A DNA stretch of 64,000 bases. It comes from an uncultured Chloroflexia bacterium. Its GTDB lineage: Bacteria; Chloroflexota; Dehalococcoidia; GIF9; UBA5629. How positions within the stretch are numbered: the stretch's first letter is position 1; each line of letters begins with the position of its first letter. Position numbers and translations under genes: made by a program. The notes under the pieces were generated by a model, which had not been told where the DNA came from, made no database searches, and saw nothing but the letters and a program-made list of their open reading frames with translations. The stretch is taken from contig OY970123.1 in NCBI GenBank assembly GCA_963705905.1, positions 839,921 through 903,920 on the forward strand, read 5' to 3'. Of the stretch, positions 1-64,000 are shown one piece after another.

Positions 1-4
1 GGCC

Positions 5-988
5 TCACGAGAACAACCGCCTTGGGTTATCGACCGTCATGATCTGTATTTGCCGGTCGCTAATACCGGCCTTCTTCAGGGCCGGGATTATGTTGCGGAA
101 AATATTAGTGAACGACCAATTGACGAACAATTTAACGTCCTCGGCCGGTATCGACCCACCGCGTCCGAACGCGCACGCGATGAAGTCCTGCGACATCAGG
201 ATGTGGTCTGCATATCCAGCCTGCAACAGGCTGATGAGGTTGGCCGTCCTGACTGAGTCCGGCAGAAAATATTCGATACCGAACCTATCGAAAGCAATGT
301 TGACGCCTTTTTTCAGCACTGATAGCTGATAGTCGAGGGAACGATTGCCGCACATATGGCCGCACTGTATTTTGTTGGGATCGGCCCCTTCGGAGAGCAA
401 TATATCCGTCTGCTCGGGTCCCATAGTTCCGTCCTCAGTGTGGGTGATGATTGGCACGCCCGTTTCTTTTTGCGCCCGGGCTGCAGCCTTCAAAGAAGCC
501 ATTTCGCAATCGCTTATTGCATCCAGTCCCGTAGCGACCTTAATGACGCCGGCCTTCACGCCGGAGTTGCCGATACCTTTGGTCAGCTCATGGAGATAGG
601 TGTCGTAAAGCTCAGTCGCCATATCGCCTATTCCGGCGCGCCGGCGCTGCTTTAAATACGCCCATTTGCCCATCTCTTCGGTATACATGCCGGTTGCACA
701 GATTATGTTAATCTGGAGCTTTTCCGATACCTCCTTCATCACCTCGACATCACGGTTCAGGTCATTGGGTGTTGCATCGACTATGGATTTAACTCCGAAC
801 TCCTTCACCGGCATTAATGCCTTGAGGCAAATATTTACGATTTTTTCACGGTTGTAAGGCCTGGAGAGCGCATCACATTCCCAGCCTGAATAGGCGGCGG
901 CAATATGCTCGTGCGCCAGTGTAAGCCCCAGGTCGTCGGGAGAGATCGGCCCCAGAACCGAATTGATTTTAGCCATGCGTTCCTCCAA
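5..988 (-). CDS. phosphotriesterase-family (PTE/Php-like) metal-dependent hydrolase
   Basis: 327-aa ORF; N-terminal HxH metal-binding motif (LAHEHI) and overall pattern of amidohydrolase/phosphotriesterase homology proteins. 84-nt overlap with the ORF called at 905 argues that the neighbour starts later. Confidence 0.6.
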   Translation of the reverse strand: MEERMAKINSVLGPISPDDLGLTLAHEHIAAAYSGWECDALSRPYNREKIVNICLKALMPVKEFGVKSIVDATPNDLNRDVEVMKEVSEKLQINIICATGMYTEEMGKWAYLKQRRRAGIGDMATELYDTYLHELTKGIGNSGVKAGVIKVATGLDAISDCEMASLKAAARAQKETGVPIITHTEDGTMGPEQTDILLSEGADPNKIQCGHMCGNRSLDYQLSVLKKGVNIAFDRFGIEYFLPDSVRTANLISLLQAGYADHILMSQDFIACAFGRGGSIPAEDVKLFVNWSFTNIFRNIIPALKKAGISDRQIQIMTVDNPRRLFS

Positions 989-1084
989 AGTGTTATTGGA
1001 CTCGTTATTATAGCATATGCTCCAGAGTCAGCCCTCTTGGTCGCAAGGGGTAATTCTGATAGACTATACCGCCGGGGACAGGAT

Positions 1085-1783
1085 ATGCCGGAGATTTTAG
1101 CGAGGGGAATCCAGTTCAACTATGAGGAATGGGGGGAGGGTTTCCCGTTAGTACTGCTTCATGGCCTGTCCGACGACCTCAATCTATGGACTCCGCTGGA
1201 GCCTGAATTCTCCGTCAGATACCGTACTATCGCCATAGATATGAGAGGGCACGGGCATTCCGGCAAGCCCGATATACCTTACTCCATTCACCAATTGTCA
1301 GAAGACCTTTTTGCCTTCCTCGAAGAAATGAACATTGCCCGGGCACACCTGATGGGTCTCTCCATGGGAGCTTGCGTAATTCAGCAGTTCGCCCTGGACC
1401 ATCCCGATAAAGCAGCTTCCATCGTACTGCTTTCCGCCTTCGATCATGCCGACCCGCAACTACAGGAAAAGCTGATGAACCTTCGAAACAGCCTTGTTGC
1501 GGGAGGCATACCGGCCTTCTACGACGAAGCGGTTAAACTGGTTGTTACGCCCGAGTTCATAGCTGCCAACGCGGCAGCGATTGCGGACTCGAAGAAATAT
1601 TCCGTCGGTATAAACTCCACCGCAGCCTTAATCCGGGCCGTCGACGCCTGCCTGGAATTCGATATTAGGGACAGGGTCTCGCAGATAAGGGCGCCCCTAC
1701 TCATTATTTCCGGGGCGGAGGACGTATTCAGCCCCAACAACCTAGCCGCGGAGATTCATTTTTCCATACAGGGTTCCACCTAG
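1085..1783 (+). CDS. alpha/beta-fold hydrolase, interrupted by in-frame TAG at 1781-1783; reading frame continues to 1882
   Basis: Starts at an internal ATG (1085) of the 905-1783 ORF to avoid overlap with the divergent gene. HG oxyanion motif (LVLLHGLSDD), nucleophile elbow GLSMG. After the TAG the same frame encodes IIMDGVGHNLITPENVPALTRTALDFLAAHSA, which carries the expected catalytic His. Confidence 0.6.
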   Translation: MPEILARGIQFNYEEWGEGFPLVLLHGLSDDLNLWTPLEPEFSVRYRTIAIDMRGHGHSGKPDIPYSIHQLSEDLFAFLEEMNIARAHLMGLSMGACVIQQFALDHPDKAASIVLLSAFDHADPQLQEKLMNLRNSLVAGGIPAFYDEAVKLVVTPEFIAANAAAIADSKKYSVGINSTAALIRAVDACLEFDIRDRVSQIRAPLLIISGAEDVFSPNNLAAEIHFSIQGST

Positions 1784-1936
1784 ATAATAATGGATGGCGT
1801 CGGGCATAACTTAATTACGCCTGAAAATGTGCCAGCATTGACACGCACAGCTCTGGATTTCCTGGCGGCACATTCAGCATAGGTACTACCCCAGCTATAT
1901 ACAGGCTATGCTTTAAAGCACTTATCCACTTCTCTA

Positions 1937-2845
1937 TCAACTTGATGAGCCAAGCATTGCCATGATTGCGTTTCCGATAAATTCATCCGCCTCAAGCAGG
2001 ATCGAGAGGTGGTTCGTATCTTTTATCGCTCGCACTGTCGATTTCTGCCTGATTTCTTTATCCGCCAGCTCCCCATATTGGAGAACTTTATCAACATCGA
2101 AGAGTTCATCGTTCTCCCCGACGAAAAGGGCAAAAGGCTTATCGATTTTCCTGAATTGCTCCTGAGGATTATCCGGCGTCAGAGCCATAGCCATGTTGCA
2201 GGTTATCGATTTAATCAATAAAGGCTGTGCCTCGAGGACATCTTCGGGATAGTTAAAAAAAACGGCCTGGGTATTGCCGTACTGGGCACCAAGCGAAGCC
2301 CCGTATTTCATGAATACCTCGATATCCACCCTGGCAAAAGGTGTTGTATTTCCCTGTCTTGCCGTGCCAGATTTGTAACCGAACTCAGGCGACACAAATA
2401 CATATCCGGCTATATCCGGGTTCTTTTTCCAGCTAATATAATTAAGGACAAGGCCCCCACCCGATGAGTGCCCTCCCAGGTACAGCGGCAATTGCGGAGC
2501 GTCAGCCTGCACGAAGTCGCAGAAGAGTTGTACATCTTTCCATACCTGGTCGACTGTGGGTGAATCTCCCCGCGGCCCGTCAGAATTCCCGTGCCCCCGT
2601 ATATCCAGCAGGTAAACCGATATGTTGTATTTTGCGCCCAGTCCCTTTGCCAGGTTCTGATAGCCTGCGCCGCTGTAAGCCCCACCTCCATGCAGGAAGA
2701 CCAGTGATGCAACAGGAGTACCCACCCTGGTTGCGTAATAAGCCAGGTTTATTCCATCCGACGCTTTGATAAAGGAGGGAGTCCCTATATCGATTTTTCC
2801 GACATTTGCGATTTCGTCAAAGGAAAATGAATCACCGTTTTTCAT
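1937..2845 (-). CDS. alpha/beta hydrolase (lysophospholipase / monoacylglycerol-lipase-like, S33 type)
   Basis: 302-aa ORF; FLHGGGAYSG oxyanion region, GHSSGGG nucleophile elbow, acidic and His residues in the C-terminal part. Confidence 0.65.
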   Translation of the reverse strand: MKNGDSFSFDEIANVGKIDIGTPSFIKASDGINLAYYATRVGTPVASLVFLHGGGAYSGAGYQNLAKGLGAKYNISVYLLDIRGHGNSDGPRGDSPTVDQVWKDVQLFCDFVQADAPQLPLYLGGHSSGGGLVLNYISWKKNPDIAGYVFVSPEFGYKSGTARQGNTTPFARVDIEVFMKYGASLGAQYGNTQAVFFNYPEDVLEAQPLLIKSITCNMAMALTPDNPQEQFRKIDKPFALFVGENDELFDVDKVLQYGELADKEIRQKSTVRAIKDTNHLSILLEADEFIGNAIMAMLGSSS

Positions 2846-3082
2846 ACTATCTTGTCAACTGACCTGACCATAATAACCTTAATAGAACAAGTTATCCAGT
2901 CCACTTAATCGTAGCCCGCATATTGGGTTAAAACACCATTAAAAGCAGGTTAAAATCCTATTAATTTTTATGTCCGCGGGCATTACAAATATATAAAATC
3001 GTTCAAATTGGTCCGGTCTGAAGCTGCACCAATTTTGACGCATGCTCAAAATTTTATCCATAATTCTAATAGAGGTCGCGGG

Positions 3083-3355
3083 ATGATCAACACACAGTTA
3101 TCTCAGAAATTCGAGGTGGGTCAGCGGGTGCGCATTTTTTCCGTCAAAGACGACCGGAGCAAACCCAAATATCCGGCATGGGAGCAACATGTCGATTTGC
3201 AGGGCATCGTAACCGGGGCCTACCATTCCCGCTACGGGCCCTTGATTGTGGATGGCTCCATAGGATGCGACTATGTCCGTTTTTATAATGTCGCTTTTGA
3301 CGGCAATTTCACTATCGGCGTACCCGAGGAAATGTTGGAAGCCGTACGAATTTAA
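3083..3355 (+). CDS. hypothetical small protein
   Basis: Internal ATG (MINTQLSQKF...) of ORF 3008-3355 in a moderately GC-rich intergenic stretch; no recognisable motif. Confidence 0.3.
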   Translation: MINTQLSQKFEVGQRVRIFSVKDDRSKPKYPAWEQHVDLQGIVTGAYHSRYGPLIVDGSIGCDYVRFYNVAFDGNFTIGVPEEMLEAVRI

Positions 3356-3373
3356 TTTGAAAGGGGTGCAATC

Positions 3374-3673
3374 GTGGCGAAACTATTGAAAGAGGACGCA
3401 AAAAAGTTTCTTGAAGATGTGCCTGGTGACTGCGTATTCCGCTGTCAGGACGGAAGCGTTTTTAGAAACATGAGAGAGCTGCGAGACGGCCTGTCTATCA
3501 TGTCGGAAGAGACTTATCTATTCCATGCCAATGCCGATAAGAACGACTTCAGTGCGTGGGTCATAGACATCATCACTGACCAGAAGCTGGCTCTTGATCT
3601 TCAGAAGGCGACTTCAGCGGATGATGCAACCAGGCGCGTGGGTACCAGATTTGCCGGTTTGAGAAGAAAGTAG
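3374..3673 (+). CDS. hypothetical protein
   Basis: 99-aa ORF with GTG start preceded by aaagggg RBS; no recognisable domain. Confidence 0.35.
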   Translation: MAKLLKEDAKKFLEDVPGDCVFRCQDGSVFRNMRELRDGLSIMSEETYLFHANADKNDFSAWVIDIITDQKLALDLQKATSADDATRRVGTRFAGLRRK

Positions 3674-3857
3674 CCGGACAATAGCCGTTTAATTGGTTAT
3701 GGTCCCGGATAGACCAGCAAGTCAGCGTATATCTAACTGTCATTTACCCTTGAACAAAGGCCAGCGCTCAAAACCAGGAAATTAAAAGTAAAATATTAAT
3801 AAGTTTTTAATAATTAACGAGTAAAATTTGTTCAAGTGATTTTCCAAGGAGAAATAC

Positions 3858-4379
3858 GTGGTCAAAAAAGTACCTGATTATATTTTTGTTTTTCTGGTAT
3901 CCCTAACACTGGTCATAGTTATTATAATGTCGGCAGGCTGTAGCACGGGTACCTCTCAGACGACCTCTCAACCGGCCTCGTCGGGAGCCACATCCAACCA
4001 GCCGCCTTCCGGACAGGCAAATCAGCAGGGTAGGACTGCAAGAAATCCCAATTTCATAAATAATCTTCTGGCAAAAGTAGCTGACAAGTTGGGAGTTTCA
4101 GTTGACGCCGTAACACAGGCATACCAGAGTGCACGAGCCACGACGATACCGCCATCTCCACCATCGGTACCTTCGCAGAATGGACAATCTGTTACACCGC
4201 CGGGACAGGGGTCTCCCGGGCACTCGTCAAGTTCAGAAAACAGGACAGCTTCCAGAGCTGCACTTTTTAACAAGATGTCCGTATCTCTCAACATTCCGGT
4301 GGATCAAATTTCGGCAGCCTGGCAGGCAGCAATGACGGAACTGAGGGCCAGCAACGGTAGTACAGGTTCCACACATTAG
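3858..4379 (+). CDS. lipoprotein with Ser/Thr/Pro/Gln-rich low-complexity region
   Basis: GTG start after ccaaggag RBS; signal peptide with lipobox (IIMSAGC); AT-rich promoter region upstream (3700-3850). Confidence 0.5.
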   Translation: MVKKVPDYIFVFLVSLTLVIVIIMSAGCSTGTSQTTSQPASSGATSNQPPSGQANQQGRTARNPNFINNLLAKVADKLGVSVDAVTQAYQSARATTIPPSPPSVPSQNGQSVTPPGQGSPGHSSSSENRTASRAALFNKMSVSLNIPVDQISAAWQAAMTELRASNGSTGSTH

Positions 4380-4393
4380 CATTTTCTGCGGCC

Positions 4394-4927
4394 TTATCCG
4401 GCTTTGTCTTCAAGGTCTACTTGCAGTGCAACCAGTATTCTGCTGACCATCCCGTAGTAGCCTATGGTAGTCGTCAATTCTACGATGGCATGATCGCTGA
4501 AGTATTGCTTGAGCGTCGCGAAGGTCTTATCTTTCACCTTTATATTTTGTGCAACCTCGTCCGTATATTGCAGTACGGCACGCTCTTTTTCATCGAACTC
4601 TTTTGAGCCGGACCATTTTGCCAGACCATCGATTTGCTTCTGCCTGACCCCGCATAACAACCCTATGGCAATATGCTGGTGTACCTCGTATTTAGACTGC
4701 GCCAGAAGGCCCGTGCGGATAATTGCCAGCTCTCTTATGGCGGCGGGAACTTCCTCTCCCGTAAGGATCGAATTACCCAGGCGCAAAAAATTCAGCCCGA
4801 TATGGGGACAATTTGCCATAACCTTAAACACGTTGAGGACGGTCTGACCCCGTCCCTCCATGTGCTGAAAGGCCTCTCTAATCTTTGGATCGGCCTGCTC
4901 TTTCTCTACATAACCTACTCTCGCCAT
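4394..4927 (-). CDS. carboxymuconolactone decarboxylase family protein (AhpD-like)
   Basis: 177-aa ORF with a CMD/AhpD-like all-helical pattern; assignment from memory of the family. Confidence 0.5.
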   Translation of the reverse strand: MARVGYVEKEQADPKIREAFQHMEGRGQTVLNVFKVMANCPHIGLNFLRLGNSILTGEEVPAAIRELAIIRTGLLAQSKYEVHQHIAIGLLCGVRQKQIDGLAKWSGSKEFDEKERAVLQYTDEVAQNIKVKDKTFATLKQYFSDHAIVELTTTIGYYGMVSRILVALQVDLEDKAG

Positions 4928-4966
4928 TGCTTCTCCTCCATTTAGTATAATCAGTTCCTTCGGGTC

Positions 4967-5725
4967 CTAAAATATCGACAGGCCTCCATCGACGGAAAGC
5001 GTCTGGCCCGTAACATATGCGGCCTCGTCGGATGCCAGGAATAATACTGCCCTGGCCACTTCCTCCGCCTTCCCATGCCGCTTCATCGGCACCCTCGTTT
5101 CAACGTTTTTAATACGGCGTTCGTTCATTACCGGCGCAACCATGGGAGTATCGATAAAACCGGGGGCCACGCAGTTTACCCTGATGTTGTCCTTTGCCAG
5201 GCTAACAGCCAGTGACTTGGTTAAAGCAACAACGCCAGCCTTGGAAACCGAGTATGCAAAGATAGGATGAGCAAAGAATGCTGCCATCGATGCGTTGTTA
5301 ACTATTGCTCCCCCGCCAACCTTTTTCATCTCGGGAGCAGCATACTTGGACATAAATAAGGCACTTTTGAGGTTTACACCCATAACTAAGTCCCACTCTG
5401 CCTCCGTTACCTTGAGGCCGGTGCCGCCTGAGCCAATGCCAACATTATTAAACAGGATGTCCAGTCTGCCATATTTAGCAATTGTGGATTCCACGGCTTT
5501 TTTCGCTTCCGCCTCCCTGGCAACATCGGCCTGTAAAGCTATACACTCTCCGCCGTTCTCCTCGATTATTCTGAAGGTTTCCTGCGCTGCGGCCAGATTC
5601 AGATCGACGGCAACTACCTTCGCTCCCTCTTTCGCAAACGCTATGGCCGCCGCTTTACCGTTTCCCATTCCAACTCTTATCGAACCAGCTCCGGAAACTA
5701 TAACTACCCTGTCTTTAAACCTCAT
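4967..5725 (-). CDS. short-chain dehydrogenase/reductase (3-oxoacyl-ACP reductase-like)
   Basis: 252 aa; Rossmann motif VVIVSGAGSIRVGMG, NNVG motif, catalytic YSVSK, PG motif. Confidence 0.8.
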   Translation of the reverse strand: MRFKDRVVIVSGAGSIRVGMGNGKAAAIAFAKEGAKVVAVDLNLAAAQETFRIIEENGGECIALQADVAREAEAKKAVESTIAKYGRLDILFNNVGIGSGGTGLKVTEAEWDLVMGVNLKSALFMSKYAAPEMKKVGGGAIVNNASMAAFFAHPIFAYSVSKAGVVALTKSLAVSLAKDNIRVNCVAPGFIDTPMVAPVMNERRIKNVETRVPMKRHGKAEEVARAVLFLASDEAAYVTGQTLSVDGGLSIF

Positions 5726-5984
5726 TTACGTGCTCCTGATTTTTATTTTCTGACAAACTAACGAAAGACGAAGTTATTTTTTCGTCCTGCACGCCAATTT
5801 GCAATGCAGTACGTATTATACAGGCCATCGCATAAAACCGCAGCTATCCAGGCCAGCAAAAATAAACTTATGCCTTAACGCCAAGAGACGGATCTGGTGG
5901 AGATAGATTCAAGCATCCACATTGCGCCGTCACGCTGATTATTATCCGCAGGCGCCAGGGGCTTATTGACACTCAGTTGAAGAG

Positions 5985-8222
<2,238 letters not shown>

Positions 8223-8359
8223 TTAATTAATTTTAACGGACTCCGATTGATTTTGGTAACAGTGGGAGACTACTTAAACTTTTCTGATAACTTTTCATAT
8301 AATCATCCCCCTCTTCACCTCCCCAAATGCTGATTCACAATCAACCCGATTTTTGATTT

Positions 8360-8435
8360 TGGTGGAGATAGGGGGATTCGAACCCCCGACCTCTGCGATG
8401 CGAACGCAGCGCTCTCCCAATTGAGCTATATCCCC
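8360..8435 (-). tRNA. tRNA-Ala (anticodon CGC)
   Basis: Reverse complement GGGGATATAGCTCAATTGGGAGAGCGCTGCGTTCGCATCGCAGAGGTCGGGGGTTCGAATCCCCCTATCTCCACCA; G3:U70 pair, anticodon loop TTCGCAT, TPsiC arm GGTTCGAATCC, encoded CCA. Confidence 0.85.
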
Positions 8436-8485
8436 GGAAAGGTTTTTATACTAACAAAGGCCTCTGGATAGTGTCAAGGTTTCTG

Positions 8486-8541
8486 CTATAAAAAAGCCCG
8501 CCGTTTTTATCGCCGAAACTTATAGACCGGACGATAAAACA
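8486..8541 (-). terminator. rho-independent terminator candidate downstream of RRM gene
   Basis: 12-bp stem gcccgccgtttt / aaaacagcgggc (1 mismatch) followed on the minus strand by a T-run (plus-strand aaaaaa at 8483-8488). Confidence 0.4.
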
Positions 8542-8579
8542 GCGGGCAATTCTATCGTTTTAATTTCAATTAAGCGACT

Positions 8580-8891
8580 TCAGCGTCTGCGCTGCGGCTT
8601 ACGTTTGCCGATAAACCTGCCGTCCGACCTTCCGCCGCCCCTGCTATCGGTACGGGGCCTGGCCTCGCTGATATCCAGCGTGCGCTCCTTGAGCATTTTA
8701 CCTTTCAGGCCGGTTATGGCCGCCTGACCTTCTTCTTTGTTGGCCATTTCCACAAAAGCAAAGCCCCTGGGCTGGCCGCTGAATTTATCCTTTATCAGGG
8801 CCACGGATGTCACTTCGCCGAAAGCAGCGAATTCAGCTTTCAGGTCTTCTTCAGTCACATCGCGTGCCAGATTTCCCACAAAAATATTCAT
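8580..8891 (-). CDS. RRM-type RNA-binding protein with Gly/Arg-rich tail
   Basis: MNIFVGNL (RNP2) and RGFAFVEM (RNP1) motifs; start moved to the internal ATG preceded by a ggagg RBS. Confidence 0.8.
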   Translation of the reverse strand: MNIFVGNLARDVTEEDLKAEFAAFGEVTSVALIKDKFSGQPRGFAFVEMANKEEGQAAITGLKGKMLKERTLDISEARPRTDSRGGGRSDGRFIGKRKPQRRR

Positions 8892-8992
8892 TTGTATTCC
8901 TCCAATAAGTAATGAAGACAAAGTAATACCGTCTGCCGGCATGCCTATTATTCGATACGGGCTCCGGCCCGTATCGAACAGTACGAAGGATT

Positions 8993-9289
8993 TTAGCGTG
9001 ATTTATTGGGACGGGTTTTGGCATAACAGGTCGCGCAGTAAACGGGCCTGTCATCGCGGGGCTCAAAGGGGACTTCAGTGGCCTGTCCGCATTCAGCGCA
9101 GACGGCCGCGGTCATTTTGCGGGGTCCTCGGCTGCTGCCGCCGTCCATGCGCCTGGCCTGGCGGCAGGTGGGGCAGCGTTTAGGTTCGTTGGTGTAACCC
9201 TTGGACGCGAAGAACTCCTGTTCCTTGGCAGTGAATGTAAAACTATTCCCGCATTCGGAGCATTTGATGTCTTTATCCTGGAAACTCAC
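8993..9289 (-). CDS. double zinc-ribbon protein
   Basis: Two CxxC...CxxC units (CSECG...CPTCR and CAECG...CATC); co-directional with the RRM gene. Confidence 0.5.
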   Translation of the reverse strand: MSFQDKDIKCSECGNSFTFTAKEQEFFASKGYTNEPKRCPTCRQARRMDGGSSRGPRKMTAAVCAECGQATEVPFEPRDDRPVYCATCYAKTRPNKSR

Positions 9290-9467
9290 CGGATAACCTC
9301 CTACGTGTTAGTTGGTTAGAGCTACGGTCATCCAGCGTTTGAGAAAATAGCGAATATTTTAACTTAATACCCGATAACCTTAAAACTTCAACCACCAGTT
9401 TCAAGTATACGGTAAAAAAAGCCCTTTGTAAAAAATTTGGCCTCTATTAACGCCTTTATGAAGGCGG

Positions 9468-10166
9468 TCAGGCAGCTTCGAGGATGATCCTGGCGTCGAC
9501 TGCCATCGCCCCGTCCTTGTAAGCAAATACGGGGTTGAGATCAAGCTCTTTAATCTCAGGGTTCTTCTCGACAAAGTCCGACACTTTCAGGATCAGGTTC
9601 TCGAGGAAAGGAATGTCGGCCGGCTCCTGCCCCCTGAAGCCTTTGAGGACGGGGAACCCTTTTATCTCGGTTATCATCTCTGCAGCGTCGCGCTTTTCCA
9701 GCGGTACAATACGGAAGGATACATCCTTCAATACCTCGACCAGGATGCCGCCCAGACCGAACATGATGACGGGTCCGAACTGTGCGTCCTTGGTCATGCC
9801 GATGATGATCTCCAGCCCCTGCCGGGCCATCTTCTGGACCGTGACACCGACTATCTTAGCTTTACGGTCGTGCTTCGTCACGTTGGCCAAAATCTCGCTG
9901 TAAGCCTTGCCAGCCTGCGTGGCATTCTGGATCCCCAGCTTGACCCCACCGACGTCGCTCTTATGGCTGATATCCGGTGAAACTATCTTCATGACGACGG
10001 GGAAACCCATCTTAGCCGCCAGCTCTACAGCCTCTTTTTTGGATGTCGCCAGCCTGGTCTCGACCACCGGGATTTTAGCTGCCTTTAATAAGTCTTTGGA
10101 TTCGATTTCGGTGAGCAGCGTCCGTTTCTCACGCCTGGCCGCTTGTATAATTTCGGCTTTTGACAT
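9468..10166 (-). CDS. ATP-grasp protein resembling acetate--CoA ligase (ADP-forming) beta subunit
   Basis: 232 aa; pattern TEIESKDLLKAAKIPVV ... FPVVMKIVSPDISHKSDVGGV ... LDLNPV typical of ACD-beta / succinyl-CoA-synthetase-beta ATP-grasp domains. Confidence 0.55.
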   Translation of the reverse strand: MSKAEIIQAARREKRTLLTEIESKDLLKAAKIPVVETRLATSKKEAVELAAKMGFPVVMKIVSPDISHKSDVGGVKLGIQNATQAGKAYSEILANVTKHDRKAKIVGVTVQKMARQGLEIIIGMTKDAQFGPVIMFGLGGILVEVLKDVSFRIVPLEKRDAAEMITEIKGFPVLKGFRGQEPADIPFLENLILKVSDFVEKNPEIKELDLNPVFAYKDGAMAVDARIILEAA

Positions 10167-10305
10167 AATACTTCTCCTTGTATATGGTGGTATGTATGAA
10201 TATGGAACCAGTGGAAATTTGCTACATTTTAGCCAATCTGTATACCGATTGCAAAATATCAGCGTTACATTATATCATTACTTGTTTTGATTAGAGGGTC
10301 AATCA

Positions 10306-10905
10306 ATGGTTGCCGATAAGGCTCAGAATATATCATTGCTCTGCATCGCAGGCAGCCCGCGCCGCGGGGGCAATACCGACAGGCTACTCGATGAAGCCGT
10401 GAAGGGCGCCGCCTCCAAAGGGGCACGTGTCAAACATATAACTCTTAACGACCTGGAGATAGCCGCCTGCCAGCACTGCGACGGCTGCATCCAGACCGGG
10501 GGTATCTGTGCCATAGCGGACGACATGCAGTGGCTGCTGGCCGACCTCAGGGAATTCGACCGTTTCATACTTGCCTCACCTGTATTCTTTATGGGGGTTA
10601 CCGCTCAAACCAAGGCCATGATCGACCGCTGCCAGGCGCTCTGGGTCATCAAATACCTCCTTAAATTGCCTGTCGGCCTGAAAAAGGATGTGGAGCGCAA
10701 AGGAGCATTCATTTCGGTGGGCGGACGCAGTCACGATAACCTGTTCGACGGTTCCATCGCCACGGTGAAAAGCTGGTACAACGTGCTCGACGCCGAATAT
10801 AGCGGAGAGTTGCTGGTCAGGGGCATAGACCATTTCAACGACATAGAAGCCAATCCCGCTGCGATCAGGGAGGCATACGCCCTGGGGCAACGGATCGTAA
10901 GCTAA
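10306..10905 (+). CDS. iron-sulfur flavoprotein / NADPH-dependent FMN reductase family
   Basis: Flavodoxin-like start LLCIAGSPRRGGNT plus compact Cys cluster CQHCDGCIQTGGIC, as in Isf-type proteins. Confidence 0.55.
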   Translation: MVADKAQNISLLCIAGSPRRGGNTDRLLDEAVKGAASKGARVKHITLNDLEIAACQHCDGCIQTGGICAIADDMQWLLADLREFDRFILASPVFFMGVTAQTKAMIDRCQALWVIKYLLKLPVGLKKDVERKGAFISVGGRSHDNLFDGSIATVKSWYNVLDAEYSGELLVRGIDHFNDIEANPAAIREAYALGQRIVS

Positions 10906-10928
10906 ATATAGTCCTCAAGGAGGGACCG

Positions 10929-12072
10929 ATGGATTTCTATCTGAGTGAAGAACAGAAAATGTTCCAGGCGATGGTGCGCGATTTCGCTAACAACGTGGTC
11001 AAGCCCGAGGCCAACAAAATCGACGAGGAAGGCAAGTTCCCGGCGGAGATATTTAAAAAAGCGGCCGAACTGGGGATTTTCGGCATAACCATCGACGAGA
11101 AATACGGCGGCAGCGGCGGGGACTATCTTTCCATGACCATATGCTGCGAAGAGCTTTCCCGCGCCTCGGCGGCCATGGGCACAATCTTCCTGGCCGATCT
11201 CTCACTGGCCTGTTACCCGATCTACAAGTTCGGCAATGACGAACAGAAAAAGAAATTCGTAACGCCGGTAGCCAAAGGCGAGAAACTCTGCTGCTTCGCT
11301 CTGACCGAGCCGGGCGCCGGCAGCGACGCAGCCGCCCTGCAGACTACGGCTACACGCGAAGGCGACTATTTCGTACTTAACGGAAACAAGATTTTTATTA
11401 CCAACGGGGACGAAGCTGCCGTCACAGTGGTTTTTGCGACTGAGGATAAATCTAAAGGCCACAAAGGGCATTTCGGCCTTCATAGTGGAAAAAGGAACAC
11501 CCGGATACTCCGTCGGCAAGCTGGAACATAAGATGGGCATACACGGCTCCTCGACAGCCGAGCTGGTCTTTGAAAACTGCAAAATACCCAAGTCAAACCT
11601 GCTGGGTGAACCCGGCAAAGGAATACGGTATGCGCTGGAATCGATCGATTCCAGCCGCGTCACGGTGGCCGCCCAGGCGCTGGGCATCGCCCAGGCCGCT
11701 TTCGACGATGCTCTGGCTTATGCGCAGACCCGCGTCCAGTTCGGCAAGCCCCTCTGTCAGCACCAGGCCATCCAGTGGATGCTGGCCGATATGGCGACAC
11801 AGATAGATGCTGCCCGCATGATGGTTTACCGCGCCGCCTGGCTTAAGGACAGGGGAGTGCATTTCATGAAGGAAGCCGCCATGGCCAAGCTCTTCGCCGG
11901 CGAGGTTTCGTCTTTCGTGACCAATAAGGCCGTTCAGATACACGGCGGCTACGGCTACTGCAGGGACTATCCAGTGGAACGCTACCTGCGGGACGCCAAG
12001 ATAACCGAGATCTACGAAGGGACTTCCGAAATGCAGCGCATGACCATTGCCAGGGCGCTGACCAGCCAGTAG
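10929..12072 (+). CDS. acyl-CoA dehydrogenase, apparent +1 frameshift in a GGG run near 11466
   Basis: ORFs 10929-11531 and 11434-12072 together cover a complete ACAD. The junction reads KSKGHKG / [23 protein letters not shown] in two frames; one extra g in aaagggcat explains it. Confidence 0.8.
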
Positions 12073-12087
12073 ATAGTAGAGGCTGGA

Positions 12088-13014
12088 CTACTTCCTGGCC
12101 GCGCCGCGCAGGTCGCCGATCCTGGCTACGCCCTCTGCCGCCATGAAACTTTGGATATCCTCGATGATGATGTTGAGGACCGACTGCGGATCGGTAAAAG
12201 TGGCTGTGCCAACTTCAACTGCCGTTGCCCCCGCCATGATAAATTCCAGGGCATGCCGGCCGCTGATGATCCCGCCGCAACCGATCACAGGTATGCCGAC
12301 TGAACCCACCACCCTGTAGACCATCTGCAGCGCTACCGGCCTGACGGCCGGTCCGGAAAGCCCTCCCATCAGATTGCCCAGCATCGGCTCCCGCTTGTCG
12401 ATATCGATGGCCATCCCGCTGAGGGTATTGATCAGCGATACTGCATCGGCGCCAGCCTTTTCCACAGCCATAGCTATAACCGTTATATCGGTTACGTTAG
12501 GGCTCAGCTTTACGATCAGTGGGAGCGAGGTGGCCGCTCTGACCGCCTTAGTTACTTCTGCGGCCATGCCCGGGTCGGTGCCGAACTGCATCCCGCCGCA
12601 TTTTACGTTGGGGCAACTGATATTTACTTCAACCCCGCTTACGCCCTTTACCCCTTCCAATTTCGAGGCTACTTTGGCGTACTCTTCGACAGTATCTCCG
12701 GCTATATTGACGATTACGGGCACCTTCCAGCCCGCCCACACAGGCGCATGCTCCTTGATCAGCGCTTCGACCCCGATGTTCTGCAACCCTATCGAATTTA
12801 AGATACCGGCCGTTACTTCGATAATCCGGGGCTGGGCATTGCCGTCACGGGGCTCCAGCGTTGTTCCCTTGCAAATGATGGCGCCCAGCTTCTGTATATC
12901 CACCAGGTCGCCATATTCGTTTCCGTATCCGAAAGTGCCGGAAGCCGTCATTACGGGATTAATCAACGTCAGACCGGGTGTTAACCGCACGCTGAGATCG
13001 ATATTGCCCGTCAT
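12088..13014 (-). CDS. pyrD: dihydroorotate dehydrogenase catalytic subunit (class 1)
   Basis: 308 aa; NPVMTASGTFGYG, catalytic Cys in NISCPN, GGIISG FMN-binding motifs. Confidence 0.9.
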   Translation of the reverse strand: MTGNIDLSVRLTPGLTLINPVMTASGTFGYGNEYGDLVDIQKLGAIICKGTTLEPRDGNAQPRIIEVTAGILNSIGLQNIGVEALIKEHAPVWAGWKVPVIVNIAGDTVEEYAKVASKLEGVKGVSGVEVNISCPNVKCGGMQFGTDPGMAAEVTKAVRAATSLPLIVKLSPNVTDITVIAMAVEKAGADAVSLINTLSGMAIDIDKREPMLGNLMGGLSGPAVRPVALQMVYRVVGSVGIPVIGCGGIISGRHALEFIMAGATAVEVGTATFTDPQSVLNIIIEDIQSFMAAEGVARIGDLRGAARK

Positions 13015-13337
13015 ATCCTCGTTTCCGGCTTTCTTTTCACTACGGACTTAATTTTCCCTTCCATGGTCAAACGTTTATCCAGGCGGTCATCGATCTTCAG
13101 AGTGGTTACAACGCGCAATGCCCCTTTTAGAAAGGGCACGTTATGCATTTCACGGGCCGCTTCCAGTATCTCCGATAGCGGGCCCTGCAGTATGGTGCCC
13201 ATAGGGGTAAGGCGGTAGCTTACCTTTTTCCTCTTTTCCAGGACATCGATGCAGGCTGCCACGAATTCACTGACGCCAGCGCTGCCGGTCCCGACGGGGA
13301 CCACCGATATCTCGGCCACGACTACTCTCTCTTTCAT
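13011..13337 (-). CDS. MTH1187/YkoF family (thiamine-binding-like) protein
   Basis: 108 aa, VAEISVVPVGTG start typical of the DUF77/MTH1187 fold; 4-nt overlap with pyrD. Confidence 0.6.
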   Translation of the reverse strand: MKERVVVAEISVVPVGTGSAGVSEFVAACIDVLEKRKKVSYRLTPMGTILQGPLSEILEAAREMHNVPFLKGALRVVTTLKIDDRLDKRLTMEGKIKSVVKRKPETRI

Positions 13338-13463
13338 ACTGCCGCCAGTTTATTAGCTTCTTATAGTATATACGAGGGGAGGCATAAATTACAGGTATGT
13401 GCAGACACGCAAGCACGCTAAATATGATAAAATTTTTTAGCTTATTCTTTTTTGATTATATAC

Positions 13464-14135
13464 ATGGAAGACAGCAAAACTTACCGTATCCGGGATATGA
13501 GGGATGAAGATATCGGCCAGGTGCTGGATATCGACCTTGACGCATTCCCCACACAGTGGCCACATCCCACTTTTACATCCTATCACCACGAGCTGCGCAA
13601 CAAGCTGGCGCACTATATGGTAATTTACAGGGTGAACGACCCGCAGCCCCCCGCGGTACAGGATACTCCGGCGGAAAGGCCGCCCGGGGTGCTATCATTT
13701 ATTAAGGGGCTGTTTAATCACGGCGGCTTCCTCGGCCTGGGAAGGCCCGCGCAACCCAGGGAATACCTGGCGGGCATGGCAGGCATCTGGATGATGGTTG
13801 ATGAGGCGCACATAGTTACAATAGCCGTCAGGAAGGTACATAAGAACCAGGGGCTGGGGGAATGGCTGCTGATTTCCATCATCGGCCTGGCCACGCGGCT
13901 GAACGCAAAGGTTGTTACACTGGAAGTCAGGGTATCCAATACCATTGCACAAAGGCTCTATGAAAAATACGGATTTACCAAAGCCGGGACGCGAAAAAAA
14001 TATTATTCCGATAATGGGGAGGATGCGCTTATAATGACTACGGGCGACCTCACTTCGCCGGAGTACAGACTCAGACTGGAGCAGCTATCCAGGGCGCACC
14101 GTGAGCGTTACAGTTGCTGCTATACCGGCGCCTGA
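13464..14135 (+). CDS. GNAT family N-acetyltransferase (RimI-like)
   Basis: Acetyl-CoA binding motif RKVHKNQGLGEWLL and motif A/B spacing of GNAT enzymes. Confidence 0.7.
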   Translation: MEDSKTYRIRDMRDEDIGQVLDIDLDAFPTQWPHPTFTSYHHELRNKLAHYMVIYRVNDPQPPAVQDTPAERPPGVLSFIKGLFNHGGFLGLGRPAQPREYLAGMAGIWMMVDEAHIVTIAVRKVHKNQGLGEWLLISIIGLATRLNAKVVTLEVRVSNTIAQRLYEKYGFTKAGTRKKYYSDNGEDALIMTTGDLTSPEYRLRLEQLSRAHRERYSCCYTGA

Positions 14136-14157
14136 TTTTACCTTTGGAGGATTGAAC

Positions 14158-14745
14158 ATGGGAGAAATGAAAAGCGCATGGCAGATCGCCATGGAAAAAG
14201 CCGATAAACTGGGCAAAGTCAGCCCCGACGAGCTTAACAGCATAAAATACGTGCCGGAGGGCAACAGGTTAGCCTCGCAGTATCTCATGGACGCTAAAAG
14301 CGATCTGGCAGCCGAACTGGCGAAATTCCCGGCCGAGGACACAGCTAAATTCGTAAGAAAAGGCATCGAAGAAATACTGCTGCGCAATATTACTCTACCG
14401 CATAACGATGAGGACACGCGCAGGACCCGGAGGTCCATGGAAGGACTGCGCATTGTAAAAGAAAATAAAAAGCAGCTCGAGTCGGTCTTCGGCCTGATCA
14501 ACAACCTGGTCAACCAGTACAACATGGCGCTGCAGCAGACGTATGCCGAGTTTAAGAAAAAGGCCGAGTCCATGATCCAGCAGTCAGCGGGCGCCATACG
14601 GGGGCAAAGGGGAGACCAGATGTCTGTGGAACAGAAGCTGCAGCTTCAATTGCAGGAAGAATGGCGGCAGATACACAGCGAGCTGGATTCCCAGTATGAA
14701 AAGGCACTGGAAGAACACAAGCAGAAAATAAAGGAGATAGGCTAA
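14158..14745 (+). CDS. hypothetical coiled-coil protein
   Basis: Start moved to the ATG after a ggagg RBS; charged, heptad-rich sequence; no enzymatic motif. Confidence 0.4.
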   Translation: MGEMKSAWQIAMEKADKLGKVSPDELNSIKYVPEGNRLASQYLMDAKSDLAAELAKFPAEDTAKFVRKGIEEILLRNITLPHNDEDTRRTRRSMEGLRIVKENKKQLESVFGLINNLVNQYNMALQQTYAEFKKKAESMIQQSAGAIRGQRGDQMSVEQKLQLQLQEEWRQIHSELDSQYEKALEEHKQKIKEIG

Positions 14746-14756
14746 ACCGGGCCCGT

Positions 14757-15623
14757 TTATTCGCGGTAGTCCCCGGGTTTCCACCAGGGATAAAAAGCGG
14801 GCATATCCCTGCTGATTTTCATAGGGAATTTAGGCGGCCTTTTTTCCAGGAACGACATCACGCCTTCATGTGCGTCGGGCTGGCCGTACAGCCAGTTCAG
14901 ATACTTCGATTCAAGCATATGCGCCTCCATGGGATGGTCGGCGCCCAGCATTTTCCACATCATCTGCCGGCACAGCGCCACCGCGATGGAGGAAGTTTTA
15001 GTGGTAATGTCCAGGGCAATCTGCCTGGCATGCGGTAACAGGTCCCCCGGTTCCACCAGTTCGTTAACAAGCCCCTTTTGGTAGGCTTCCTGCGCAGTAA
15101 AGACGCGGCCGCTGTAGACCCATTCTGAGGCAACGCCCATACCCACCAGACGCGGCAGGAACCAGGTTGCACAGGCATCGAGTCCTATTCCCCGCCTGGC
15201 AAATACAAATCCCATTTTGGCATTCATGGAGGCGATGCGGATATCCATGGGAAGCGTCAGCGTTGAACCAAACCCTACGGCAGCGCCGTTAATGGCGGCA
15301 ATAACGGGTTTCTTCATATCATAGATCCGCAGGGCAACCATGCCGCCTTCGTCCCTGTGCGAAACCTTTTCGTCCTTGCCTGTAAACCTGTCCAAAAATG
15401 ATTGCGAACCCACCGCGGCAGACAAATCGGCGCCGGCACAAAAGGCCTTGCCGGCTCCTGTTACAATCAAGGCCTTTATCTCATCATCCTTATCGGCATT
15501 GTCAAAAGCGGTAATGAGCTCGGCGCAGGACTCAGCCGTCTGCGCATTCAAATGTTCAGGCCGGTTGAGCGTAAGCAGGAGGATATTATCCGTAATTTCG
15601 TATTTTAAATATTTATAGTCCAC
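14757..15623 (-). CDS. enoyl-CoA hydratase/isomerase family protein
   Basis: Crotonase fold motifs ITGAGKAFCAGADL and oxyanion-hole region; 288 aa. Confidence 0.8.
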   Translation of the reverse strand: MDYKYLKYEITDNILLLTLNRPEHLNAQTAESCAELITAFDNADKDDEIKALIVTGAGKAFCAGADLSAAVGSQSFLDRFTGKDEKVSHRDEGGMVALRIYDMKKPVIAAINGAAVGFGSTLTLPMDIRIASMNAKMGFVFARRGIGLDACATWFLPRLVGMGVASEWVYSGRVFTAQEAYQKGLVNELVEPGDLLPHARQIALDITTKTSSIAVALCRQMMWKMLGADHPMEAHMLESKYLNWLYGQPDAHEGVMSFLEKRPPKFPMKISRDMPAFYPWWKPGDYRE

Positions 15624-15656
15624 AGCCTGCTCCCTTGCGGATGCAGATTACTACTG

Positions 15657-16634
15657 TCAGTCTACCAGTTCAAATGTCTGGCCTATTTGTTTCCAGGTCT
15701 CCAAGCGGGTGGCAGCATAGGCCTCGGTACTGACGGCCCCGAAGAATATGTAGCGGCTGCCCTTCTTGAATCCGAACGTGTAAAATTCATACGAGGGAGA
15801 GGCAGCCGACTCTGAATCGTAGATGTATTCTGAGGCGGGAGTTACCCCATCCGCCAGCGTGGTGGTGTTATCTGTGGAAACCAGCTTGGGATTCGGCCGT
15901 CCGCCGGCTACACGTACAGCACTTTTGGCAAATTCCAGCACAACATCTGTCGGGTCTATACCATAAGAACTTGCGATGGCGACCATGATCATATCGTAAG
16001 TGGTGTTGCCCGTAGAAGAGACAGCGACAAAGTCGGCGCCATTGACCGGCAACTGCTTGACCTGGTAGACCTGGGGATACTTGAGCACAAAATGGTAAGT
16101 ATCGTTTTTGTACTCGGTATACGCCCAGGGCGGGAGCGGGGTCGCTTTCTTAACCGGGCCGCCGTTGGCGGTTGTAGATACGGGGGCAGGTTTTACTACA
16201 ATGGTAACCTTTACAGTCTGCGGGGACTGGTCGGCCCCGGCCCCCTCAACATTTATATTTCCGGTGTATGTGCCTGCCTTTAAAGTTGAAGCTGAAATAT
16301 GCACTTTAACGGTGGACATGGTAAGCCTTTCCAATGAGCCGCTGGTATCTTCCATCCACATCCATGGATAAGTGGCAGTAGCGGCCCAGATCATTATCCC
16401 TCCACCTTCATTGTGAACATTGACTGTCTCATCGCGGGTCATGGTATCCCCTTCTGTGAATTGTTCATCTATGGTTGGGGGATCGACTGTGAGCAACGGC
16501 GCCGTACTTGAGGTATCCTGAGCCACGGGCGCTGGTGCGGCGGCGGGGGACGAGCAAGCGGCAATTGCAGCCGGTATCAAAATAAGGAGAGAAAAGACAA
16601 TAGCCTTTAATAATGAACTTCGGTTTTGCATCAT
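15657..16634 (-). CDS. secreted lipoprotein, hypothetical
   Basis: Signal peptide with lipobox (AIAACS), Ala/Pro-rich linker, beta-rich body. Confidence 0.5.
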   Translation of the reverse strand: MMQNRSSLLKAIVFSLLILIPAAIAACSSPAAAPAPVAQDTSSTAPLLTVDPPTIDEQFTEGDTMTRDETVNVHNEGGGIMIWAATATYPWMWMEDTSGSLERLTMSTVKVHISASTLKAGTYTGNINVEGAGADQSPQTVKVTIVVKPAPVSTTANGGPVKKATPLPPWAYTEYKNDTYHFVLKYPQVYQVKQLPVNGADFVAVSSTGNTTYDMIMVAIASSYGIDPTDVVLEFAKSAVRVAGGRPNPKLVSTDNTTTLADGVTPASEYIYDSESAASPSYEFYTFGFKKGSRYIFFGAVSTEAYAATRLETWKQIGQTFELVD

Positions 16635-16704
16635 AATAATTTCACCTGATTTATACTATTATAACAACTGAAACGTCAAATTCTTCAATAAAGTTGCGCG
16701 GTAT

Positions 16705-16740
16705 GAGTAGCGTTGCCCCCGGGGGAATTCGAAACCCTCA
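16705..16740 (-). repeat. degenerate tRNA 3-prime-end-like fragment (possible distal att remnant)
   Basis: tgcccccgggggaattcgaaaccct matches the 3-prime end of the tRNA-Glu at 23341 (tgcccccaagggaattcgaatccct) at 22/25 positions in the same orientation, but the T-stem cannot pair and there is no CCA. Confidence 0.3.
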
Positions 16741-16782
16741 AATACCCGGTAGCCCTGGTAGAGCCTCCAAATAGACTTAAAC

Positions 16783-18363
16783 TCAATATTCCGCGTCCGA
16801 ACGGTTGTTGTGGGTCCAGTGCCAGCGCGTGGTTGTGGCGTCGGCCAGGGGCTTGATATAACGGGCATCGCTGAGCTGCTGCAGAGTATCTTGTACGAGC
16901 TTTGGCTGTGCACCGGTCTGCCGTGTAATCCGTTCGGCCAGGACCTGCACGCTTGAATCGCCATTGTTAAAAACGCCATGACGCTCGATGAGATCGGTGC
17001 TCAGAAGTTTGAAGACCAGTTGCATGCGGTTGTGGCCGGCCACGTGCAGGCCTTCGTAATCGGTACATGTTCCTTCTTCATACCTTTTGACCTTGCAGTC
17101 CCAACGATCGCGCTCCCTGGCGTCATGTTTCTTCATGAAATCGGCCACATAGGTTTCGCTCATGCGGGAAGTCCGTACGATGGGGACATTGGCATCATAG
17201 AGGTCCCAGTCGTCCGTGAGGATCTCGATATCGTATTTTTCCTTCTCCTCCCTTACGGTCGTCCCGGGAAATGGCGCCAGGAGGTGAAAACCATAGTCGA
17301 TGCCGAGTCCTTCGGCAAAGGTATAGCTGTCAGCTATGGTCTCCGGGCTCTCGCCGGGCAGGCCGATCATGAACGAGGCAAATGCATCGACACCGCTTTC
17401 TTTGCAGGCTTGCACCGCTTTGACAGCCTGTTCCATGGTGATTCCTTTTTTCACGCGTTTGAGCATCTCGGCGTTGCCGGACTCGATCCCGAAGCTCACC
17501 GTGTCGCAGCCAGCCTCGCGCATAATAGCGAGTATCTCGGCATCCACTGTGTTCACACGGGCGAAGGCGCTCCATGTAATCTTGATGCCGCGGCGTTTGA
17601 GCTCATCGCAGAAGTCCCGGACGCGGTCCTTATTTGAGGTGAAGAGGTCGTCGGCGATGTTGATGCGCGTGAACCCGTAGGAGACGATGTCCTCGATCTC
17701 ATTCACGATAAGTCGCGGGGTGCGGTAGCGGACCTTATGGCCCACCATGCGCCGGCCCAGGCAGAAGATGCACTGGTTGGGGCAGCCTCGCGACGTGATG
17801 ATGCTGACCGGAAATCCCAGGGCCAGGTAACGGGATATGGGCAGCAGGTGGCGCGCCGGTACCGGCAGTGTATCAAGATCCTCGATAAAGGCGCGCACAC
17901 CGGTGAAATGTGCCTGTCCGTTCTTGCGGAAGGCAATCCCCTTGACCATATCCCATGCTGCCCGCTCCCGGATGACCGGCAGAAGTTCACGCAGGGTCTC
18001 TTCGCCTTCGCCCACGACGATTAAATCGATTTCCGGGTAATTTTTCAAGGTATCGGCCCAATCGTAGGAGACATGCGGCCCGCCCATCATGGTGATGATA
18101 GCGGGGTTGTGGCGCTTGACGTCCTGGATGATGGCCGCAGCGCCTTTGAAGTTCATTGTTACCGAGGTGGCGCCTACCACATCCGGTGCGAATTCGTCGA
18201 GTTCGGCTGCGAGCTTTTCCTTCGTGTAGCGACGCACGATATAATCGAATATCCTGACCTCGCAGCCGGCCTGCTCACAGGCGGCAGCGACATATGTGAC
18301 GCCCAGTGGTGGCGATGGGGCTTCTTCGAGGGGATAGGGCGGAGCGATGATGGAGATCTTCAT
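16783..18363 (-). CDS. B12-binding radical SAM protein
   Basis: N-terminal cobalamin-binding-like domain, CxxxCxxC cluster SRGCPNQCIFC; 526 aa. Confidence 0.8.
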   Translation of the reverse strand: MKISIIAPPYPLEEAPSPPLGVTYVAAACEQAGCEVRIFDYIVRRYTKEKLAAELDEFAPDVVGATSVTMNFKGAAAIIQDVKRHNPAIITMMGGPHVSYDWADTLKNYPEIDLIVVGEGEETLRELLPVIRERAAWDMVKGIAFRKNGQAHFTGVRAFIEDLDTLPVPARHLLPISRYLALGFPVSIITSRGCPNQCIFCLGRRMVGHKVRYRTPRLIVNEIEDIVSYGFTRINIADDLFTSNKDRVRDFCDELKRRGIKITWSAFARVNTVDAEILAIMREAGCDTVSFGIESGNAEMLKRVKKGITMEQAVKAVQACKESGVDAFASFMIGLPGESPETIADSYTFAEGLGIDYGFHLLAPFPGTTVREEKEKYDIEILTDDWDLYDANVPIVRTSRMSETYVADFMKKHDARERDRWDCKVKRYEEGTCTDYEGLHVAGHNRMQLVFKLLSTDLIERHGVFNNGDSSVQVLAERITRQTGAQPKLVQDTLQQLSDARYIKPLADATTTRWHWTHNNRSDAEY

Positions 18364-18530
18364 ATTCAGTCGCCTGCGGCCGTTAAATAGCCTGAACGAG
18401 TCAAGACGGGTAAAGTATACGCCTTGATCAGACGGCTATCCAGTTCTCGGTGGGATCGGCTGGCTGACCGAATACAACCCACAGCCGAATCAACATATAT
18501 GGGAATATAGGTTTTTGGGGCATCAAGGCG

Positions 18531-18752
18531 ATGCTCGACCAGTTAGGTGTCGAGACAGGCTTAACCTGTAACCCTCACACCTTTAGGCGCAAGTTTGCGG
18601 TGCTGTTAAGGAAGGCCGGTGTAGATACCATGACTATCAAAGAATTCGGTCGATGGGAGAGCTTGGAAATGGTACAGCGATATACCAGATCATTCAGCTT
18701 CCAGGATAGTATGAAGTTTTATAAGTCGCCTTTAGAAACATTACTTGATTAA
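18531..18752 (+). pseudogene. tyrosine recombinase/integrase C-terminal fragment
   Basis: 73 codons ending with HTFRRKFAVLL...GRWESLEMVQRYTR, the box II/catalytic Tyr region of phage integrases. The N-terminal ~300 codons are absent (only 167 nt separate it from the radical SAM start). Confidence 0.6.
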
Positions 18753-19076
18753 TATACTGGGTCTTGATACATCAAAATTGTTCAGGGCATTCTAATGGAG
18801 ACCACCCACAAGTCTTTGAAGAGTAAAAAGGCCGGCTTGAGTAGGTCTCTTCCTTATTCGCTTTGCCAGATTTAAGTTTAGATTTTGAGACAAACTGGAA
18901 TTGAGTCTCTTGTTTCATGGGATAATTTGAACATGGATTTATATTACCGTAGAGCCATAACCAGTAACATATATTCTGTTTATCACACAATAGTAATCAA
19001 CCTCCCATCATTAACCGCATGTATTATACACCTATGCACAACCGATGGGAATAGGGTTTCGACATATCCCTATTCT

Positions 19077-19150
19077 TGGAAATGGTACAGAGGTATACTC
19101 GTTCTTTCAGCTTTCAGGATAGTATGAGATTTTACAGATCACCGCTTTAA
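19077..19150 (+). repeat. second, diverged copy of an integrase 3-prime end
   Basis: About 75% nt identity to 18664-18745; encodes EMVQRYTRSFSFQDSMRFYRSPL-stop. Preceded by a perfect 8-bp-stem hairpin gaataggg-tttcgacata-ccctattc at 19050-19075. Confidence 0.5.
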
Positions 19151-19261
19151 CGTATGTCATTCTCACAACGCTGTGAATAGCATTTCTGGGACGTAAAGCT
19201 TGGCAGGTGGGTGAATCCAGTGTTATTGTCATTACAGTTAGCGTTATATATGGTAGGGCAT

Positions 19262-19540
19262 ATGGGGGATATGATGCCGGAGTTGAATAACTACTGTCCA
19301 GAATGCTATCAGAATATCCAGTACGGCATACAGAAATGCCCATATTGTGGATGTCCGATTAATTGGGGGATACCGCCGCAAGAGATAGTCCAACCACCGG
19401 TGCATATATCGCAGCAACAGGCAGCTGCATCGAAAAGAACCGGAGGGGGTATCATATGTGTTCATTGTGGCAATTCAATAATACCTGTAAAAAGCAATTT
19501 TGGTTGTGTTTTTTTAATTTGTTCGGCATCGTTTACTTAA
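19262..19540 (+). CDS. small zinc-ribbon protein, possibly continued by ORF 19363-19602 through a T7 frameshift
   Basis: CPECY...CPYCGCP ribbon, then CVHCG. A second frame encodes a TM helix and CPVCKKK; the frames meet at a t7 run near 19483. Confidence 0.3.
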   Translation: MGDMMPELNNYCPECYQNIQYGIQKCPYCGCPINWGIPPQEIVQPPVHISQQQAAASKRTGGGIICVHCGNSIIPVKSNFGCVFLICSASFT

Positions 19541-19847
19541 TTTACTATGCCATCAAAAAAGCCGATATTTGCCCTGTATGTAAGAAGAAGGCCTACAAAT
19601 AGCCCTGGGGAAAAACCTTTGTTTAGCCAACCATATAAACAGTGGCAACTGGCACAAAGGTAAGGGTAGATTGGAAATATGCCAAGAAAAACAATCTCCG
19701 CTATATGCAAATATTGAGCTATTTTATGAGAGCTTATCTCAAATTGCTTCTGTCTGGGGTTTGGTGATTACATTGGGGAAGGCAATATGTCGATTTCAAT
19801 GTGAGCGGTAAAATGGGGAATTCATTCCGGACTTGATAGCGTCTGGT

Positions 19848-20852
19848 TTATCTATATGGGTTAAGGTCTACTTTGTATACAGCATCGGTAATCTCAGAAA
19901 GCTTTTGCTCAAACTCAGCGGCTGTCGGCTCTTTCAAATCTATGTGCTTCAAATCCTTCAGTAGTTCTGGCTTTTCACAGTCATCCACTAATATGGGTAT
20001 GACTGTGAATTTCTCGTTTAAGGCTTTTGCAAGTGCTGTGTTCATCTCTTTGGTGCACCAATCTGATGAACTGTAACGGCTCTCAAGAAGTATCAAGCAA
20101 GCATCACATTCCTTAAAGCCTTCTCCTATTTTGCCCACCACTGAATCGCCAGCTTTAATCTCCCATTTATCGAACCACACTTCCATCCCCTGCTCTGACA
20201 ATCGCTGTGCAATAGTATCTGCTACTTGCTCCGCTTTGCTCAACTTCTTGTAAGATAGAAAAACTTTGTGGCCTCTAGGTCTTTGGCCTGGCTGACCACT
20301 TATAGCCCTTATCCTATTTGCTAAGTCTTCCCATGCTTGCTTCTTGACCCAGGAAGCAATATTACTCACAACAAGCTGCTGCGACCGAGATAAGGAATCC
20401 CACGATATGTCTACTTGACTTATCTGACCTGGTGCCGCTTGAAAGGCATAACGGATGCTCAGTTGACTGGGCATTCCTATAGGTGGCTTAGTCAAATAAT
20501 GAACTAAGATTTCATCAATGGTAGGCACAATTTTTAGAGACTCGCGGTTGTCCACATCTATCTCGTACGATCGTAAGAGCGGAGCAACCACTTTCTCCAA
20601 AGTCCCCAACTTTTGGCAAATTTCAAGCGGCAATTGTGTCCAGTCAGCCAACCTGATGCGCCCAGATAATTGAACAACGTCAAAGAAATTCCCATCATCT
20701 TCCTGGGTTAGCGGAGTATAAAATATGTTTAGCTCATTCTGTCGCCCAGCCCAACTTCTTATATAGAAATTGTACCCAAATTCCAGGTCTAAGATTCTCC
20801 TAGACGAAGCAGCCTTCCTACTCTCCACCGAGCCTGAACTTCCTGAACTCAT
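19848..20852 (-). CDS. TIR-domain protein with uncharacterised ~190-aa N-terminal domain
   Basis: C-terminal KVFLSYKK ... DACLILLESRYSSSDWCTKEMNTALA ... IPILVDD matches the TIR beta-A, catalytic-Glu and beta-D regions; N-terminal half has no motif I can assign. Confidence 0.75.
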   Translation of the reverse strand: MSSGSSGSVESRKAASSRRILDLEFGYNFYIRSWAGRQNELNIFYTPLTQEDDGNFFDVVQLSGRIRLADWTQLPLEICQKLGTLEKVVAPLLRSYEIDVDNRESLKIVPTIDEILVHYLTKPPIGMPSQLSIRYAFQAAPGQISQVDISWDSLSRSQQLVVSNIASWVKKQAWEDLANRIRAISGQPGQRPRGHKVFLSYKKLSKAEQVADTIAQRLSEQGMEVWFDKWEIKAGDSVVGKIGEGFKECDACLILLESRYSSSDWCTKEMNTALAKALNEKFTVIPILVDDCEKPELLKDLKHIDLKEPTAAEFEQKLSEITDAVYKVDLNPYR

Positions 20853-21070
20853 CTTTCAAAGTTCCCGTTATATAGCTACATCATGCAGATCGTGCTTTAA
20901 AACTTCCTGTATTATACTGCTGCTAATGTTGTGTTATCCATTAAACTATCCGTCAATTTATATAATTGTTAGGGTAACTTAATATAGAGAATGTGATATT
21001 TACCCATTTTAACTGAGGATAGATCGTTATTCCTTATTAGGGTGGTCCATATAACTAAGCAGGATTATTG

Positions 21071-21625
21071 CTATCTATTAAGCCACGGGCAACTATTGAT
21101 GGGCAACTGATCATAGAATTCTGCAAATGACGGGCTGTTGTTTTTTATATGGCCTGCTCTACATTTAACCAGGAGATCAACACCATCTGTTGTCTCATGA
21201 TACATTCGCAAATGTTTCTTAATGACAGTTTTGCCTTTACGACCTTCATAACTAATTGTTATTTCCTTCACTTTATATTCACACTGGTTAACAATTTCTC
21301 TGTCAGCTAAAATCCAGTTCTCGATCGTCCGGTCAGTCACTCCAATGATGATAGTATCTACTATTCCCAGTTGCTCCAGTAGAGAATGGAGCGAAGAGGA
21401 TATTTCCTGTGATGTTTCTCGCCGATCCTCCCTGTCAATTACAACGATAATTGGATAGTATCTGTTATTAAAAAGTCTGCAATGGGTCTCAATACGTTCT
21501 GCAATTGCCGATAGCGACACATTGTGGCCATTACACTCAAGTCTTTGCACAGGACGGCCAGGACACGATTTTTGAATAAACTTCTGTTCAAGGTGTCCGT
21601 CGACGAGAAATGCCGCTTTATTCAT
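21071..21625 (-). CDS. Toprim-like small protein (DUF4276/RloB/AriB-type partner)
   Basis: 184 aa; LVDGHLEQKF (h-x-EG-x-x-E) and IVVIDREDRRE acidic motifs as in OLD-family Toprim domains. Start overlaps the upstream ATPase stop by 8 nt. Confidence 0.55.
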   Translation of the reverse strand: MNKAAFLVDGHLEQKFIQKSCPGRPVQRLECNGHNVSLSAIAERIETHCRLFNNRYYPIIVVIDREDRRETSQEISSSLHSLLEQLGIVDTIIIGVTDRTIENWILADREIVNQCEYKVKEITISYEGRKGKTVIKKHLRMYHETTDGVDLLVKCRAGHIKNNSPSFAEFYDQLPINSCPWLNR

Positions 21626-22973
21626 TGTTCAAGCTACCAGATAGATAGTAATAGCCTAATCCAAAACCAGTTTTCTGTATCTCTTTAGTTAGGGCTGCGG
21701 CATTAGAAACGCGTTTAGCTGTCGTTTTTCCATTAGCACAAGAGATAACGATGATTTCCTTTGGTACCGCATTATTTAGTAAGGTCTCACTATGCGTGGA
21801 CATAAGGATGAATCTATCTTTTTTCATGTGCTCCCGCATAATCAATATTATTTCAGATAGCATATGTGGATGAAGATAATTCTCGGGTTCCTCAATAGCG
21901 AACATATTTTGATTTGTTAAAATGATTGTTATCAATGCTATCCATTTCACTGTACCATCCGACATGGAAGAAAGAGGGAGTATAGTGGGCTTACCGGTAC
22001 CTTTTAGAGTAACTCGAACCTGCAATTGCTGGTCAAATGGATTGTTCGAAACAACGATATTAGATATCCATTCGTTTGCAAGCTGCGTGTATCGCAAAAT
22101 ATTTGCTGTAGAAGCATCACTTCTGGGGATTGCATGCCGATAGGTTGGCAGATACCTATAGGTTGGCAGATAATCGTACTTTTGCCGGTTGACGCCCTCG
22201 TATTTTTGTATCGCGTACAATGTCGAATATAAACCAGAGCCATCTTTACTGACACCTGCTTTTTTAGCACTATCATCTGGCATCTTTGCTTTAGATGGTT
22301 CAATGTTATAGACTTCACCACCTCTGATGTCATTATTAATGGGATAATAGAAGTCACGAATAATCATACTCAAGACAGTAATGACGCTTTGGTCTGGATC
22401 CAGGTTGTCGAGATATTGTATTATCCTTCTTTTAATATCCGCTTTACCATATTTACGTCTCGCATCATAAGGATTATTTAATTCCTTTATTTTTTCGTTG
22501 ATAGCGGAGATTGTAGGCTTGGATTTTGAATTATCATCTACATTTAACGCAATTGCTAAATCGTAATCGCTACTTCGTATCTTGTTTATAGAGTCGACTG
22601 CTCTTAGTTTTAACGATAACTTTTGTTCCGAATAAATTATTGGCTCTCCAGATACGCGTAAAAGTATTCTGAACGAATATTGATAGTATAAATACTTTCT
22701 AGCCTCAAGTTTCACCGTGCCAGTTATCGTTGCACTGATGTTATCCTGATATTCTTTTTCTCCTATTTTCCGAAATATAGTACCTGCACCTCCAGATTTA
22801 CTGATGGCATCTGAAATATGCATATACTGGAGATAACCGAGGAATTCGAAAAAAGAAATAATATTTGTCTTGCCTGATCCATTGGGTCCAACAAGGATAT
22901 TTAGACCCGATTTCAGATCCATTTCGAATTTATGAAGAGTCTTGAAACCGTTTACTTTAATATGTTTAATCAT
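21618..22973 (-). CDS. split ABC-type ATPase (AAA_21/AAA_15 family; OLD/AbiLi/AriA-like)
   Basis: Walker A GPNGSGKT near the N-terminus, long insert, then IEEPENYLHPHM and H-loop LMSTHSE at the C-terminus; 451 aa. Confidence 0.8.
   Translation of the reverse strand: MIKHIKVNGFKTLHKFEMDLKSGLNILVGPNGSGKTNIISFFEFLGYLQYMHISDAISKSGGAGTIFRKIGEKEYQDNISATITGTVKLEARKYLYYQYSFRILLRVSGEPIIYSEQKLSLKLRAVDSINKIRSSDYDLAIALNVDDNSKSKPTISAINEKIKELNNPYDARRKYGKADIKRRIIQYLDNLDPDQSVITVLSMIIRDFYYPINNDIRGGEVYNIEPSKAKMPDDSAKKAGVSKDGSGLYSTLYAIQKYEGVNRQKYDYLPTYRYLPTYRHAIPRSDASTANILRYTQLANEWISNIVVSNNPFDQQLQVRVTLKGTGKPTILPLSSMSDGTVKWIALITIILTNQNMFAIEEPENYLHPHMLSEIILIMREHMKKDRFILMSTHSETLLNNAVPKEIIVISCANGKTTAKRVSNAAALTKEIQKTGFGLGYYYLSGSLNNE
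22139..22174 (-). repeat. in-frame 18-bp tandem duplication inside the ATPase gene
   Basis: tatctgccaacctatagg / tatctgccaacctatcgg encodes YLPTYR YLPTYR. Confidence 0.6.
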
Positions 22974-23340
22974 TTAAAATTCCCGAAGAACCTATATTCG
23001 TGTGCATAATTACCATAATATTCGATATTATATCACTGTGTCATTGCGGATTACAGTGTATATTTTATCATTTGTAGTCATAGATTCGAATCAGGTTTAA
23101 CCTTACTAAGCTGCTCAAGCACTACTAATATCCTTATAGAAACCTGATTCCTTCAAGGCTAAGGCAATATTAAGGGTAAGAAGCCGGGGCATGACTGGGC
23201 AGTCCTTAGCTTAGATTATGAAAGGAAAAGGAAGCCAAAGAAGACTATAAAATAGTTAAGCAAATAATTACGATGGGGATGAAGCTAAAGTGTTAAGCAA
23301 ATCAGGAAAACTCAGCAATCAACGCAATCGTGGATTGAAG

Positions 23341-23416
23341 TGGTGCCCCCAAGGGAATTCGAATCCCTGTGTCCAGCTTGAAAGGCTGGTGTCCTAGGCC
23401 TCTAGACGATGGGGGC
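23341..23416 (-). tRNA. tRNA-Glu (anticodon TTC)
   Basis: Reverse complement GCCCCCATCGTCTAGAGGCCTAGGACACCAGCCTTTCAAGCTGGACACAGGGATTCGAATTCCCTTGGGGGCACCA; anticodon loop CTTTCAA, acceptor GCCCCCA/TGGGGGC, encoded CCA. Confidence 0.9.
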
Positions 23417-23422
23417 ATTGAA

Positions 23423-24436
23423 TTAAGGATAGATGGGCAGGGCTTCAAGGCCCGCCGTCTCGGGAAAACCAAACATTATATTCATATTTTGAATAGCTTG
23501 TCCAGCCGCGCCCTTGACCAGGTTATCGATACAGCTTATAACTACCACGCGGCCTGTCTTCTGGTGCATAGCAGGGTATATCAGGCACAGGTTGCTGCCC
23601 CATGTCTGCTTTGTTTCAGGGGGCTGCTGCACCATGCGGGTGAAAGGCTCCTTGCGGTAGTAGTCGGCGAAGACCTTATCCAGCTCTTCTTTCCCGCCGC
23701 TGAGCTTCCCCATTTTGGCCCTGGCATAACACGTGCTCAAAATCCCGCGCGTCATGGGAACAGTGTGCGGAACGAAGGTCACCGATACGCTGCCCGAAGG
23801 GAAGAGGTTATCCAGCTCCTGTAGCATTTCCGGCTGATGCCTGTGGCCGCTCAAACTATAGGCACGCACGTTATCGCTGGCTTCGGAGAAATGCGTGGGC
23901 AGGGTCAGCGTCCGTCCCGAGCCTGAGATGCCCGACTTGCTATCGACAATCAAATCCGGCTCCACAAGGTCGAGAGCGACCAGGGGAGCGAGGGCAAGTA
24001 TGGCCGAGGTCGGATAACAGCCGGGATTGGCCACCAGGCTAGCTCCCGCTATCTTGCTGCGGTGCAATTCGGGAAGACCGTAGACAGCGGACTGCAGCAG
24101 CTCGGGCGCCGGATGAGTGAATTCATACCATTCGGGATAGCGGGCAGGGTCCTTCAGACGGAAATCGGCGCTAATATCTACTACGCGGATACCTTTCTTT
24201 AGCAGGGGCATCACCACTTCGGCGCTGGCCTTATGAGTCATGGCCGAGAAGGCCACATCCACCTTGCCCTCCATTTCCGCGGTTATAGTAAGCCCTGTGC
24301 ATTCCAGGTGGGGGAAAACCTCGCCCAGTTTTTGCCGGCGGCGCTGCGGCCTGTGACCGATACCAGCTCCACCTGAGGGTGCTGCCACAATATACGCGCC
24401 AGCTCCACGCCTGCGTATCCCGTCACATTAATAATG
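23423..24436 (-). CDS. argC: N-acetyl-gamma-glutamyl-phosphate reductase, apparent frameshift in an A5/T5 run near 24330
   Basis: GCYPTSAILALAPL active-site motif in the main ORF. The true N-terminus MNKIKAGIINVTGYAGVELAR...TGRSAAGK is upstream in another frame; one missing A in aaaaa restores KKLGEVFPHL. Confidence 0.8.
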
Positions 24437-24480
24437 CCAGCTTTTATTTTATTCATAGCCTTTTCCCACCGCCTTAGACT

Positions 24481-25077
24481 CTATATTAATCCATCAAGGT
24501 GGCATGTGTCATTAATAATCAGAGCCGAAGGCATGCCTCCCCTTATCTCGAAAAGATTGATAGCCCCGGGGTCCTGAGCAATCTGCCGGTAATGCTTCTT
24601 TTGCATATTCAAAAAATGCAATATCATGATGACCGAAAGCGCCCTGTGCGAAACGACGGCCACGGTCTCCTTTCTATGGCCTGCGGCCAGGCTATCCAGG
24701 ACCGCCGCTACCTTCTGCTGCAGATTGTCCATATTTTCGAAGGGTAACCTGTAATCAGCGCGGGTTCGGGAACAGTCATCCATGTCCGCAGCTTCTTCGG
24801 GCTTGAGCCCCTTCCAGCGGTCCAGGCCTGCCCCCTCCAGTCCGGGCATATTTACGGTTTTCAGCCCCAGGCTAGCGGCAATGATGTCAGACGTCTCCAA
24901 AGCACCGGGCACCGGGCAGGCGTATACGGCAATTACCTGGTAGTCGGCCAACCTTTTAGCGGCAGCCTCCGCCCACCGGCTTGCGGGGGCCTCCAGGTCT
25001 TTGCTTCCCGCCGAAGGATACAGACCGTGTCTTTCGAACTCGGTCGGACCAGTATTGACTATAAGTATCCTGCCCAC
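24481..25077 (-). CDS. histidine phosphatase family protein (phosphoglycerate-mutase-like)
   Basis: RHG catalytic motif (TEFERHGLYPSAG), second His region VVSHRAL. N-terminal boundary uncertain; the ORF as called overlaps the thiolase 3-prime end. Confidence 0.5.
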   Translation of the reverse strand: MGRILIVNTGPTEFERHGLYPSAGSKDLEAPASRWAEAAAKRLADYQVIAVYACPVPGALETSDIIAASLGLKTVNMPGLEGAGLDRWKGLKPEEAADMDDCSRTRADYRLPFENMDNLQQKVAAVLDSLAAGHRKETVAVVSHRALSVIMILHFLNMQKKHYRQIAQDPGAINLFEIRGGMPSALIINDTCHLDGLI

Positions 25078-25100
25078 TCTACAGTTACCGCCTAACGGTT

Positions 25101-26389
25101 CTAGCGCTCCACTACCATGGCAATGCCCATGCCGCCGCCGATGCACATGGTCGCCAGGCCGTGTTTAAGGTTGCGGCGCTCCATCTCATGCACCAGCGTT
25201 ACCAGCACACGCGCGCCGGTGGCGCCGATGGGGTGCCCCAGTGAAATGCCGCTGCCGTGTACGTTGGTCTTATCCAGGTCAAAACCCAGCTCTTTAACAC
25301 ATCCAAGGGCCTGTGATGCAAAAGCCTCGTTGAGTTCGACGACGTCGAGGTCTTTGACCGACAATTTGGCCTTCTCCAGGGCCTTTTGACAGCCGGGACA
25401 ACGCCCAGTCCCATGTAGGCAGGGTCCACGCCGCCGGACGCATACGACTTGATCTTTGCCATGGGCTTCAAGCCCATCTCAGCGGCTTTTTTAGCCGACA
25501 TCAATAATACCGCGCCTGCGCCATCGTTGATGCCGGATGCATTGCCGGCCGTTACGGTCCCGTCTTTCTTGAAAGCCGGCGCCAGCCTGGCCATCTTCTC
25601 CAGCGTGGTCTCCATCGGCCGTTCATCCGTATCGAAAACGACCGGGTCACCTTTCTTTTGCGGCGAGACCACCGGGACGATCTCCTGTTTGAAGGTGCCG
25701 TCTTTACAGGCAGCCAAGGCCCGCTGGTGGCTCATCAGTCCCAGCTTGTCCTGCTCTTCACGCGTGATGCCATATTTGGCAGCGATATTTTCAGCCGTCA
25801 CGCCCATGTGATAGCCGTAGTAAAGTTCCCATAGCCCGTCATAGACCATCAGGTCGAAAACTTCACCTTTGCCCGTCAGGTCCATGCGGTAGCCCCACCT
25901 GGCACGCGTCATGGCATAGGGAGCGTTGCTCATGCTCTCCATACCGCCTGCGACCACGACCTCGGCGTCGCCCAGTAAAATGCTCTGAACCCCGGTAACT
26001 ATCGCTTTGAGTCCGGAGCCGCAAATCTTGTTGACCGTGAAGCCGGGCGTTTCCTTGGGCAGCCCGGCATAGATCATGGCCTGCCTGCCCGGGTTCTGTC
26101 CCTGTGCTGCCTGCAGCACGTTGCCCATGATAACCTCGTCCACCTGGACCTCTTTAAGGTTATCCGGCCAATCATAGTATTTCTGCTCAAGCTCGCAGAG
26201 CCCACCGCCCGCCAGCGCTTTCGGGCCATATTCGGCCAGCCTGGCTCCCGTTTTAGGCCTTAAGCCAGCCCTTTTCAACACATCTTTGATAACGATTGAG
26301 CCCAGTTTGGTGGCAACGACATCCTTAAGCCCGCCGCCGAACGTACCGATAGCGGTCCTTACTCCGTTTACTATGACAACTTCGGACAT
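25101..26389 (-). CDS. acetyl-CoA C-acetyltransferase (thiolase), apparent frameshift in an A4 run near 25395
   Basis: N-terminal 396-aa ORF has catalytic Cys (NKICGSG). The C-terminal part with [15 protein letters not shown] and CIGGGMG is in ORF 25101-25364 in another frame. Confidence 0.85.
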
Positions 26390-26416
26390 TTAACCCTCCT
26401 TAGTGGAATAAATATT

Positions 26417-27190
26417 TCATTTAGCGATCAGCCGCCCGGCGATTTCGGGCGCCATCTCATGCACAAATTCAGTATTATATTCGCTGCGGACGAAGCGGAG
26501 CGGCGTAATCGATACCCGTTTATGCTCCAGCGCCCACAAATCGGTGCCGCTGGCCGGGGTATCCGTGCTGCGGTGCAATATCCAGTAGAATGTATGCTTG
26601 CCGTCAAATCCCTTTTCCACGCCTGCGGAATACTTCTTCTCGCCCAGACGCGTAACGTCTATACCTCGTATCTGCTTTAAAGGCAGGCTGGGCACATTCA
26701 CGTTCAAAAGCATCTTGCCCTTCATTTTCTTCCGTTTAATGTACCCGGCAACCTCCTTTGCAATCAGGGCCGCAGATTCAAACATGGGGTCCTCGAAAGA
26801 GTTCATCGAAACGGCTATGGACGGTATGTCATAAAAGAAGCCCTGCAATGCTGCGCCAACCGTACCTGAGAGAAATACGTCGTAGCTGCAATTGGGTCCC
26901 TGGTTTATGCCCGAGACCAACAGGTCGATGCCGCCGGGCATAATGACTTTCATGGCCATCAGGACGCAATCGGCGGGCGTGCCTTCCACCGAATATGTAT
27001 CGATACCGGCTATTTTCTCGTGTATCTTGGCCAGGCGCACCGGGTTATGCAGGCTCATCGAGGTGCCTACCCCGCTCTGCTCACGGTCGGGAGCGACAAC
27101 GGTAACTTTGCCCACCTCTTTCAGTTCTGAGACCAGAGACCATAAGCCATCGGCATTGATGCCGTCGTCATTGGTAACTAATATCTTCAA
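26417..27190 (-). CDS. surE: 5-prime/3-prime-nucleotidase SurE
   Basis: MKILVTNDDGINADGL N-terminus is diagnostic; 257 aa. Confidence 0.9.
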   Translation of the reverse strand: MKILVTNDDGINADGLWSLVSELKEVGKVTVVAPDREQSGVGTSMSLHNPVRLAKIHEKIAGIDTYSVEGTPADCVLMAMKVIMPGGIDLLVSGINQGPNCSYDVFLSGTVGAALQGFFYDIPSIAVSMNSFEDPMFESAALIAKEVAGYIKRKKMKGKMLLNVNVPSLPLKQIRGIDVTRLGEKKYSAGVEKGFDGKHTFYWILHRSTDTPASGTDLWALEHKRVSITPLRFVRSEYNTEFVHEMAPEIAGRLIAK

Positions 27191-27395
27191 TAAAAACTCC
27201 GTCGGGGAAACCGCATAATTTTAACATAGAGGGGCATACGTTATAAATTGGCCGGCGCGATATGATTGAGGATGAGTAAGCCTGTAGCGGACCTGGAACC
27301 GGACCCCAAGTTCGAAGAAAGCAAAGCACATACTATATTGCGATTTCAATTGGATACCGTCCTGTGGTACAGTAAGTTGTTAAAGGAGGCGTGGA

Positions 27396-29762
27396 ATGCT
27401 TAAAAGCGGGACGACGGCGGTGGGGCAGCCGGACTCAGCAAGGTTCGCCCGCATAAAGAAAGAGCTGCTCTCCGCCGGCGTTTATCTCTGCCCCGAGCGG
27501 GCCTGCCTGGTAACCGACTTCTTCAGGCGGCATGACGACCCGCGCAAACCGGTGACCGTGCGCAGGGCCGAAGCCCTCAGCTACATCCTGAGCAACAAGT
27601 CGGTGCGCATTTACCCCGACGAGCTTATTGCAGGCAATATCGGCAGCCGCCGCATATCGGCGCTGGTCCAGCCGGAGTTGGCCGGCGTCTTCATGGGCAC
27701 AGAGCTGCTAAGCATAGACCGCCGCAAGACGACACCGCTCCAGTGCTCCTGGCGGGACCGATTGAAGCTGCTGTTGGACGTATTCCCCTACTGGCTCACG
27801 CGCAATATGGCTTTCAGGGCCTTCATGCCGGACATCGGCCGGTTGCTGCGCTACGTGACCGACCAGCTCGACGCCCGTTATTACCTGATAAATGAGGCCG
27901 GCGGCATAGGGCATTTTCTCCCCAACTATGAGAGGATGCTCAATCTCGGTGTCAAAGGATATCTTGACCTTTTCTCTGATAAGGTTGGCCCGGTCTATGA
28001 TGCCGCCCGCATCGCCTGCGAGGGCGTGGTGCGCTATGCAGCAAGGCTGGCGGACGAGGCGGAGCGCCTGGCCGGTGAAGAGAAAGACCCTCACAGGTAC
28101 CTGGAACTCAAGGAGATCGCTCGTATATGTTGTAAGGTGCCTCAGGAACCCGCCCGTACCTTCCACGAGGCGCTGCAGTCCTTGTGGCTGACACATATGG
28201 CGGTCTGCCTGGAAAGCTTGAATTCGGCCATTTCTTTCGGCAGGATCGACCAGTATTTGTATCCTTTCTATGAGCGTGACCTCGCAGAAGGCATACTTAC
28301 ACGGGAAGGGGCGCTTGAACTGCTGCTGTGCTTCACGGCCAAGTGTGCCGAGCACGTATTCCTCATGTCCGAGAATCTGAGCCAGTATCACGGGGGCTAC
28401 CTGGTTGTACAGGCGGCAGTCGTCGGCGGCATGGACCGCGACGGCAACGATGCAGTCAACGACCTGTCATATCTCTTCCTGGACGTTATGGAGCAGGCCG
28501 GGCTGCGGGACCCTAATTACCAGGCACGCCTGCATCGAGGTTCGCCCGAGCCGTTCCTGAGGCGCGCCTGCGATGTGGTCAAGAAGGGCCATGGAGTTCC
28601 CGCCCTGTTCGGTGACGAGGCATGCGTGAAGTCACTGATTGCGCATGGCTACCCGGAGGAAGAGGCTCGCAACTACGGAGTGGTCGGCTGCGTGGAGCTG
28701 GCCCTGCCGGGAAAGAGCTTCTTCTCAACAGATGCGGGGCTGTTCAATCTGCCCATGTGCCTCGAGCTGGTATTAAACAGGGGCCGGAGGATGAAGGGAG
28801 GGCGCCGCGTCGGCGCGGATACGCCCGACCCGGAATGCTTCGAGAATATCGGGCAAGTGATCGAGGCTTTCAGAACGCAGGTCGGTTTTATGCTGGATCT
28901 CATGATCGAGAATTTGCAGGTTATGGAAAAGGGCAATGCGCTGTACCACCCCACTCCATTTTCCTCAATGCTGGTGGACGGTTGTCTGGAAACAGGCAGG
29001 GACGTCAGCGATGGTGGAGCGCTATACAACTCCAGCGGCATACAGGGTGTGGGCGTGGCAGACGTAGCCGACTCCCTGTCAGCTCTTGAGACGGTGGTCT
29101 TTGTGCAGCACCGGTACTCAATGTCCCAGGTCTTGAAGGCACTCAAAAACAATTTCGACGGATACGCTGTCATGCGCGCCGAACTGAATCGTGCACCCAA
29201 GTACGGCAACAATGAGCCTCTGCCGGATGGTCACGCCGGCATCGTGGCAGGCATTTTTCATGCCGCTCTGGCCGGACACCGCAATACCAGGGGCGGCCCC
29301 TATGTGCCGGGCTACTACACCGTCACCTGCCATATAGCCTTCGGCAGGCATACTGCGGCACTGCCCAGCGGCAGGTGGGCGGGCGACCCCTTTGCTCCCG
29401 GCCTGGGTCCATGCAACGGGTGCGACCACCTCGGCCCCACGGCAGTGATGAACTCTACGGCAAGTGTGGACGCCAGCTTATCGCCCAACGGTTACGCCCT
29501 GAACCTGCGTTTCGATCCGGCGACCGTGGCCGGGGAGCGTGGCACCGACATGCTCATGGCACTGACTCAGGGTTTCTTCGAATCGGGCGGGATGGAGGTG
29601 CAGTTTAACGTGCTGGATCCACAGATGCTTGAGGACGCCCGGCGGCATCCCGGGAAGTACCCGGGCCTTGTCGTGAGGGTGTCCGGCTACTGCGCCTACT
29701 TCGATGATTTGCCGGATGCAGCCAAGGGCGAGATCATCGCACGTACACGCTTCACGCCGTAG
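27396..29762 (+). CDS. glycyl radical enzyme (PFL2/glycerol-dehydratase-like clade)
   Basis: 788 aa; C-terminal glycyl radical motif RVSGYCAYF, single-Cys thiyl loop VGCVE; aaaggagg RBS. Confidence 0.85.
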   Translation: MLKSGTTAVGQPDSARFARIKKELLSAGVYLCPERACLVTDFFRRHDDPRKPVTVRRAEALSYILSNKSVRIYPDELIAGNIGSRRISALVQPELAGVFMGTELLSIDRRKTTPLQCSWRDRLKLLLDVFPYWLTRNMAFRAFMPDIGRLLRYVTDQLDARYYLINEAGGIGHFLPNYERMLNLGVKGYLDLFSDKVGPVYDAARIACEGVVRYAARLADEAERLAGEEKDPHRYLELKEIARICCKVPQEPARTFHEALQSLWLTHMAVCLESLNSAISFGRIDQYLYPFYERDLAEGILTREGALELLLCFTAKCAEHVFLMSENLSQYHGGYLVVQAAVVGGMDRDGNDAVNDLSYLFLDVMEQAGLRDPNYQARLHRGSPEPFLRRACDVVKKGHGVPALFGDEACVKSLIAHGYPEEEARNYGVVGCVELALPGKSFFSTDAGLFNLPMCLELVLNRGRRMKGGRRVGADTPDPECFENIGQVIEAFRTQVGFMLDLMIENLQVMEKGNALYHPTPFSSMLVDGCLETGRDVSDGGALYNSSGIQGVGVADVADSLSALETVVFVQHRYSMSQVLKALKNNFDGYAVMRAELNRAPKYGNNEPLPDGHAGIVAGIFHAALAGHRNTRGGPYVPGYYTVTCHIAFGRHTAALPSGRWAGDPFAPGLGPCNGCDHLGPTAVMNSTASVDASLSPNGYALNLRFDPATVAGERGTDMLMALTQGFFESGGMEVQFNVLDPQMLEDARRHPGKYPGLVVRVSGYCAYFDDLPDAAKGEIIARTRFTP

Positions 29763-29816
29763 ATGACACCCCCCGCAACATATGTTTGCCATATCTTTTA
29801 TATTATATTTTAATGC

Positions 29817-29845
29817 TTGTCCCCTTCGATGCATGGTGATATAAT
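29817..29845 (+). promoter_or_regulatory. sigma70-type promoter candidate for hdrA
   Basis: -35 ttgtcc (29817-29822), 17-nt spacer, extended -10 tgatataat (tataat at 29840-29845); about 90 nt upstream of the hdrA start. Confidence 0.4.
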
Positions 29846-29932
29846 CATGCGGAAGTCTAAATACCTGAAATTGTTCTATCTTCGGGCTTCTACTGATAGC
29901 CAGTAATTAAAATCGGTCCTTCCAAGGAGGTC

Positions 29933-31897
29933 ATGATGGAACCCAAGATCGGTGTTTATATCTGTCACTGCGGCAGCAACATTGCCGGTACCGTTGACGT
30001 CGAGAAGGTCTCTGAATACGCCAAAACTCTGCCTGCGGTCGCAGTTTCCCGTGACTATAAGTTCATGTGCTCCGACCCCGGCCAGGACCTGATCAAAAAA
30101 GATATTAAAGAGCTGGGCGTCAACCGCGTGGTGGTCGCCTCGTGTTCTCCTCAAATGCACGAGCCCACCTTCCGCAGGGCCGTGCAGGACGCCGGTTTGA
30201 ACCCATACTATTTCGAGATGGCCAATATCCGTGAGCACTGCTCGTGGGTGACGGAATCACGCAAGGAAGCTACCGATAAGGCCAAAGCTCTCGTGAGCGC
30301 GGCAGTCAGAAGGGTCTTCTATCACCAGCCGCTGGAAAACAAGGAAGTACCCGTCCACCCCGACACGCTTATCGTCGGCGGCGGCATCGCAGGCATCCAG
30401 GCCGCCCTTGAAATCGCCAATTCGGGCCATAAAGTCTACCTGGTGGAAAGGGAGCCCAGCATCGGCGGACACATGATGCAGCTCGATAAGACCTTCCCCA
30501 CCCTGGACTGCTCGGCCTGCATTCTTACGCCCAAGATGAGCATGGTTGGCGCACACCCCCAGATCGAACTGCTGACCTATTGCGAAGTCGACAATGTTGC
30601 AGGCTATGTGGGCAACTTCAGGGTCAAGATCAGGAAAAAGGCCCGCTACGTGGATACCACCAGGTGCAACGGCTGCGGCACCTGCATGACCAAATGCCCG
30701 GTCAAGGTCGACAGCGAATTCGACGAGAAGCTTTCCAAACGCAAGGCCATCTATACTCCTTTTGCGCAGGCGGTCCCCAACGTAACCACCATCGACAGGG
30801 AGCACTGCACCTATTTCCTCAAGGGCAAATGCCGCGCCTGCGAGAAATTCTGCGAAAGGGATGCCATTAATTTCGAGCAGGAAGACGAGGTCATGGACAT
30901 CGAGGTCGGCAACGTCATCCTGACGACCGGCTATAAAATATTCGACCCTTCCGTTATTAAGGAGTACGGCTACGGAAAGCTGGACAATGTACTCACCAGC
31001 CTTGAGTTCGAGCGCATGGTGAACTCGGCAGGCCCCACCATGGGCCATATCCAGCTCAAGAACGGCCAGGAACCCAAAAGCATCGCCATCATACACTGCG
31101 TCGGCAGCCGCGACGAAAAATACCACGAGTACTGCTCTCGTGTATGCTGCATGTACGCTATGAAATTCTCCCATCTGCTGCTGGAGCACGTACACGGCTG
31201 TACGGTCTATGAGTTCTATATCGATGTCCGCAGCTTCGGCAAAGGCTACGAGGAGTTCTATAACCGGGTGCAGAAAGAAGGCACCGTTTTCTTCAGGGGC
31301 AGGCCCGGCGAAGTCACGGACGTGGCCCAGACACCCGAGGAGAAAGGCAAATTAATAGTGCAGTTCGAAGATACGCTGGTCGGCAAGCAGCGCAGGCAGC
31401 CCGTCGACATGGTCATCCTGTGCAGCGGCATCGAGGCCCAGTCCGATGCGGCCGATGTTGCCCATAAATTCAACATCTCCCTCGGCAAAGAGAATTTTTT
31501 CACTGAGAAGCATCCCAAGCTCGACCCGGTTGCCACCATGACCGACGGCATCTTCATAGCCGGCTGCTGCCAGGGACCCAGGGACATACCCGACACGGTA
31601 GCGCAGGCATCCGCCGCCGCCGCCAGGGTGCTGGCATTGATCAATAAGGGCAAGGTCGAAATAGAAGCCGATACGGCCTTCATCGACGAATCCAAGTGCT
31701 CGGGCTGCAGGGTCTGCAACCTGATGTGTCCCTACAATGCCATCTCCTTCCTGGAGAAGGAAAAGGTCTCACGCATCAACGAAGCCCTGTGCAAAGGATG
31801 CGGCACCTGTGTGGCAGCCTGCCCCAGCGCCGCCATAACGCACAAACATTTTACCAACGACGAGATAAATGCCGAGCTGGAAGGCATACTGGCTTAG
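29933..31897 (+). CDS. hdrA: heterodisulfide reductase subunit A-like flavoprotein
   Basis: 654 aa; N-terminal Cys cluster CHCGSNIAG, FAD motif GGGIAGIQAALEIA, two ferredoxin CxxCxxCxxxCP motifs. Confidence 0.85.
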   Translation: MMEPKIGVYICHCGSNIAGTVDVEKVSEYAKTLPAVAVSRDYKFMCSDPGQDLIKKDIKELGVNRVVVASCSPQMHEPTFRRAVQDAGLNPYYFEMANIREHCSWVTESRKEATDKAKALVSAAVRRVFYHQPLENKEVPVHPDTLIVGGGIAGIQAALEIANSGHKVYLVEREPSIGGHMMQLDKTFPTLDCSACILTPKMSMVGAHPQIELLTYCEVDNVAGYVGNFRVKIRKKARYVDTTRCNGCGTCMTKCPVKVDSEFDEKLSKRKAIYTPFAQAVPNVTTIDREHCTYFLKGKCRACEKFCERDAINFEQEDEVMDIEVGNVILTTGYKIFDPSVIKEYGYGKLDNVLTSLEFERMVNSAGPTMGHIQLKNGQEPKSIAIIHCVGSRDEKYHEYCSRVCCMYAMKFSHLLLEHVHGCTVYEFYIDVRSFGKGYEEFYNRVQKEGTVFFRGRPGEVTDVAQTPEEKGKLIVQFEDTLVGKQRRQPVDMVILCSGIEAQSDAADVAHKFNISLGKENFFTEKHPKLDPVATMTDGIFIAGCCQGPRDIPDTVAQASAAAARVLALINKGKVEIEADTAFIDESKCSGCRVCNLMCPYNAISFLEKEKVSRINEALCKGCGTCVAACPSAAITHKHFTNDEINAELEGILA

Positions 31898-31942
31898 CCG
31901 CAGGGCAGCGAACCCTGAAATTATAGAAGGAGATTTCTAAAA

Positions 31943-32497
31943 ATGGGCGATACCGCAGATACTACTTTTATGGATGAAGTCGCCGCCTTGCCGGCATGCG
32001 ACAAGATAAGACAGTGCATTCAATGCGGAGTCTGCAGCGGCTCCTGCACTACGGCCGCTCACTGGGAATATCCGCCCAGGAAGGTAATCGCCATGGTCAG
32101 GTCCGGCCTCAAGGACGAGCTACTCAAAAGCAACTCCATCTGGTTCTGCGTGTCGTGCTACCTGTGCACCGTCCGCTGTCCACTGGATATTAAGCCGGCC
32201 AGCATCGTGCACGGGCTGGAGTCGATAGCCCTCAAAGAAGGCTACAAACCGCCGACAAAGACCACGACCATGTACAGGACGTTCTCAGAATCGATTGTAG
32301 ACTACGGCCGCATTTATGAATTCGGCTTTATGTTCAAGTACTACCTGCAGACCAACCCGCTGGCCGCTCTGAAAATGCTGCCCACGGCTTTGCAATTGCT
32401 GGTCCACAGGCGCCTGCCGTTAACGCCTAAACCGGTCAAGGGCAAATCTGATTTGCGCATAATAATCGACAAAATGTCGGCAGGAGACGGCAAATGA
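31943..32497 (+). CDS. hdrC: heterodisulfide reductase subunit C-like (2x[4Fe-4S])
   Basis: CIQCGVCSGSC and CVSCYLCTVRCP motifs; 184 aa. Confidence 0.75.
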   Translation: MGDTADTTFMDEVAALPACDKIRQCIQCGVCSGSCTTAAHWEYPPRKVIAMVRSGLKDELLKSNSIWFCVSCYLCTVRCPLDIKPASIVHGLESIALKEGYKPPTKTTTMYRTFSESIVDYGRIYEFGFMFKYYLQTNPLAALKMLPTALQLLVHRRLPLTPKPVKGKSDLRIIIDKMSAGDGK

Positions 32498-33405
32498 GAT
32501 ATTACGCTTACTATCCCGGCTGCTCCATGGAAGCCACCGGCCTCCCTGTTGAGAAATCGATAAAGGCCATAGCCAAACCCCTGGAACTGGAATTCATCGA
32601 GCTGGAAGACTGGACCTGCTGCGGGTCATCGCCTTTTGCCGGCGTCGATAAGGCCAAGGCCATCGGCATAACTGCCCGCACCCTGGCCCAGGCAGAGAAA
32701 AGCGGCCTGGACCTGGTTACGCCGTGCAGCTCGTGCTATACGATACTACAGGAGGCCAACGACCTCTTGAAAGAAGACCACAAGCTGGCCGAAAAGGTCG
32801 GCGAAGCCCTCTCCGCCGTCGGCCTTTCCTACAACGGCACTGTAAAGGTACGCCACATCGTGGAGGTGCTGTTCAACGACGTCGGCCCGGCCGGCCTGGC
32901 CGCCAAAGTGGTCCGTCCCCTGACCGGCCTCAAGGTTGCCTGCTATGCCGGCTGCCAGCAGGTGCGTCCCTCCTATGGCTTTGATGACTCCGAGTACCCC
33001 GACTGGCTGGACCAGCTGGCCAAAAGCATGGGTGCCGAACCGGTCAATTTCCCCCTGAAGGCACGCTGCTGCGGAAGCTCGCTGGTTATATCAGAATCGG
33101 ACGTTGCGCTGGACTTGATCCACAGACTGCTGGAAAATGCGCAGGAAAACGGCGCACAATGCATGGTAACTACGACCTGCCCCCTGTGTTTCACAGCCCT
33201 GGATGTCTACCAGGCTACGGTAAACAGCCAATTCAAAAAGAAGTTTAATTTACCCGTGCTGGCCATAACGCAGATGATTGCCGTTGCCCTCGGACTCGAT
33301 TTTAATAAGTCAGCCCTCGGCGGCAATGTAGTTTCGCCCCAAAAGCTGCTTAAGCCCTATTTCACTTCCAAACCGCAGGCTGACAAGGCCGAAACACCCG
33401 CCTGA
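32494..33405 (+). CDS. hdrB: heterodisulfide reductase subunit B-like (two CCG domains)
   Basis: WTCCGSSPF and CCGSSLV Cys-rich CCG motifs; overlaps hdrC stop. Confidence 0.8.
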   Translation: MRYYAYYPGCSMEATGLPVEKSIKAIAKPLELEFIELEDWTCCGSSPFAGVDKAKAIGITARTLAQAEKSGLDLVTPCSSCYTILQEANDLLKEDHKLAEKVGEALSAVGLSYNGTVKVRHIVEVLFNDVGPAGLAAKVVRPLTGLKVACYAGCQQVRPSYGFDDSEYPDWLDQLAKSMGAEPVNFPLKARCCGSSLVISESDVALDLIHRLLENAQENGAQCMVTTTCPLCFTALDVYQATVNSQFKKKFNLPVLAITQMIAVALGLDFNKSALGGNVVSPQKLLKPYFTSKPQADKAETPA

Positions 33406-33869
33406 TGAGAAAGCTTGTCCTGGGCATAGGCAATCCCATCATCGGCGACGACGGCGTGGGCTTTAAAGTTATCGAGGCTTTAGAGGCAGACCCCCCTCCC
33501 GGCGACATCACTCTCTCCGCCTGCGACGTTTCAGGCCTGGCAATTATGGACCTTGTCATCGATTTCGACGAGGTGGTGATCGTGGACGCCATCCAGACCG
33601 TCAACGGCAAGCCCGGCGATATTTACCGCCTGAAAGTCGATGATTTCCGCGTAAGCAAGCATGCAGTCTCACCGCACGATACCGACCTGCCCACCGCGCT
33701 GGAGATAGGCAAACTATTAAAGGTTAAGATCCCCGACAAAATAAGCATCGTCGCCATTGAAATTCCAGATGCCTTTGAGTTCAGCAACGAGCTTACGCCG
33801 CCTGTGGCTAAAGCCGTCCCCGAAGCCGTTCAGATGGTAAAAGACATTCTTAAAGAGCGGCCCGACTAG
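33405..33869 (+). CDS. hydrogenase maturation protease (HycI/FrhD-like)
   Basis: LVLGIGNPIIGDDGVGFKV metal-binding start, conserved Asp and His positions; TGATG overlap with hdrB. Confidence 0.7.
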   Translation: MRKLVLGIGNPIIGDDGVGFKVIEALEADPPPGDITLSACDVSGLAIMDLVIDFDEVVIVDAIQTVNGKPGDIYRLKVDDFRVSKHAVSPHDTDLPTALEIGKLLKVKIPDKISIVAIEIPDAFEFSNELTPPVAKAVPEAVQMVKDILKERPD

Positions 33870-33949
33870 CCGTTACGACCCTTCAAACATTGTTTGTACC
33901 TTATGTAATTTGTATAATATCCTACTAATTTCTTGTACTGGAAGATACG

Positions 33950-34837
33950 ATGACAGCCAGGATAATCAGCGGCACCGAGATTGCCGCGGCCATACGCAGC
34001 GAACTTAAGCTCAGGGTAGCCCGGCTTAAAGAGCATGGGAAAGTCCCCTACCTGGGCGTGATCCTGGTGGGCGACGATCCCGCATCTTTATCTTATGTAA
34101 AATCCAAAGAGAAAGGGGCGCAGGAGATCGGCCTGCGTGAGGTAACCTTGAGGATGCCGGCCGAAACCCCCGAGTCCAGGGTCATACAGTCCATCGACGA
34201 TCTCAACAACGACGCCGAGGTGGACGGCATTCTCGTGCAGACTCCCCTGCCCGGACATATCGACACCGAAAAAGTGCTCTACCATATCTCTCCCGAAAAA
34301 GACGTGGACGGCTTCCATCCTGTAAACCTGGGTAAACTACTGCGGGGCCAGCCCTGCTTCCTCCCCTGCACCCCCCACGGCATACAGCAAATACTTGTGA
34401 GAAGCGGCTACGATCCGGCGGGCAAACATGTGGTGATCTGCGGACGCAGCAACCTGGTGGGCAAGCCGCTGGCCGCCATTCTCTTTCAGAAGAAGACAGG
34501 CGCCAACGCCACGGTTACGGTGGTGCATACCGGCACCAGCCACATACCCAATTTCACGCGGCAGGCGGACATACTGGTCGCCGCCATGGGCAGCCCGCTC
34601 TTCGTTAAGGCCGACATGGTCAAGGAAGGCGCCGTGATCATCGACGTCGGCGTGAACCGCGTCGAAGACAGGAGCCGCGAGAAAGGCTACCGCCTGGTGG
34701 GCGACGTCGATTTCGAGGCAGTTAAAGAGAAGGCGGCCGCCATCACCCCGGTCCCCGGCGGAGTGGGCCCCATGACCGTTACCATGCTGCTGCAGAACAC
34801 TATAGAGTCGGCCGAGCTGAAAGCGGGAATCAAATAG
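33950..34837 (+). CDS. folD: bifunctional methylene-THF dehydrogenase / methenyl-THF cyclohydrolase
   Basis: [20 protein letters not shown] and GRSNLVGKP motifs; 295 aa. Confidence 0.9.
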
Positions 34838-34853
34838 TCCGGAGATATTAAGA

Positions 34854-36617
34854 ATGCCTTATAACCCCTTGAAAATGAGCGACTGGCAGATAGCCGAAGA
34901 GGCCGAGAAAAACATGCCCGAGCCGCTCGACTGGATAAAAAAGCTCAACCTGGAGAAAGGCGAGATCATCCCTTACGGGAAAGTTGCCAGGCTCGACTAT
35001 GCCAGGATCATGCGGCGGCTGGAAAACAAGCCGGACGGCAAATATATACAGGTCACGGGCATCACGCCCACACCCCTGGGAGAGGGCAAAAGCACCACCA
35101 CCTGCGGACTGCTGGAAGGCATGGGCAAGCGCAAATTGAACGTGGGCGGCTGCATCAGACAGCCCTCGGGCGGACCCACCATGAACATCAAGGGCACGGC
35201 CGCCGGCGGCGGCAATGCCCTGCTCATACCCATGACCGAGTTCTCCATGGGGCTGACCGGCGATATCAACGATATTACCAACGCCCACAACCTGGCCATG
35301 GTAGCAGTCACGGCGCGTATGCAGCACGAGCGGAACTACGATGACCGCAAGCTGATGACGCTTTCCAATATGAAAAGGCTCGACATCGACCCAACACGAA
35401 TCGAGATGGGCTGGGTGATGGACTTCTGCGCGCAGAGCCTGCGCAACATCGTCATCGGCATCGGCGGCAAGATGGACGGCTACACTATGCAGTCCAAGTT
35501 CCAGATCGCGGTCAGCTCCGAGCTGATGGCTCTGCTGGCCATCGTCAAAGACCTGGCCGACCTGCGCCACCGTATGGACCGCATCACGGTAGCCTACAGC
35601 AAGCACGGCGACCCCATCACCACGGGGGACCTGCAGGTGGGCGGCGCCATGACGGCTCTGATGCGTAATACGATCAACCCCACCCTTTGCTGCACGGCGG
35701 AATACCAGCCCCTCATGGTGCATACCGGCCCCTTCGCCAACATCGCCCTGGGGCAATCGTCCATCATCGCCGACCGTATAGGCCTCAAGATGTTCGACTA
35801 TCACGTCACCGAGAGCGGCTTTGCCGCCGATATCGGCTTCGAGAAATTCTGCAACGTGAAATGCAGGCTGAGCGATCTCAAGCCGCATGCCTCGGTGCTG
35901 GTAGCAACCGTGCGCGCCCTCAAGATGCACGGCGGCGGCCCGGTCATTGTGCCCGGACTGCCCATGCCCGGGGAATATTTGAAGGAAGACCTGGGCCTGC
36001 TGGAGAAAGGCATCCCCAACATGCTCCACCATATTAAGATCATTAAGGAGGCCGGGGTCTGCCCGGTGGTCTGCATCAACGTTTTCCATTCCGATACCAA
36101 AGCCGAGATAGCTATGGTCAAGAAGGCCGCCGAGCTGGCGGGGGCGCGCTGCGCCGTTTCGCGGCACTGGGAGTTCGGAGGTGAAGGCGCCCTGGAGTTG
36201 GCGGACGTAGTTAAAGAAGCCTGCAACGACGATAATGAGTTCAAATTCCTCTACCCGCCCGAGATGAAGCTGCGTGACAGGGTAGATAAGATCGCCCGCG
36301 AAGTCTACGGAGCGGATGGGACATCCTGGTCGCTGGCTGCCGAAACCAGGGCCAAGGCTTTGGAAGCCGATCCTGAGTACGACGACTATGCCACTATCAT
36401 GGTCAAGACCCCGCTCAGCCTGAGCCACGATCCTGCGCTCAAAGGCGTGCCCAAGGGCTGGATACTGCCTATCCGGGATATTATGGTCTATTCAGGCGCC
36501 AGGTTCCTCTGCTTCTTCGCCGGAGAGGTCAACCTTATGCCCGGCACGGGCTCCAACCCGGCCTTCCGCCGCATCGACATCGACCCCCATACCGGCAAAG
36601 TGCACGGGATATTCTAA
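34854..36617 (+). CDS. fhs: formate--tetrahydrofolate ligase
   Basis: 587 aa; [14 protein letters not shown]-loop and overall FTHFS pattern. Confidence 0.95.
36558..36617 (+). repeat. direct repeat copy 1 (native fhs 3-prime end)
   Basis: ccggccttccgccgcatcgacatcgacccccataccggcaaagtgcacgggatattctaa; re-occurs at 39936-39995 with 3 mismatches. Confidence 0.8.
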
Positions 36618-38047
36618 GAAGTTGCTAAAGCATAAAATTTGACGTCCTGCTTTAGCAACGGTAATTCAGAGGGAAATAATAATCCATCATCCCTTGAACC
36701 ATTGATGCCCTCCATAAGCTCTTCATTGAACAGAGTGAAAAAATTGTTGATCAGTTCCCGGTCCTGCTTGCTGTCACTGAGGTTCAAGCTAAAGGTGATG
36801 GTATCGTTGAAGGTGCTGAACCCCATCTGAAAATGCGCAGGGTATTTTATCGAGCCGGTCATGAAGGCATCGGCCACCGGCGTACCGCCGAATACCAGAA
36901 GGTTTTTGTCGATCCTGTCTAAATTTGTCATAGCGAAGAGCGGGTAATGCATGTTCTCACGGATTAATTTTTTGGCCCTGGCATAGGGGAACAATTGGAA
37001 TACCAGAGGCAAGGTCATCAGGCCGCCGAGCCCGGGGAAATGCCTCTTCCTTGCTTCCATTACCTCATGCACCCGCCCAGCGGTATCGTCGAATGCCTCA
37101 GCCTCGCCGGGTATGATATCGCACAAAATGAACGAGGAGAGGTTACAGATCGCCTGAGCCTTTTTGCCGGGCAGGTAGCGCCTGAGGTCGACCGTGCACG
37201 AGATGTTCAGCGGAACATCCCGCTTAATCTCCAGCAGACGGTAGAGAGCGCGGTAATAGGCGGCCAGCACCACGTCGTTGACGGTGAAATGCTTATCCGC
37301 ACAATATTTTTTCAGCAATAAATAACCGGGCCGCTCCAGCCTGCAAAGCTGCATATAGGGCCGCAGTCCGCCTTCCTCATTTCCTCCATCCCTTAATACA
37401 TATCCGCTGTCTTTCATATTGCCGGGCAAAAATAACAGCCTGGCCCTATCTATGAGATTGAGCTGATTAAAAATCTGGCAGACGCTGCGGGAACCGCCGA
37501 CACTGGATGCAGGACGGTAATGAGGGTCTCTCATCAGGCTGGTATAAGTTGAAGCCAGCAGGTACATATATTGCTTAAACCCGGCTGCATCGCTGACCAT
37601 GTGGTTGATGACCACGTTCAGCACGTCGTGTTGCGGGCCACGCGCCAGGGTTACCTGCACCTGGGGGCCTTCCAGGGCCGCTGTCCTGGAGACCAGCAGC
37701 CGCTTCAGGTTCTCATCTATATCATCGCTCTCGATAAAGGAGAACGCCTTATCATGATCAGCCCTGTCGATGCACTGCCAGTACGGACGGCGGCTGTCTT
37801 CCACGAAGCGGCAGCCCAGTATTGGCACGTCCTCCATTGTCAGCAACACGGCCTTTTTCAGCACATCACGGTCCAGCTTTCCGTCTAAGCTGACCACGCA
37901 GTGTACCTGGTGGTCATTGTACCTGTATTCCTCGAGCAGAAACTGCAGCTTATCGAACGATTCCGCCTTGAAACGCTTTTCGCTACCGCCGCCCGTTTTA
38001 TTTAACGCGGTTTTTTCTTCCATGAGGTCTTTTTTCATCTTCAACAC
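36614..38047 (-). CDS. condensation-domain / WS-DGAT superfamily acyltransferase-like protein
   Basis: 477 aa; HxxxD motif in [11 protein letters not shown] at the typical position; no further assignment possible. Confidence 0.4.
36621..36659. terminator. bidirectional hairpin between convergent fhs and acyltransferase-like gene
   Basis: Perfect 12-bp inverted repeat gttgctaaagca ... tgctttagcaac with a 15-nt loop. Confidence 0.4.
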
Positions 38048-38351
38048 TCCTTTAATAATTTGCGCGCTGTTTTACGCTTACACCAGGATTTTACTATTTT
38101 CGTTTTAATAATGCAAATCAGTAATTATTATATTGCTTTTTAAACTTATTATAATTATAATATTAAATATCAGTGGGCTCCTGTCGGCCATTATGCATAA
38201 GTGCTACCTGCTGATAATAACAGGCGCACACAAGCGGGTGCAGGCATGCCGGAAGCCGCTTGATTAATGCAGCAACAATAATGAGAGATTTTGTTTAATT
38301 TATTGATTTTTCCAAGAAATAGACTAATATATCGGGTAACAGGAGGATGCT

Positions 38352-38774
38352 ATGCAGAAACTATTCAGCCAGTGCCCTGCTTGCGGTGGCCAGCTTGTCG
38401 TTACAGAGTGCAAATGTACCAACTGCCAGCTACAAATGCGTGGTGAATTCAGGTCAGGGCCGCTGGCCGCGCTCACCGATGATGAGATGACCTTTACAAA
38501 GGTCTTCCTGTCCACCCGCGGCAATCTCAGTGAAGTTGAGAGGATCCTGGGTATTTCTTATCCCACCATCCGCAACAAGCTGGATGAAATTAACAATGCC
38601 ATCAATCGTATCGACGTGGCTTCAGTGTCCCGGCGGGCAAAAGGTGAGGCTGCGCCGGACGTAAGTCCCGATGCTGCTGCAGACATCCGGAAGGACATTT
38701 TGCAGAAGGTTGCGGACGGCCAACTATCGCCGGCGGAAGCGGTGCAGAAGCTGCGGGAAACCGGAGAAGACTGA
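38352..38774 (+). CDS. DUF2089-type zinc-ribbon/HTH protein
   Basis: CPACGGQLVVTECKCTNCQLQMRGEF zinc ribbon then helix-turn-helix-like segment (LGISYPTIRNKL). Confidence 0.55.
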   Translation: MQKLFSQCPACGGQLVVTECKCTNCQLQMRGEFRSGPLAALTDDEMTFTKVFLSTRGNLSEVERILGISYPTIRNKLDEINNAINRIDVASVSRRAKGEAAPDVSPDAAADIRKDILQKVADGQLSPAEAVQKLRETGED

Positions 38775-39907
38775 TGTCCGGCACGGAACGCACATGGACG
38801 GCTGACGCTTTCGACGCGGTCGCCGTCAGGGCACGTGACTGCAAGGTTGAGATCGAGGGGACCGAGGATGACGATGTCCGCCTCGAGGCCGACCACGGGC
38901 CGGATTTCAGTTTGGAGATAACCGGCCGCCGGCTGCAGCTCGGCACATCCATGCAAAAGGGCGAAGCAAAGTTCACCCTGCATCTGCCAAAGCATAAAGC
39001 CTGGGCAGTGGACCTGTTTTCAGGGCAGACGCAATTCAAAGCCGTGAATATCAGGGCACGCCTGAACTTAATGCCCGGCAAGGGTGAAATCCAGGTCGAG
39101 AACTGCAGCGGGGCCCTTTCTGTTATATCCGGCAAGGTGAATATCCGGTTGAAGCTTTTCAGCGAAACTGAAATACCGGAATTGCCACTTCTTGCCGCGG
39201 AATGGCCGTTGATCAACCTTGGAGACCGTGAAAGCTGGCCGGACTGGTGGACGGGTTATTGGGACCAGATGGGCGGGGAGTTCGATGAAAGGATCTTAAA
39301 ACGGTTTTTCAGTCAAGCTAAAAATAAAAAGAGAATTTCCGGTATTAACCTCCAGGCAGGCAAGGGTGACCTGCAACTGGAAGATATAACGGTCAGTGAA
39401 TTTATCGTCAGGTGCGGTAAGGGCGATGTGAAGCTGAAGGGGGGACGTGTGGCGGACTTCGACCTTGACCTGCTTAAAGGCAATTTTGAATGTGAATCAT
39501 GTATGCCTGAGGGTGATTGGAATATCAGTGTAAACCGCGGCGACATCCACCTTTCCCTGCCTGCTGATACAAGGGCACGCCTGGACGTCGCCACGCGGCA
39601 GGGTGACATCCAGTCCACCACGCCGATGGTACGCGTCACACGCCAGGGTCCCGAGGCCTGGCATGGCGGAAGGATGGTTGGCACAATGGGTACTAACCCT
39701 GAGGGAAAGATGCCCGGGGTCCACCTGGCCACTCTGCATGGAGATATTAAAATCGAGACCCGGCGTCCGCCGGGTCGCCGGGATGAGGATCAGCGGGTCG
39801 GGAACGCAGATTCATATTATACGCCGCTGTCTATTTTAAAAGCTTTAAGCGAAGGACGGATCAGCGTTGACGAAGCCGAACGGCTGTTGCATAGTTTAGA
39901 TTCTTAG
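38774..39907 (+). CDS. DUF4097-type beta-helical repeat protein (putative adhesin-like, YvlB-like)
   Basis: Repetitive G-x-V/I-x-I/L beta-strand ladder; start overlaps the DUF2089 stop (TGATG). Confidence 0.5.
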   Translation: MSGTERTWTADAFDAVAVRARDCKVEIEGTEDDDVRLEADHGPDFSLEITGRRLQLGTSMQKGEAKFTLHLPKHKAWAVDLFSGQTQFKAVNIRARLNLMPGKGEIQVENCSGALSVISGKVNIRLKLFSETEIPELPLLAAEWPLINLGDRESWPDWWTGYWDQMGGEFDERILKRFFSQAKNKKRISGINLQAGKGDLQLEDITVSEFIVRCGKGDVKLKGGRVADFDLDLLKGNFECESCMPEGDWNISVNRGDIHLSLPADTRARLDVATRQGDIQSTTPMVRVTRQGPEAWHGGRMVGTMGTNPEGKMPGVHLATLHGDIKIETRRPPGRRDEDQRVGNADSYYTPLSILKALSEGRISVDEAERLLHSLDS

Positions 39908-39935
39908 CAATATGTGATCTTACCCTGTATTTAAC

Positions 39936-39995
39936 GCGGCCTTCCGCCGCATCGACATCGACCCGCATACCGGCAAAGTACACGGGATATTCTAA
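39936..39995 (+). repeat. direct repeat copy 2 (orphan copy of fhs 3-prime end)
   Basis: gcggccttccgccgcatcgacatcgacccgcataccggcaaagtacacgggatattctaa; 57/60 identical to 36558-36617, same orientation, not attached to an ORF. Confidence 0.8.
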
Positions 39996-40028
39996 TATTG
40001 CCCTGCCCAAATGGTATCTAGCATGTTT

Positions 40029-42605
40029 TTAGACTTTAAAGGTCAGGTTCAGGCTATGGGCAAGCTCTACGCTGTCTCCATTCTCAATCGTATGTTTGCC
40101 GCTGCCCTTGATTTGTGATCCGTTTAGCGTGGTGCCATTTGTGCTTCCGAGGTCCTGTATATAGTACAGGCCGTTTTCATAAGTGACCAGGATATGCTGC
40201 CGGGAGATTGTGTCGGTCTTGTCCGGTGACATCAGCGGGCGGAAATCTTTCCGGCCCAACGGCCTGCCGGCAACCGGCATAGTAATCCCTGCCGACGATA
40301 CAAATTTGGCCGGAAGCCCGATTTCAACGATTGTTGTCATTGGCGTCAGTGTAGCCGGTTGTGTAGCCGGGATGGTGGTGGCTGAGGTAAAGTAGCCTGT
40401 GTTTGTGCCGGTGCCCGACGCATGGGCCACAGGAGGTTTTTTCACGATCAGGGCGGTTATGACCACAGACGCAACAGCGGCCAATCCGGTTAGCAGCAGG
40501 TACAGCGGCCACAGGTTGACGGCCGTAGCTTTGCTGTTGCCGGTTCCATTGGCATTCAAGACGTTCCCGATACTGTTAATGAGCTGGCTGGCATCTAACG
40601 TGCCGCCGGATGAAGTTCCGGAATTATCCGTGTCTACATTTACGCCGGTGCTAACGGCGTATGCAGGAGGAGTGTAGGAAGCTACGCTAGGCGCAACGGT
40701 GACAGTAGTGCTGGCGCTAATTGTGCCCGCGCCGTTGTAGGCCGACACAGTATATGTAGTTGTGGAGGCAGGAGTCACATCGACTGAGCCGGTATTGGCG
40801 ACTGATCCCACCACCGGGGATATAGTGACCGTATCCGCGTTATTTACAGTCCAGGACAATGTAACTGACTGGCCGGGCTGAACGTAATTGGGGTTGGCCG
40901 TGAAGGAACTGATCACCGACGCCCCATACGTTTCACCATAGCTGCTGAGGTACGGTGCGACCGTTACAATTGTGCTGGCATTTACCGCACCCTGGCTGTT
41001 GTAGGCGTACAGTGTATATGTGGTCGTGTAAGCAGGCGTTACGGCTAACGAGCCGGTGTTGTCGACCGATCCCACTGTTGGAGATATCGTGACAGCGCTT
41101 GCGCCGCTCACATTCCATAACAATGTGGCTGCTTGCCCCGATTGAATGTAATCGGGGCTGGCCGTGAATGAACCGATCACCGGCGCATATGTGGACAGCG
41201 TATAATCAGGACCATACGGATAAGTGGGGTAGGTTGGGTTATCCTGTGGGGGGTAGGTCGGATTAGTCTGCGGGGGCCAGGTCGGATTAGTCTGCGGGGT
41301 CCAGTTATGGGGTGTAAATGGCCCATGACGGCCCGTACTATTATCCGAGGGTGTCGGGAAAGGCGGGAAATGCGTAGTGCTGTTATCCCAGGACGGGAAA
41401 TGCGGAAAATTCACCGTGCTGTTATCCCAGGATGGTGGAAAATGTGGAAAATTCACTGTTCCATTATCCGAGGGCGCCGGGAAAGGCGGAAGATGCGCCG
41501 TTCCGTTATCCCAGGACGGGGGGAAATGGTGCCGCGATGGATCGGTGCCGGCTGCGGCCGGAGCCGGGAGAATTCCAGCTGCCTGAGCTATCGGCGGTAA
41601 AACGTCGGAAACCGTCGGTGAGGTTGAAGTGGTAACCGCGAGAACAGGATCCGTCGACAAACCTGTTGTAGAGCTTACTTCAGGAGTAGCTGGCACCGCT
41701 AGAGCGGGTGCAGTTACTACTGTCGCCGAAGCAAGGGGTGGTGGAGGAGGAGCCGGCGGCTCAGTAGTCGTCAACTGTGCGGTCTGATTATCCGAAAGCT
41801 GACCGGCGGCCGCTTGACCCGGCAGAGCATCCGGCGCAGCGGTTGTGCTTGTAGCTGTCGTTATCGCCGGTACTGGAGCAGGTGTGTCTGCGACTACCGT
41901 TGTTGGAGTGGTAGCTGTCGTCGCCGTTACGGGTGCCAGAGCGGGCGTATCTGCAACTACCGTTGTTGAAGCGGTAGCCGTCGTCTCAGTTGCGGGCGCC
42001 GGAGCGGGTGTATCTGCGACTACCGTTGTTGGAACGGTATCTGTCGTCGCCGGTGCGGGCGCCGTAGCGGGTGTGTCTGCGACTACCGTTGTTGGAGGGG
42101 TAGCTGTTGTCGCAGTTGCCGGCACTGGAGCCGGTGTGTCTGCGACTACCGTTGTTGGAACGGTAGCTGTTGTCGCAGTTGCGGGCATTGGAGCGGGTGT
42201 ATCTGCAACTGCCGTTGTTGGAGAGGTGGCTGCGGTCGCCGTTGCGGGCGCTGGAGCGGGTGTGTCTGCGACTACCGCTGTCGGAGCGGTATCTGTCGCC
42301 GCCGGTGCCGGCGCTGGAGCGGGTGTGTCTGCGACTGCCGTTGTTGGAGAGGTGGCTGCGGTCGCCGTTGCGGGCGCCGGAGCGGGTGTGTCTGCGACTG
42401 CCGCTGTTGGAGCAGTATCTGTCGCCGCCGGTGCCGGCGCCGGAGTGACTGCATCCGTTGTCGCTACGGTCTGATTATCCGAAAGCTGATTTACGGCCGC
42501 TTGACCGGGTATCAAATCCGCCATGGCATACGCCGGTGCCAGAGGGACCAGCAGCAAGCAGCCGACCAATAATGCCGCTGCCATGAAGAGCAATGCTTTT
42601 TTCAT
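40029..42605 (-). CDS. large single-pass membrane protein: signal peptide, Ala/Thr/Pro tandem repeats, two Ig-like domains, TM helix, cytoplasmic C-terminal FHA domain
   Basis: N-terminal MKKALLFMAAALLVGCLLL; ~21-aa ADTPAPAPATATAATSPTTAV repeats; NSTVNFPHFPPSWD repeats; two ~90-aa paralogous beta domains; TM LWPLYLLLTGLAAVASVVITALIV; C-terminal FHA-like domain (GRPLGR...ISRQHILV...YIQDLGSTNGTTLNG). Confidence 0.75.
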   Translation of the reverse strand: MKKALLFMAAALLVGCLLLVPLAPAYAMADLIPGQAAVNQLSDNQTVATTDAVTPAPAPAATDTAPTAAVADTPAPAPATATAATSPTTAVADTPAPAPAPAATDTAPTAVVADTPAPAPATATAATSPTTAVADTPAPMPATATTATVPTTVVADTPAPVPATATTATPPTTVVADTPATAPAPATTDTVPTTVVADTPAPAPATETTATASTTVVADTPALAPVTATTATTPTTVVADTPAPVPAITTATSTTAAPDALPGQAAAGQLSDNQTAQLTTTEPPAPPPPPLASATVVTAPALAVPATPEVSSTTGLSTDPVLAVTTSTSPTVSDVLPPIAQAAGILPAPAAAGTDPSRHHFPPSWDNGTAHLPPFPAPSDNGTVNFPHFPPSWDNSTVNFPHFPSWDNSTTHFPPFPTPSDNSTGRHGPFTPHNWTPQTNPTWPPQTNPTYPPQDNPTYPTYPYGPDYTLSTYAPVIGSFTASPDYIQSGQAATLLWNVSGASAVTISPTVGSVDNTGSLAVTPAYTTTYTLYAYNSQGAVNASTIVTVAPYLSSYGETYGASVISSFTANPNYVQPGQSVTLSWTVNNADTVTISPVVGSVANTGSVDVTPASTTTYTVSAYNGAGTISASTTVTVAPSVASYTPPAYAVSTGVNVDTDNSGTSSGGTLDASQLINSIGNVLNANGTGNSKATAVNLWPLYLLLTGLAAVASVVITALIVKKPPVAHASGTGTNTGYFTSATTIPATQPATLTPMTTIVEIGLPAKFVSSAGITMPVAGRPLGRKDFRPLMSPDKTDTISRQHILVTYENGLYYIQDLGSTNGTTLNGSQIKGSGKHTIENGDSVELAHSLNLTFKV
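41835..42480. repeat. ~63-bp tandem repeat array (about 10 units) inside the FHA-protein gene
   Basis: Recurrent gctgtcgt.gccg.t.c.ggagc.ggtgtgtctgcgactaccgttgttgga..ggta units; also generates the spurious 209-aa plus-strand ORF 41845-42474. Confidence 0.75.
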
Positions 42606-42908
42606 TTCTTATTTGCCTGCTAATAATAATCTAGTACAAGAATGTTAACTAAAGATTTTTCCGTCTATCTTTAATTGAACATCCTTTATAATTAAATCTA
42701 CTCCGGTCTGCACTGTCATGCTTGACTTCAGTCTGACAATCAATTGACAGTTAACTGACAAAAATACCGGAGCTGGCAGGATAATAAGAAAGAAAATGCG
42801 GACTCAGCGGCAAACTGCCGGGAGATAAAGAGAGAAGAGGTTAGACCCCCAAGATGGAAAGGCGCATTGCTTTGACTTCTCCGAATAGGTAAAAATCGCA
42901 CCTAAAGG

Positions 42909-43367
42909 TTACTGAATCAAACCTGTTCTGGGATCACCCCACGTGCTGAAATCCATTACTGCATCGGAGCCATCCGTAAACCAGCCTTTAATTATGTAAG
43001 TGTCATCCGTCTTGACAATAGGATGCCCGAACCACGTGGCCGTGTTCTCGACGGTTGTGCTGTTCGGGAGCAGGACCGAGTATATAAACGCATCTGCCGA
43101 ATTCGGATCGAAACCTGCCGTTGCCCACTGCCGCATGTAATCCATCCTGTCGGCAGTGTCGGACTGGCTCGAAAGGAAGGTCTGATTGATATACCCGTTA
43201 GTATATATATCCGCTACATACCTCAGTGCCTGGTTCTCGGTGACGGCCATATTTGACTTCAGCGCATATACCGTAATAGCAGCCGGCCCCTGCGCCGAAA
43301 CAATTGAAGGTGTAACAAACAGGATCAACAACAGTGCCAGGTTAAGCAGGACAACCAATTTTTTCAT
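42909..43367 (-). CDS. small secreted protein, hypothetical
   Basis: Signal peptide MKKLVVLLNLALLLILFVTPSIVSAQG; 152 aa. Confidence 0.45.
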   Translation of the reverse strand: MKKLVVLLNLALLLILFVTPSIVSAQGPAAITVYALKSNMAVTENQALRYVADIYTNGYINQTFLSSQSDTADRMDYMRQWATAGFDPNSADAFIYSVLLPNSTTVENTATWFGHPIVKTDDTYIIKGWFTDGSDAVMDFSTWGDPRTGLIQ

Positions 43368-43718
43368 TTTATCTACCTCCGTTATGTAATGTATGTAATC
43401 TTCGGGGAAGTCAAAGCCAAACTTAAACGATTTTTTTAGTGCATTACGGGCACTATCAGGAATTATCCACTTACCTTATTTGAATAGGCCCTTTTTAAAA
43501 TATAGAACGCTAAGCAGGGCTTTTTAGTTTAGGGGTTTGATAACCGGCATCAATGTGCAAATAACAGATGGAAAAGCAATTGATTACAATAAGTTCTAAA
43601 TGTATAATCATCGCTGTCCATGCTTGACCGTTTCTCAAATAGAAAATCCACGAAGGCAGTCACGATTCAGTTGAATACTGCCATTGCGGGGCTCGATTTA
43701 TGATTGGAGGATAGCAAT

Positions 43719-44507
43719 ATGCAGTTTAAAACTTTACTCTTTGACATAGCCGACAGTGTCGCCACGATCACTCTGAACCGTCCCGAAGCCAACCACGCCA
43801 TCGACCTGCAAATGGCCAAAGACCTGTGTTACGCCGCTATGCACTGCAGCGAGAACTCTGCCGTACGGGCAATTCTGATCACTGCAACCGGCCCCGTATT
43901 TTGTGCAGGCGGAGATTTAAAGGCCATGGCCGGTGAAGTCGAAAAAACTCCCGGTCTTCTCAAGGAAATGTCCAGCTACCTCCACCTTGCCATCTCACGC
44001 CTGACACGCGGGGCGCCGCCGGTCGTCATTGCAGTCAACGGTATTGCTATGGGCGCCGGCATGAGCCTTGCCTGTGCGGGCGATATAGCAGTGGCCGCCC
44101 AGTCTGCCACTTTTGCGGTAGCCTATACGCAGGTCGGACTCACGCCGGACGGGGGCCTCACATATTTCCTTCCGCGCCTGGTCGGGCTAAGGCGGGCCTC
44201 AGAGCTCGTTCTGACCAACCGGCGTTTGTCCGCCAAAGAAGCGCTGGATCTCGGTCTCGTCACCGAAGTGGTGCCTGATGCTGAGCTGATGAACCGTGCA
44301 CGGACGATCACCGGGCAACTGGCTGCGGGTGCAACCCGGGCTTACGGCGCCGCCCGCAAGCTTATCCATGGCGGCCTCTCATCAACGCTGGAAACGCAGA
44401 TGGAGTTTGAAAGCCAGTCCATCGTGGATATGGCGCGTACGGCAGACGCTCATGAAGCATTCACCGCTTTCGCCGAGAAGCGCAAGCCGAAATTCCAGGG
44501 TAAGTGA
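43719..44507 (+). CDS. enoyl-CoA hydratase/isomerase family protein
   Basis: Start at the ATG after a ggagg RBS; crotonase motifs TGPVFCAGGDL. Confidence 0.8.
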   Translation: MQFKTLLFDIADSVATITLNRPEANHAIDLQMAKDLCYAAMHCSENSAVRAILITATGPVFCAGGDLKAMAGEVEKTPGLLKEMSSYLHLAISRLTRGAPPVVIAVNGIAMGAGMSLACAGDIAVAAQSATFAVAYTQVGLTPDGGLTYFLPRLVGLRRASELVLTNRRLSAKEALDLGLVTEVVPDAELMNRARTITGQLAAGATRAYGAARKLIHGGLSSTLETQMEFESQSIVDMARTADAHEAFTAFAEKRKPKFQGK

Positions 44508-44616
44508 TAAGATCGCCGGTGAGGTTTACAGACCAGGACGGGGCGTAATAACCATTTTCGCTATTACGCCGCATCCGAAATGTCAATTTAGGGGTGTGAC
44601 AGACCCCGCCTTCCTT

Positions 44617-45789
44617 TTATAGAGCGATTGCCCCTTTTTTCAGCATCTTAGTGGGCTCGAACCACTTTATTCCTGTCTTCTTGGCTATGGCCTCGCATCT
44701 CTCGGCCACCTTGTCCCAACCCATTTTCTGTCCCAGCGCGAACGGGCCCGCAGCTCGGCCGCTGCCGTACACCATGGCCATATCTATCTCGGCAGCACTC
44801 TTGGCTACACCCTGCTCCAGCAGCTTGGTGCCTTCGTTCACCTGGATGGCCACCATGTCGGCCAGGTCGAAGTTAGGCTCGGTCTTGGTCAGGTCGATGT
44901 TGGGCCTGTTACCGCCCGGCCACTCGAAGTTGCCTTTGCCGGTTTTCTTGCCCAACTCGCCGGCCTCGACCTTCTTGGCCAGCCAGGGCCGCGGAGCGAA
45001 GTCCTTGGTGAGAGTGGCTGCATAGTATTTGGCGCCGTTAAACGATATATCTAGCCCGGAGTAGTCCATCGTCTCGAACGGGCCCATCGGCGCTCCCGTC
45101 GACCTTACCTTGGCGTCCACGCCCTCAGGGTCAACCATGCCCTTCTCCCTCAGCCATGAGAGGTACATGCCGGAAGGTGCGTTCATGCGGTTGAAGATGA
45201 AGCCCGGCGTATCTTTCTCAACTCTGACAACCACCATCGGGCCCCTGAAGTTCTTCCAGCCTTTTACCAGGTCGTAGGCCACGTTCATGGTCTCGTCGGA
45301 GGTCTTGTCGCCGCGGATAACCTCGACCAGGGCCATCATGGCCGGCGGATTGAAAAAGTGCACGCCGCACACTTTGTCCTGGCGTTTGGTGGCCGAACCG
45401 ATCTTGGTAATGCTCATAGTGGAAGTATTGGAGGCCAGTATGGCATGCTTGGGAGCCGCCTCGTCCATTTCTTTAAATGTCTTTTGTTTAAGGTCCAATA
45501 TTTCGGGGGCCGCCTCGATGGCGAAGTCCGCGTCTTTCACGGAGTCCTTGAGCACAATGAAGCCCTTGATACTGCCCATGATCTTGTCCATGGCTTCCTG
45601 CGTCATCTTCTGCTTGGAGACCTGCTTGCCCAGGCTGTCCTTGATCTTCCCGATACCCTTATCCACAAATTCCTGCTTGATATCATAGAGGTTAACCTTG
45701 TATCCGGCCATGGCCGCCAGTTCGCCTATCCCATGGCCCATGTCGCCGGCGCCGATCATGGCGACCGTCTTGACTTCTTCAATCTTCAT
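44617..45789 (-). CDS. 3-hydroxyacyl-CoA dehydrogenase (long form)
   Basis: VAMIGAGDMGHGIGE NAD-binding motif, HFFNPP motif; 390 aa. Confidence 0.85.
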   Translation of the reverse strand: MKIEEVKTVAMIGAGDMGHGIGELAAMAGYKVNLYDIKQEFVDKGIGKIKDSLGKQVSKQKMTQEAMDKIMGSIKGFIVLKDSVKDADFAIEAAPEILDLKQKTFKEMDEAAPKHAILASNTSTMSITKIGSATKRQDKVCGVHFFNPPAMMALVEVIRGDKTSDETMNVAYDLVKGWKNFRGPMVVVRVEKDTPGFIFNRMNAPSGMYLSWLREKGMVDPEGVDAKVRSTGAPMGPFETMDYSGLDISFNGAKYYAATLTKDFAPRPWLAKKVEAGELGKKTGKGNFEWPGGNRPNIDLTKTEPNFDLADMVAIQVNEGTKLLEQGVAKSAAEIDMAMVYGSGRAAGPFALGQKMGWDKVAERCEAIAKKTGIKWFEPTKMLKKGAIAL

Positions 45790-45876
45790 TTGATCAACTC
45801 TCCTTTAAAGTTTTTCTTTGCTCCAGCGAAGCATTATAGCAGGGAACGGCGCTCTGTTGAAGAAGCAGGTCAAAGA

Positions 45877-45914
45877 TATAGCTTTGCCCTCCTCTGTCCC
45901 TTAAGCTAAAATCA
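45877..45914 (+). repeat. direct repeat A flanking AT-rich insertion
   Basis: tatagctttgccctcc-tctgtcc-cttaagctaaaatc; matches 48922-48957 (tatagctttgccctcc-ccacctc-cttaagctaaaatc). Confidence 0.55.
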
Positions 45915-45995
45915 CAATTTTTGTCTTACACATAGATTTACCGAGCATCCGCCTCTGTCTACTAAATGAAGCAATTTAGCGTAATGCTAATAATG

Positions 45996-47365
45996 CTATT
46001 GTTTTGGCTGAAAGGCTTCTATCTTTAAATGACTAATTTTAATCAATTGAAGGACTGCATAATCCTTTTGCATATCAAAATAAAAATCCCCACGAAATGG
46101 AGGATCGATAGAATGATCGATTATTTCATGGCAAGTTGCCATCATAAATGGAATTAACTCATTACAGATACGACAAGGTAGTCCAATTACTTGACCATCC
46201 GGATGCTGCTCCATTACATGTATATAGTAATCACGAATCTCCCCACTAGCGATTAACTCACCACAACTGCATTTCAGTCGACTATTTTTGTCAGCAACGG
46301 TGGCTTCGTTAAGATAATTTGGACCATACCTAAAATCCCATAGCGAAGCCAGTTTGGATTCAGTCTGCCCAGACGTTAGTTGGTAACTCCAATTGCCACG
46401 AGATAAACTCATGCGAAGCGATTTCCAAATGTTCCATGCATTCGGTTTCAAATTTTGTCCAGCCACTTTAGCAGTAAAAATACGTGCGGCAATACCAGCA
46501 GCAAGATCAGCTATCTGGATACCAATCGAACTAGCGGATATTTCTTCAGAACACGCAATAAAATTATGCATCGGCGATGGCGATCTGGATAAAAATTCAT
46601 AAGTAAAATCTAGTATTTCGCCAAATTGGGTGTCCTGATCTCTTATTAATCGAGCCTTTAAATTGTGTGATCCGAGAGCAGAATCCAGAAAAATCAATGA
46701 GGGGAAAAATGCAGTAACCTGACAATTGGACAAATGTATATTTTTAGGAGCGCCTTCTAAACGCTCTCCAAAACGGTAAATATCATCCAACCCAGACATA
46801 ATGACATGGGCTATATGAACGACGCGTTGATCTGGATGCAAACTTAATTGTCTACTAAGAATAAGGCCAATACGTTTAAGCTCGGGAACATCATCGGAAT
46901 GACACGCCCGTAAAAACCTTGTCAATAATTCGCTGGAAATTGATGAATAGATAACATTATGGAAAAAACGCCTGAACTCTATAGACATCATATACCTATC
47001 TACCTTCGGGTTGTGATCGGGATCTAAATAGGTTGAGGCAATCCGGACACAAATCTCAAATTTTTTCTCAACAATACTTATATAGATAGTGGTTCCAGCT
47101 TCATATACTAGCTGCATGATCTTTGACCAACGTCTCCTTCCTCTGGAAGATTGCCATAACTTAACAGAACTCAATTCGTAGGATAGTGGAAGACATTCTT
47201 TCTCCAAAAAAGAGATAGCTGGGATGCAAGTAGAGTTTCTTGATTCTTCGTTAACAACACCCAGGCATATACGAAAAATAAATCAGTTTTAGAGAGTAAA
47301 TCGGAGCCGGTATTGCCGGATTCATCGCAATAGATTGTTGCTATCTCAGCAGTTATAGGCCTCAT
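45996..47365 (-). CDS. DUF3800-family protein with Cys-rich C-terminal extension; apparent frameshift in a T6 run near 47195
   Basis: N-terminal IYCDESGNTG motif in ORF 47171-47365, QIADLAAGIA motif in ORF 45996-47207. Adding one T to tctcttttttgg merges the frames. AT-rich. Confidence 0.5.
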
Positions 47366-47395
47366 ATACAGCGCAAAGTATTAGATGCAAAATAA

Positions 47396-48004
47396 TTACG
47401 ATTTTTGATCATTCGATATGGACTCTAAAAAGCTGGCTAAACTAAGTGCGAGATCCACATAACTGGCAGCTTGTTCCCAAGATATATTGAATTGAGCCTC
47501 ATGAACAGCCTGATTCCGCAGTTTCCGAAGACGATCATACAAGTCTCCAGTTCCATACGGAAGTTCGCCTGATAATGTTAGTTTATGCAATACATCGTGT
47601 TCTGCCTGCATACCCTTCGATGGTATTTCATATTTCAACGCCAATTTCCCTAAAGCATTTTCTACCGAGCGCCAAGCCTCAGCTACTGCGGCTCTAGGAT
47701 AATCATAGGCAAGATCAATTAGATTCTGGGATGGAGAAACAGAGATTTCGATTGGCTGCCTAGCAGATGGCGTTGGAGGCAATTTCAATGCCTTTGCCTT
47801 ATCCTCGGCGAATCTGAGATCACGGCGAAATTTGATTCCCAAATCCTTATAACGCAATTCCTCAATAGCTGCAATAGCTTGGGCAAGTGGTTTCCTAAAA
47901 ATCAATACTATTGTCAGGACTGTCAAAGGCCAAGCTAGTACCGACACGAAATTCAAAATTAAATGTGCAATTCCCATATTAAATCCACAACTTAATAGAT
48001 TCAA
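47396..48004 (-). CDS. membrane-anchored DUF4145 (HEPN-like) protein
   Basis: N-terminal TM helix, C-terminal LRKLRNQAVHEAQFNISWEQA matching the DUF4145 R-x4-H signature. Confidence 0.45.
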   Translation of the reverse strand: MNLLSCGFNMGIAHLILNFVSVLAWPLTVLTIVLIFRKPLAQAIAAIEELRYKDLGIKFRRDLRFAEDKAKALKLPPTPSARQPIEISVSPSQNLIDLAYDYPRAAVAEAWRSVENALGKLALKYEIPSKGMQAEHDVLHKLTLSGELPYGTGDLYDRLRKLRNQAVHEAQFNISWEQAASYVDLALSLASFLESISNDQKS

Positions 48005-48029
48005 ATAATATGACCCGGTAGGTTAAGAT

Positions 48030-48842
48030 TTATATGTTCTCAATTTGATTCGCTGCTTTCGCTAGCTTGTCCTTGGTCTGGCCAAGGTTAACTACGGATT
48101 TTAGATGATTCTGCCTTTTCTCACGAGCGATATACCAGTCTTCAAATAATCTTTCAATCAGACCAATTAGCAATTCCGCTTCATTGGGTTCAATATCTAT
48201 AATAATATCTACCTTTTTTGCCATATGAGCGCCAATATTACCTACCTTGCGAACCGCATCTATCGCATCCCACGTAAGCGGATCCACTTTATCCTGGATC
48301 GCCTCTATTTCTTTTTTTAGAGATGGACGTTCCAGTCCCCAATAATCACGTATCATGCCTTGCAAGCAGCGCCGTGCCAAAGTTGCTGACGATTTCGGGC
48401 TCAATTCTTTGATAAGACATGCCTCCCGATAATCAGCCAAAATAGGGGTGGGTATATAATCAGGAAAAATTTTTGCCCCAGAAGGTGGGACCAATTGCCA
48501 TGTATGCAACTCTTCTCCACTATGAGGTCTTGATCCGCTATAGCGCTCCACCTTAGAAAGACGAATTGTTAAAGTGAACCTCCTACAATCAGGATTTGGG
48601 CAAACGACAAACGCCCAATTTAAACATCGCTCTCCATCGGAATTCTCAATGTCTAAAAATACCTCACCTGTGGTCCTATCTTCATGTGTAACCGTTGTAG
48701 GTCTATTGCAATAAGGACAGGTCCAAGGGAACTTTCTGGTTGCAGGCGGAGGTATCAGGAACCCATTCATAGTTGAATTATACACCATGCGATAATCGAC
48801 AAAAAGATAAAGAATGAATAAAATCAGGATGCTGATAGCCAT
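48030..48842 (-). CDS. zinc-ribbon + DUF4145 (HEPN-like) protein
   Basis: CPYCNRPT...CPNPDCRRF ribbon; DUF4145 core LARRCLQGMIRDY ... AIDAVRKVGNIGAHM. Confidence 0.5.
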   Translation of the reverse strand: MAISILILFILYLFVDYRMVYNSTMNGFLIPPPATRKFPWTCPYCNRPTTVTHEDRTTGEVFLDIENSDGERCLNWAFVVCPNPDCRRFTLTIRLSKVERYSGSRPHSGEELHTWQLVPPSGAKIFPDYIPTPILADYREACLIKELSPKSSATLARRCLQGMIRDYWGLERPSLKKEIEAIQDKVDPLTWDAIDAVRKVGNIGAHMAKKVDIIIDIEPNEAELLIGLIERLFEDWYIAREKRQNHLKSVVNLGQTKDKLAKAANQIENI

Positions 48843-48921
48843 AAATTTACTATGTTTTAATTTGATTCAATATACAAAAATCAAATCCAAATACCGATTG
48901 TTCAGACTAAGTTCATCTAGC

Positions 48922-48957
48922 TATAGCTTTGCCCTCCCCACCTCCTTAAGCTAAAAT
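48922..48957 (+). repeat. direct repeat B flanking AT-rich insertion
   Basis: See repeat A; the two copies bound a ~3.0-kb low-GC segment. Confidence 0.55.
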
Positions 48958-48963
48958 CTTGCT

Positions 48964-49194
48964 GTGGATTTAGCAGGCCTGGGCAAAATAATCCTGATCT
49001 TCGGCGGTGTTATCATCGTGGTCGGGCTGCTGTTCATCTTTGCACAGCAAATCCCCTTCTTCGGCAAGCTGCCGGGAGATATATTCATCAAGAAGGACAA
49101 TTTCTCCTTTTATTTCCCCATAGTTACCTTCATCATTATCAGCATAGTGCTCACCATCGTGATCAACGTTATCCTACATTTCCTCAACAAATAA
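48964..49194 (+). CDS. DUF2905-like small membrane protein
   Basis: 76 aa, two TM helices, GTG start; precedes queA as in many bacteria. Confidence 0.45.
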   Translation: MDLAGLGKIILIFGGVIIVVGLLFIFAQQIPFFGKLPGDIFIKKDNFSFYFPIVTFIIISIVLTIVINVILHFLNK

Positions 49195-49198
49195 CCGC

Positions 49199-50206
49199 AT
49201 GAAGCTCTCCGATTTCGACTACGACCTGCCACCCGCATTCATCGCACAACATCCCCTGGAGCAAAGGGACCATTCCAGGCTGATGGTCGTGGACCGTAAA
49301 TCACATACCATCGAGCACCGTCATTTCTACGATCTCGTAGATTATGTCAACAGCGGCGATACGCTGGTCTTCAACAACAGCCGGGTCATCCCGGCCCGCC
49401 TCAAAGGTATCATTTCCGGCAGCCAGAGACAGGCAGAAATACTCCTGCTGAAACAGCTGTCCCCCGATACATGGGAAGCTCTGGTGAGGCCAGGACGCAA
49501 ATTGTTTCCGGGCTTCAGAATCCTGTTCACAGGCGATCAGTTCGCAGCGATTATAGAAAAAAGAGAAGCAGGGATCAGGATCGTAAGGTTCTCCGACCCC
49601 GAAGGACTGGACAAGCTGGGCGAGATGCCCCTGCCGCCCTATATCAAAGCCAAGCTTCAGGATAAGGAACGCTACCAGACGGTCTACTCGTCCGTTAAAG
49701 GCAGCGCCGCCGCGCCTACCGCCGGGCTGCATTTCACCCCCGAGCTGCTGGACAAGCTGCGCACTAAAGGCGTCAACCTGGCCTTTGTCACCCTGCACAT
49801 CGGGCTGGATACCTTCCAACCTGTCCGCGCCGAAGACCCGTCGCACCATAAAATCCACACTGAGTTCGGCTACGTCGACGAGGAGACCGCGCTGCTGCTG
49901 ATCAGGACCAGGAAAGCGGGAAAACGCGTCATCGCAGTCGGGACCACCTCCGTGCGCTTGATCGAAGCTGCCTCCCAGGCGGGAGAGGTATTGCCGTTCT
50001 GCGGCCAGGTCGGACTTTTCATACTGCCCGGCTACCGCTTCATAACCACCGACGCTATCATTACCAACTTTCACTTACCGAAATCGACGTTGCTGATGAT
50101 GCTCTCGGCCTTTGCAGGACGCGAATTCCTGCGGGATTGCTACGAAAAAGCCAAAGAAACTGGCTACCGCTTCTACAGTTTCGGCGATGCCATGCTGGTA
50201 AAATAG
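49199..50206 (+). CDS. queA: S-adenosylmethionine:tRNA ribosyltransferase-isomerase
   Basis: MKLSDFDYDLP N-terminus and overall QueA pattern; 335 aa. Confidence 0.9.
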   Translation: MKLSDFDYDLPPAFIAQHPLEQRDHSRLMVVDRKSHTIEHRHFYDLVDYVNSGDTLVFNNSRVIPARLKGIISGSQRQAEILLLKQLSPDTWEALVRPGRKLFPGFRILFTGDQFAAIIEKREAGIRIVRFSDPEGLDKLGEMPLPPYIKAKLQDKERYQTVYSSVKGSAAAPTAGLHFTPELLDKLRTKGVNLAFVTLHIGLDTFQPVRAEDPSHHKIHTEFGYVDEETALLLIRTRKAGKRVIAVGTTSVRLIEAASQAGEVLPFCGQVGLFILPGYRFITTDAIITNFHLPKSTLLMMLSAFAGREFLRDCYEKAKETGYRFYSFGDAMLVK

Positions 50207-50260
50207 TAAAACGCCGCCGCTTTGACAATCATATCCGCAAATTCGTAAAATTCCGTATCT

Positions 50261-50698
50261 ATGAGCGCCCTCAATAAAGTCCTGCTGGCGGTACTTTCGG
50301 CTGCTATCCTGGTTACCCTGGGCCTCATTATCTACCTTCAACTAACCCCGGTGCCTTCCGACAGGTTCACCGAATTTTACCTGCTGAACGCTGAGGGAAA
50401 GGCCGCCGATTACCCATCCGAGGCCCATGCCGGCATGCCGGTAACCGTTACGCTGGGAGTGATAAACCATGAGGGCAATACGGAAACTTACAGCATAAAC
50501 GTGGTCTCGAACGGAACAGCAATCCAATCCGTCAGCGTACCCGCCCTGGCACAGGACCAGAAATGGGAAGGGAAAACCAGTTTTACGCTGAGTACAGCGG
50601 GCGATAACCAAACGGTGCAGTTCTATCTATTTATGAATAACGATGCGAAGCCGCATATCAATGACCCCTTGCTTCTCAGGCTAAATGTTACCAAGTAG
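50261..50698 (+). CDS. hypothetical membrane-anchored protein
   Basis: N-terminal TM helix then beta-rich domain; 145 aa. Confidence 0.4.
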   Translation: MSALNKVLLAVLSAAILVTLGLIIYLQLTPVPSDRFTEFYLLNAEGKAADYPSEAHAGMPVTVTLGVINHEGNTETYSINVVSNGTAIQSVSVPALAQDQKWEGKTSFTLSTAGDNQTVQFYLFMNNDAKPHINDPLLLRLNVTK

Positions 50699-50781
50699 AG
50701 AATGTAGATTTTCAATAAGCGGTTAAACAGGCATATACTAGTGATATTGATTGAATTAACAGAATCCGGGTTATAAAAAAC

Positions 50782-52560
50782 ATGTGCGGAATTATCGGCT
50801 ACTGCGGCAACAACGGTAAGGCTTCATCCATCATCTTCGAGGGGCTGAAACGCATGGAATACCGCGGCTATGATTCCTCGGGTATAGCCATGATTTCCAG
50901 TGACGGCCTGGCGGTTAAAAAGGGCGTGGGCACGCTGGAAGAGGTAAACAAGAAATACAAGCTGGATAAAATGCCGGGCTATATGGGCCTGGGCCACACC
51001 CGCTGGGCTACGCATGGAGGCGTAACCAGGATCAATACCCATCCGCACTGCGACTGCAAAAACCAGATAGCCGTCATCCATAACGGCATAGTGGACAACT
51101 ACCAGGAACTAAGGGATGAATTGCTTAAAAAGGGACATCATCTTATATCGGAAACCGACACGGAAGTGATCCCCCACCAGCTCGAAGAGGAGATGAAAAA
51201 AGGCCGCTCGCTCGAGGAAGCCGTGTTGCATGTGGCGCCCAGGCTGCACGGCTCATATGCCTTCCTGGCCATCTCCACCAAGGAGCCCAACAAAATCGTC
51301 GGCACACGCAAGGGCAGCCCGCTGGTGGTCGGTACGGGCGACCACAAAGCTTTTGCCGCCAGCGATTCGCTGGCGCTCACCGGACTGATCGATCATCTCT
51401 ATTTGCTGGGAGATGGTGAAACGGCCGTTTTAACGCCAAAGAAAACAAGATTTTACGACCACACGGGACGCGAGATACGAAAAAAGTCCATTAAGCCGGA
51501 TGTTATGTGGGGAGAAAGCAAGAAGGGCAACTACGACTATTTCATGCTGAAGGAGATCATGGAGCAGCCCAAAACTCTGATTGCCGCGGCCGACCAGGAC
51601 AAGGAGAATTTCACCAGCATTGCGTTGGATATACTCAGGGCCGACCAGGTGATCATAACGGCCTGCGGTTCATCCCGTTATGCCGCCCTGGTGGGCAGGT
51701 ACTTGTTTTCCAGCGTGGGCAAGAAATTCGCCGAAGTCGTCATGGCTTCGGAGTTCCAGTACTTTGCCGATTCTGTAAGCAAGAACACCCTGGTGCTGGC
51801 CATATCCCAGAGCGGTGAGACGCTGGACGTCGTAGACGGCGTGCAACTGGCGCGCAAGGCCGGGGCCAAGATCGTATCCATCATCAACAGGCCGCAATCG
51901 CTGCTGGGCGAGCTCAGCCACAAGGTTATCTATTTGAATTGCGGTCCTGAGATCGGCGTCTGCGCCACCAAGTCATTCCTGAACCAGGTGGCCGTCTTCT
52001 ACCTGCTGGCTTTCTCCATGGTCCATGGTTTCGACCAGGCGCTCGAGGACATCCGTAAGGTGGGCAAGCAGGTATCGAAGGTGATTGAGTGGAACAAGGA
52101 TGAGATCAACCGTATATGTGAGCGTTACTACAAAAATAACGATTTTTACTATATTGCGCGCGGTATCAATTTTGCCATCGCTTCCGAAGGCGCCCTCAAA
52201 CTGAAGGAAATTTCTTATATTCACGCCGAGGGCATGCCCGCCGGCGAGCTAAAACATGGCACACTCTCGCTTATTGAAGAGGGCACGCCGGTCCTGGCTA
52301 TTTGCCCGGCCGATTACACATACGCTGAGACTTTGAGCAACGCCATAGAAGCTAAGTCCAGGGGCGCCAAAATCATCGCTGTTTCAGACAAGGACAACGA
52401 GATCTACGACCACTGGATCAGGCTTCCAAAGGTGCACGAGCTGCTTTATCCCATCGTGGCTGTGGTCCCTTTGCAGCTGCTGGCCTATCACATGGCTATC
52501 AAACGCGGGCACAATCCCGATATGCCGCGCAACCTGGCCAAGTCGGTTACTGTTAAATAG
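50782..52560 (+). CDS. glmS: glutamine--fructose-6-phosphate aminotransferase
   Basis: MCGIIGY N-terminal nucleophile, two SIS domains; 592 aa. Confidence 0.95.
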   Translation: MCGIIGYCGNNGKASSIIFEGLKRMEYRGYDSSGIAMISSDGLAVKKGVGTLEEVNKKYKLDKMPGYMGLGHTRWATHGGVTRINTHPHCDCKNQIAVIHNGIVDNYQELRDELLKKGHHLISETDTEVIPHQLEEEMKKGRSLEEAVLHVAPRLHGSYAFLAISTKEPNKIVGTRKGSPLVVGTGDHKAFAASDSLALTGLIDHLYLLGDGETAVLTPKKTRFYDHTGREIRKKSIKPDVMWGESKKGNYDYFMLKEIMEQPKTLIAAADQDKENFTSIALDILRADQVIITACGSSRYAALVGRYLFSSVGKKFAEVVMASEFQYFADSVSKNTLVLAISQSGETLDVVDGVQLARKAGAKIVSIINRPQSLLGELSHKVIYLNCGPEIGVCATKSFLNQVAVFYLLAFSMVHGFDQALEDIRKVGKQVSKVIEWNKDEINRICERYYKNNDFYYIARGINFAIASEGALKLKEISYIHAEGMPAGELKHGTLSLIEEGTPVLAICPADYTYAETLSNAIEAKSRGAKIIAVSDKDNEIYDHWIRLPKVHELLYPIVAVVPLQLLAYHMAIKRGHNPDMPRNLAKSVTVK

Positions 52561-52595
52561 GCAGGGATTTATCCCTCACCCCCTGCGAGTTCCTT

Positions 52596-53140
52596 AACCC
52601 GTCATTGCGAGCGAAGCGAAGCAATCCTTTGTACGAAGGCAAAAGGCCGGTAGCAATGACAAAAGATTGCCACGTCAGCCCCCTGCGGGGGAAATTCCAA
52701 ATTCCAAATTCCAATGGACCACGTCATTGCGAGCGAAGCGAAGCAATCCTTTGTGCGAAGGCGCGAGGCTTGCAGCAATGACAAAAGATTGCCACGTCGC
52801 CCTGTGGGGCTCCTCGCAATGACGTGCCAATATAAAGCAGAAGGAACAGGTTCCCTCTTCAACGCCTTCTTTTTTGTGAAAATGTAGGGACGGGTCTTGA
52901 GACCTGTCCGAAAAGGCGGGCGCACCTGAAGGTACGCCCCTACACTACATGCGAGGGCGGGCACCTTAACCCGTCATTGCGAGCGAAGCGAAGCAATCCT
53001 TTGTGCGAAGGCGCGAGGCTTGCAGCAATGACAAAAGATTGCCACGTCAGCCCCCTGCGGGGGAAATTCTAAATTCCAAGCTCCAAATTCCAACTGACCA
53101 CGTCATTGCGAAGGTGAACTCCTAACCCGTCATTAAAAGC
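52596..53140. repeat. cluster of structured ~100-bp dispersed-repeat units
   Basis: Three full copies of cgtcattgcgagcgaagcgaagcaatcctttgt.cgaaggc...caatgacaaaagattgccacgtc (52600, 52727, 52973) plus partial copies. Each is followed by a ccccctgcggggg hairpin and aaattcca x3 in two cases. Confidence 0.65.
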
Positions 53141-53588
53141 CCAATCGAAGGAACCAAGCACCTGCGTCCAGAGGGCGTTGAAGAGGGGCTGCAAAGCCCC
53201 TCTTAGAAAACCACCCCTCTCCCTTTAAAGGGGGTTCTCTTATATCTCTATTGATACTCATATTATCGACCTGCTATGATTAATACATAGGGAGTTATCT
53301 ATGGATAAGTATGAAGATAATATTGAAACCGAGGCAATGAAAGAAGCTGCCAAACGAGAAAAACGGCTCAAAATATCCAATGTTGAAAATGAAGTAAACA
53401 AAGCTGCAAAAGCCAACGCACTCAATAATTTACTTCTTAATGAGCTAGATAGTGCGATTGAGCGTAGGCATTTCAAAGGCAAGAAGAAGTAAATTGATTT
53501 ACAAGGCTTATTTATGAAGCGAGATATTATTGTAGGTGTAATTGCTATAGCATTCCTCGCCTTGTTGCAATTGCTACATGTTATTGAT

Positions 53589-53933
53589 TTAGTTGGAATT
53601 ATCACGTTTATCTTGCACCCCGATGTCAATACGCTGGCTGACTTTACCAAATCCCTGCTTGTGGGCTTGGTTATTGTCATAATTATTGGAGCCTTCATAA
53701 AGCTTATCGTAGATATCTCTCATGGGAATAGAAGTCGAAGAGGCCATTGATTTCTTAATTTCTCTGACTCGATATAACAGGTATAAATCTATCATAATCA
53801 CTGAAGCACATAACCATCCCAATTGCCAGACAATTATTCCTGTAATTAGCATTGAGAAGATTATCATGTAACTCACGATATGTTGAGTACGATATGATAA
53901 TTTCGAAGCTTTGCTAGCAATATAGTCAAACAT
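53589..53933 (-). CDS. small membrane protein, hypothetical (coupled to transposase)
   Basis: Starts 1 nt after the transposase stop, gagg RBS, two predicted TM helices. Competing plus-strand ORFs 53301-53492 and 53514-53750 cannot be excluded. Confidence 0.35.
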   Translation of the reverse strand: MFDYIASKASKLSYRTQHIVSYMIIFSMLITGIIVWQLGWLCASVIMIDLYLLYRVREIKKSMASSTSIPMRDIYDKLYEGSNNYDNNQAHKQGFGKVSQRIDIGVQDKRDNSN

Positions 53934-53934
53934 G

Positions 53935-54993
53935 CTATTTGTAAAACCTCAATGATTTAATCTCTTGAATTATTGGCTGTGGCCTTCGCCCGCCACCCTT
54001 GCTCTTTGGGACATGCTTAATGCCAGTGCGTCTTTCCGTTAAGAGCCTACGCTTGTGTAATCTTGAATCAGCCTGTTTCCTTTCCCTATCTGTAAACCTG
54101 ACATATGGCAAAGGTGAAACATCAAACGAAGCTCTTGGCAATGTCAATTTAGCCATTTCGGGAGTGCATCTTATCAATACTTCCCAATCTTTATATGGGA
54201 ATTGTATTTGAGCCTTATTTGCAGGCGTAGTGCCGATCGTTTCATGTGGTCGGAAATAGTTATAATTTACTAGGAAGCCGTCAAGTAGCAACTGCGCCGA
54301 TTCAGGGCTTTTAAGGTCTCTCATGACTTTTGTGCGTTCTTTGATAGTGCCCTGCATCCGCTCGATGATGTTGTTGTTCGGCCTAGCTGTGAATTTCTTG
54401 ACTTGCAAATGCTTTGCTTTGTCTCCAAAGGTATGCCGGATGCCGTAGACATATGCTTCCATATGGTCGGTCATAATAACTTTAGGTATACGACCAGTTC
54501 GAGCATAGGCTTCCTTCATAACCTCGTGGACATCTTCTACTCTGCGAGTCAGAGATAAAAACGAAGCTATCAAGAACCTCGTCTTGACATCAATCACATC
54601 AAGAAGCCAATATTGTTTCCCTGCTACATTTATTACGGTCTCATCGGCTAACCAAACATAACCTACTTCTGGCTTATATCGATTGGTTATATTGACCGCA
54701 TCTTTGGTAAACCTTTCTACCCAGTTATAGATTGCAAAATCGGATAGGTCTAAACCATATATTTGTTTTAGTTCTTGCTTAATGTCATTGACCGACATGC
54801 CCTTGTAAAACATCGAGACCGCCGCCGAGACCGCACTGGCGGGCGTTTTCATGTGGATTAACGCATCTTTAAGATTGAACCTGCGCTTGCAGGATCGGCA
54901 CAGGTAGTATTGCTCACCTACGTTAGTGCCATCCTTCACGATGTCATCTGAATTGCAGTATTTGCAGGCAATCTCGCTCACGAGAAATTCCAT
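53935..54993 (-). CDS. DDE transposase, IS6/IS26-like with N-terminal zinc ribbon
   Basis: CKYCNSDDIVKDG...YLCRSCKRRF ribbon; DDE region WLADETVINVAGKQYWLLDVIDVKTRFLIASFLSLTRR ... VIMTDHMEAY ... NNIIERMQGTIKER. Confidence 0.7.
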   Translation of the reverse strand: MEFLVSEIACKYCNSDDIVKDGTNVGEQYYLCRSCKRRFNLKDALIHMKTPASAVSAAVSMFYKGMSVNDIKQELKQIYGLDLSDFAIYNWVERFTKDAVNITNRYKPEVGYVWLADETVINVAGKQYWLLDVIDVKTRFLIASFLSLTRRVEDVHEVMKEAYARTGRIPKVIMTDHMEAYVYGIRHTFGDKAKHLQVKKFTARPNNNIIERMQGTIKERTKVMRDLKSPESAQLLLDGFLVNYNYFRPHETIGTTPANKAQIQFPYKDWEVLIRCTPEMAKLTLPRASFDVSPLPYVRFTDRERKQADSRLHKRRLLTERRTGIKHVPKSKGGGRRPQPIIQEIKSLRFYK

Positions 54994-55092
54994 CCTTCAA
55001 TTCTATTAAATGAGATACCACATTTGTAAGGGTTATAAATCAATCTGTCATATATATCTGATATAATACGCATGACGTTGCGGAGGTGTGAG

Positions 55093-55443
55093 ATGCCAGC
55101 GGAAAGAAGATGGTACAAATTCACTCGTGAGAATGTCGAAAAACTTCCCAAAGGTAAAATCGGCGTATACGTATTGGCTAATGAGAACAAGAAACCAATG
55201 CGTACCGGAAGCAGTACGAGCGAAAATGTTGGCATTCGTGGCCGTCTAATTTCGCACATAATTCATAATACCTGTCCAGAAGCTAAATACTTTAGATTTG
55301 CCTATGCCAATTCTCCCCAAGAAGCACTTAATATGGAGGCTAATGCGTATAATCATTACATTCGACAAAATCCTGTCGAAATGTCAAAACATACCAAACG
55401 CATCCCTCGCAAACGTGAAATAGATGACTTCTGGTTATTTTAG
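55093..55443 (+). CDS. GIY-YIG-like small protein (passenger in IS-like element)
   Basis: ggagg RBS 8 nt upstream of the ATG; GVYVL ... RTGSS ... RGRLISH spacing resembles the GIY-(10-11 aa)-YIG-R-H pattern. Confidence 0.35.
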   Translation: MPAERRWYKFTRENVEKLPKGKIGVYVLANENKKPMRTGSSTSENVGIRGRLISHIIHNTCPEAKYFRFAYANSPQEALNMEANAYNHYIRQNPVEMSKHTKRIPRKREIDDFWLF

Positions 55444-55771
55444 TTCTTTATTTTGGTAATCTTGACATTGCTTCGGAATAATGGCTTTGCCATCTTTGCA
55501 TGGCGATCACAGAAAGGCAAACCCGCCATTATAATTGTTGCTGGCTTTTGACACGTGTGCCCGTTGCCAAGTTCCATCTGACATTTTTTCATTTTCCCTC
55601 TCCTTTTAGTTTTTATTTATCGAGAGATTCTACTTATACTCTTATCAATAGAGATATAAGAGAACCTTAAAGGGAGAGGGCAGGGTGAGGGTAGAAAGCT
55701 TGAAGCAATGACGTGTCAGCATAGCCGGTTATATTGACTAAGCATCATATTCCAGATACTCTTTTAAACAA

Positions 55772-56482
55772 ATGAATCATAATAATCATTCTCCCACAAT
55801 CATTGCTGTAATCCCCTGCCTGAATGAAGAAAGGTTTATCGGCGGCGTTGTAGCCAGGGCCGTAAAATACGTAAACCGGGTGATAGTCGTGGATGATGGC
55901 TCCAGCGATCAAACTTCGCAAGAAGCTATTAAGGCCGGAGCCGAGGTCATCCGGCACCCGGCCAGCCGGGGCGCCGGAGCTGCGACCAAAACAGGACTGG
56001 AAGCTGCGCTCAAGAGCGGCGCAGACATTATCGTCACTTTGGACGGCGATAACCAGCATGACCCCGATGAAATCCCTAACGTTCTCAAGCCTTTTGCCAA
56101 CGGTGAAGCTGACCTCGTCATAGGGTCACGCTTTCTTAAAGAGGCCTGCGTGCCCTTTTTCCGCAAGCTCGGAATCGATTTAATCACCGGGCTTTATAAC
56201 GCCGGACACAAAGAGAAGATCGTGGACGGGCAGAGTGGTTTCCGCGCCTATAACAGGAGGGCGGCAGAGGCCATGAACATCACCTACCCTGGCTTCGGAT
56301 TCAGCATCCAGACCCTGGTACAGGCACGCAAAAAAGGGCTGAAAATTACAGAGGCGCCCATATCCTGCATTTATCACGATGCAGGTTCGACCGAACACCC
56401 GTTTGTACATGGCCTGACCGTTGCGCTGGCCGTTATTAAAATCAGAATGAGGGAAGAATTCTTCAAAACAGGTAAAAGCTGA
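55772..56482 (+). CDS. family 2 glycosyltransferase (polyprenol-phosphate sugar transferase-like)
   Basis: IIAVIPCLNEE ... VIVVDDGSSD ... DGD pattern. Confidence 0.8.
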   Translation: MNHNNHSPTIIAVIPCLNEERFIGGVVARAVKYVNRVIVVDDGSSDQTSQEAIKAGAEVIRHPASRGAGAATKTGLEAALKSGADIIVTLDGDNQHDPDEIPNVLKPFANGEADLVIGSRFLKEACVPFFRKLGIDLITGLYNAGHKEKIVDGQSGFRAYNRRAAEAMNITYPGFGFSIQTLVQARKKGLKITEAPISCIYHDAGSTEHPFVHGLTVALAVIKIRMREEFFKTGKS

Positions 56483-56487
56483 AGCAA

Positions 56488-57618
56488 ATGAAAGTCCTGT
56501 TCGTGCTGGAAAATTATTTTCCTTTCATCGGCGGGGCCGAGGTGCTGTTCAAGAACCTGTGCGAAGGCCTCGTAGCGAAAGGTTACGAGGTCACGGTGAT
56601 AACCAGCAGCCTTCCGCAAGCCCCTTACAATGAGATGGTAAACGGGGTCCAGGTGCTGCGAGTTCAAACACCACGCAAAGGATCGCGCTACTGGTTCACG
56701 TTCATGGCCATCCCGCAGGCTCTCAAACGGGTAAAAAAGTTCGACATAGTCCAGACTACGACTTATAACGGCGCTTTCCCCGCCTGGCTGGCAGCCGGGC
56801 TGGCCGGTAAAAAATGCATTATCACGGTGCATGAAATCATCGGCTCCGGTTGGAAAGATATGCAGGGCATGAACACGCTGACGGCCTGGCTGCACAGGTT
56901 TTTGGAATGGGTCATCGTTGCACTGCCTTTCAACCGCTACATGACGGTATCACAATATACTGCCAAACAGCTGGAAAAATACCATATCAGCCCTAAAAAG
57001 ATATCAACATCTTACAACGGCATCGACTACGATTTTTTTAATATCGCCAAGGCGGACAGGCCGGCCATCAGGGAAATGCTCGGGCTGAAGGACAATTTCG
57101 TTTATATGTATTTCGGCAGGCCGGGCATCTCAAAGGGAGTAGAATACCTGGTTGCGGCAGTGCCCCTCATATCCAGGGAGATCCCCGATGCCAGGCTACT
57201 CCTTTTAATGGGTAAGGAACCGGCGGAAGGCTTTAAAAAAATACTGGCGTTGGTCAAGGAAATGCAGATAGAAGCCCGGGTCTTAGTACATGATCCTGTG
57301 CCGCGTATAGAGTTGCCCGGCTACATCGCCTCCGCAGACTGTGTCGTAGTCCCTTCTATTACAGAGGGATTCGGGTTCACCGCTGCCGAAGCCTGCGCCA
57401 TGGACAGGCCGGTGGTGGTCTCGAATGTCGGATCGCTGCCCGAGATAGTGTCCGGGACATACGTCATGGTGGAGCCCAGGGACGCTGCTGCCATAGCTAA
57501 TGGCGTAATCAGGATTCATCGTGGAGAAGCGATCACCAGTGAGAAGAAACATTTTTACTGGGCCAGTTGTATCGACAACTATGATAAAATTTACCGGCAG
57601 GAAACGGGTAATTCCTGA
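56488..57618 (+). CDS. family 4 glycosyltransferase
   Basis: GT-B fold; GGAEV motif near the N-terminus, C-terminal EGFGFTAAEACAMDRPVV. Confidence 0.8.
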   Translation: MKVLFVLENYFPFIGGAEVLFKNLCEGLVAKGYEVTVITSSLPQAPYNEMVNGVQVLRVQTPRKGSRYWFTFMAIPQALKRVKKFDIVQTTTYNGAFPAWLAAGLAGKKCIITVHEIIGSGWKDMQGMNTLTAWLHRFLEWVIVALPFNRYMTVSQYTAKQLEKYHISPKKISTSYNGIDYDFFNIAKADRPAIREMLGLKDNFVYMYFGRPGISKGVEYLVAAVPLISREIPDARLLLLMGKEPAEGFKKILALVKEMQIEARVLVHDPVPRIELPGYIASADCVVVPSITEGFGFTAAEACAMDRPVVVSNVGSLPEIVSGTYVMVEPRDAAAIANGVIRIHRGEAITSEKKHFYWASCIDNYDKIYRQETGNS

Positions 57619-57632
57619 AAAGGAGAGGTAAA

Positions 57633-58856
57633 GTGAGTTTTAAAAACAAGAATGTACTCATTACGGGCATCAGCGGCTTCGTCGGCTCTTACCTGGCCGA
57701 CCATCTCATAAAACAGGGCGCTAATGTTTTCGGCCTCTTCCGCAGGCGCGCCGACGGCATATGTCCCTATAACCTTAAATGCCTGGGAATTCATGACGAT
57801 GTCGATTTAGTAGAGAGCGACCTGCTGGATATATCCAGCATAGCTTCGGCACTCGATAAGGCCAGGCCCGACTTTATCTTTCACCTGGGAGCACAATCCT
57901 TCGTGCACCGGTCCTTCGTCAGTCCCAGCGAGACTATGGACATCAACTGTGCCGGCACCAGCAACCTCCTGGAAGCAGTGCGGAACAAGGCCATCAGCCC
58001 TGTCATCGTCTTTGCCGGCAGCAGCGAAGAATACGGGCTGGTTATTTACTCGGAAGCACAGTACAAGGAGGCTAAAAAGAAATACGGGGTCATATTCCCC
58101 GAACCGGTCAAAATTCCCGAGGTACCCATCACCGAGGAAAACCCCTTGCGCCCGATGTCTCCCTACGCCGTCACCAAACTCTACGGCGACTTCCTGATGA
58201 GGAATTACCATGCCAGCTACGGGTTGAAAACTATAGTTTCAAGGGGCTTCAACCACGAGGGCGCGGGCAGGGGAATCATGTTCGTTACTTCCAACATCAC
58301 CCAGCAGGTAATGAAGCTGAAGAGGGGAGAGACCGACAAGATAGTTATCGGCAACGTCAATTCCTTCCGGGACTGGTCACACGTGACCGACATTGTCAAG
58401 GGTTACTGCCTGCTGGCCCAGAAAGGTACGTACGGTGACGTCTATAACCAGGGCTCGCAGCGCACCAACTCGGTTATCACTTACCTGCTGCTCAGCCTGG
58501 AATGCGCCGGCTATAAAGTTGAAAAAATCCAGTCTATCAAGGGCAAAAAAGTAGTCTCCAGCCCCACTGCCGCGGACAGGACCAAGTTCTCCGGGCTCAG
58601 CTTCGAAAAAACTAAAATCGACCGGATGCTGCTGGACGGCGAGATCGAGTTCAAGGCCGAAGACGGCGGGCTGAACGTCTTTACCGGCAAGGGTAAGATC
58701 AGCGTCGTCTTCGATGCGGACCGCTTCAGGCCGGCGGAAGTGCCGATACTCCTGGCCTGCACGGCCAAGATAGATAAACTGGGCTTTAAAACGGCTTACA
58801 GCCTGAGGGACATTATTACCGACCAGTTGAATTATTACCTCGACCCTTCGCGGTAG
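57633..58856 (+). CDS. NAD-dependent epimerase/dehydratase (GDP-mannose-4,6-dehydratase-like) with C-terminal extension
   Basis: VLITGISGFVGSYLADHL Rossmann motif, catalytic YAVTK; 407 aa. Confidence 0.75.
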   Translation: MSFKNKNVLITGISGFVGSYLADHLIKQGANVFGLFRRRADGICPYNLKCLGIHDDVDLVESDLLDISSIASALDKARPDFIFHLGAQSFVHRSFVSPSETMDINCAGTSNLLEAVRNKAISPVIVFAGSSEEYGLVIYSEAQYKEAKKKYGVIFPEPVKIPEVPITEENPLRPMSPYAVTKLYGDFLMRNYHASYGLKTIVSRGFNHEGAGRGIMFVTSNITQQVMKLKRGETDKIVIGNVNSFRDWSHVTDIVKGYCLLAQKGTYGDVYNQGSQRTNSVITYLLLSLECAGYKVEKIQSIKGKKVVSSPTAADRTKFSGLSFEKTKIDRMLLDGEIEFKAEDGGLNVFTGKGKISVVFDADRFRPAEVPILLACTAKIDKLGFKTAYSLRDIITDQLNYYLDPSR

Positions 58857-58898
58857 TGTCCGGAGGAGAGTCACTATTCCGGCTTGCAGGAATTTTCA

Positions 58899-59981
58899 AT
58901 GAAAATAGCTTTGCTAACGCCCACTTTTTCCTGCTTCAGCGGCATCGACAGGGTGGTCGACTGGCAGGCACGCAAGCTGATAGAAAGGGGCGACACGCTA
59001 GACATATTCGCCTTTGATTCCGATATGCAGCCTTCTTCGCAGGCCACGCTCCATATCCTGGGTATGCCAAAACTCCCCTTCTGGCAGCGCCTGTACAGGC
59101 TTCTTCTGCCCCTGGACCTCATTAAAAACGGGCGGACCGTCTCGAAGCTCGGCAAATACGATGTCGTCTACAGCCACCAGTACCCGATGAACTGGCTGGC
59201 ATACCTGGCCAAAAGGAAATTCGGACTGAAATATATTTACTATGACTATGGAATCGCTCCTCCCGGGGCCTTCGGAAACTGCGCGGAGAAGGCCTATATT
59301 TCTATTTTCACCATGTTTGCCAACCTGACGGCAAGAAAGGCCGACGGAGCTGTCTCCATCAGCCGCTACCTGCAGGAAAGGCTGAAGCAGGATACCGGGT
59401 TGACCAGCGAGGTAGTATATCCGAGGATAGATGCGGGCAGGTTCCATGAGGGCATCGATGGGGTGTCCATCAGGCAGAAATACGGGCTGGGAAGCGGTCC
59501 GGTGGTCCTTTACGTGGGCAGGGTTTCACCGCATAAGGGCATCCACCTGCTTATGGATGCATTCAGGCAGGTTAAAAGCAGCTTGCCAGGGGCGCACCTG
59601 CTCATCGTGGGAAAACATACATTCGATAGCTACTCGCGCCGCCTCCAAGCCGGGCAGGATGACAGCGTGATTTTTACCGGCTATGTGCCGGATGATGAGA
59701 TGCCCCAATACTACGCAGCCTGCGATATCTACGCTACGGCTACGTTATGGGAAGGCTTCGACCTTCCCCTGGCTGAAGCGGGGGCCTGCGGCAAGCCGGC
59801 GGTAGCATTCGCGATCGGGCCCCATCCCGAGATAACGGTAGACGGCAAAACGGGGTTCCTGGTACAACCCGGGGATTCGGATGCGATGGCAAATGCCATC
59901 AGGCAGCTGATAAATGACGAAAACCTGCGGCGGGAGATGGGCGGTCAGGCAGCTAAATTCATCCGGGAGAATTTTACTTAA
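58899..59981 (+). CDS. family 4 glycosyltransferase
   Basis: Start at the MKIALLTP ATG; C-terminal EGFDLPLAEAGACGKPAVA. Confidence 0.8.
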   Translation: MKIALLTPTFSCFSGIDRVVDWQARKLIERGDTLDIFAFDSDMQPSSQATLHILGMPKLPFWQRLYRLLLPLDLIKNGRTVSKLGKYDVVYSHQYPMNWLAYLAKRKFGLKYIYYDYGIAPPGAFGNCAEKAYISIFTMFANLTARKADGAVSISRYLQERLKQDTGLTSEVVYPRIDAGRFHEGIDGVSIRQKYGLGSGPVVLYVGRVSPHKGIHLLMDAFRQVKSSLPGAHLLIVGKHTFDSYSRRLQAGQDDSVIFTGYVPDDEMPQYYAACDIYATATLWEGFDLPLAEAGACGKPAVAFAIGPHPEITVDGKTGFLVQPGDSDAMANAIRQLINDENLRREMGGQAAKFIRENFT

Positions 59982-62306
59982 ATGTACTGGCCGAACGACT
60001 GGCGGCTGAGGGATTGCCTGTGGGCCTGCGGAGGGCTGACCCTTCTCCAGATAATTCTGGTCGTCCTGTCACAATTCGGGATTGATATACCCGTAATCCG
60101 CCAAGTCAGCGGATTTCTCTTTCTTACCTTCGTACCGGGAATACTTCTCCTGCGGATATTGGGGATCCGCAATGTTAACGCAGTCGAAAGCGTCGTCTAC
60201 TCGGCAGGGTTGAGCCTGGCACTGCTCATGTTTACCGGCGCAGTAACGAACATCGCCTTTCCTCTCATTGGAATCCGCCAACCCCTCCTGATAATGCCGG
60301 TCACAATCTGCCTGGCTGCTCTCAGCGCAATATTGCTGCTGCTGGCCTGGTTGAGGGAAAGGCGCACAACGCTGCTTGAGTCTCCCATAGCAAGCTTGCG
60401 ACCGGGGCTGCACTCTATTCTTGTCCTGGCACTCATGCTGCTGCTGGTTATACTCGGGGTAAAGGTCAGCGACCTGACGGGAAACAACCTCGTAATCATC
60501 TTCATCCTGTTGTGCATAGCCGCGATTTTCGGCCTGGGCGTTTATAAAAAGTTTTTTAAGCCCCCTATTTATCCTCTGGTAATCTTCATCGTCAGCCTCT
60601 GCCTTTTGTATCAGACTTCCCTGATGACTCCCTACATGGTCGGCACGGACATATATCCCGAATACCAGTTCTTCAGGATAGCAGCCTCCAGCGGCGTCTG
60701 GAACTACGCTATACCCAGCACTATTAATTCGTGCCTCAGCATAGTAATACTGGCGCCCTATTACTCGAGTATGATGGGTATCAGCGGCATATGGGTTTTT
60801 AAGGCCGTGTATCCATTAGTCTTCTCACTCATGCCGCTCGCCATGTACCGTTTTTTCCGTATACAGGTAGGTGAAACCCGTTCATTTATAGCCACCTTCT
60901 TCTTTTTGGCTGTGCCCACCTTCTCTTTAGAGTTGGTCAGCCTGTGCCGCCAACAGGTGGCCGAGCTTTTTATGGCACTGTTAATCCTTCTGCTGGTCGA
61001 CAGGAAAATAGCCGGATGGCCGAAGCTGGCCATGCTGATGCTTTTTTCTGCGGGCCTTGTCGTTTCGCACTACTCGCTCGGGTTTATTGTTTTGATTTAT
61101 ATGGGGCTGTTGCTGGTCTTAATCCTGCTTATGAAGCGCAGTTTTTTTCCGGCGGCATGGGCATGGTTGACCCGGAGGTCCGGCGGCCTGCCCGATTACA
61201 TGAGGAAGCCCGGCTCGGGCAGCCTGCCGCTGATGCTGCTCGCTTCAGTCGCGGTCTTTTACTTTGTTTTCGCCTTCGCCTGGTACGGTCTTACGTCCTC
61301 GGGCATAAATTTCGGTATGCTTGCCTACGAGTGGTCACGCCAGACAGGTTCAGCTATTCAGATGGCAATCAATGCATTTACGCATTTGGGCGGAAACGTC
61401 GCCCTTACTCCCGCTGTGGCGCAATCCGATTCCCTGGTTAAAACAGCCCTGGGCCTGGATTTCTGGCGGGTATCATGGCAGGGAATGGCATTCAGGCTGC
61501 TGCAATATATAACGGAGCTATTCCTCGTGGCAGGATTATTGAGGCTTTTACTCAGGCCCAGGGGGCTTAAGTTCAGGCTTGAGTACATTGCCTTGAGCGT
61601 CACAAGTGTTCTCCTGCTGATCGCCTGTGTACTTTTGCCGTATTTCGCAACGGTTTTCAATGCGTCGCGCTGGTACCATATATTGCTTATTACGCTTGCT
61701 CCTTTTGTCGTGCTGGGCGGGGAAGGCATAGTCCTTTCGGCAATATACTTATGGCGAAAAATAATCGGATCTTTATCAACCGTAAACTGGGAATCGGTTA
61801 GTGTAAAGGCGCTGCCGTTGATAGCTGTTATAGTCTTCATTCCCTACTTCATATTTACATCCGGCATAGTATATGAGGTGACCGGGCAGAAGATTACAGA
61901 CAGGATCGATGACCCGTATTCGCTGGCACTCAGCAACCACCGCCTGAATCTTGCTGGAGTCTTTAACCGGCAGGACGAGGCGGCGGCTGAGTGGCTGTGC
62001 GGAGAGTCAGCCGGCAAACCATTAAACGTATTCACCGATGCCGATTCATATAAAATGCTGCTTTTGCCTGACTGTTTCATGAATTGGAGCTATATCCCGC
62101 TTCAAGGTATGCTGCCAACGGCATCCTACTTATATCTGACTTCCTGGAATACCCAAAAAGACAGCATAGCCTTCTCGCAAACTGGGAAACCGGGGCTGAG
62201 GACCATTCAAAACCTGGCCGATGTTGCCGCAACGGCATACGCCGAGAATCACGGTGACAAAATCTACTTGAACGGCGGTTCCGCAATATTGCTGGGGACT
62301 AAATAA
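59982..62306 (+). CDS. giant polytopic membrane protein (GT-C-like / polymerase-like), hypothetical
   Basis: 774 aa, more than 12 predicted TM helices then a C-terminal soluble domain; start abuts the preceding GT4 stop. Confidence 0.5.
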   Translation: MYWPNDWRLRDCLWACGGLTLLQIILVVLSQFGIDIPVIRQVSGFLFLTFVPGILLLRILGIRNVNAVESVVYSAGLSLALLMFTGAVTNIAFPLIGIRQPLLIMPVTICLAALSAILLLLAWLRERRTTLLESPIASLRPGLHSILVLALMLLLVILGVKVSDLTGNNLVIIFILLCIAAIFGLGVYKKFFKPPIYPLVIFIVSLCLLYQTSLMTPYMVGTDIYPEYQFFRIAASSGVWNYAIPSTINSCLSIVILAPYYSSMMGISGIWVFKAVYPLVFSLMPLAMYRFFRIQVGETRSFIATFFFLAVPTFSLELVSLCRQQVAELFMALLILLLVDRKIAGWPKLAMLMLFSAGLVVSHYSLGFIVLIYMGLLLVLILLMKRSFFPAAWAWLTRRSGGLPDYMRKPGSGSLPLMLLASVAVFYFVFAFAWYGLTSSGINFGMLAYEWSRQTGSAIQMAINAFTHLGGNVALTPAVAQSDSLVKTALGLDFWRVSWQGMAFRLLQYITELFLVAGLLRLLLRPRGLKFRLEYIALSVTSVLLLIACVLLPYFATVFNASRWYHILLITLAPFVVLGGEGIVLSAIYLWRKIIGSLSTVNWESVSVKALPLIAVIVFIPYFIFTSGIVYEVTGQKITDRIDDPYSLALSNHRLNLAGVFNRQDEAAAEWLCGESAGKPLNVFTDADSYKMLLLPDCFMNWSYIPLQGMLPTASYLYLTSWNTQKDSIAFSQTGKPGLRTIQNLADVAATAYAENHGDKIYLNGGSAILLGTK

Positions 62307-62624
62307 ATACTACTTAGCTTAGCCGGGTCCTTAGAGTTTCTCTTGCCTGTCGAATAAAAGCCACATCTCTTCCTGCAAGTTTGAACTTCCTGCATCCAGG
62401 AACAGGAAGCCCGAGTTATCGCACAGTCTGGTATGCTCAAAGTCGATCTACTGCCGCATCCGATGTCTACTATTGCCGCGTCGAGAGGCAATCCCAGCGC
62501 CGTCAGTATTTTTCTTAAAGTCTTTATTCGCGCTTTATGTAATTGACGGCCCAGGAAATTCGGCGCCTAATACTTGTTCCTAATTTCATTCCAGCCGGTC
62601 ACAACCTCGTTATTGCGTGCCATC

Positions 62625-63788
62625 CTAAATTATCCGTGGGCGGCCTGTTCCAAAACGGTCAATACCGAACGCGCTCGTTCTCTGCCATGAGAATAGACGA
62701 GCTCTTTCCAGCCCTTTGCTGCTCATGGTTTCTCGGAGCCCGGGTTCTGAGATTACCCTATACATGGCGCCAGCGATTTCCTGGACGTCATAAGGATTGA
62801 CCAGCAGCCCGGCATCCCCTACAACTTCCGGCAAAGAAGAGGTATTGGAGGTGATAACCGGCGTTCCACAGGCCATCGCTTCCAGCGCAGGAATGCCGAA
62901 CCCTTCATGCAGGGAAGGAAAAACAAACATGTCGGCCCCATTCATCAATGCCGGGACTTCCGTACTCATGATATATCCTGCGAATACGATATCGGAGCTG
63001 AAAGGCGATGACCGTATCCGGGAGAATATATTCTCATCCTGCCAGGCCCTTTTCCCTGCTATCACCAGCTTATGCTTTATGGCAAACTCGGTCTTCAAAT
63101 GCTCGAATGCTTCAATTATCCGCAAAATATTTTTCTTGGCATGCAACATACCCACAAATAGTATATACGGGCTTTGAAGTCCGTACCTGGTCCTCAAACG
63201 GTCTACTTCTTCTTTTTCGATTTCCGGTTTGAATAACCGGTTATCGAAGCCTGGATAAGCCACAGCCACCTTCTCCGGCGCTATTTTAAAATGCGTGATG
63301 ATGTCTTTTTTGGCATCCTCCGAAATCGTGATGACCTTGCGGGCATTTAAGACTGCGTGCCTAGTCTGCCACCTGTACCTTATAAGGAAATGCCGGGGGA
63401 ACATGTTCCCGAAAAGGAGGGGGGTAAGATCATAGACAATGCATACCGGCGGACATTTTTTATAGAACGGAATGTCAAAATCCAGAGATAAAAACACATC
63501 GGGTTTCATCGCTGCCAGCAGACAGCTAAAGCCGCTGTAATACCAGGCATACCAAACTATCCACTCACATATTATGGGCAGGCGCTGAATTAAGCCGGGC
63601 AGAGGCTTGACCTTGAATTTGCCACCCGTAACCAGGCTATCATCCGGGCGAAATGTAAAGACTGTATAGCTGTTCGAGTCATCGAGCTTTTGCAGCGCGC
63701 TCAGTAAGTTGGCCGCGTATGTAGCAATGCCGGCTTTTTCCTGCTCGTTAGCCACGCTTGCATCAATTGCAATGTGAATACTATTCAA
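62625..63788 (-). CDS. family 4 glycosyltransferase
   Basis: [21 protein letters not shown] motif; 387 aa. Confidence 0.8.
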
Positions 63789-64000
63789 TGTCTGTTAATC
63801 CCCGGTATGAATATGAAATTGCGCACATACATGGGAGACTCGAGTTCATTGAAGTACGGCAACTGGTCCATCTCGTAAGAAAAATCAGCGTACGGGCGCA
63901 ATTTTCTGCCGCTGCGGAAAAAGGCGTTATATCCGTACGATCTTAGCAGCTCGAACACATTATCCATAGGAAAACTCAAGTGCCTCTGTTCGATCTCAAT
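63785..64000 (-). CDS. C-terminal part of a gene running off the window end, hypothetical
   Basis: Open frame to the window edge; 4-nt overlap with the downstream GT4 gene. Confidence 0.3.
   Translation of the reverse strand: MEIEQRHLSFPMDNVFELLRSYGYNAFFRSGRKLRPYADFSYEMDQLPYFNELESPMYVRNFIFIPGINRH

Follow-up and report, generated by a model that had tools for sequence, protein, structure and literature searches.

A probable decayed composite of small integrative elements at the tRNA-Glu(UUC) gene of an uncultured Dehalococcoidia bacterium

Examination of a 64-kb window (the whole stretch of DNA analysed, 64,000 nucleotides) from an uncultured Dehalococcoidia bacterium indicated, with a probability of about 85%, that positions 16710–23340 represent a composite, now fixed and decayed, of small integrative elements targeting the 3' end of tRNA-Glu(UUC). 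Between the tRNA gene and a degenerate distal copy of its 3' end lie 4.8 kb of DNA with a GC content of 35–45%, two integrase C-terminal remnants and a B12-binding radical-SAM gene. An earlier note on this DNA had attributed the arrangement to site-specific integration into the tRNA 3' end, a reading upheld by an empty site and by intact elements in relatives. The interval is not a single element with matched ends but the outcome of at least two integration events together with deletions and the insertion of the radical-SAM gene.

The intact integration target, tRNA-Glu(UUC) (anticodon ttc), was located by ARAGORN at 23341–23416 on the minus strand, exactly as previously noted, and its last 30 nt (23341–23370) form the segment of identity held in common with the distal copies. 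The 3' 28-mer of the tRNA exhibited zero mismatches in ten related genomes with an intact tRNA gene (L066, L085, L092, L093, L094, L097, L099, L124 and L128 by scan, L163 by eye). Two copies of TTGCTTAAC, the only ones in the window, are present on the minus strand at 23255–23263 and 23292–23300, some 40–85 nt past the tRNA 3' end. The intact element of L093 carries four copies 60–130 nt after the tRNA and two at its integrase-proximal end, and L086 has two at the integrase end; the printed sequences also revealed two after the tRNA in L163 and copies at the integrase N-terminal remnant of L167. At the tRNA-proximal end of the element, these sites may serve as arm-type binding sites for the integrase.

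The degenerate tRNA-Glu 3'-end copy, regarded as the displaced distal attachment-site scar, occupies 16709–16738 (minus strand), and was paired by a repeat finder with 23339–23368 in direct orientation at 25 of 30 positions. Its core (16714–16738) is the same-orientation 25-mer that the earlier note had matched to the tRNA at 22/25, and agreement at this level or better is expected about 7e-6 times in 128 kb by a binomial estimate. When both strands of the window were scanned by Hamming distance, every other 30-mer differed from the tRNA 3' end at more than 10 positions, and in a local-alignment scan of the 6.7-kb interval the fragment scored 19, whereas the highest score among 30 shuffles was 14. 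The copy spans both strands of the T-stem, the T-loop and the 3' acceptor strand; as the earlier note had also stated, it cannot fold as a T-arm, two of the five T-stem pairs being broken, and lacks CCA, reading AACG where tRNA-Glu has ACCA. ARAGORN detected no tRNA at 16.7 kb, and the Rfam tRNA model had no match there even at E ≤ 10.

Directly after the fragment comes the flank CTACTCATACC, which resembles the sequence following tRNA-Glu in L124, L066 and L163. Homology with relatives identified 16635–16708 (minus strand) as conserved host flank, comprising the leader of a lipoprotein gene (ATG at 16632–16634) with a TGTTATAAT box at 16658–16666; the CTGYTATAAT box upstream of this ATG is kept in most of 26 aligned loci, a few having one- or two-base variants. 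Homology resumes at window position 16710 with L163 (97%), 16698 with L084 and 16691 with L166. A 72-nt block that includes the fragment (16711–16782) is missing from L163, a strain of the same species, the deletion stopping exactly at the CCA-equivalent position, and the fragment is likewise absent from L084, L066 and L166; as judged from these alignments, its presence is strain-specific, and it is not a conserved landmark. Because the same-species strain lacks it, the fragment is a decaying scar and not a functional attachment site, and because it differs at 5/30 positions from a tRNA end that is identical across the ten relatives checked, it is either old or derived from another lineage.

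Comparison of related Dehalococcoidia loci, for which the earlier note had called, provided an empty site in L092, where argC and tRNA-Glu are followed after 34 nt by the lipoprotein ATG. Distal copies of 30–38 nt occur at the equivalent position in L093/L094 and L086, 22–25 nt upstream of the lipoprotein CTGYTATAAT box: L093 and L094 harbour intact 3.5-kb elements in which a perfect 30-nt copy of the tRNA 3' end extends to ~37 nt and an intact 328-aa HTH-tyrosine integrase starts 16 nt from it, while in L086 a copy with one mismatch accompanies an intact 327-aa integrase. What follows the distal copy in L093 and L086 shares homology with the post-tRNA sequence in L092. A tandem array was evident in L167, where the tRNA is succeeded by a 24-nt copy and by a 34-nt copy beside an integrase N-terminal remnant, and an old integrase C-terminal remnant adjoins the lipoprotein gene. 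In L044, a 31/32 copy marks the junction of low-GC and high-GC DNA and has an integrase N-terminal remnant alongside, and L085 contains a shortened copy, TTCCCTGGGGGCACCA, joined to the C-terminal remnant of an integrase. In loci with both genes, the tRNA-Glu–lipoprotein interval is between 34 nt and 7.6 kb long, its cargo differs from locus to locus, and the radical-SAM gene is absent from it in L092, L093 and L085, the closest relative with a complete interval. No related contig had the same gene order without the island genes yet with the fragment near 16705, an arrangement that would have spoken against integration.

Because everything between tRNA-Glu and the lipoprotein gene varies, along with the radical-SAM gene, the outer boundary is placed by this sequence comparison at ~16710. 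The earlier note had considered that boundary uncertain, a doubt now settled; the compositional break that it had set near 18.75 kb was retained, at 18.5–18.75 kb. From ~18.5 to 23.3 kb the GC content is 35–45%, as against 51–60% in most flanking DNA, unlike the radical-SAM part (16.8–18.4 kb), which is host-like. Flank GC itself falls to 47–49% in some intergenic stretches.

Both of the decayed integrase 3' fragments previously described are genuine. The first, on the plus strand at 18461–18749, was established by tblastn, HMM and Pfam searches as residues ~231–326 of the 328-aa HTH-tyrosine integrase, its N-terminal 230 codons missing and its frame shifted near 18504–18520. Against the L093 integrase, tblastn gave 75% identity over 81 aa (E 7e-38), with residues 232–251 at 18461–18520; an HMM built from 120 homologues matched 18468–18749 (E 8e-46, plus a second match of E 0.01), and Pfam Phage_integrase was recorded at 6e-10. 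The second, at 19040–19147 (plus strand), consists of the last ~25–30 codons with an in-frame stop, corresponding to residues 294–322 of the L093 integrase (tblastn E 1.7e-9) and HMM positions 298–321 (19055–19147, E 7.5e-11). The two have 69 nt in common that are just 81% identical, and the second is a remnant of a different, more diverged integrase gene. A further stretch, 16739–16782 (plus strand; KYPVALVEPPNRLK), separates the tRNA-like fragment from the radical-SAM stop codon, has the same strand and order as the first remnant, and is probably an integrase core-binding domain remnant of ~14 codons (residues ~136–153). Its tblastn match (52% over 23 aa) has an E value of 0.22 when the whole window is searched, and the family HMM gives 3.5; it is significant only in a restricted search space, E being 1e-5 when the 166-nt intergenic region alone is searched (27.3 bits, whereas the highest-scoring of 2000 shuffles reached 23.5 bits), a moderate level of support. 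The integrase remnants belong to the same family as the integrases of the intact relatives. What stands beside the attachment site here is not a functional tyrosine integrase but remnants (residues ~231–326, ~294–322 and probably ~136–153), and the sequence predicts a dead derivative devoid of excision or integration activity. No attachment-site copy was found between the integrase remnants and the radical-SAM gene, and a deletion must therefore be assumed.

The low-GC DNA, put at ~4.6 kb in the earlier note and said to carry defence-like genes, does so according to both Pfam and PADLOC. An ABC-type ATPase (AAA_21/AAA_15) of 451 aa is encoded in an intact frame at 21618–22973 (minus strand; Pfam AAA_21 2.6e-25, AAA_15 1.9e-16; PADLOC HEC-01A 3.4e-43), and overlaps by 8 nt the gene for a 184-aa DUF4276 protein at 21071–21625 (minus strand), a predicted Toprim-type nuclease whose Pfam match (2.9e-06) falls under the gathering score (28.1 versus 30.2 bits) and whose PADLOC HEC-01B match is 5.8e-07. 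DUF4276 has been placed in the Toprim superfamily (PMC12065111). These adjacent genes thus match the HEC-01A and HEC-01B profiles of HEC-01, which is a PADLOC candidate system only. A 334-aa protein with an N-terminal region and a C-terminal TIR domain is encoded at 19848–20852 (minus strand; Pfam TIR_2 3.1e-27), its best PADLOC match being PDC-S66 (1.9e-16). Assignment to Thoeris, which pairs a TIR protein (ThsB) with ThsA, an effector that has SLOG together with a SIR2 or membrane domain, was rejected: the ThsB matches were weak (E 1e-6 to 4e-5), and no ThsA-like match was found among the neighbours scanned (the ATPase, the DUF4276 protein and a zinc-ribbon ORF). This last ORF, a small one of 109 aa at 19211–19540 (plus strand), has weak Pfam DZR/zinc-ribbon matches, and by blastn the block 19094–19617 is common to L066 at 86% nucleotide identity. 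A diverged ATPase and DUF4276 pair recurs in L085 and L166, L085 also has a CAP12-type TIR protein, and L167 a short CAP12-type TIR ORF. The intact cargo frames (the ATPase and DUF4276 pair and the TIR protein) presumably serve anti-phage defence. Present-day cargo differences between strains could have arisen by homologous recombination through the conserved flanks and not by integrase action.

The radical-SAM gene, identified by Pfam (16783–18363, 526 aa), occupies with 83 nt of conserved upstream DNA positions 16783–18446 (minus strand), and probably sits inside the dead integrase gene, between its two halves. It recurs at 87–93% nucleotide identity in at least 12 unrelated contexts, homology stopping within ~20 nt of the gene, whereas conservation of the flanking core genes is lower, at 70–79% identity; by these sequence comparisons it is horizontally mobile among Dehalococcoidia. 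That it constitutes a self-contained mobile cassette (the coding sequence with as much as ~85 nt of preceding and ~8 nt of following DNA) is a speculative suggestion, and an improbable one. Such a unit, sharply bounded, is present in at least 14 different contexts among Dehalococcoidia, and it recurs at tRNA integration hotspots: in this genome it probably lies within the dead integrase gene, in L124 it follows tRNA-Glu at a distance of 89 nt, and in L004 a tRNA-Ala scar is 16 nt away. Were the suggestion correct, it could imply an undescribed route for moving single genes into attachment-site or integrase regions, and the 72-nt difference from the same-species strain, ending at the CCA-equivalent, could be a footprint of the process.

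Intact relatives of these elements are at least 3.5 kb in length, with a 320–330-aa tyrosine integrase bearing an N-terminal HTH domain encoded at the distal end of the element, and carry a 30-nt tRNA copy (T-stem to CCA) plus ~8 further nt. Recombination with the chromosomal tRNA would rebuild the tRNA from the element's copy, and the original 3' end would come to lie beyond the element, immediately ahead of the lipoprotein promoter; newcomers would insert at the tRNA again, pushing older elements outward in tandem. In the present genome, the tRNA-proximal end is retained with its two TTGCTTAAC arm-like sites, the integrase is reduced to a C-terminal remnant, a shorter remnant of a second gene and probably ~14 core-binding codons, and the radical-SAM gene is probably lodged between the halves of the dead integrase gene. 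With the integrase surviving only as fragments and the displaced tRNA end decayed to 25/30, the element would no longer be able to excise.

Other origins for the fragment were weighed against formation in place by integration. It might have arrived as flanking DNA with the mobile radical-SAM gene, as the tRNA-Glu scar or tRNA end of a donor lineage, and several observations accord with this: the radical-SAM gene is 92% identical between the window and L163 as against 95–97% for its flanks, the 72-nt block that adjoins it is strain-specific, the tRNA-Ala 3' fragment 16 nt after its stop codon in L004 demonstrates that the gene neighbours tRNA scars elsewhere, and the five mismatches to a tRNA end invariant in relatives are compatible with foreign origin. 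However, neither the fragment nor the 44 nt preceding it was found in any of the 15 other radical-SAM contexts (0/15), the local host flank follows the fragment directly, in the same register that scar formation in place would give, and a probable integrase remnant separates fragment and gene, so that this origin is considered unlikely.

Far less credible is a pseudogene, the remains of a whole duplicated tRNA-Glu gene as opposed to an integration-derived partial duplicate. The strain-specific block is, at 72 nt, near tRNA length, and brief stretches matching the D-arm (GTCTA) and the anticodon stem (ACCAG) are spaced approximately as in a tRNA, but the negative ARAGORN and Rfam searches argue against it, as do the homology of the first ~8 nt of the block to the radical-SAM module tail in other contexts, the integrase remnant read at mid-block, and the fact that every clear copy in the relatives comprises a 3' portion of 16–38 nt only. 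Least probable of all, and barely to be entertained, is a functional RNA or DNA signal, such as a radical-SAM terminator, whose conservation the earlier note had named as a refutation, or a chance T-loop match. The radical-SAM stop codon is indeed situated 45 nt before the fragment, which includes the palindrome CCCCCGGGGG; against this, no terminator-like site was found (fold energy z = +0.78, 152 of 200 shuffles folding at least as well), the fragment is absent downstream of all other copies of the gene, and the match, unique in the window, covers the acceptor strand besides the T-loop. Formation in place by integration at tRNA-Glu is accordingly preferred.

An islet of this kind is a well documented, ordinary genomic island. 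The cargo of the present locus resembles OLD/PARIS-like two-gene defence modules, in which an AAA_15/21-type ABC ATPase is combined with a Toprim-type partner (PMC11464382, PMC12065111), in having adjacent, overlapping AAA_21/AAA_15 ATPase and DUF4276 genes on a mobile island, whereas the corresponding partner in PARIS, AriB, has a DUF4435 domain. With an intact tRNA at one boundary, a degenerate direct repeat, an empty site and atypical composition (18.5–23.3 kb), the locus conforms to the tRNA-gene islands catalogued by Islander (PMC4383910), which likewise have a regenerated intact tRNA at one end, a displaced direct 3' fragment at the other, an integrase gene near one end, atypical composition, an empty site in relatives and repeated use of the same tRNA. 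By way of contrast, the elements described here are very small (3.5 kb in the intact relatives), and their integrase has an N-terminal XRE-type HTH and lies at the tRNA-distal end; in the window it is fragmented, the distal fragment matches at 25/30, and a foreign gene is probably located inside the integrase gene. The ssrA islands of Dehalococcoides (PMC3146451) belong to the same class, being arranged in tandem downstream of a small RNA gene with direct repeats of its 3' end, some of them fixed after loss of mobility genes, and carrying strain-specific cargo. They differ in deploying a CcrB-like serine recombinase module, a tmRNA target, a 20-bp repeat and dehalogenase cargo, as against the tyrosine integrase, tRNA-Glu(UUC) target, 30–38-nt repeat and defence-like cargo recorded here.

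A repeat finder paired nucleotides 16709-16738 with 23339-23368 in direct orientation at 25 of 30 positions, the latter stretch falling at the 3' end of the tRNA-Glu(ttc) gene located by ARAGORN on the minus strand at 23341-23416; within the core of this distal fragment (16714-16738) 22 of 25 positions matched, thereby confirming the same-orientation partial copy near 16.7 kb to which an earlier note had drawn attention. As every other 30-mer in the 64-kb window, whichever the strand, differed from the tRNA-Glu end at more than 10 positions, and the local-alignment score of the fragment in a scan of the 6.7-kb interval was 19 compared with 14 or less in 30 shuffles, the match is not due to chance. 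The fragment covers the T-arm and 3' acceptor strand, and its sequence bore out the further claim that it lacks CCA and is unable to fold as a T-arm: AACG replaces the ACCA of tRNA-Glu, two T-stem pairs are broken, and no tRNA was called at this position by either ARAGORN or Rfam. Across the rest of the interval, including the stretch that separates the radical-SAM gene from the integrase remnants, no further tRNA-end copy was detected above shuffle level, and a candidate at 19040-19075 was dismissed as noise (score 12).

Interpretation of the fragment as a terminator or other structured RNA, including the possibility raised in advance that it forms part of the terminator of the radical-SAM gene, was excluded by a terminator scan and RNA folding, both of which found nothing; correspondingly, Rfam applied to 16600-16850 at E<=10 returned no tRNA and no other plausible RNA, the sole match being a spurious snoRNA. 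The 72-nt block that contains most of the fragment (16711-16782) was likewise rejected as a full-length pseudo-tRNA, no tRNA being recognised in it by ARAGORN or Rfam.

With the enoyl-CoA hydratase gene located next after the lipoprotein gene as query, a scan of metagenome contigs recovered 80 loci, onto each of which the proteins and tRNAs of the window were then mapped. One of these (L092) supplied the empty site that the earlier note had suggested seeking in a related genome: argC, tRNA-Glu and the lipoprotein gene are consecutive, with only 34 nt between the tRNA end and the lipoprotein ATG. By way of contrast with this empty site, contigs L093 and L094 carried a perfect copy of the last 30 nt of tRNA-Glu 3.5 kb away (the identity running on to ~37 nt), preceded by TGTTAAGCAATTTAGATACATTTAC and lying 16 nt from the start of an intact 328-aa integrase gene, an arrangement repeated in L086 with one mismatch in the copy. 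In L093/L094 and L086 the DNA past the distal copy, homologous to the post-tRNA DNA of L092, ended in CTGCTATAAT followed by the lipoprotein ATG, and this flank homology has the form of a classical attachment-site relation. The empty site and the intact elements together indicated that the proposal of site-specific integration into the tRNA 3' end was correct. Exact searches of IMG/VR with the fragment and with the element-side attachment sequence gave no matches, and thus nothing to suggest a phage nature for these elements. Apart from the integrase, the intact 3.5-kb element of L093 (4293-6800) encodes no more than a few predicted membrane proteins of very small size (76-167 aa), a cargo unusually minimal for a tRNA-integrating element.

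Several other loci displayed more complex states of the same site. A 31/32 copy of the tRNA end in L044 was placed exactly on a low-GC/high-GC boundary, while in L085, the closest of the relatives in which the interval is complete (its argC is 92% identical), a truncated copy TTCCCTGGGGGCACCA was joined to an integrase C-terminal remnant. In contig L167 the tRNA was accompanied by two copies, of 24 nt and 34 nt, adjoining an integrase N-terminal remnant, plus an additional old C-terminal remnant beside the lipoprotein gene, a pattern read as tandem accretion.

The window islet itself was of low GC content (35-45%) over ~18.5-23.3 kb compared with 51-60% in most flanking DNA, and contained two decayed integrase 3' fragments, both features consistent with the earlier description of the DNA to the left of the tRNA. 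Listed outward from tRNA-Glu, its genes are an AAA_21/AAA_15 ABC-type ATPase (21618-22973), a DUF4276 gene (21071-21625) that overlaps it by 8 nt, a TIR-domain protein (19848-20852), a small zinc-ribbon ORF (19211-19540), integrase remnant 2 (19040-19147), integrase remnant 1 (18461-18749; residues ~231-326 of a 328-aa protein) and a B12-binding radical-SAM gene (16783-18363), followed by the tRNA-like fragment (16709-16738) and the lipoprotein gene (ATG at 16634). Together the ATPase and DUF4276 genes match HEC-01, a candidate system in PADLOC; DUF4276 has been placed in the Toprim superfamily (PMC12065111), and pairs of this type have been classed with OLD/PARIS-like systems (PMC11464382). 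Comparison with a public 2.47-Mb contig (L001, ENA) indicated identity over 13.5 kb except for two single-base deletions, neither within the islet finding. These deletions, at window ~25388 and ~24334, disrupt the thiolase and argC reading frames; misassembly of either the window or L001 is the probable cause, the alternative being that the genes are genuine pseudogenes.

The C-terminus GRWESLEMVQRYTRSFSFQDSMKFYKSPL was identical in remnant 1 and in the intact integrases of L093/L094 and L086, which on this evidence are assigned to one family. This family is large (1488 homologues at E<=1e-10); most members combine an XRE-type HTH with a Phage_integrase domain, and those few with a named source belong to Dehalococcoidia/Chloroflexota. 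Only two copies of TTGCTTAAC occurred in the 64-kb window, both 40-85 nt past the tRNA-Glu end; L093 possessed four in matching position and two at the integrase end. We infer that these are putative arm-type integrase binding sites, such arm-like sites remaining in the window on the tRNA side only. The window islet has no functional integrase and is best regarded as a decayed derivative of the tRNA-targeting tyrosine-integrase type of island.

The radical-SAM protein was identical in sequence in L001, and its closest relatives were from Dehalococcoidia MAGs. Its gene, absent from L092, L093 and L085 and present in L066, L044, L124 and L163, was also found at 87-93% nucleotide identity in at least 10 contexts with no other similarity to the window, homology stopping within ~20 nt of the gene. 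Over the wider set of Dehalococcoidia loci (L003-L013, L044, L066, L124 and L163) the identity was 87-96%, and the better conservation of this gene (87%) than of the surrounding syntenic core genes (70-79%) points to its horizontal transfer. It behaves as a sharply bounded module, comprising the gene with up to ~85 nt of upstream and ~8 nt of downstream sequence (window 16783-18446); in L044 the final 107 nt of the gene occur once more on their own (11378-11484). No integrase of the L093/L086 family was present near the gene in L004-L013, no integrase remnant lay downstream of it in L066, L044 or L124, and the only integrase match in L003 was a distant one ~8 kb downstream, beside a tRNA-Ala gene. 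In L004 a tRNA-Ala 3'-end fragment (~11598-11630, antisense TGGTGGAGCTGAGGAGAATCGAACCCC) lies 16 nt past the radical-SAM stop codon and 8.7 kb from the intact tRNA-Ala(ggc) (~20308-20383), the same tRNA that the L003 integrase-like match adjoins; the layout suggests another hotspot for integration into a tRNA gene, the radical-SAM gene being at its margin.

Given such mobility, the fragment could possibly have been imported along with the radical-SAM gene; however, this is not favoured because the fragment is missing at all other copies of the gene. The plus strand between the fragment and the radical-SAM stop codon reads KYPVALVEPPNRLK and aligns with integrase residues ~136-153 (NPIDLVEPPKRAK). 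This candidate core-binding remnant (16725-16793) was not significant over the whole window (tblastn E 0.22, HMM E 3.5), while a search limited to the 166-nt intergenic space gave E 1e-5 and 27.3 bits, higher than all 2000 shuffles (best 23.5 bits). It is retained after these tests as a probable integrase remnant, and as it is also collinear with remnant 1 on a shared strand, the radical-SAM gene probably lies inside a single dead integrase gene, in the proposed order scar, integrase residues ~136-153, radical-SAM gene, integrase residues 231-326. Were this so, the fragment would belong with the islet even though the DNA between them has host-like GC.

In loci with both genes, the interval between tRNA-Glu and the lipoprotein gene ranged from 34 nt to 7.6 kb with different contents each time, and since the radical-SAM gene belongs to this variable content the interval extends to ~16710. 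The outer boundary, previously considered uncertain, can thus be placed there rather than near 18.75 kb, the compositional break at 18.5-18.75 kb being merely the junction of low-GC cargo and radical-SAM gene. Directly after the fragment comes CTACTCATACCGCGCAACTTT, which runs into the lipoprotein promoter box, has the same position beside the lipoprotein gene of L163 and of L166, and is similar to what stands at once after tRNA-Glu in L124 (CTACTTTT), L066 (CTACCCC) and L163 (CTATTCTT), a register matching that expected where a tRNA end has been displaced and now abuts the original flank of the host.

Same-species loci L163/L164/L165, with flanks of 95-97% nucleotide identity and a radical-SAM gene 92% identical to that of the window, had only 1.5 kb of low-GC DNA with one 378-aa ORF to separate the tRNA from the radical-SAM gene, and no integrase remnant. 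Exactly window 16711-16782 was missing from them, the radical-SAM stop codon abutting CTACTC... and the deletion stopping precisely at the CCA-equivalent position; this absence shows the fragment to be a dispensable scar. The 378-aa ORF (L163 6938-8074) has no Pfam match on record and is not similar to the integrase. Elsewhere, L163 has an extra ~4.7-kb block (13615-18353) relative to window ~9000-12000, between the Thiamine_BP and acyl-CoA dehydrogenase genes, made up of a 1056-aa gene whose product has an N6/N4 methyltransferase domain plus a dihydroorotate-dehydrogenase-like gene of enlarged size; at this place the gene of the window type (L001) is a plain one of 308 aa.

Further ATPase and DUF4276 pairs were noted in the hotspot in L085 (4129-7698) and L166 (3196-5000), the ATPase being only 36% identical to that of the window, as were TIR ORFs of the CAP12 type, one of 105 aa in L167 (8298-8615) and one in L085 that encodes a full protein of 426 aa. 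Across occupants of the site, functional classes are repeated although the sequences are unrelated. The conserved downstream tRNA-Ala(cgc) (window 8360-8435), duplicated in L091 (16788-17786), is a possible further insertion site in this family, since in L167 (17925-20623) a serine recombinase and IS genes come after it.

The tRNA-Glu hotspot is now well documented for uncultured peat and sediment Dehalococcoidia, public metagenomes showing it empty, occupied by live 3.5-kb elements, filled with tandem arrays or reduced to dead composites, and it repeatedly gathers defence-type cargo in the form of ATPase and DUF4276 pairs and TIR proteins. These loci offer a natural series for the study of island fixation, and the precise attachment site (30-38 nt) with its integrase family is a candidate genetic tool for a lineage in which genetics hardly exists. 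The islet represents textbook island biology and leaves current understanding unchallenged. Within the same class, the Dehalococcoides ssrA islands are the closest case so far described; like the present loci they form tandem arrays with 3'-end repeats and some fixed members, but unlike them they deploy a CcrB-like serine recombinase and a 20-bp repeat at the tmRNA gene (PMC3146451).

Follow-up and report, generated by a model that had tools for sequence, protein, structure and literature searches.

A tRNA-Glu-linked islet of an uncultured Dehalococcoidia bacterium probably carries an HEC-01-type ATPase/DUF4276 pair and an independent TIR-domain protein

Three minus-strand genes lie beside a tRNA-Glu gene in the 64,000-nt stretch of DNA that we analysed (hereafter the window). 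We consider it probable, at roughly 0.8, that they constitute a small defence islet, situated at a hotspot for integration beside tRNA-Glu and made of two functionally independent modules. The first would be a translationally coupled pair of HEC-01 type, composed of an ABC ATPase and a DUF4276 protein of the Toprim superfamily; the second would be a single gene, encoding an N-terminal domain fused to a TIR domain (N-domain-TIR protein). Both are candidate anti-phage modules, mutually unrelated, and their adjacency would be defence-island clustering, not an operonic partnership. The features on which the analysis relies are as follows.

18364-23340: foreign, AT-rich islet, about 5 kb long, bounded by a radical-SAM gene and by tRNA-Glu/argC (GC contrast with the flanks)
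18531-18752, plus strand: C-terminal remnant (73 aa) of a tyrosine integrase, at the far edge of the islet (Phage_integrase, 6e-10)
19075-19143: second, decayed copy of the integrase remnant, 69 nt (direct repeat D1, 81% identity)
19848-20852, minus strand: ORF of the N-domain-TIR protein, 334 aa, read as stand-alone (ORF, TIR_2 match and family)
19908-20264, minus strand: TIR_2 domain, residues 197-315 (Pfam)
20046-20048, minus strand: TIR catalytic Glu E269, within WCTKEM (family alignment)
20301-20795, minus strand: N-terminal domain of the TIR protein, structured residues ~20-184
20853-21070, minus strand: spacer between the pair and the TIR gene, 218 nt, GC 0.33 (read from the sequence)
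20940-20911, minus strand: promoter-like site TGGATA-18-TATAAT in this spacer (consensus match only)
21071-21625, minus strand: ORF of the DUF4276 partner, putatively of the Toprim superfamily, 184 aa, HEC-01B-like (ORF and profiles)
21618-22973, minus strand: ORF of the ABC-type ATPase, 451 aa, HEC-01A-like (ORF and Pfam/PADLOC profiles)
23341-23416, minus strand: tRNA-Glu(UUC), chromosomal anchor of the islet (ARAGORN; Rfam tRNA, 61 bits)

Layout of the islet

The earlier note on this DNA had described three minus-strand ORFs with an 8-nt overlap and a 218-nt gap, and the ORF list and the sequence agree with it on every point; the start of the DUF4276 gene overlaps the ATPase stop at 21618-21625 (ATGAATAA). 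Its picture of the surroundings, an AT-rich islet between integrase remnants and tRNA-Glu, was also confirmed by GC content, a Phage_integrase match and ARAGORN. Indeed, GC is 0.37-0.44 in the islet versus 0.53-0.57 in the flanking genes, and GC3 is 0.34-0.44 versus 0.66-0.71. The integrase remnant covers only positions 115-168 of the 172 of its profile. The 3' end of tRNA-Glu points toward the islet, and an att-like direct repeat of this end, sought within the window, was not found. The ATPase gene is separated from the tRNA by 367 nt with no third gene upstream of the pair, which has no neighbours other than tRNA-Glu/argC and the TIR gene. When the islet was scanned with Rfam, no structured RNA besides the tRNA was detected, and comparison with PHROGs added nothing. 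A search for terminator-like sites between the pair and the TIR gene was negative, so the two may be co-transcribed in the source organism.

The TIR protein

The C-terminal TIR domain with its catalytic Glu, recognised from the outset, was substantiated by a strong TIR_2 match (3.1e-27; 95.9 bits, cutoff 28). E269 does not vary among 33 members of the family and aligns to the Glu of the NAD+ hydrolase AbTIR (8g83/7uwg, E 5e-9); the TIR domain is followed by an invariant tail, DLNPYR. The N-terminal domain of about 190 aa, in which no motif had been recognised, has no relative that we could find in Pfam, NCBIfam or the PDB. It consists of two halves, each with a beta-sheet and a long helix, and occurs only as a fusion with the TIR domain of this family, including in relatives near the detection limit. 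The family comprises about 53 clusters at 45-76% identity with one common architecture; the few records with a name come from Dehalococcoidia or Chloroflexia MAGs, and it is apparently a small, Chloroflexota family. PADLOC gives TIR-only matches for the 334-aa protein, among them PDC-S66 (1.9e-16) on the TIR region.

We then considered the genomic contexts of this family in a sample of a few dozen mostly short metagenomic contigs. By all-versus-all clustering of the neighbours, no conserved partner of the TIR homologues was detected. Repeat-rich surface proteins (Flg_new_2, CARDB, CBM_X2) recur beside them and were rejected as partners, as was a MiaB-like neighbour, which is a syntenic housekeeping gene. 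The TIR gene adjoins known defence or mobile genes in 4 of ~9 well-flanked contexts. It was found in an MmeI-like RM island (L113), among housekeeping genes (L116, L117), in a serine-recombinase element with HEPN_AbiU2 (L119) and, with a GmrSD_N gene, within an integrase/Mu-capsid element (L122). Scans of IMG/VR found the family on no viral contig. The homologue lists put one TIR homologue (P0009) and one ATPase homologue (P0091) on contigs 16,408 and 16,409 bp long; the loci retrieved for P0009, which include neither of these contigs, have GmrSD_N beside the TIR gene and no ATPase pair.

A self-contained sensor–NADase is the likeliest identity of the TIR protein. The N-terminal domain is presumed to be a sensor or oligomerisation unit and the TIR domain, AbTIR-like and with an intact catalytic Glu, an NAD+-consuming effector; because there is no conserved partner, direct depletion of NAD+ is favoured over signalling to a second protein. 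The family would be an undescribed single-gene defence protein, with a sensor domain of MHC-platform-like topology without known relatives, and this is likelier than three-gene coupling.

A different role is conceivable, though we give it a distinctly smaller chance: the TIR protein could be a ThsB-like signal producer with its effector encoded elsewhere, or could serve a non-defence, NAD-related function in Chloroflexota. Its closest solved relatives are AbTIR-type enzymes, which form cADPR isomers, ThsB and ThcB4 profiles match it weakly, and in one lineage the gene stands stably amid housekeeping genes beside the MiaB-like gene (L007, L008, L027, L084). However, none of the neighbourhoods showed a SLOG, SIR2 or Macro gene or another conserved partner, the NCBIfam Thoeris score reaches 46.6 against a 220-bit cutoff, and the proximity to defence or mobile genes noted above argues against it. 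In addition, a related genome (L025) carries argC and tRNA-Glu followed, after 630 nt of spacer, by a TIR orthologue that two in-frame stops interrupt, a pseudogene that fits a dispensable accessory gene.

The ATPase/DUF4276 pair and its co-occurrence with the TIR gene

A Pfam profile search matched the ATPase to AAA_21 (2.6e-25), AAA_15 (1.9e-16) and SMC_N (4.8e-11). In an alignment of 31 homologues with invariant motifs, the Walker A residues G29/G32/G34/K35/T36 (K35 codon, 22869-22871), Q117, E361-E362-P363-E364 and H394 are conserved far above chance. These results uphold the ABC-type assignment made earlier and, of the C-terminal motifs, the H-loop (H394); IEEPE, previously taken for the ABC signature, is instead Walker B/D-loop (FAIEEPE, E361-E364), and the signature-like motif is S338-D339-G340-T341, within MSDGT (337-341). 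The best PADLOC match of the ATPase is HEC-01A (PDLC04176, 3.4e-43, 146 bits); HEC-01A profiles take the top eight places by score and 9 of 25 among the matches listed.

The 184-aa partner matches DUF4276 at 2.9e-6 and 28.1 bits, slightly below the 30.2-bit cutoff, and PF14103 is among the precomputed matches of most of its 65 homologues, in agreement with the DUF4276-type assignment of the earlier note. Its PADLOC matches are seven HEC-01B profiles and nothing else, the best of them weak (5.8e-7, 27.5 bits). In the DUF4276 alignment V8, G10 and E13, D64, E66 and R68, and E102, N103, W104 and D108 are conserved far above chance. The Toprim-like motifs proposed earlier are conserved, but with Asp at the first acidic position (VDGxxE) and DxE in place of DxD as the second motif. 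Foldseek comparison of the DUF4276 model with the PDB gave no significant match, and a profile search against PDB sequences gave chance-level matches only; in the literature DUF4276 is placed in the Toprim superfamily, with MAD4 named as a homologue. Among the profiles suggested for the three proteins, AAA_21/AAA_15, DUF4276 and TIR_2 thus matched, whereas RloB and DUF4435 did not.

By analogy with PARIS, OLD and Gabija, an oligomer of the ATPase would act as the infection sensor and would either hold the small Toprim-like nuclease or license it; once triggered, the nuclease may cut nucleic acid, either tRNA or DNA. The earlier view that ATPase+Toprim pairs and TIR NADases are each established types of anti-phage component is right.

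The pair could instead serve mobile elements in maintenance, addiction or DNA processing, leaving the TIR protein as the sole defence gene, but this is unlikely. In the one published E. coli test, no protection by the HEC-01 representative was observed against the phages used (bioRxiv 10.1101/2024.01.29.577857). Homologous pairs often lie beside integrases and tRNA genes (integrase and tRNA-Pro at L125, integrase and tRNA-Arg at L127), one is beside Bro-N (L134), and IMG/VR scans found the pair on two viral contigs only. On the other hand, defence genes too typically sit on mobile elements, and the ABC ATPase plus Toprim combination is a defence one in PARIS, OLD, Gabija and AbiL. Moreover, MADS resistance depends on mad3 as well as on mad4, and HEC-01 is reported embedded in Hma defence systems (bioRxiv 10.1101/2024.01.29.577857).

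The earlier note had joined the pair and the TIR gene in one candidate three-gene module, and this claim did not survive the examination of homologous loci. Seven independent pair loci were available (L125/126, L127/128, L129, L130, L131/132, L133, L134), with ATPase identities of 38-68%. All seven keep the overlapped DUF4276 gene, and the 8-nt overlap recurs unchanged wherever the gene table of a homologue was consulted. By tblastn and profile HMM, a TIR gene was detected at none of the seven. Conversely, 43 N-domain-TIR loci were fetched, ~16 of them non-redundant with at least 1 kb upstream, and the pair was absent from all ~16 independent ones. The two occur together only in L001-L003, which are 100% identical copies of the source organism in three assemblies. 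The L025 locus is the same chromosomal site as the islet, with no pair between tRNA-Glu and the TIR gene. Together with the co-occurrence counts, it favours the fallback that the earlier note had mentioned, a neighbouring single-gene system.

A genuine three-gene system, with the ATPase/Toprim pair as the infection sensor and the TIR protein as a further NADase effector gated by it, is accordingly very improbable. The genes are co-directional and 218 nt apart in one AT-rich islet, without a terminator-like site between them, and the arrangement is the same in three assemblies, though these represent one organism at 100% identity. Against it stand the neighbourhood counts, the L025 site, the promoter-like site (a consensus match) that the TIR gene has of its own, its differing GC3 (0.44, against 0.34 and 0.38 for the pair genes) and the fact that no PADLOC multi-gene model joins pair and TIR. 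Just as improbable is a recent coupling confined to this Dehalococcoidia lineage, where an HEC-01-type pair inserted directly upstream of a resident N-domain-TIR gene could now act with it through read-through co-transcription or through an ATPase complex licensing the TIR NADase; if true, an ABC-ATPase/Toprim/TIR system would have come together recently here, with no counterpart seen elsewhere so far. The reading as two independent modules averts a false claim of a new system, the three-gene combination being an accident of defence-island packing.

Comparison with known systems

For the TIR protein, the likeness to AbTIR concerns the TIR_2 catalytic Glu. PDC-S66, a single-gene TIR candidate, covers only positions 139-240 of the 282 of its profile and does not extend over the ~190-aa N-terminal domain. 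Thoeris was rejected: ThcB4 scores 46.6 against 220 bits and no ThsA (SIR2/Macro-SLOG) gene was found in any neighbourhood. The compact family of ~330-aa proteins delimited here offers a defined target for studying how bacterial TIR effectors sense infection.

For the pair, several systems were considered and set aside. In OLD class 1/2 the Toprim and ATPase parts form one polypeptide, unlike the separate genes here. Separate genes also speak against Gabija, as do weak GajA matches (1e-14 to 5e-15) and the absence of a UvrD-like gene from the islet. AbiL was rejected: AbiLi matches the ATPase (2.8e-24), yet neither RloB nor AbiLii matches the partner. Menshen (NsnABC) was also rejected, since NsnB matches the ATPase weakly (1.5e-14) and there is no third gene upstream; NsnC combines an N-terminal domain with a variable effector, whereas the partner here is a bare 184-aa DUF4276 domain.

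MADS3-4 and AbiL have been grouped with PARIS in the literature as ABC-ATPase plus TOPRIM systems. MAD3, an AAA-family ATPase, and MAD4, a DUF4276 homologue, are the best NCBIfam matches of the pair, at 73.5 versus 420 bits and 19.4 versus 160 bits respectively, far below the equivalog cutoffs; membership was rejected on these scores and because the mandatory MAD6-8 and the methylase genes are absent from the islet. PARIS resembles the pair in having an AAA_15/AAA_21 ABC ATPase followed by a separate small protein assigned to the Toprim superfamily, and is the likely template for its mechanism, a sensor scaffold that releases a nuclease. The partners differ, AriB being a DUF4435 protein of roughly 35 kDa and the one here a DUF4276 protein of 184 aa; neither Pfam nor PADLOC gave a DUF4435 or AriB match for it, which speaks against assigning the pair to PARIS. 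The AriA matches of the ATPase in PADLOC share profile length and span with the Pfam AAA_21 and AAA_15 matches and look like these generic models, not AriA-specific ones.

The best match, as judged from profiles, is HEC-01, an ABC ATPase plus TOPRIM candidate (Payne et al., bioRxiv 10.1101/2024.01.29.577857), so that the pair would belong to an already catalogued, published PADLOC candidate type and not to an undescribed one. Both have two genes, an ABC ATPase and a small DUF4276/Toprim-type partner, and HEC-01 profiles are the top matches for both proteins; the differences are the weak HEC-01B match (27.5 bits) and the location, in a tRNA-linked islet and not in an Hma system. The islet supplies a further HEC-01-type pair, clean and intact, from an uncultured member of the Dehalococcoidia, and the natural occurrence of this pair in a defence islet lends circumstantial support to a defence role of HEC-01.

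Genes and borders of the islet

The earlier note had described three co-directional minus-strand ORFs, all of which were found at exactly the positions it gave; its domain interpretation of the three proteins was also borne out by profile matches. The islet is made up as follows:

18531-18752, tyrosine-integrase C-terminal fragment of 73 aa at the opposite islet edge (Phage_integrase 6e-10)
19075-19143, second integrase copy, decayed, 69 nt
19848-20852, minus strand, TIR ORF (protein 3, 334 aa)
21071-21625, minus strand, DUF4276 ORF (protein 2, 184 aa)
21618-22973, minus strand, ATPase ORF (protein 1, 451 aa)
23341-23416, tRNA-Glu(UUC), its 3' end towards the three genes

The ATPase stop and the DUF4276 start share ATGAATAA, an 8-nt overlap, and a spacer of 218 nt lies ahead of the TIR gene. 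By composition this islet of about 5 kb is foreign: the GC of its three genes is 0.37, 0.41 and 0.44 against 0.53-0.57 in the flanking genes, and the GC3 is 0.34, 0.38 and 0.44 against 0.66-0.71. Between the integrase remnants and the TIR gene sits a plus-strand ORF of 109 aa (19211-19540), which has weak double-zinc-ribbon matches under the cutoff (DZR 1.7e-4) and is probably a remnant of the decayed element.

In a public 2.47-Mb metagenome contig, L001, the window has a match from which it differs, over 18.8 kb, solely by two single-base deletions, at 24333 and 25387. They split argC into ORFs 23423-24388 and 24283-24456 and a thiolase gene into ORFs 25199-26389 and 25101-25364; both splits probably stem from assembly error and not from true pseudogenisation. 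NCBI assigns one of the proteins to a Dehalococcoidia MAG. Elsewhere in the window we observed a second AT-rich islet (45996-48842, GC 0.39-0.41) of three co-directional minus-strand ORFs. One of them (48030-48842, 270 aa) matches DUF4145 (5.9e-11) and the PADLOC single-gene system PD-T7-4 (4.1e-10), and the 202-aa and 403-aa ORFs downstream gave no Pfam or PADLOC match. An IS-type transposase (53935-54993; DDE_Tnp_IS240/rve and InsA zinc ribbon) sits in a third stretch of high AT content (53-56 kb).

Gene neighbourhoods of the pair and of the TIR gene

ATPase homologues (38-68% identity) were found at seven independent loci, with the DUF4276 gene directly downstream in every case, disrupted at one of them (L133), and with the 8-nt overlap kept wherever gene coordinates were listed. 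None of these seven loci gave a TIR match.

From the TIR side, 43 loci of the family were fetched via metagenome, GTDB-genome and exact-protein look-ups, about 16 of them non-redundant and with 1 kb or more of upstream sequence, and the pair was sought by tblastn and by profile HMMs built from the ATPase and DUF4276 alignments. It turned up in L001-L003 alone, all three being 100%-identical copies from the window's organism. Read from Pfam-annotated gene lists, the settings of the TIR gene are unrelated to one another:

L113, preceded by a type IIG RM gene (MmeI-like) and an M78 peptidase
L116, flanked by a methyltransferase and a MiaB-like gene
L117, adjoining mutL
L119, sharing a serine-recombinase element with HEPN_AbiU2
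L122, 1097-3795 with a GmrSD_N (DUF262) gene, in an integrase/Mu-like capsid element at tRNA-Met

The L122 homologue (64% identity), 96 nt upstream of the co-directional GmrSD_N gene, is a further case of a TIR gene carried in a defence or mobile context. All-versus-all clustering of flanking ORFs yielded no conserved TIR partner; what look like common neighbours are either surface proteins rich in repeats or housekeeping genes kept in synteny.

The most direct evidence against a single three-gene system comes from L025, a 160-kb contig of a related organism, where argC, a tRNA-Glu 92.5% identical to the window's and a 630-nt spacer are followed by a TIR orthologue, and the pair is absent between tRNA-Glu and this orthologue. 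At one and the same chromosomal site, then, the TIR gene can be separated from the pair. The orthologue itself (7983-8951) is a decaying pseudogene, since it has two in-frame stops, at the W168 position and at a Glu near residue 313. In the window, the TIR gene has a promoter-like site of its own (20940-20911, matched by consensus alone), and its GC3 exceeds that of the pair by six to ten points. The three-gene system put forward in the earlier note is thus unsupported, and the neighbourhood test favours the alternative it had mentioned, a neighbouring single-gene system.

The TIR protein and its N-terminal domain

TIR_2 occupies the C-terminal part of protein 3 (residues 197-315, 3.1e-27). 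E269, within WCTKEM, is invariant across the family and aligns with the matching Glu of the AbTIR NAD+ hydrolase (8g83/7uwg, E ~5e-9). Full-length members of the family, all around 320-335 aa long, fall into about 53 clusters with 45-76% identity.

A profile of the N-terminal domain matched 15 proteins out of 1.84 billion representatives, 11 of them TIR-family members or their fragments. Among the four remaining weak matches (E 1e-6 to 3e-4), three have TIR_2 and the fourth, P0251 (180 aa), has no Pfam match, yet its end is the sequence with which the TIR region of its relatives begins. P0250 and P0252, the two that are complete, have retained the LNPYR tail at the C-terminus as well. The fifteenth match, P0248 (976 aa), looks spurious: this repeat protein is matched in 11 short stretches and has no Pfam match. 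The domain is therefore a family-specific module. DLNPYR, the last six residues of the TIR protein (19848-19865), is almost invariant family-wide, relatives near the detection limit included, and N331 and Y333 are invariant. This conservation suggests that the tail has a function, perhaps in autoinhibition or oligomerisation.

Signalling of the ThsB type, with a partner encoded at a distance, is possible. Because a conserved partner is absent, the TIR protein is most likely a self-contained sensor-NADase, which would act via NAD+ depletion.

The pair compared with known systems

Protein 1 matches AAA_21 (2.6e-25), AAA_15 (1.9e-16) and SMC_N. In an alignment of 31 homologues we observed invariant positions in Walker A (G29, N31, G32, G34, K35, T36), the Q-loop (Q117), a signature-like motif (S338-D339-G340-T341), Walker B/D-loop (E361-E362-P363-E364-N365, plus H368) and the H-loop (H394); IEEPE, which had been labelled "signature", is correctly Walker B. 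Because these motifs are kept, protein 1 looks catalytically competent as an ATPase. Its insert region carries an 18-nt in-frame tandem duplication (22134-22169) encoding YLPTYR-YLPTYR.

Protein 2 scores 28.1 bits against DUF4276, slightly below the 30.2-bit threshold, and most of its 65 homologues bear a precomputed PF14103 assignment. Invariant across the subfamily are V8-x-G10-x-x-E13, D64-x-E66-x-R68 and E102-N103-W104-I105-x-x-D108. In the AlphaFold2 model (pLDDT 92.1) the order is b1-a1-b2-a2-b3-a3-b4, with acidic residues immediately following b1 and where b3 ends; this predicted layout agrees with the Toprim arrangement that PMC12065111 gives for DUF4276. Foldseek of the model against the PDB gave no significant match, and our fold searches support the Toprim reading only in part.

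The related ABC-ATPase and Toprim systems are PARIS, OLD, Gabija, AbiL and MADS3-4; MADS resistance needs mad3 and mad4, each individually. The pair lacks the DUF4435 of PARIS, the RloB partner of AbiL, the fused Toprim of OLD and Gabija, GajB, and NsnA and NsnC-N of Menshen; its NCBIfam MAD3 and MAD4 scores are far under the cutoff and MAD6-8 are absent. On these features it cannot be assigned to any of these systems. By analogy, an ATPase oligomer would likely sense a phage cue and then license the Toprim-like nuclease. The top PADLOC matches of the pair are HEC-01A (3.4e-43) and HEC-01B (5.8e-7). HEC-01 is described as an ABC ATPase paired with a TOPRIM protein that shares the OLD metal-binding site, and it failed to protect E. 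coli against the phages tested (bioRxiv 10.1101/2024.01.29.577857). The pair is an additional member of this already catalogued candidate family, and the TIR protein represents an uncharacterised TIR family of narrow extent whose N-terminal domain is novel, which makes it a variant of the known sensor-TIR design.

Follow-up and report, generated by a model that had tools for sequence, protein, structure and literature searches.

A single-gene TIR protein of uncultured Chloroflexota with a fast-evolving N-terminal domain of its own

We analysed a 64,000-nucleotide stretch of DNA from an uncultured Chloroflexia bacterium (contig OY970123.1 of assembly GCA_963705905.1; here, the window) and found that one of its genes encodes a probable NAD-destroying TIR immune enzyme, as judged from its sequence, with an N-terminal orphan domain (N-domain) that evolves far faster than the enzyme to which it is fused. 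Unannotated extra domains are common in TIR proteins, which makes the architecture itself unsurprising, and the protein appears to be a familiar kind of bacterial anti-phage protein rather than a new kind of system. What is new here is the N-domain, modelled as a confidently folded family without sequence relatives or clear structural relatives; its confinement to a tiny, uniform family restricted to one TIR lineage in uncultured Chloroflexota; and pronounced signs of fast evolution together with recombination. With a little more belief than doubt, we read the gene as a self-contained, single-polypeptide TIR sensor-effector that resembles SpbK of Bacillus subtilis in logic and not in fold. The features on which this reading is built are as follows.

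19848..20852, minus strand: complete gene, N-terminal orphan domain plus C-terminal TIR domain (list of open reading frames; 334 amino acids and a stop codon)
20805..20852, minus strand: residues 1-16, disordered Ser/Gly/basic tail with an alternative GTG start at codon 9 (low pLDDT, poorly conserved)
20403..20804, minus strand: residues 17-150, beta-rich, fast-evolving part of the orphan domain (the beta-platform), candidate recognition surface (AlphaFold2 pLDDT ~90)
20301..20402, minus strand: residues 151-184, highly conserved stretch WDSLSRSQQLVVSNIASWVKKQAWEDLANRIRAI, last element of the N-domain, directly before the TIR domain (translation)
20271..20300, minus strand: residues 185-194, Gly/Pro/Gln-rich linker SGQPGQRPRG (no secondary structure, lower pLDDT)
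19851..20270, minus strand: residues 195-334, TIR domain (Pfam TIR_2, closest PDB chains, translation)
20046..20048, minus strand: codon of Glu269, the predicted catalytic glutamate of the TIR NADase site, in the motif S-x-W-C-T-K-E-M (translation and alignment)

The peptides quoted in the original prediction match the translation of the minus-strand open reading frame at 19848-20852 (334 amino acids). An identical copy of the gene lies on a 2.47-Mb contig (L010) from another, independent assembly of this organism; the contig differs from the window over 20.8 kb by 10 substitutions and 3 homopolymer indels, none of them within the TIR gene. In that assembly the start is annotated 8 codons later, at GTG (protein P0001). 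The ATG start is favoured by homologues with equally long N-termini, and the choice between the two codons affects the disordered tail only.

AlphaFold2, given an alignment of 20 sequences, models the N-domain (residues 1-193) with a mean pLDDT of 86.3 and a pTM of 0.79 as 10 strands and 2 helices. The first half of the model comprises strands at residues 20-30, 40-50, 56-58, and 64-68 followed by a helix at 76-92, and the second half comprises strands at 96-101, 104-108, 110-119, 130-137, and 140-148 followed by a long helix at 156-184. This 29-residue helix (pLDDT 92-95) lies in the stretch 151-184 (WDSLSRSQQLVVSNIASWVKKQAWEDLANRIR), in which W151, L154, S155, S157, Q159, L160, N164, W168, K170, W174, L177, and R182 are invariant; it lacks a heptad coiled-coil pattern and is amphipathic, modelled packed on the sheet. 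At the other end of the domain, pLDDT is below 50 across residues 1-13 or 1-15 of the models. Sequence identity of the N-domain is kept at 37-70% among more than 40 homologues. By model and conservation alike, the region is a genuine folded domain and not a linker. The original prediction, which had proposed an N-terminal domain of ~190 residues, was right that a domain is there and too generous about its extent: residues 1-16 are disordered, and the predicted folded part spans about residues 17-184.

The same prediction had left this region without an assignment, and all sequence and fold libraries that we searched bear it out. Searched against Pfam at E ≤ 10, residues 1-193 of the protein itself and of every one of the 20 family members gave only scattered single matches with E values above 0.1. 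NCBIfam, PADLOC, and PHROGs returned no match to residues 1-193, and the best E value among PDB sequences was 0.29 (phmmer and profile searches), which is no match. A Foldseek search of the AlphaFold model, proposed together with the prediction, gave no match in the PDB at E ≤ 1e-3, and a search of the BFVD viral structures gave a best E value of 3e-3 with TM scores of 0.40 to 0.45. No SLOG, STING, SAVED, CARF, or APAZ sensor domain was recognised in the sequence and fold libraries searched; homology to SLOG or STING, which would have made the protein a known architecture, was not seen. Two further ideas about the domain were dropped. An internal duplication of its two beta-alpha halves finds no similarity by hhalign, and the pI of the domain ranges from 4.4 to 9.6 across the family, a lack of conserved charge that argues against a generic nucleic-acid binder.

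We asked how widely the N-domain is distributed. A word-indexed search of 5.8 billion clusters recovered 22 N-domain relatives, and when 1.84 billion cluster representatives were searched exhaustively with an HMMER profile, 9 matched, all of them family members or fragments; a search anchored on the helix and TIR added further members. In total, at least 150 residues of the N-domain are present in 41 proteins besides that of the window, and the family comprises about 45 clusters when fragments are included. All full-length members share the same N-domain plus TIR architecture at about 316 to 335 amino acids, and a profile broadened to include the divergent members P0028, P0051, and P0055 detected no new architectures. 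The most distant of these, P0055, has an N-domain only 20% identical yet collinear by hhalign (E = 4e-4 over 130 columns). In both profile searches the N-domain was never found alone or on another effector, so the usual signature of domain shuffling is absent and the domain is not demonstrably a modular sensor. The next TIR relatives, P0056 to P0059, carry the TIR at the N terminus and an unrelated domain at the C terminus; kinship of the N-domain with the C-terminal domain of P0056 to P0058 was considered and rejected (hhalign probability of 0.3%). All family members come from uncultured Chloroflexota, and among 185,579 species-representative genomes the domain is encoded in two, one Dehalococcoidia metagenome-assembled genome (MAG) and one Chloroflexia MAG.

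The C-terminal domain is recognised without difficulty. Pfam TIR_2 (PF13676) matches residues 197-315 at E = 3.1e-27, with 95.9 bits against a cut-off of 28 and coverage of profile positions 1-119 of 122. Modelled strands at 196-202, 224-230, 251-256, and 283-288 alternate with helices at 206-220, 265-279, and 311-330 in a flavodoxin-like pattern, and model confidence is low at residues 233-245, the predicted BB-loop, as would be expected if this loop were flexible. Among solved chains, 7uxr ("TIR domain protein") and AbTIR (8g83 and 7uwg) come closest, at E values of 6e-11 to 2e-9; the depositors of AbTIR name the chain NAD(+) hydrolase. Glu269, within SSSDWCTKEM (a W-x-x-x-E motif), is invariant in 23 of 23 family members. 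The family's DWCTKEM aligns with DWTNYEL of AbTIR (DWTNYELDG), the Glu of which is, according to published work, the catalytic residue of that enzyme, and this alignment places Glu269 in the position of the catalytic glutamate. A motif at the extreme C terminus, D-x-N-P-Y-R, is likewise invariant in the family and is retained even in P0055. The TIR domain looks catalytically competent and is probably enzymatic, although a TIR that depletes NAD+ and one that makes a signalling nucleotide cannot be told apart by sequence alone.

The two domains differ sharply in how fast they change. We calculated pairwise Nei-Gojobori estimates of dN/dS for 11 genes, and the ranges below are drawn from pairs with dS < 2.

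Beta-platform, residues 20-150: mean pairwise identity 46%, dN/dS 0.19-1.13
Conserved helix, residues 151-184: mean pairwise identity 76%, dN/dS 0.06-0.33
TIR domain, residues 195-334: mean pairwise identity 73%, dN/dS 0.04-0.22

In the six closest pairs, the dN/dS of the beta-platform is 0.33 to 1.13, and each of the six has an excess of nonsynonymous over synonymous differences in the platform relative to the TIR domain (odds ratios of 2.2 to 6.8, p from 2e-7 to 0.03). The protein of the window and family member P0002 differ mainly within residues 17-150. The linker at residues 185-194 also varies in sequence among homologues, its SGQ motif excepted. Between the window and locus L001, pN approximately equals pS over residues 1-150, with 54 nonsynonymous and 14 synonymous differences. 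Near residue 150 of the same pair, pS rises about three-fold, from ~0.16 to ~0.53 (p = 2e-7), and a similar asymmetry in pS is seen in three other pairs. The simplest reading of these sequence comparisons is recombination near the boundary of platform and helix, followed by rapid amino-acid diversification of the platform on a constant chassis of helix, linker, and TIR. Such a pattern of rates would be expected for a recognition surface in an arms race; the high dN/dS of the platform could instead reflect relaxed constraint.

A survey of partner genes around the homologues, also proposed with the original prediction, compared genomic neighbourhoods in 11 independent contexts (the window and 10 others) and found no conserved partner gene recurring among them. 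The neighbourhoods are as follows.

Window locus: HEC-01-like pair, integrase remnants, tRNA-Glu
L001/L002: MmeI-like type IIG restriction-modification enzyme, M78 peptidase
L014/L009: 731-amino-acid open reading frame
L017: OLD-like ATPase-TOPRIM gene (OLD-like nuclease), 3 kb away
L019: integrase, two IS110 transposases, DUF3800
L003/L004, L005/L006, L013, L015, L018: housekeeping genes (MiaB-like/QueA, folate synthesis/MgsA, MutL)
L007: HicAB toxin-antitoxin pair in the vicinity, other genes mostly unannotated

From its sequence, the 731-amino-acid frame at L014/L009 is presumably a DNA methyltransferase. Genes of defence or of mobile elements neighbour the TIR gene in the window and at L001, L014, L017, and L019, whereas roughly half of the contexts offer ordinary housekeeping surroundings and not defence islands. 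At 8 of 9 loci, the gene has a GC content 5 to 14 points lower than the flanking DNA. Its copy in the window sits inside a low-GC island at ~18.5 to 23.3 kb (GC of 0.37 to 0.43, compared with about 0.52 to 0.58 in the flanks) that adjoins the 3' end of tRNA-Glu and contains two decayed copies of an integrase C terminus; a search for a direct repeat marking the att site of this island found none. Given its low GC, the island beside tRNA-Glu, and a -10 box upstream at several loci, the gene behaves as a mobile single-gene cassette.

Upstream of the TIR gene in the window lie a promoter-like site and a pair of genes on the same strand.

20911..20940, minus strand: promoter-like site TGGATA-18 nt-TATAAT (consensus scan, 10/12 matches), within the 218-bp gap 20853-21070
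21071-21625, same strand as the TIR gene: DUF4276 (TOPRIM-like) gene, member of a PADLOC HEC-01A/HEC-01B pair
21618-22973, same strand as the TIR gene: ABC ATPase gene, member of the same pair

The ABC ATPase and DUF4276 genes match PADLOC HEC-01A and HEC-01B at E values of 3e-43 and 6e-7, respectively. The original prediction suggested that the TIR gene, having an AT-rich upstream region of its own (20853-21070), may be expressed independently of the ATPase/Toprim pair. The 218-bp gap is real and holds the promoter-like site, although across the entire region such sites are not enriched relative to shuffled sequences. At a similar upstream distance, within gaps of about 110 to 220 bp, lie the -10 boxes of the window (TATAAT) and of L004, L005, L007, and L013 (TGGTATAAT or TGATATAAT), preceded in most cases by TG. 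Moreover, only assemblies of this one organism (contigs L010 to L012) have the HEC-01-like pair beside the TIR gene; the 10 other contexts lack it. Since the pair is missing elsewhere and -10 boxes precede the gene, its independent expression is well supported. That the TIR gene might be the third component of a system with the ATPase and TOPRIM-like genes (21071-22973) was suggested by their shared strand, their shared low-GC island, and a search that found no terminator-like site between them. However, the survey of contexts, the intervening gap with its promoter-like site, and the description of HEC-01 as a two-gene ATPase and TOPRIM-like candidate without a TIR, which gave no protection in E. 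coli assays, make this highly improbable, and we reject it.

Under the reading that we favour, the protein would work as follows. In uninfected cells, the TIR domains would be monomers or non-productive dimers and be kept inactive. A cue specific to infection, for which a multimeric structural protein of a phage is the likeliest candidate, would be bound by the fast-evolving beta-platform, and binding would cluster the protein so that the conserved helix-linker-TIR module could assemble head-to-tail, creating composite active sites around Glu269. The active TIR would then cleave NAD+ to ADPR and/or a cyclic ADPR isomer, and depletion of NAD+ would abort the infection. We infer a sensory role for the N-domain from its fast evolution relative to the TIR, the absence of a partner gene, and the analogy with SpbK; NADase activity, a role in defence, the kind of trigger, and the activation of the protein through oligomerisation are likewise proposed and not observed. 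The N-domain may instead have a scaffolding or autoinhibitory role.

The closest functional parallel is SpbK, a single-gene TIR NADase whose N-terminal domain (residues 1-94, a four-helix bundle) binds a phage portal protein and clusters the TIRs into an active filament (PMC12847820). SpbK (YddK of ICEBs1, which senses the SPbeta portal YonE) shares with our protein an N-terminal non-TIR domain, a flexible linker, and a C-terminal TIR, as well as carriage on mobile DNA without an obligatory partner, here across 11 contexts. The two N-domains differ, a 94-residue four-helix bundle in SpbK compared with an alpha/beta platform of ~170 residues here, and have no detectable relationship. Furthermore, the closest structure to SpbK is reported to be a SPARTA TIR (PMC12847820), whereas no SpbK or SPARTA chain is among the PDB sequence matches to our TIR, in which AbTIR-type chains come first. 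By this analogy, the protein plausibly works like SpbK without being a member of the SpbK family. AbTIR-type NADases (7uxr, 8g83, and 7uwg) share the closest TIR sequences, an aligned catalytic Glu region, and an N-terminal non-TIR region, but identity is limited to the TIR core. The N-terminal regions of AbTIR-type proteins are coiled-coils, and that of the orphan protein is globular and beta-rich. Among candidates in PADLOC, the best match is the single-gene TIR candidate PDC-S66 (E = 1.9e-16), which also carries its TIR in the C-terminal half; only positions 139-240 of its 282-position profile align (with residues 185-287), and its 138 N-terminal positions do not. A sensor fused to or paired with a TIR is also found in TIR-SAVED, TIR-STING, CARF-TIR Cat1, and TIR-APAZ (SPARTA) and in the SLOG domain of ThsA. 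Thoeris ThsB proteins, which sense a capsid protein (PMC11312562), are alike in having a TIR domain with a probable response to structural proteins of phages, and their PADLOC profiles match our protein weakly. Those matches cover the TIR only and fall far below family cut-offs, and no ThsA effector (SIR2 or Macro/TM with SLOG) is present in the window island or the 10 other contexts.

Could the protein instead sense infection in the manner of Thoeris and mainly make a cyclic ADPR-type messenger for an effector encoded elsewhere? AbTIR-type TIRs, the closest solved to ours, make cADPR isomers, and weak matches, all below threshold, connect the protein with the ThsB models of PADLOC and with the NCBIfam model for Thoeris type III ThcB4. 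The authors of the SpbK study also raise the possibility of an unlinked receptor of N1-cADPR (PMC12847820). However, the match to ThcB4 reaches 46.6 bits where the cut-off is 220, none of the 11 loci has an adjoining ThsA-like, SLOG, Macro, or SIR2 gene, and the habit of a lone low-GC cassette is ill-suited to a two-component system; we regard such a signal generator as unlikely. We give similarly little credence to an N-domain that is mainly an oligomerisation or autoinhibition module, or a small-molecule platform, with activation by a metabolite, nucleotide, or general stress signal. Its most conserved part is the TIR-adjacent helix with many invariant polar residues, it is strictly co-inherited with one TIR lineage, the N-terminal region of AbTIR-type proteins is a coiled-coil, and a weak resemblance to a platform of beta-sheet and two helices would permit a ligand groove. 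A pure scaffold would nevertheless be expected to be conserved, whereas the beta-platform reaches a dN/dS of ~1 at 46% identity, and the helix of the N-domain, amphipathic and modelled as packed on the sheet, shows no heptad coiled-coil pattern.

A role outside defence, as a lineage-specific NAD+-metabolising or regulatory TIR protein or as a selfish or toxin-like gene of Chloroflexota, would accord with the purely housekeeping neighbours at about half of the loci and with the restriction of the family to one phylum. Low GC, variable insertion sites, and elements bearing integrases and insertion sequences point instead to horizontal mobility, the gene adjoins restriction-modification, OLD, or HEC-01 genes at some loci, and a single fast-evolving domain points to diversifying evolution. 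Mobility and diversification of this kind are untypical of a housekeeping enzyme, and we consider a role outside defence quite unlikely. An equally long shot, which goes further than the sensor-effector reading, is that the N-domain is a new fold family with a platform of two helices on a beta-sheet, analogous, and not homologous, to the MHC peptide-binding platform. Its hypervariable beta-platform or inter-helix groove would then directly bind a protein or peptide derived from a phage, or else be plugged, for autoinhibition, by the invariant C-terminal D-x-N-P-Y-R tail of the same protein. The domain would thereby found a new class of pattern-recognition modules in prokaryotes, on which diversifying selection acts while recombination places different recognition modules on an unchanging helix-TIR chassis.

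To our knowledge, how bacterial TIR proteins detect infection has been established for few cases only, such as SpbK with a portal protein and Thoeris with a capsid protein. To these the present family adds a compact one-gene TIR protein with a non-TIR domain that has no relatives in the libraries searched, evolves far faster than the enzyme to which it is fused, and has apparently been swapped through recombination at its boundary with the rest of the protein. Should the N-domain prove not to be a sensor, this is just another TIR protein with an unannotated domain. Although its hosts are hard to work with, we consider the family a solid lead for a new recognition module. Should the sensor reading hold, the N-domain would be such a module, the protein would be a small and tractable model for trigger-induced assembly of TIR domains, and knowledge of defence systems would reach into the Chloroflexota, Dehalococcoidia among them, a phylum in which the biology of phages and hosts is, as far as we know, almost unexplored.

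The TIR gene lies within a low-GC island at 18400-23420 (GC 0.37-0.43; flanking DNA about 0.52-0.58), which carries the following features:

18531-18752: C-terminal fragment of an integrase, at the far end of the island (Pfam Phage_integrase, E 6e-10)
19075-19143: second integrase remnant of 69 nt, 81% identical to the fragment at 18531-18752
19211-19602 (+): two small ORFs that overlap and carry CxxC pairs (Pfam double zinc ribbon, weak match, E 1.7e-4)
19848-20852 (-): TIR gene
within 21071-22973 (-): ABC-type ATPase of 451 aa, AAA_21/AAA_15 (PADLOC HEC-01A, E 3e-43)
within 21071-22973 (-): DUF4276 protein of 184 aa (HEC-01B, E 6e-7; under the Pfam cut-off)
23341-23416 (-): tRNA-Glu(ttc), whose 3′ end borders the island

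The island looks like a decayed tRNA-integrated element, and a search for an att direct repeat found none. The two small ORFs at 19211-19602 are flanked by the integrase remnants on one side and by the 3′ end of the TIR gene on the other. Because the reading frame changes between them, they suggest a single gene for a small zinc-ribbon/membrane protein that has been frameshifted or has decayed.

The ATPase and DUF4276 genes share an 8-nt overlap and are a HEC-01-like, MADS3/4-like candidate defence pair, comprising an ATPase and a TOPRIM-like protein. Published HEC-01 did not protect E. coli. An 18-nt tandem duplication in the ATPase gene (22134-22169, copies 89% identical) encodes the peptide YLPTYR-YLPTYR, a repeat that falls within the ABC ATPase insert region.

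We compared synonymous divergence along the TIR gene between its first ~150 codons (20403-20852, compared with 6888-7337 of L001, a locus carrying a homologue) and the remainder. In four of six close pairs, it was about 3-fold lower over the first ~150 codons, and sliding windows, run for the pair formed by our gene and that of L001, placed the shift near codon 150. This difference on either side of about codon 150 suggests that recombination took place at the domain boundary. At the other end of the protein, the sequence D-x-N-P-Y-R (residues 329-334; 19848-19868) forms an invariant extreme C terminus in all homologues and is retained even in P0055, the most divergent member of the family. 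The motif follows the last TIR helix, in a region of low model confidence, and an interface and an autoinhibitory tail are both possible roles for it.

Comparison with L010, an independent assembly of the same organism, revealed single-base length differences at ~25387 and ~24333, both in A-runs, and at ~11468. The difference at ~25387 breaks the thiolase gene of the window into ORFs at 25199-26389 and 25101-25364, compared with an unbroken product of 429 aa in L010, while that at ~24333 shortens the start of ArgC in the window. All three are probably sequencing or assembly errors rather than marks of real pseudogenes.

Two further low-GC patches were found, with these features:

45996-48842 (-): second patch (GC ~0.39-0.41), three ORFs on one strand; the third encodes a DUF4145 protein of 270 aa (PADLOC PD-T7-4, a single-gene defence, E 4e-10)
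53935-54993 (-): transposase of an IS element, within the third patch (DDE_Tnp_IS240/rve plus an InsA-type zinc ribbon)

The other two ORFs of the second patch (403 and 202 aa) had no match in Pfam or PADLOC. This patch lies directly upstream of QueA (49199-50206). In three relatives (L003, L004, and L013), it is the TIR homologue that occupies this MiaB-like/QueA neighbourhood, which may therefore be a variable hotspot.

Follow-up and report, generated by a model that had tools for sequence, protein, structure and literature searches.

Insertion of a cassette at the 3′ end of fhs

The window analysed here, a stretch of 64,000 nucleotides from an uncultured Chloroflexia bacterium, carries a cassette of about 3.4 kb that was inserted in the last ~60 nt of fhs, duplicating the terminus of this core gene of the Wood-Ljungdahl and C1 pathway. 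The first copy of the terminus completes fhs, and the second is the old fhs terminus, shifted 3.4 kb downstream with its original flank still attached. In this clade of Dehalococcoidia, insertions have hit the fhs 3′ end repeatedly: at least three unrelated cargos are bracketed there by fhs-tail repeats, and successive insertions have piled up between fhs and queA. We see about an even chance that the cassette is a cis-mobilizable, integrase-less islet at a tandem-accretion hot spot, moved by a recombinase that lies at another place or has meanwhile disappeared. The target gene and the two copies of its end lie as follows.

34854–36617, plus strand: fhs (formate-tetrahydrofolate ligase), target gene; intact 587-aa ORF, Pfam FTHFS 1–556/556, E 3e-207
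36555–36617, plus strand: repeat copy 1 (attL-like); last 20 codons and TAA of fhs, now the gene's working end
39933–39995, plus strand: repeat copy 2 (attR-like); displaced original fhs terminus, original downstream DNA still attached

An earlier note on this DNA had described a direct repeat of the fhs 3′ end with 57/60 identical positions. Alignment of 36558–36617 with 39936–39995 confirmed this in direct orientation, and a repeat finder (family D7) extended the match to 60/63 positions, i.e. 63 nt at 95%. The 59-mer 36559–36617 occurs twice in the window when up to three mismatches are allowed, the second copy having two, and the tail-repeat match was seen in none of 100 dinucleotide-preserving shuffles. 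As also noted before, copy 2 belongs to no ORF. It is an isolated fragment of 59–63 nt that begins 25 nt past the stop codon of the DUF4097 gene. Its identity to fhs drops at once upstream of 39933 and past the TAA at 39995, and a longer fhs pseudogene was rejected on this ground. After the insertion fhs is still intact, with an ORF that spans the whole Pfam model.

The cassette and its genes

The self-contained cargo unit (36618–39932) holds the three genes named in the earlier note.

36614–38047, minus strand: cargo gene 1, condensation-fold / WS-DGAT / PapA5-like acyltransferase; weak matches only; stop codon overlaps the fhs stop codon
36621–36659, no strand: 12-bp perfect-stem hairpin within the C-terminal coding extension of the acyltransferase-like gene
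38048–38351, no strand: divergent-promoter intergenic region; repeated ATTAATGC boxes, palindrome at 38231–38262
38352–38774, plus strand: cargo gene 2, DUF2089 zinc-ribbon + HTH protein (putative regulator), by Pfam
38774–39907, plus strand: cargo gene 3, DUF4097 'toastrack' / LiaG-like protein with a SHOCT-like C-terminus

The first cargo gene is convergent with fhs and encodes a protein of 474/477 aa, whose match to the Condensation family scores 28 bits, under the Pfam cut-off of 30.6 bits. The other two are coupled, the DUF2089 stop codon overlapping the DUF4097 start codon as TGATG. The intergenic region shows 90% mean column identity across clades, above that of the flanking genes. The cassette may be read as an acyltransferase-like gene divergent from a putative pair of DUF2089 regulator and DUF4097 sensor-like protein, with a conserved regulatory spacer between them. 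Scans with Pfam, NCBIfam and PADLOC revealed no integrase or transfer genes among the three cargo proteins, and no match to the cassette was found in the plasmid collection or among viral contigs.

The hairpin had been placed exactly at the junction. It exists as described, but as a lineage-specific part of a coding extension and not as a junction feature: only the window and L166 have the extension, one pair of the stem being disrupted in L166; L168 and L173 lack the hairpin; and its folding energy is not out of the ordinary (z = -1.28). It is probably not part of the insertion mechanism.

Empty sites and distribution in relatives

We screened 160 fhs loci for cassette homologues and orphan fhs tails. 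In L084, whose fhs protein is 97% identical to that of the window (~90% at the DNA level), fhs ends in one tail copy and is directly followed by the FHA-protein gene. This is the empty site that had been predicted and set as a test beforehand. In the window, the DNA following copy 2 matches the sequence after the L084 stop codon (TATTGCCCT...). This identifies copy 2 as the fhs end that the insertion moved away, and copy 1 as the one that now completes the gene.

The same observation bears on the suggestion that a second, truncated fhs paralogue left copy 2 behind, or that the structure is an assembly artefact, to which we give almost no credence. Only the repeat itself speaks for it. Homology to fhs reaches back no more than 63 nt from the stop codon, to a point 25 nt past the end of the DUF4097 gene, leaving just a 63-nt fragment; L084 shows that copy 2 is followed by the usual DNA downstream of fhs; and the arrangement of fhs, cassette and copy 2 is present in five independent assemblies (L081, L082, L083, L166 and L167), one of them a 2.47-Mb contig, and is therefore no artefact.

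The same cassette with the same bracketing was found in L166, in L168 and in L173/L174. Most relatives lack it, contrary to the possibility, raised earlier, that all of them carry the cassette with both repeats. In the fhs neighbour-joining tree two separate carrier clades are seen, and between them lie many cassette-free lineages in which queA directly follows fhs, a patchy distribution that needs at least two gains or about six losses. As the second, distant fhs clade (L168, L173) has the cassette at the same place, it is not a recent one-off. After copy 2 the downstream genes are wholly different among L168, L173 and the window. In L169–L171 the cassette and 139 nt of fhs tail, 97.3% identical to L173, stand in an unrelated genomic context. 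Other cargos occur as well: L003 and four more assemblies carry an orphan gene at the fhs end with its own tail repeat, and the enoyl-CoA hydratase (ECH) cargo of L001 and the window is accompanied by a decayed fhs fragment.

Edges and divergence of the tail repeats

The right edge of the repeat is exactly the stop codon in the window, L168, L173 and L003, which fits an element-borne mimic kept only as far as gene restoration needs. The left edge lies at -63 to -54 in the cassette family and at about -54 in L003, nearly coinciding in two unrelated cargos. Over all layers the duplicated fhs segment begins at about -333 or more (ECH remnant), -63, -57 and -54.

Among the codons that differ between copy 1 and copy 2, 12 of 16 are synonymous (L168 hand-corrected to 4 synonymous and 1 non-synonymous), and both copies therefore diverged mostly while part of working fhs genes. 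Copy 2 is identical in the window and L166, though their first copies differ at 3 sites. L168 and L173 agree fully in the left 29 nt of copy 2, though their adjoining cassette genes are only 72–84% identical, and copy 2 retains an open frame and stop codon in four lineages. In each clade both tail copies resemble that clade's own fhs, with no visible donor/recipient hybrid, and the tails of the two carrier clades have common identical runs of only ~10 nt. The window and L166 diverge in the pattern of a general recombination mosaic, whose limits do not follow the repeats.

These data make an ancient fixed duplication improbable, that is, a single entry in the clade ancestor followed by immobility, many losses between the repeats, and gene conversion that keeps the copies alike. 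It would agree with the divergence of the cassette, which is similar to that of its flanks between L168 and L173 (synonymous divergence 0.63–1.30 versus 1.16–1.30) and, as DNA identity between the window and L168, lies near that of fhs (78–85% versus 80%); 60-nt direct repeats would also permit precise loss. However, about six or more independent precise losses are needed, and between clades the cassette's synonymous divergence of 0.5–1.2 is at or below that of the flanks (1.1–1.9), values near saturation. An orphan free of selection should moreover have decayed by the time synonymous divergence exceeds 1; the window's second copy, however, is still 95% identical to copy 1, and copy 2 keeps its frame in four lineages with mostly synonymous differences. 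Conversion by the local copy 1 cannot give the identical left 29 nt of copy 2 in L168 and L173, whose first copies differ there, and the repeats of L003 and ECH are left unexplained.

Stacked layers between fhs and queA

The ancestral state is fhs directly followed by queA. In the window about 12.5 kb are stacked between the two genes. The earlier interpretation of the cassette as an insertion holds, but the cassette is only one layer of a stack, and a second, distant clade has it at the same position. The remaining features of the stack are the following.

39996–43699, minus strand: older layer with the original fhs-downstream spacer, FHA-protein gene and 152-aa ORF
43719–44507, plus strand: ECH gene; directly after fhs in L001 and L041
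44506–44542, plus strand: decayed fhs fragment after ECH; 30/37 identical to fhs 36284–36320
44617–45789, minus strand: 3-hydroxyacyl-CoA dehydrogenase gene, within the stacked region
45874–48958, no strand: second repeat-bracketed islet; 40-nt direct repeats 45874–45913 / 48919–48958, 85% (D10)
48964–50206, plus strand: DUF2905 + queA; directly after fhs in the ancestral state, delimiting the hot spot on its far side

The older layer, with the FHA-domain protein gene at 40029–42605 (21-aa tandem repeats) and the 152-aa ORF at 42909–43367, is wholly missing from L001 and L041. L084 has the FHA gene, and from this layer only the 152-aa ORF is missing there. The match of the decayed fhs fragment was equalled in 0/300 shuffles, and L001 contains a longer homologous fhs remnant of ~95 nt (12594–12688). 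The second islet spans ~3.0 kb at 38–42% GC and contains a weak DUF3800 match, a 202-aa ORF and a DUF4145 / PD-T7-4-like gene; L084 has a single copy of the 40-nt repeat and no islet. This repeat differs from the fhs-tail repeat, with which it does not overlap, and lies just past the fhs stop. One fixed crossover site cannot account for every layer.

Search for a recombinase

In agreement with the earlier note, no integrase or recombinase was found in the cassette or in the window from 2 to 62.5 kb. The sole transposase in that range is an rve DDE gene (53935–54981), 14 kb from the cassette. No Resolvase or Recombinase domains were found in the annotated window genes, and the gene that adjoins copy 1 is the acyltransferase-like one. 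The search of carrier loci and of the DNA downstream of fhs in annotated relatives (gene calls with Pfam for L081–L083, L164–L166, L168, L169 and L173–L180; Pfam scans of L001–L004) found no recombinase either, and all four repeat-bracketed units here (4/4) lack one. An integrase-encoding partner at the same attachment site was found neither in the annotated loci of carriers and close relatives nor in three viral-contig scans or the plasmid collection, and the viral scans gave no fhs tail. Inspection by eye of the cassette-side junctions showed no motif that is conserved among different cargos.

A transposon with target-site duplication was rejected, as the cassette has no transposase and no terminal inverted repeats, and no inverted-repeat pair links its two ends. 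A prophage or satellite of the e14/icd type was rejected for want of an adjoining integrase, of phage genes and, in the viral-contig scans, of a contig with the fhs tail.

Possible mechanisms of insertion and spread

The earlier note had called the repeat a footprint of site-specific integration. The insertion at the fhs terminus stands, and the recombinase-mediated mechanism is what we infer. In this favoured reading a circular form of the cassette, carrying a mimic of the fhs tail, would have recombined site-specifically with the tail itself (attB), and the two repeats would be attL and attR. Without a recombinase of its own, the cassette would show CIME-like, cis-mobilizable behaviour, and the enzyme could come from elsewhere in the genome or from a partner element, or may have been lost. 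The bracketed unit might also be precisely lost, or passed on, via recombination between or through the repeats.

The favoured reading draws on the empty site in L084, the same bracketed cassette in L166, L168 and L173/L174 and its patchy distribution; on the other cargos with tail repeats (L003, ECH), the fixed stop-codon edge and the near-coincident left edges; and on the mostly synonymous copy differences, the conservation of copy 2, the lack of transposon traits and the Dehalococcoides precedent. Against it are the lack of a recombinase in the annotated loci and in 4/4 units, the lack of a viral or plasmid match, the variable left edge of the duplicated segment, the different repeat used by the neighbouring low-GC islet and the lack of a junction motif seen by eye. 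There is also no donor/recipient hybrid of the kind left by a recent cross-clade site-specific event, and the mosaic between the window and L166 is unbounded by repeats.

A serious rival, which we rate as possible though rather unlikely, is recombinase-free spread by homology. Here an illegitimate first event, e.g. Campbell-type re-insertion of a circularised chromosomal piece with the fhs tail and adjacent cargo, would have turned the tail repeat into a portable homology arm. A donor segment of fhs body, copy 1, cassette and copy 2 could then recombine via RecA with any fhs-bearing recipient, with the left crossover in the fhs body and the right one pairing copy 2 with the recipient tail, the recipient's downstream DNA being irrelevant. 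This agrees with the lack of a recombinase in the annotated loci, with the wholly different genes after copy 2 in L168, L173 and the window, and with a genome that is visibly a recombination mosaic. A right edge fixed at the stop codon with left edges at -333, -63, -57 and -54 is expected if the right edge is the first cargo joint and the left a random breakpoint. The tail and cassette of L169–L171 in unrelated context show that illegitimate capture does occur, and repeated homologous exchange would give copies that resemble the local fhs allele in each clade. On the other hand, repeats that were created independently at least three or four times in the same ~100–330 nt call for a systematic cause, and the left edges of two unrelated cargos nearly coincide (about -54 to -59). 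An arm of 54–63 nt is short for RecA, and clade tails with identical runs of only ~10 nt would make transfer between clades very inefficient.

Tentatively, then, a cassette without a dedicated recombinase might carry its own homology arm, a ~60-nt copy of the end of the universally conserved fhs, and be installed behind fhs by ordinary homologous recombination in any related genome. If true, these Dehalococcoidia would have, at the fhs–queA junction, a site that captures genes additively without a recombinase. In a variant, a still-unknown trans-acting recombinase would serve the whole family of integrase-less fhs cassettes, an integron-like division of labour. Since every unit at the fhs site lacks a recombinase, it is a clean locus for weighing a trans-acting enzyme against homology alone for small cargo cassettes in streamlined genomes.

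Comparison with known systems

To our knowledge, and in the literature searched, no earlier description presents fhs as a site where genomic islets attach. Related arrangements are known at other genes. The prophage-type elements e14 and phage 21 integrate in E. coli icd with their own integrase next to the attachment site; the element brings a substitute 3′ end that keeps the gene functional, and the original end is displaced as an orphan fragment to the element's far end. The fhs insertion likewise shows a substitute 3′ end of a metabolic gene and an orphan original end, but no integrase. In streamlined marine bacteria, additive flexible genomic islands and tycheposon-like units form piles of small cargos beside a conserved gene, with partial gene-end repeats between them. 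Their hot spots are tRNA or tmRNA genes, and many units lack a recombinase, integrase-carrying family members being known. The small stacked cargos and partial gene-end repeats are shared with fhs, whereas the target is not a tRNA or tmRNA gene; Rfam and ARAGORN found no tmRNA gene in the window.

CIMEs are decay products of related integrase-encoding ICEs or IMEs at the same site and are mobilised by such elements (PMC5704250). In the ICESt1/ICESt3 family of Streptococcus thermophilus, CIMEs and tandem accretion occur at the fda 3′ end (Pavlovic et al. 2004, cited in PMC5704250). The fhs cassette resembles them as an integrase-less unit with attL/attR-like direct repeats, an intact housekeeping gene end, stacking, and empty sites in relatives; it differs in target gene and phylum and in that no integrase-encoding partner was found at fhs in the annotated loci. 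The fda repeat is 27 bp, and the fhs repeats are longer, at 54–63 nt and, in one older layer, at least 333 nt.

In Dehalococcoides, tandem islands downstream of ssrA are separated by direct repeats of the ssrA 3′ end and are a major source of strain-level variation (McMurdie et al. 2011, PMC3146451). Their 20-bp repeats each have a conserved 15-bp motif beside them; 16 of the 31 islands carry an integration module of the serine-recombinase type (DsiB/DsiA) next to attL, and the rest were proposed to be cis-mobilizable (PMC3146451). Both systems belong to the same bacterial class and place tandem units behind a single-copy essential gene, with 3′-end repeats between them. Unlike ssrA, fhs codes for a protein, and its repeat measures 54–63 nt and has the stop codon as its end; no integration module or conserved motif was found beside it. 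Such hot spots can be found in MAGs at little cost by their orphan gene-end copies, and islands stacked behind one essential gene, known for ssrA in cultured Dehalococcoides, are here extended to a protein-coding gene and to uncultured Dehalococcoidia of peat and soil.

A duplicated fhs 3′ end brackets a three-gene cassette

The 3′ end of fhs, the formate-tetrahydrofolate ligase gene, occurs twice in the same orientation. Copy 1 (36555-36617) is the fhs tail and ends with TAA, and 60 of its 63 nucleotides are identical in copy 2 (39933-39995); the three single-nucleotide differences are at 36558, 36587 and 36602. The 60-bp direct repeat of the fhs 3′ end described in the earlier note was thus recovered, with 57 of its 60 positions identical. 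A 59-mer taken from 36559 has two occurrences in the window at up to three mismatches, and none of 100 shuffles matched. The identity of copy 2 ends sharply on both sides, as it starts 25 nt past the DUF4097 stop codon and ends right at TAA. Annotation agreed with the gene content that had been claimed for the interval (a convergent acyltransferase-like gene, DUF2089 and DUF4097). The features are as follows:

34854-36617, fhs
36614-38047, acyltransferase-like gene with a condensation fold, convergent to fhs; weak Pfam and NCBIfam matches only (Condensation, WS-DGAT, PapA5)
38352-38774, DUF2089 gene
38774-39907, DUF4097 gene, its start overlapping the DUF2089 stop
45874-48958, second bracketed unit: 40-nt direct repeats (45874-45913 and 48919-48958, 85% identical) around 3.0 kb of 38-42% GC

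The structure of copy 1, cassette and copy 2 was found in five independent assemblies, one of them represented by the 2.47-Mb contig_1910 of ENA ERZ25039519. Both a truncated fhs paralogue and an assembly artefact were excluded. The host is an uncultured member of the Dehalococcoidia (Chloroflexota) from metagenomes of peat or soil type, and the GC content of the cassette is host-like.

The intergenic spacer at 38048-38351 displays 90% column identity across clades, compared with 72-85% for the genes on either side. Two ATTAATGC boxes lie in it, together with a conserved palindrome (38231-38262); these are probably operators for the DUF2089 protein. From the combination of conserved divergent-promoter spacer, Zn-ribbon/HTH protein and LiaG-like 'toastrack' protein, we tentatively suggest that the cassette is a putative self-regulated module of the envelope-stress type, controlling a lipid or polyketide-type acyltransferase.

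A hairpin with a perfect 12-bp stem (36621-36659) had been noted exactly at the junction. It falls within a stretch of coding sequence by which the acyltransferase-like gene is extended at its C-terminal end only in the window and in L166, a carrier locus in which one stem pair is broken; the segment is missing from two further carriers, L168 and L173. The energy of the hairpin is ordinary (z = -1.28) and no T-run follows the stem. On these grounds a role as att feature or terminator was rejected, and the hairpin, being lineage-specific, coding and of ordinary energy, was not counted in the mechanism.

A close relative carries the empty site

The fhs protein was used as query against collections of genomes and metagenomes, and 160 loci were obtained. 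The relative L084 (fhs protein 97% identical, DNA about 90%) has exactly the predicted empty site, with a single repeat copy: the three cargo genes are missing and the gene for the FHA-domain protein directly follows fhs. The sequence after its stop codon (TATTGCCCTATC...TTAGACTTTAAAGGTCAGGTTCAGG) aligns with the flank of copy 2 and not with that of copy 1. Therefore, copy 2, together with the flank behind it, is where fhs originally ended. A 3.38-kb insertion pushed it away, and copy 1 now completes fhs.

The FHA gene (40029-42605) contains eight tandem copies of a 63-nt (21-aa) unit at 41793-42508 and repeats of 39-42 nt at 41335-41520. Its protein is 858 aa long in the window and shorter in L166 (777 aa) and L084 (808 aa).

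The cassette occurs in separate lineages

Homologues of the acyltransferase-like and DUF4097 proteins were used to trace further cassette loci, which gave four further locus kinds. In L166, at about 95% protein identity, the layout of the window recurs, both repeat copies included. In L168 (acyltransferase-like protein 72% identical, fhs DNA 80%) fhs and the cassette are followed by an orphan tail of about 54 nt, and in L173 and L174 by one of 57 nt. In the loci L169-L171 the cassette stands among unrelated neighbours and without fhs, except for a piece of its tail that is exactly 139 nt long and 97.3% identical to L173; this unit, whose tail piece is at 2934-3072 in L169, lies next to a cNMP-binding regulator gene. 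As this arrangement recurs in three independent assemblies (L169, L170, L171), tail and cassette have been recently relocated or captured. Distant homologues (acyltransferase 53%, DUF4097 58%) lie in unrelated contexts without fhs.

In a neighbour-joining tree of fhs, the single gene on which our host phylogeny rests, the carriers form two separate groups, the window with L166 and L168 with L173, and many cassette-free lineages fall between and beside them. An ancient fixed duplication with many precise losses afterwards fits poorly with the good preservation of the orphan copy, and we regard it as improbable.

The fhs-queA interval is an insertion hot spot

In most clade members queA follows fhs after 5-15 nt, or DUF2905 and then queA follow after about 45 nt (L005, L007, L085-L089). 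Five assemblies depart from this layout in another way: in L003 and four others of its lineage, fhs is followed by a different single orphan gene and then by its own copy of the fhs tail, about 53 nt long. A homologue search with the L003 cargo protein for an integrase-bearing parent element found no relatives; the four other contigs of the lineage are those arranged alike.

In L001, another related locus, the enoyl-CoA hydratase gene (ECH) directly follows fhs, and behind it lies a decayed fhs remnant of about 95 nt. The window holds a homologous, shorter remnant after ECH (44506-44542), which matches fhs 36284-36320 at 30 of 37 positions, a value that none of 300 shuffles equalled. Its assignment to the -105 part of the fhs tail (negative numbers give nt upstream of the fhs 3′ end) was discarded, as explicit alignment places the match at -333 to -297. 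The L001 remnant probably consists of this region fused to the -97..0 tail by an internal deletion. Between the post-ECH remnant and the HCDH gene, L001 carries a 981-aa DUF4062-NACHT/STAND NTPase and two family-less ORFs (12754-17181); thus the position just past the old tail remnant is variable too.

The second bracketed unit carries a gene with a weak DUF3800 match, a 202-aa ORF and a DUF4145/PD-T7-4-like defence gene. L084 lacks this islet and has a single repeat copy, and the 40-nt repeat corresponds to the short spacer originally present between fhs and DUF2905. At the same position L166 has other cargo, a dCMP deaminase and a Schlafen/AlbA_2 protein. At the near edge of the islet, the gene call differs in size: it is 456 aa, with a weak DUF3800 match, in L082 and L083, which share the fhs protein of the window without a difference, versus 331 aa in L081. 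From these layered repeats and layouts it follows that insertions amounting to about 12.5 kb have piled up in the window between fhs and DUF2905-queA, of which the youngest layer is the one nearest fhs. The fhs end is therefore a hot spot reused by unrelated cargos, not the scene of a single event.

Repeat boundaries and divergence of the copies

The right end of the repeat is exactly the stop codon in the window, L168, L173 and L003, and the post-stop sequences of the two copies are unrelated. The left edge lies at -63/-59 in the window, -57 in L173, -54 in L168 and about -54 in L003, and the ECH remnant reaches at least to -333. Codons that differ between copies are mostly synonymous (12 of 16, the L168 pair corrected by hand), which indicates that the differences accumulated for the most part in functional fhs genes. 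The window and L166 have the same copy 2 without a single difference, and their copy 1 differs at three synonymous sites. L168 and L173 agree throughout the left 29 nt of copy 2 and differ at 6 positions in its right 25 nt, with neighbouring cassette genes 72-84% identical. In each clade both copies resemble the clade's own fhs.

When the window is compared with L166, the cassette has a synonymous divergence of 0.05-0.07 and flanking core genes have one of 0.17-0.27. A cassette-sized transfer was rejected as the source of this low-divergence tract, whose limits are not set by the repeats: it continues for about 400 nt beyond copy 2 and into the FHA gene. The cassette intergenic region is 10% diverged between the two, and the same mosaic is seen elsewhere in the genome. 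The low cassette dS is therefore not evidence for cassette-specific transfer, and the pattern reflects general recombination. A region encoding a PFL-like glycyl-radical enzyme (27000-29900) is about 1% diverged from L166 and neighbouring core genes 5-6%, which points to frequent homologous recombination between the two lineages. In comparisons across clades the cassette gives dS values of 0.5-1.2, which are no higher than those of fhs and folD (1.1-1.9). This fits horizontal spread, but dS is here close to saturation.

Search for a recombinase or vector

As the earlier note had stated, a recombinase is absent from the cassette. Integrase or resolvase domains were not found in the window between about 2 and 62.5 kb, nor downstream of fhs in annotated carriers and close relatives, and no integrase follows fhs in L001-L004 or any carrier locus (L002 has housekeeping genes there and L001 the NACHT/STAND gene). 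The sole transposase in the window is an rve-family DDE gene (53935-54981), just upstream of which lies a cluster of direct repeats (52585-53111; 130-nt and 41-nt units, AAATTCCAAATTCC motifs). A transposon model was ruled out, as the cassette has no terminal inverted repeats. Viral contigs were scanned for an fhs tail that could serve as phage attP, twice with a DNA pattern and once on the basis of a peptide, and no scan gave a match; the whole cassette had no match in a plasmid collection.

Elsewhere in the window, a 6.6-kb segment (16714-23416) has tRNA-Glu (23341-23416, minus strand) at one end and, in the same orientation, a fragment resembling the 3′ end of a tRNA (16714-16738; 22/25 identical, E = 0.05) at the other. 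In between are genes for radical-SAM, TIR-domain and DUF4276 proteins and a 451-aa ORF. The segment has the appearance of a further island without an integrase, placed at a classical tRNA site. In the 1.5-kb stretch between the radical-SAM and TIR genes, a 48-aa ORF was the only gene call and no Rfam match was obtained; the stretch contains a 69-nt direct repeat (81%; 18662-18730 and 19075-19143).

Mechanism and comparison with known islands

Insertion has duplicated the fhs tail and displaced the original terminus, and unrelated cargos have reused the gene end. For the underlying mechanism, we give an even chance to site-specific recombination, in which a tail mimic on a circular form of the cassette would recombine with the fhs tail and the recombinase would be supplied in trans or have since been lost. 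With such an enzyme, the unit would be a cis-mobilizable element in a tandem-accretion hot spot. We favour this explanation because the duplication stops precisely with the fhs stop codon in each of the four loci named above, because the left edges of two unrelated cargos nearly coincide, because the site was used repeatedly, and because the ssrA islands of Dehalococcoides offer a direct precedent. The main rival, which we hold to be possible if somewhat doubtful, is spread without a recombinase, in which the tail repeat would act as a homology arm that travels with the cassette. This reading draws on the complete absence of recombinases from the annotated loci, a left edge that shifts between -54 and -333, the use of a repeat of its own by the adjacent islet, the 139 nt of tail captured by L169 and the clade-typical sequence of both copies.

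A literature search on fhs as an integration site returned nothing relevant. Islets that lack an integrase and sit behind a housekeeping gene, at its 3′ end and inside an accretion hot spot, are of a kind already known. About half of the ssrA islands of Dehalococcoides have no integration module (PMC3146451; PMC5704250), and the fhs cassette resembles them in this respect. What is new here is the target gene, the lineage, and a site at which no unit carries a recombinase.
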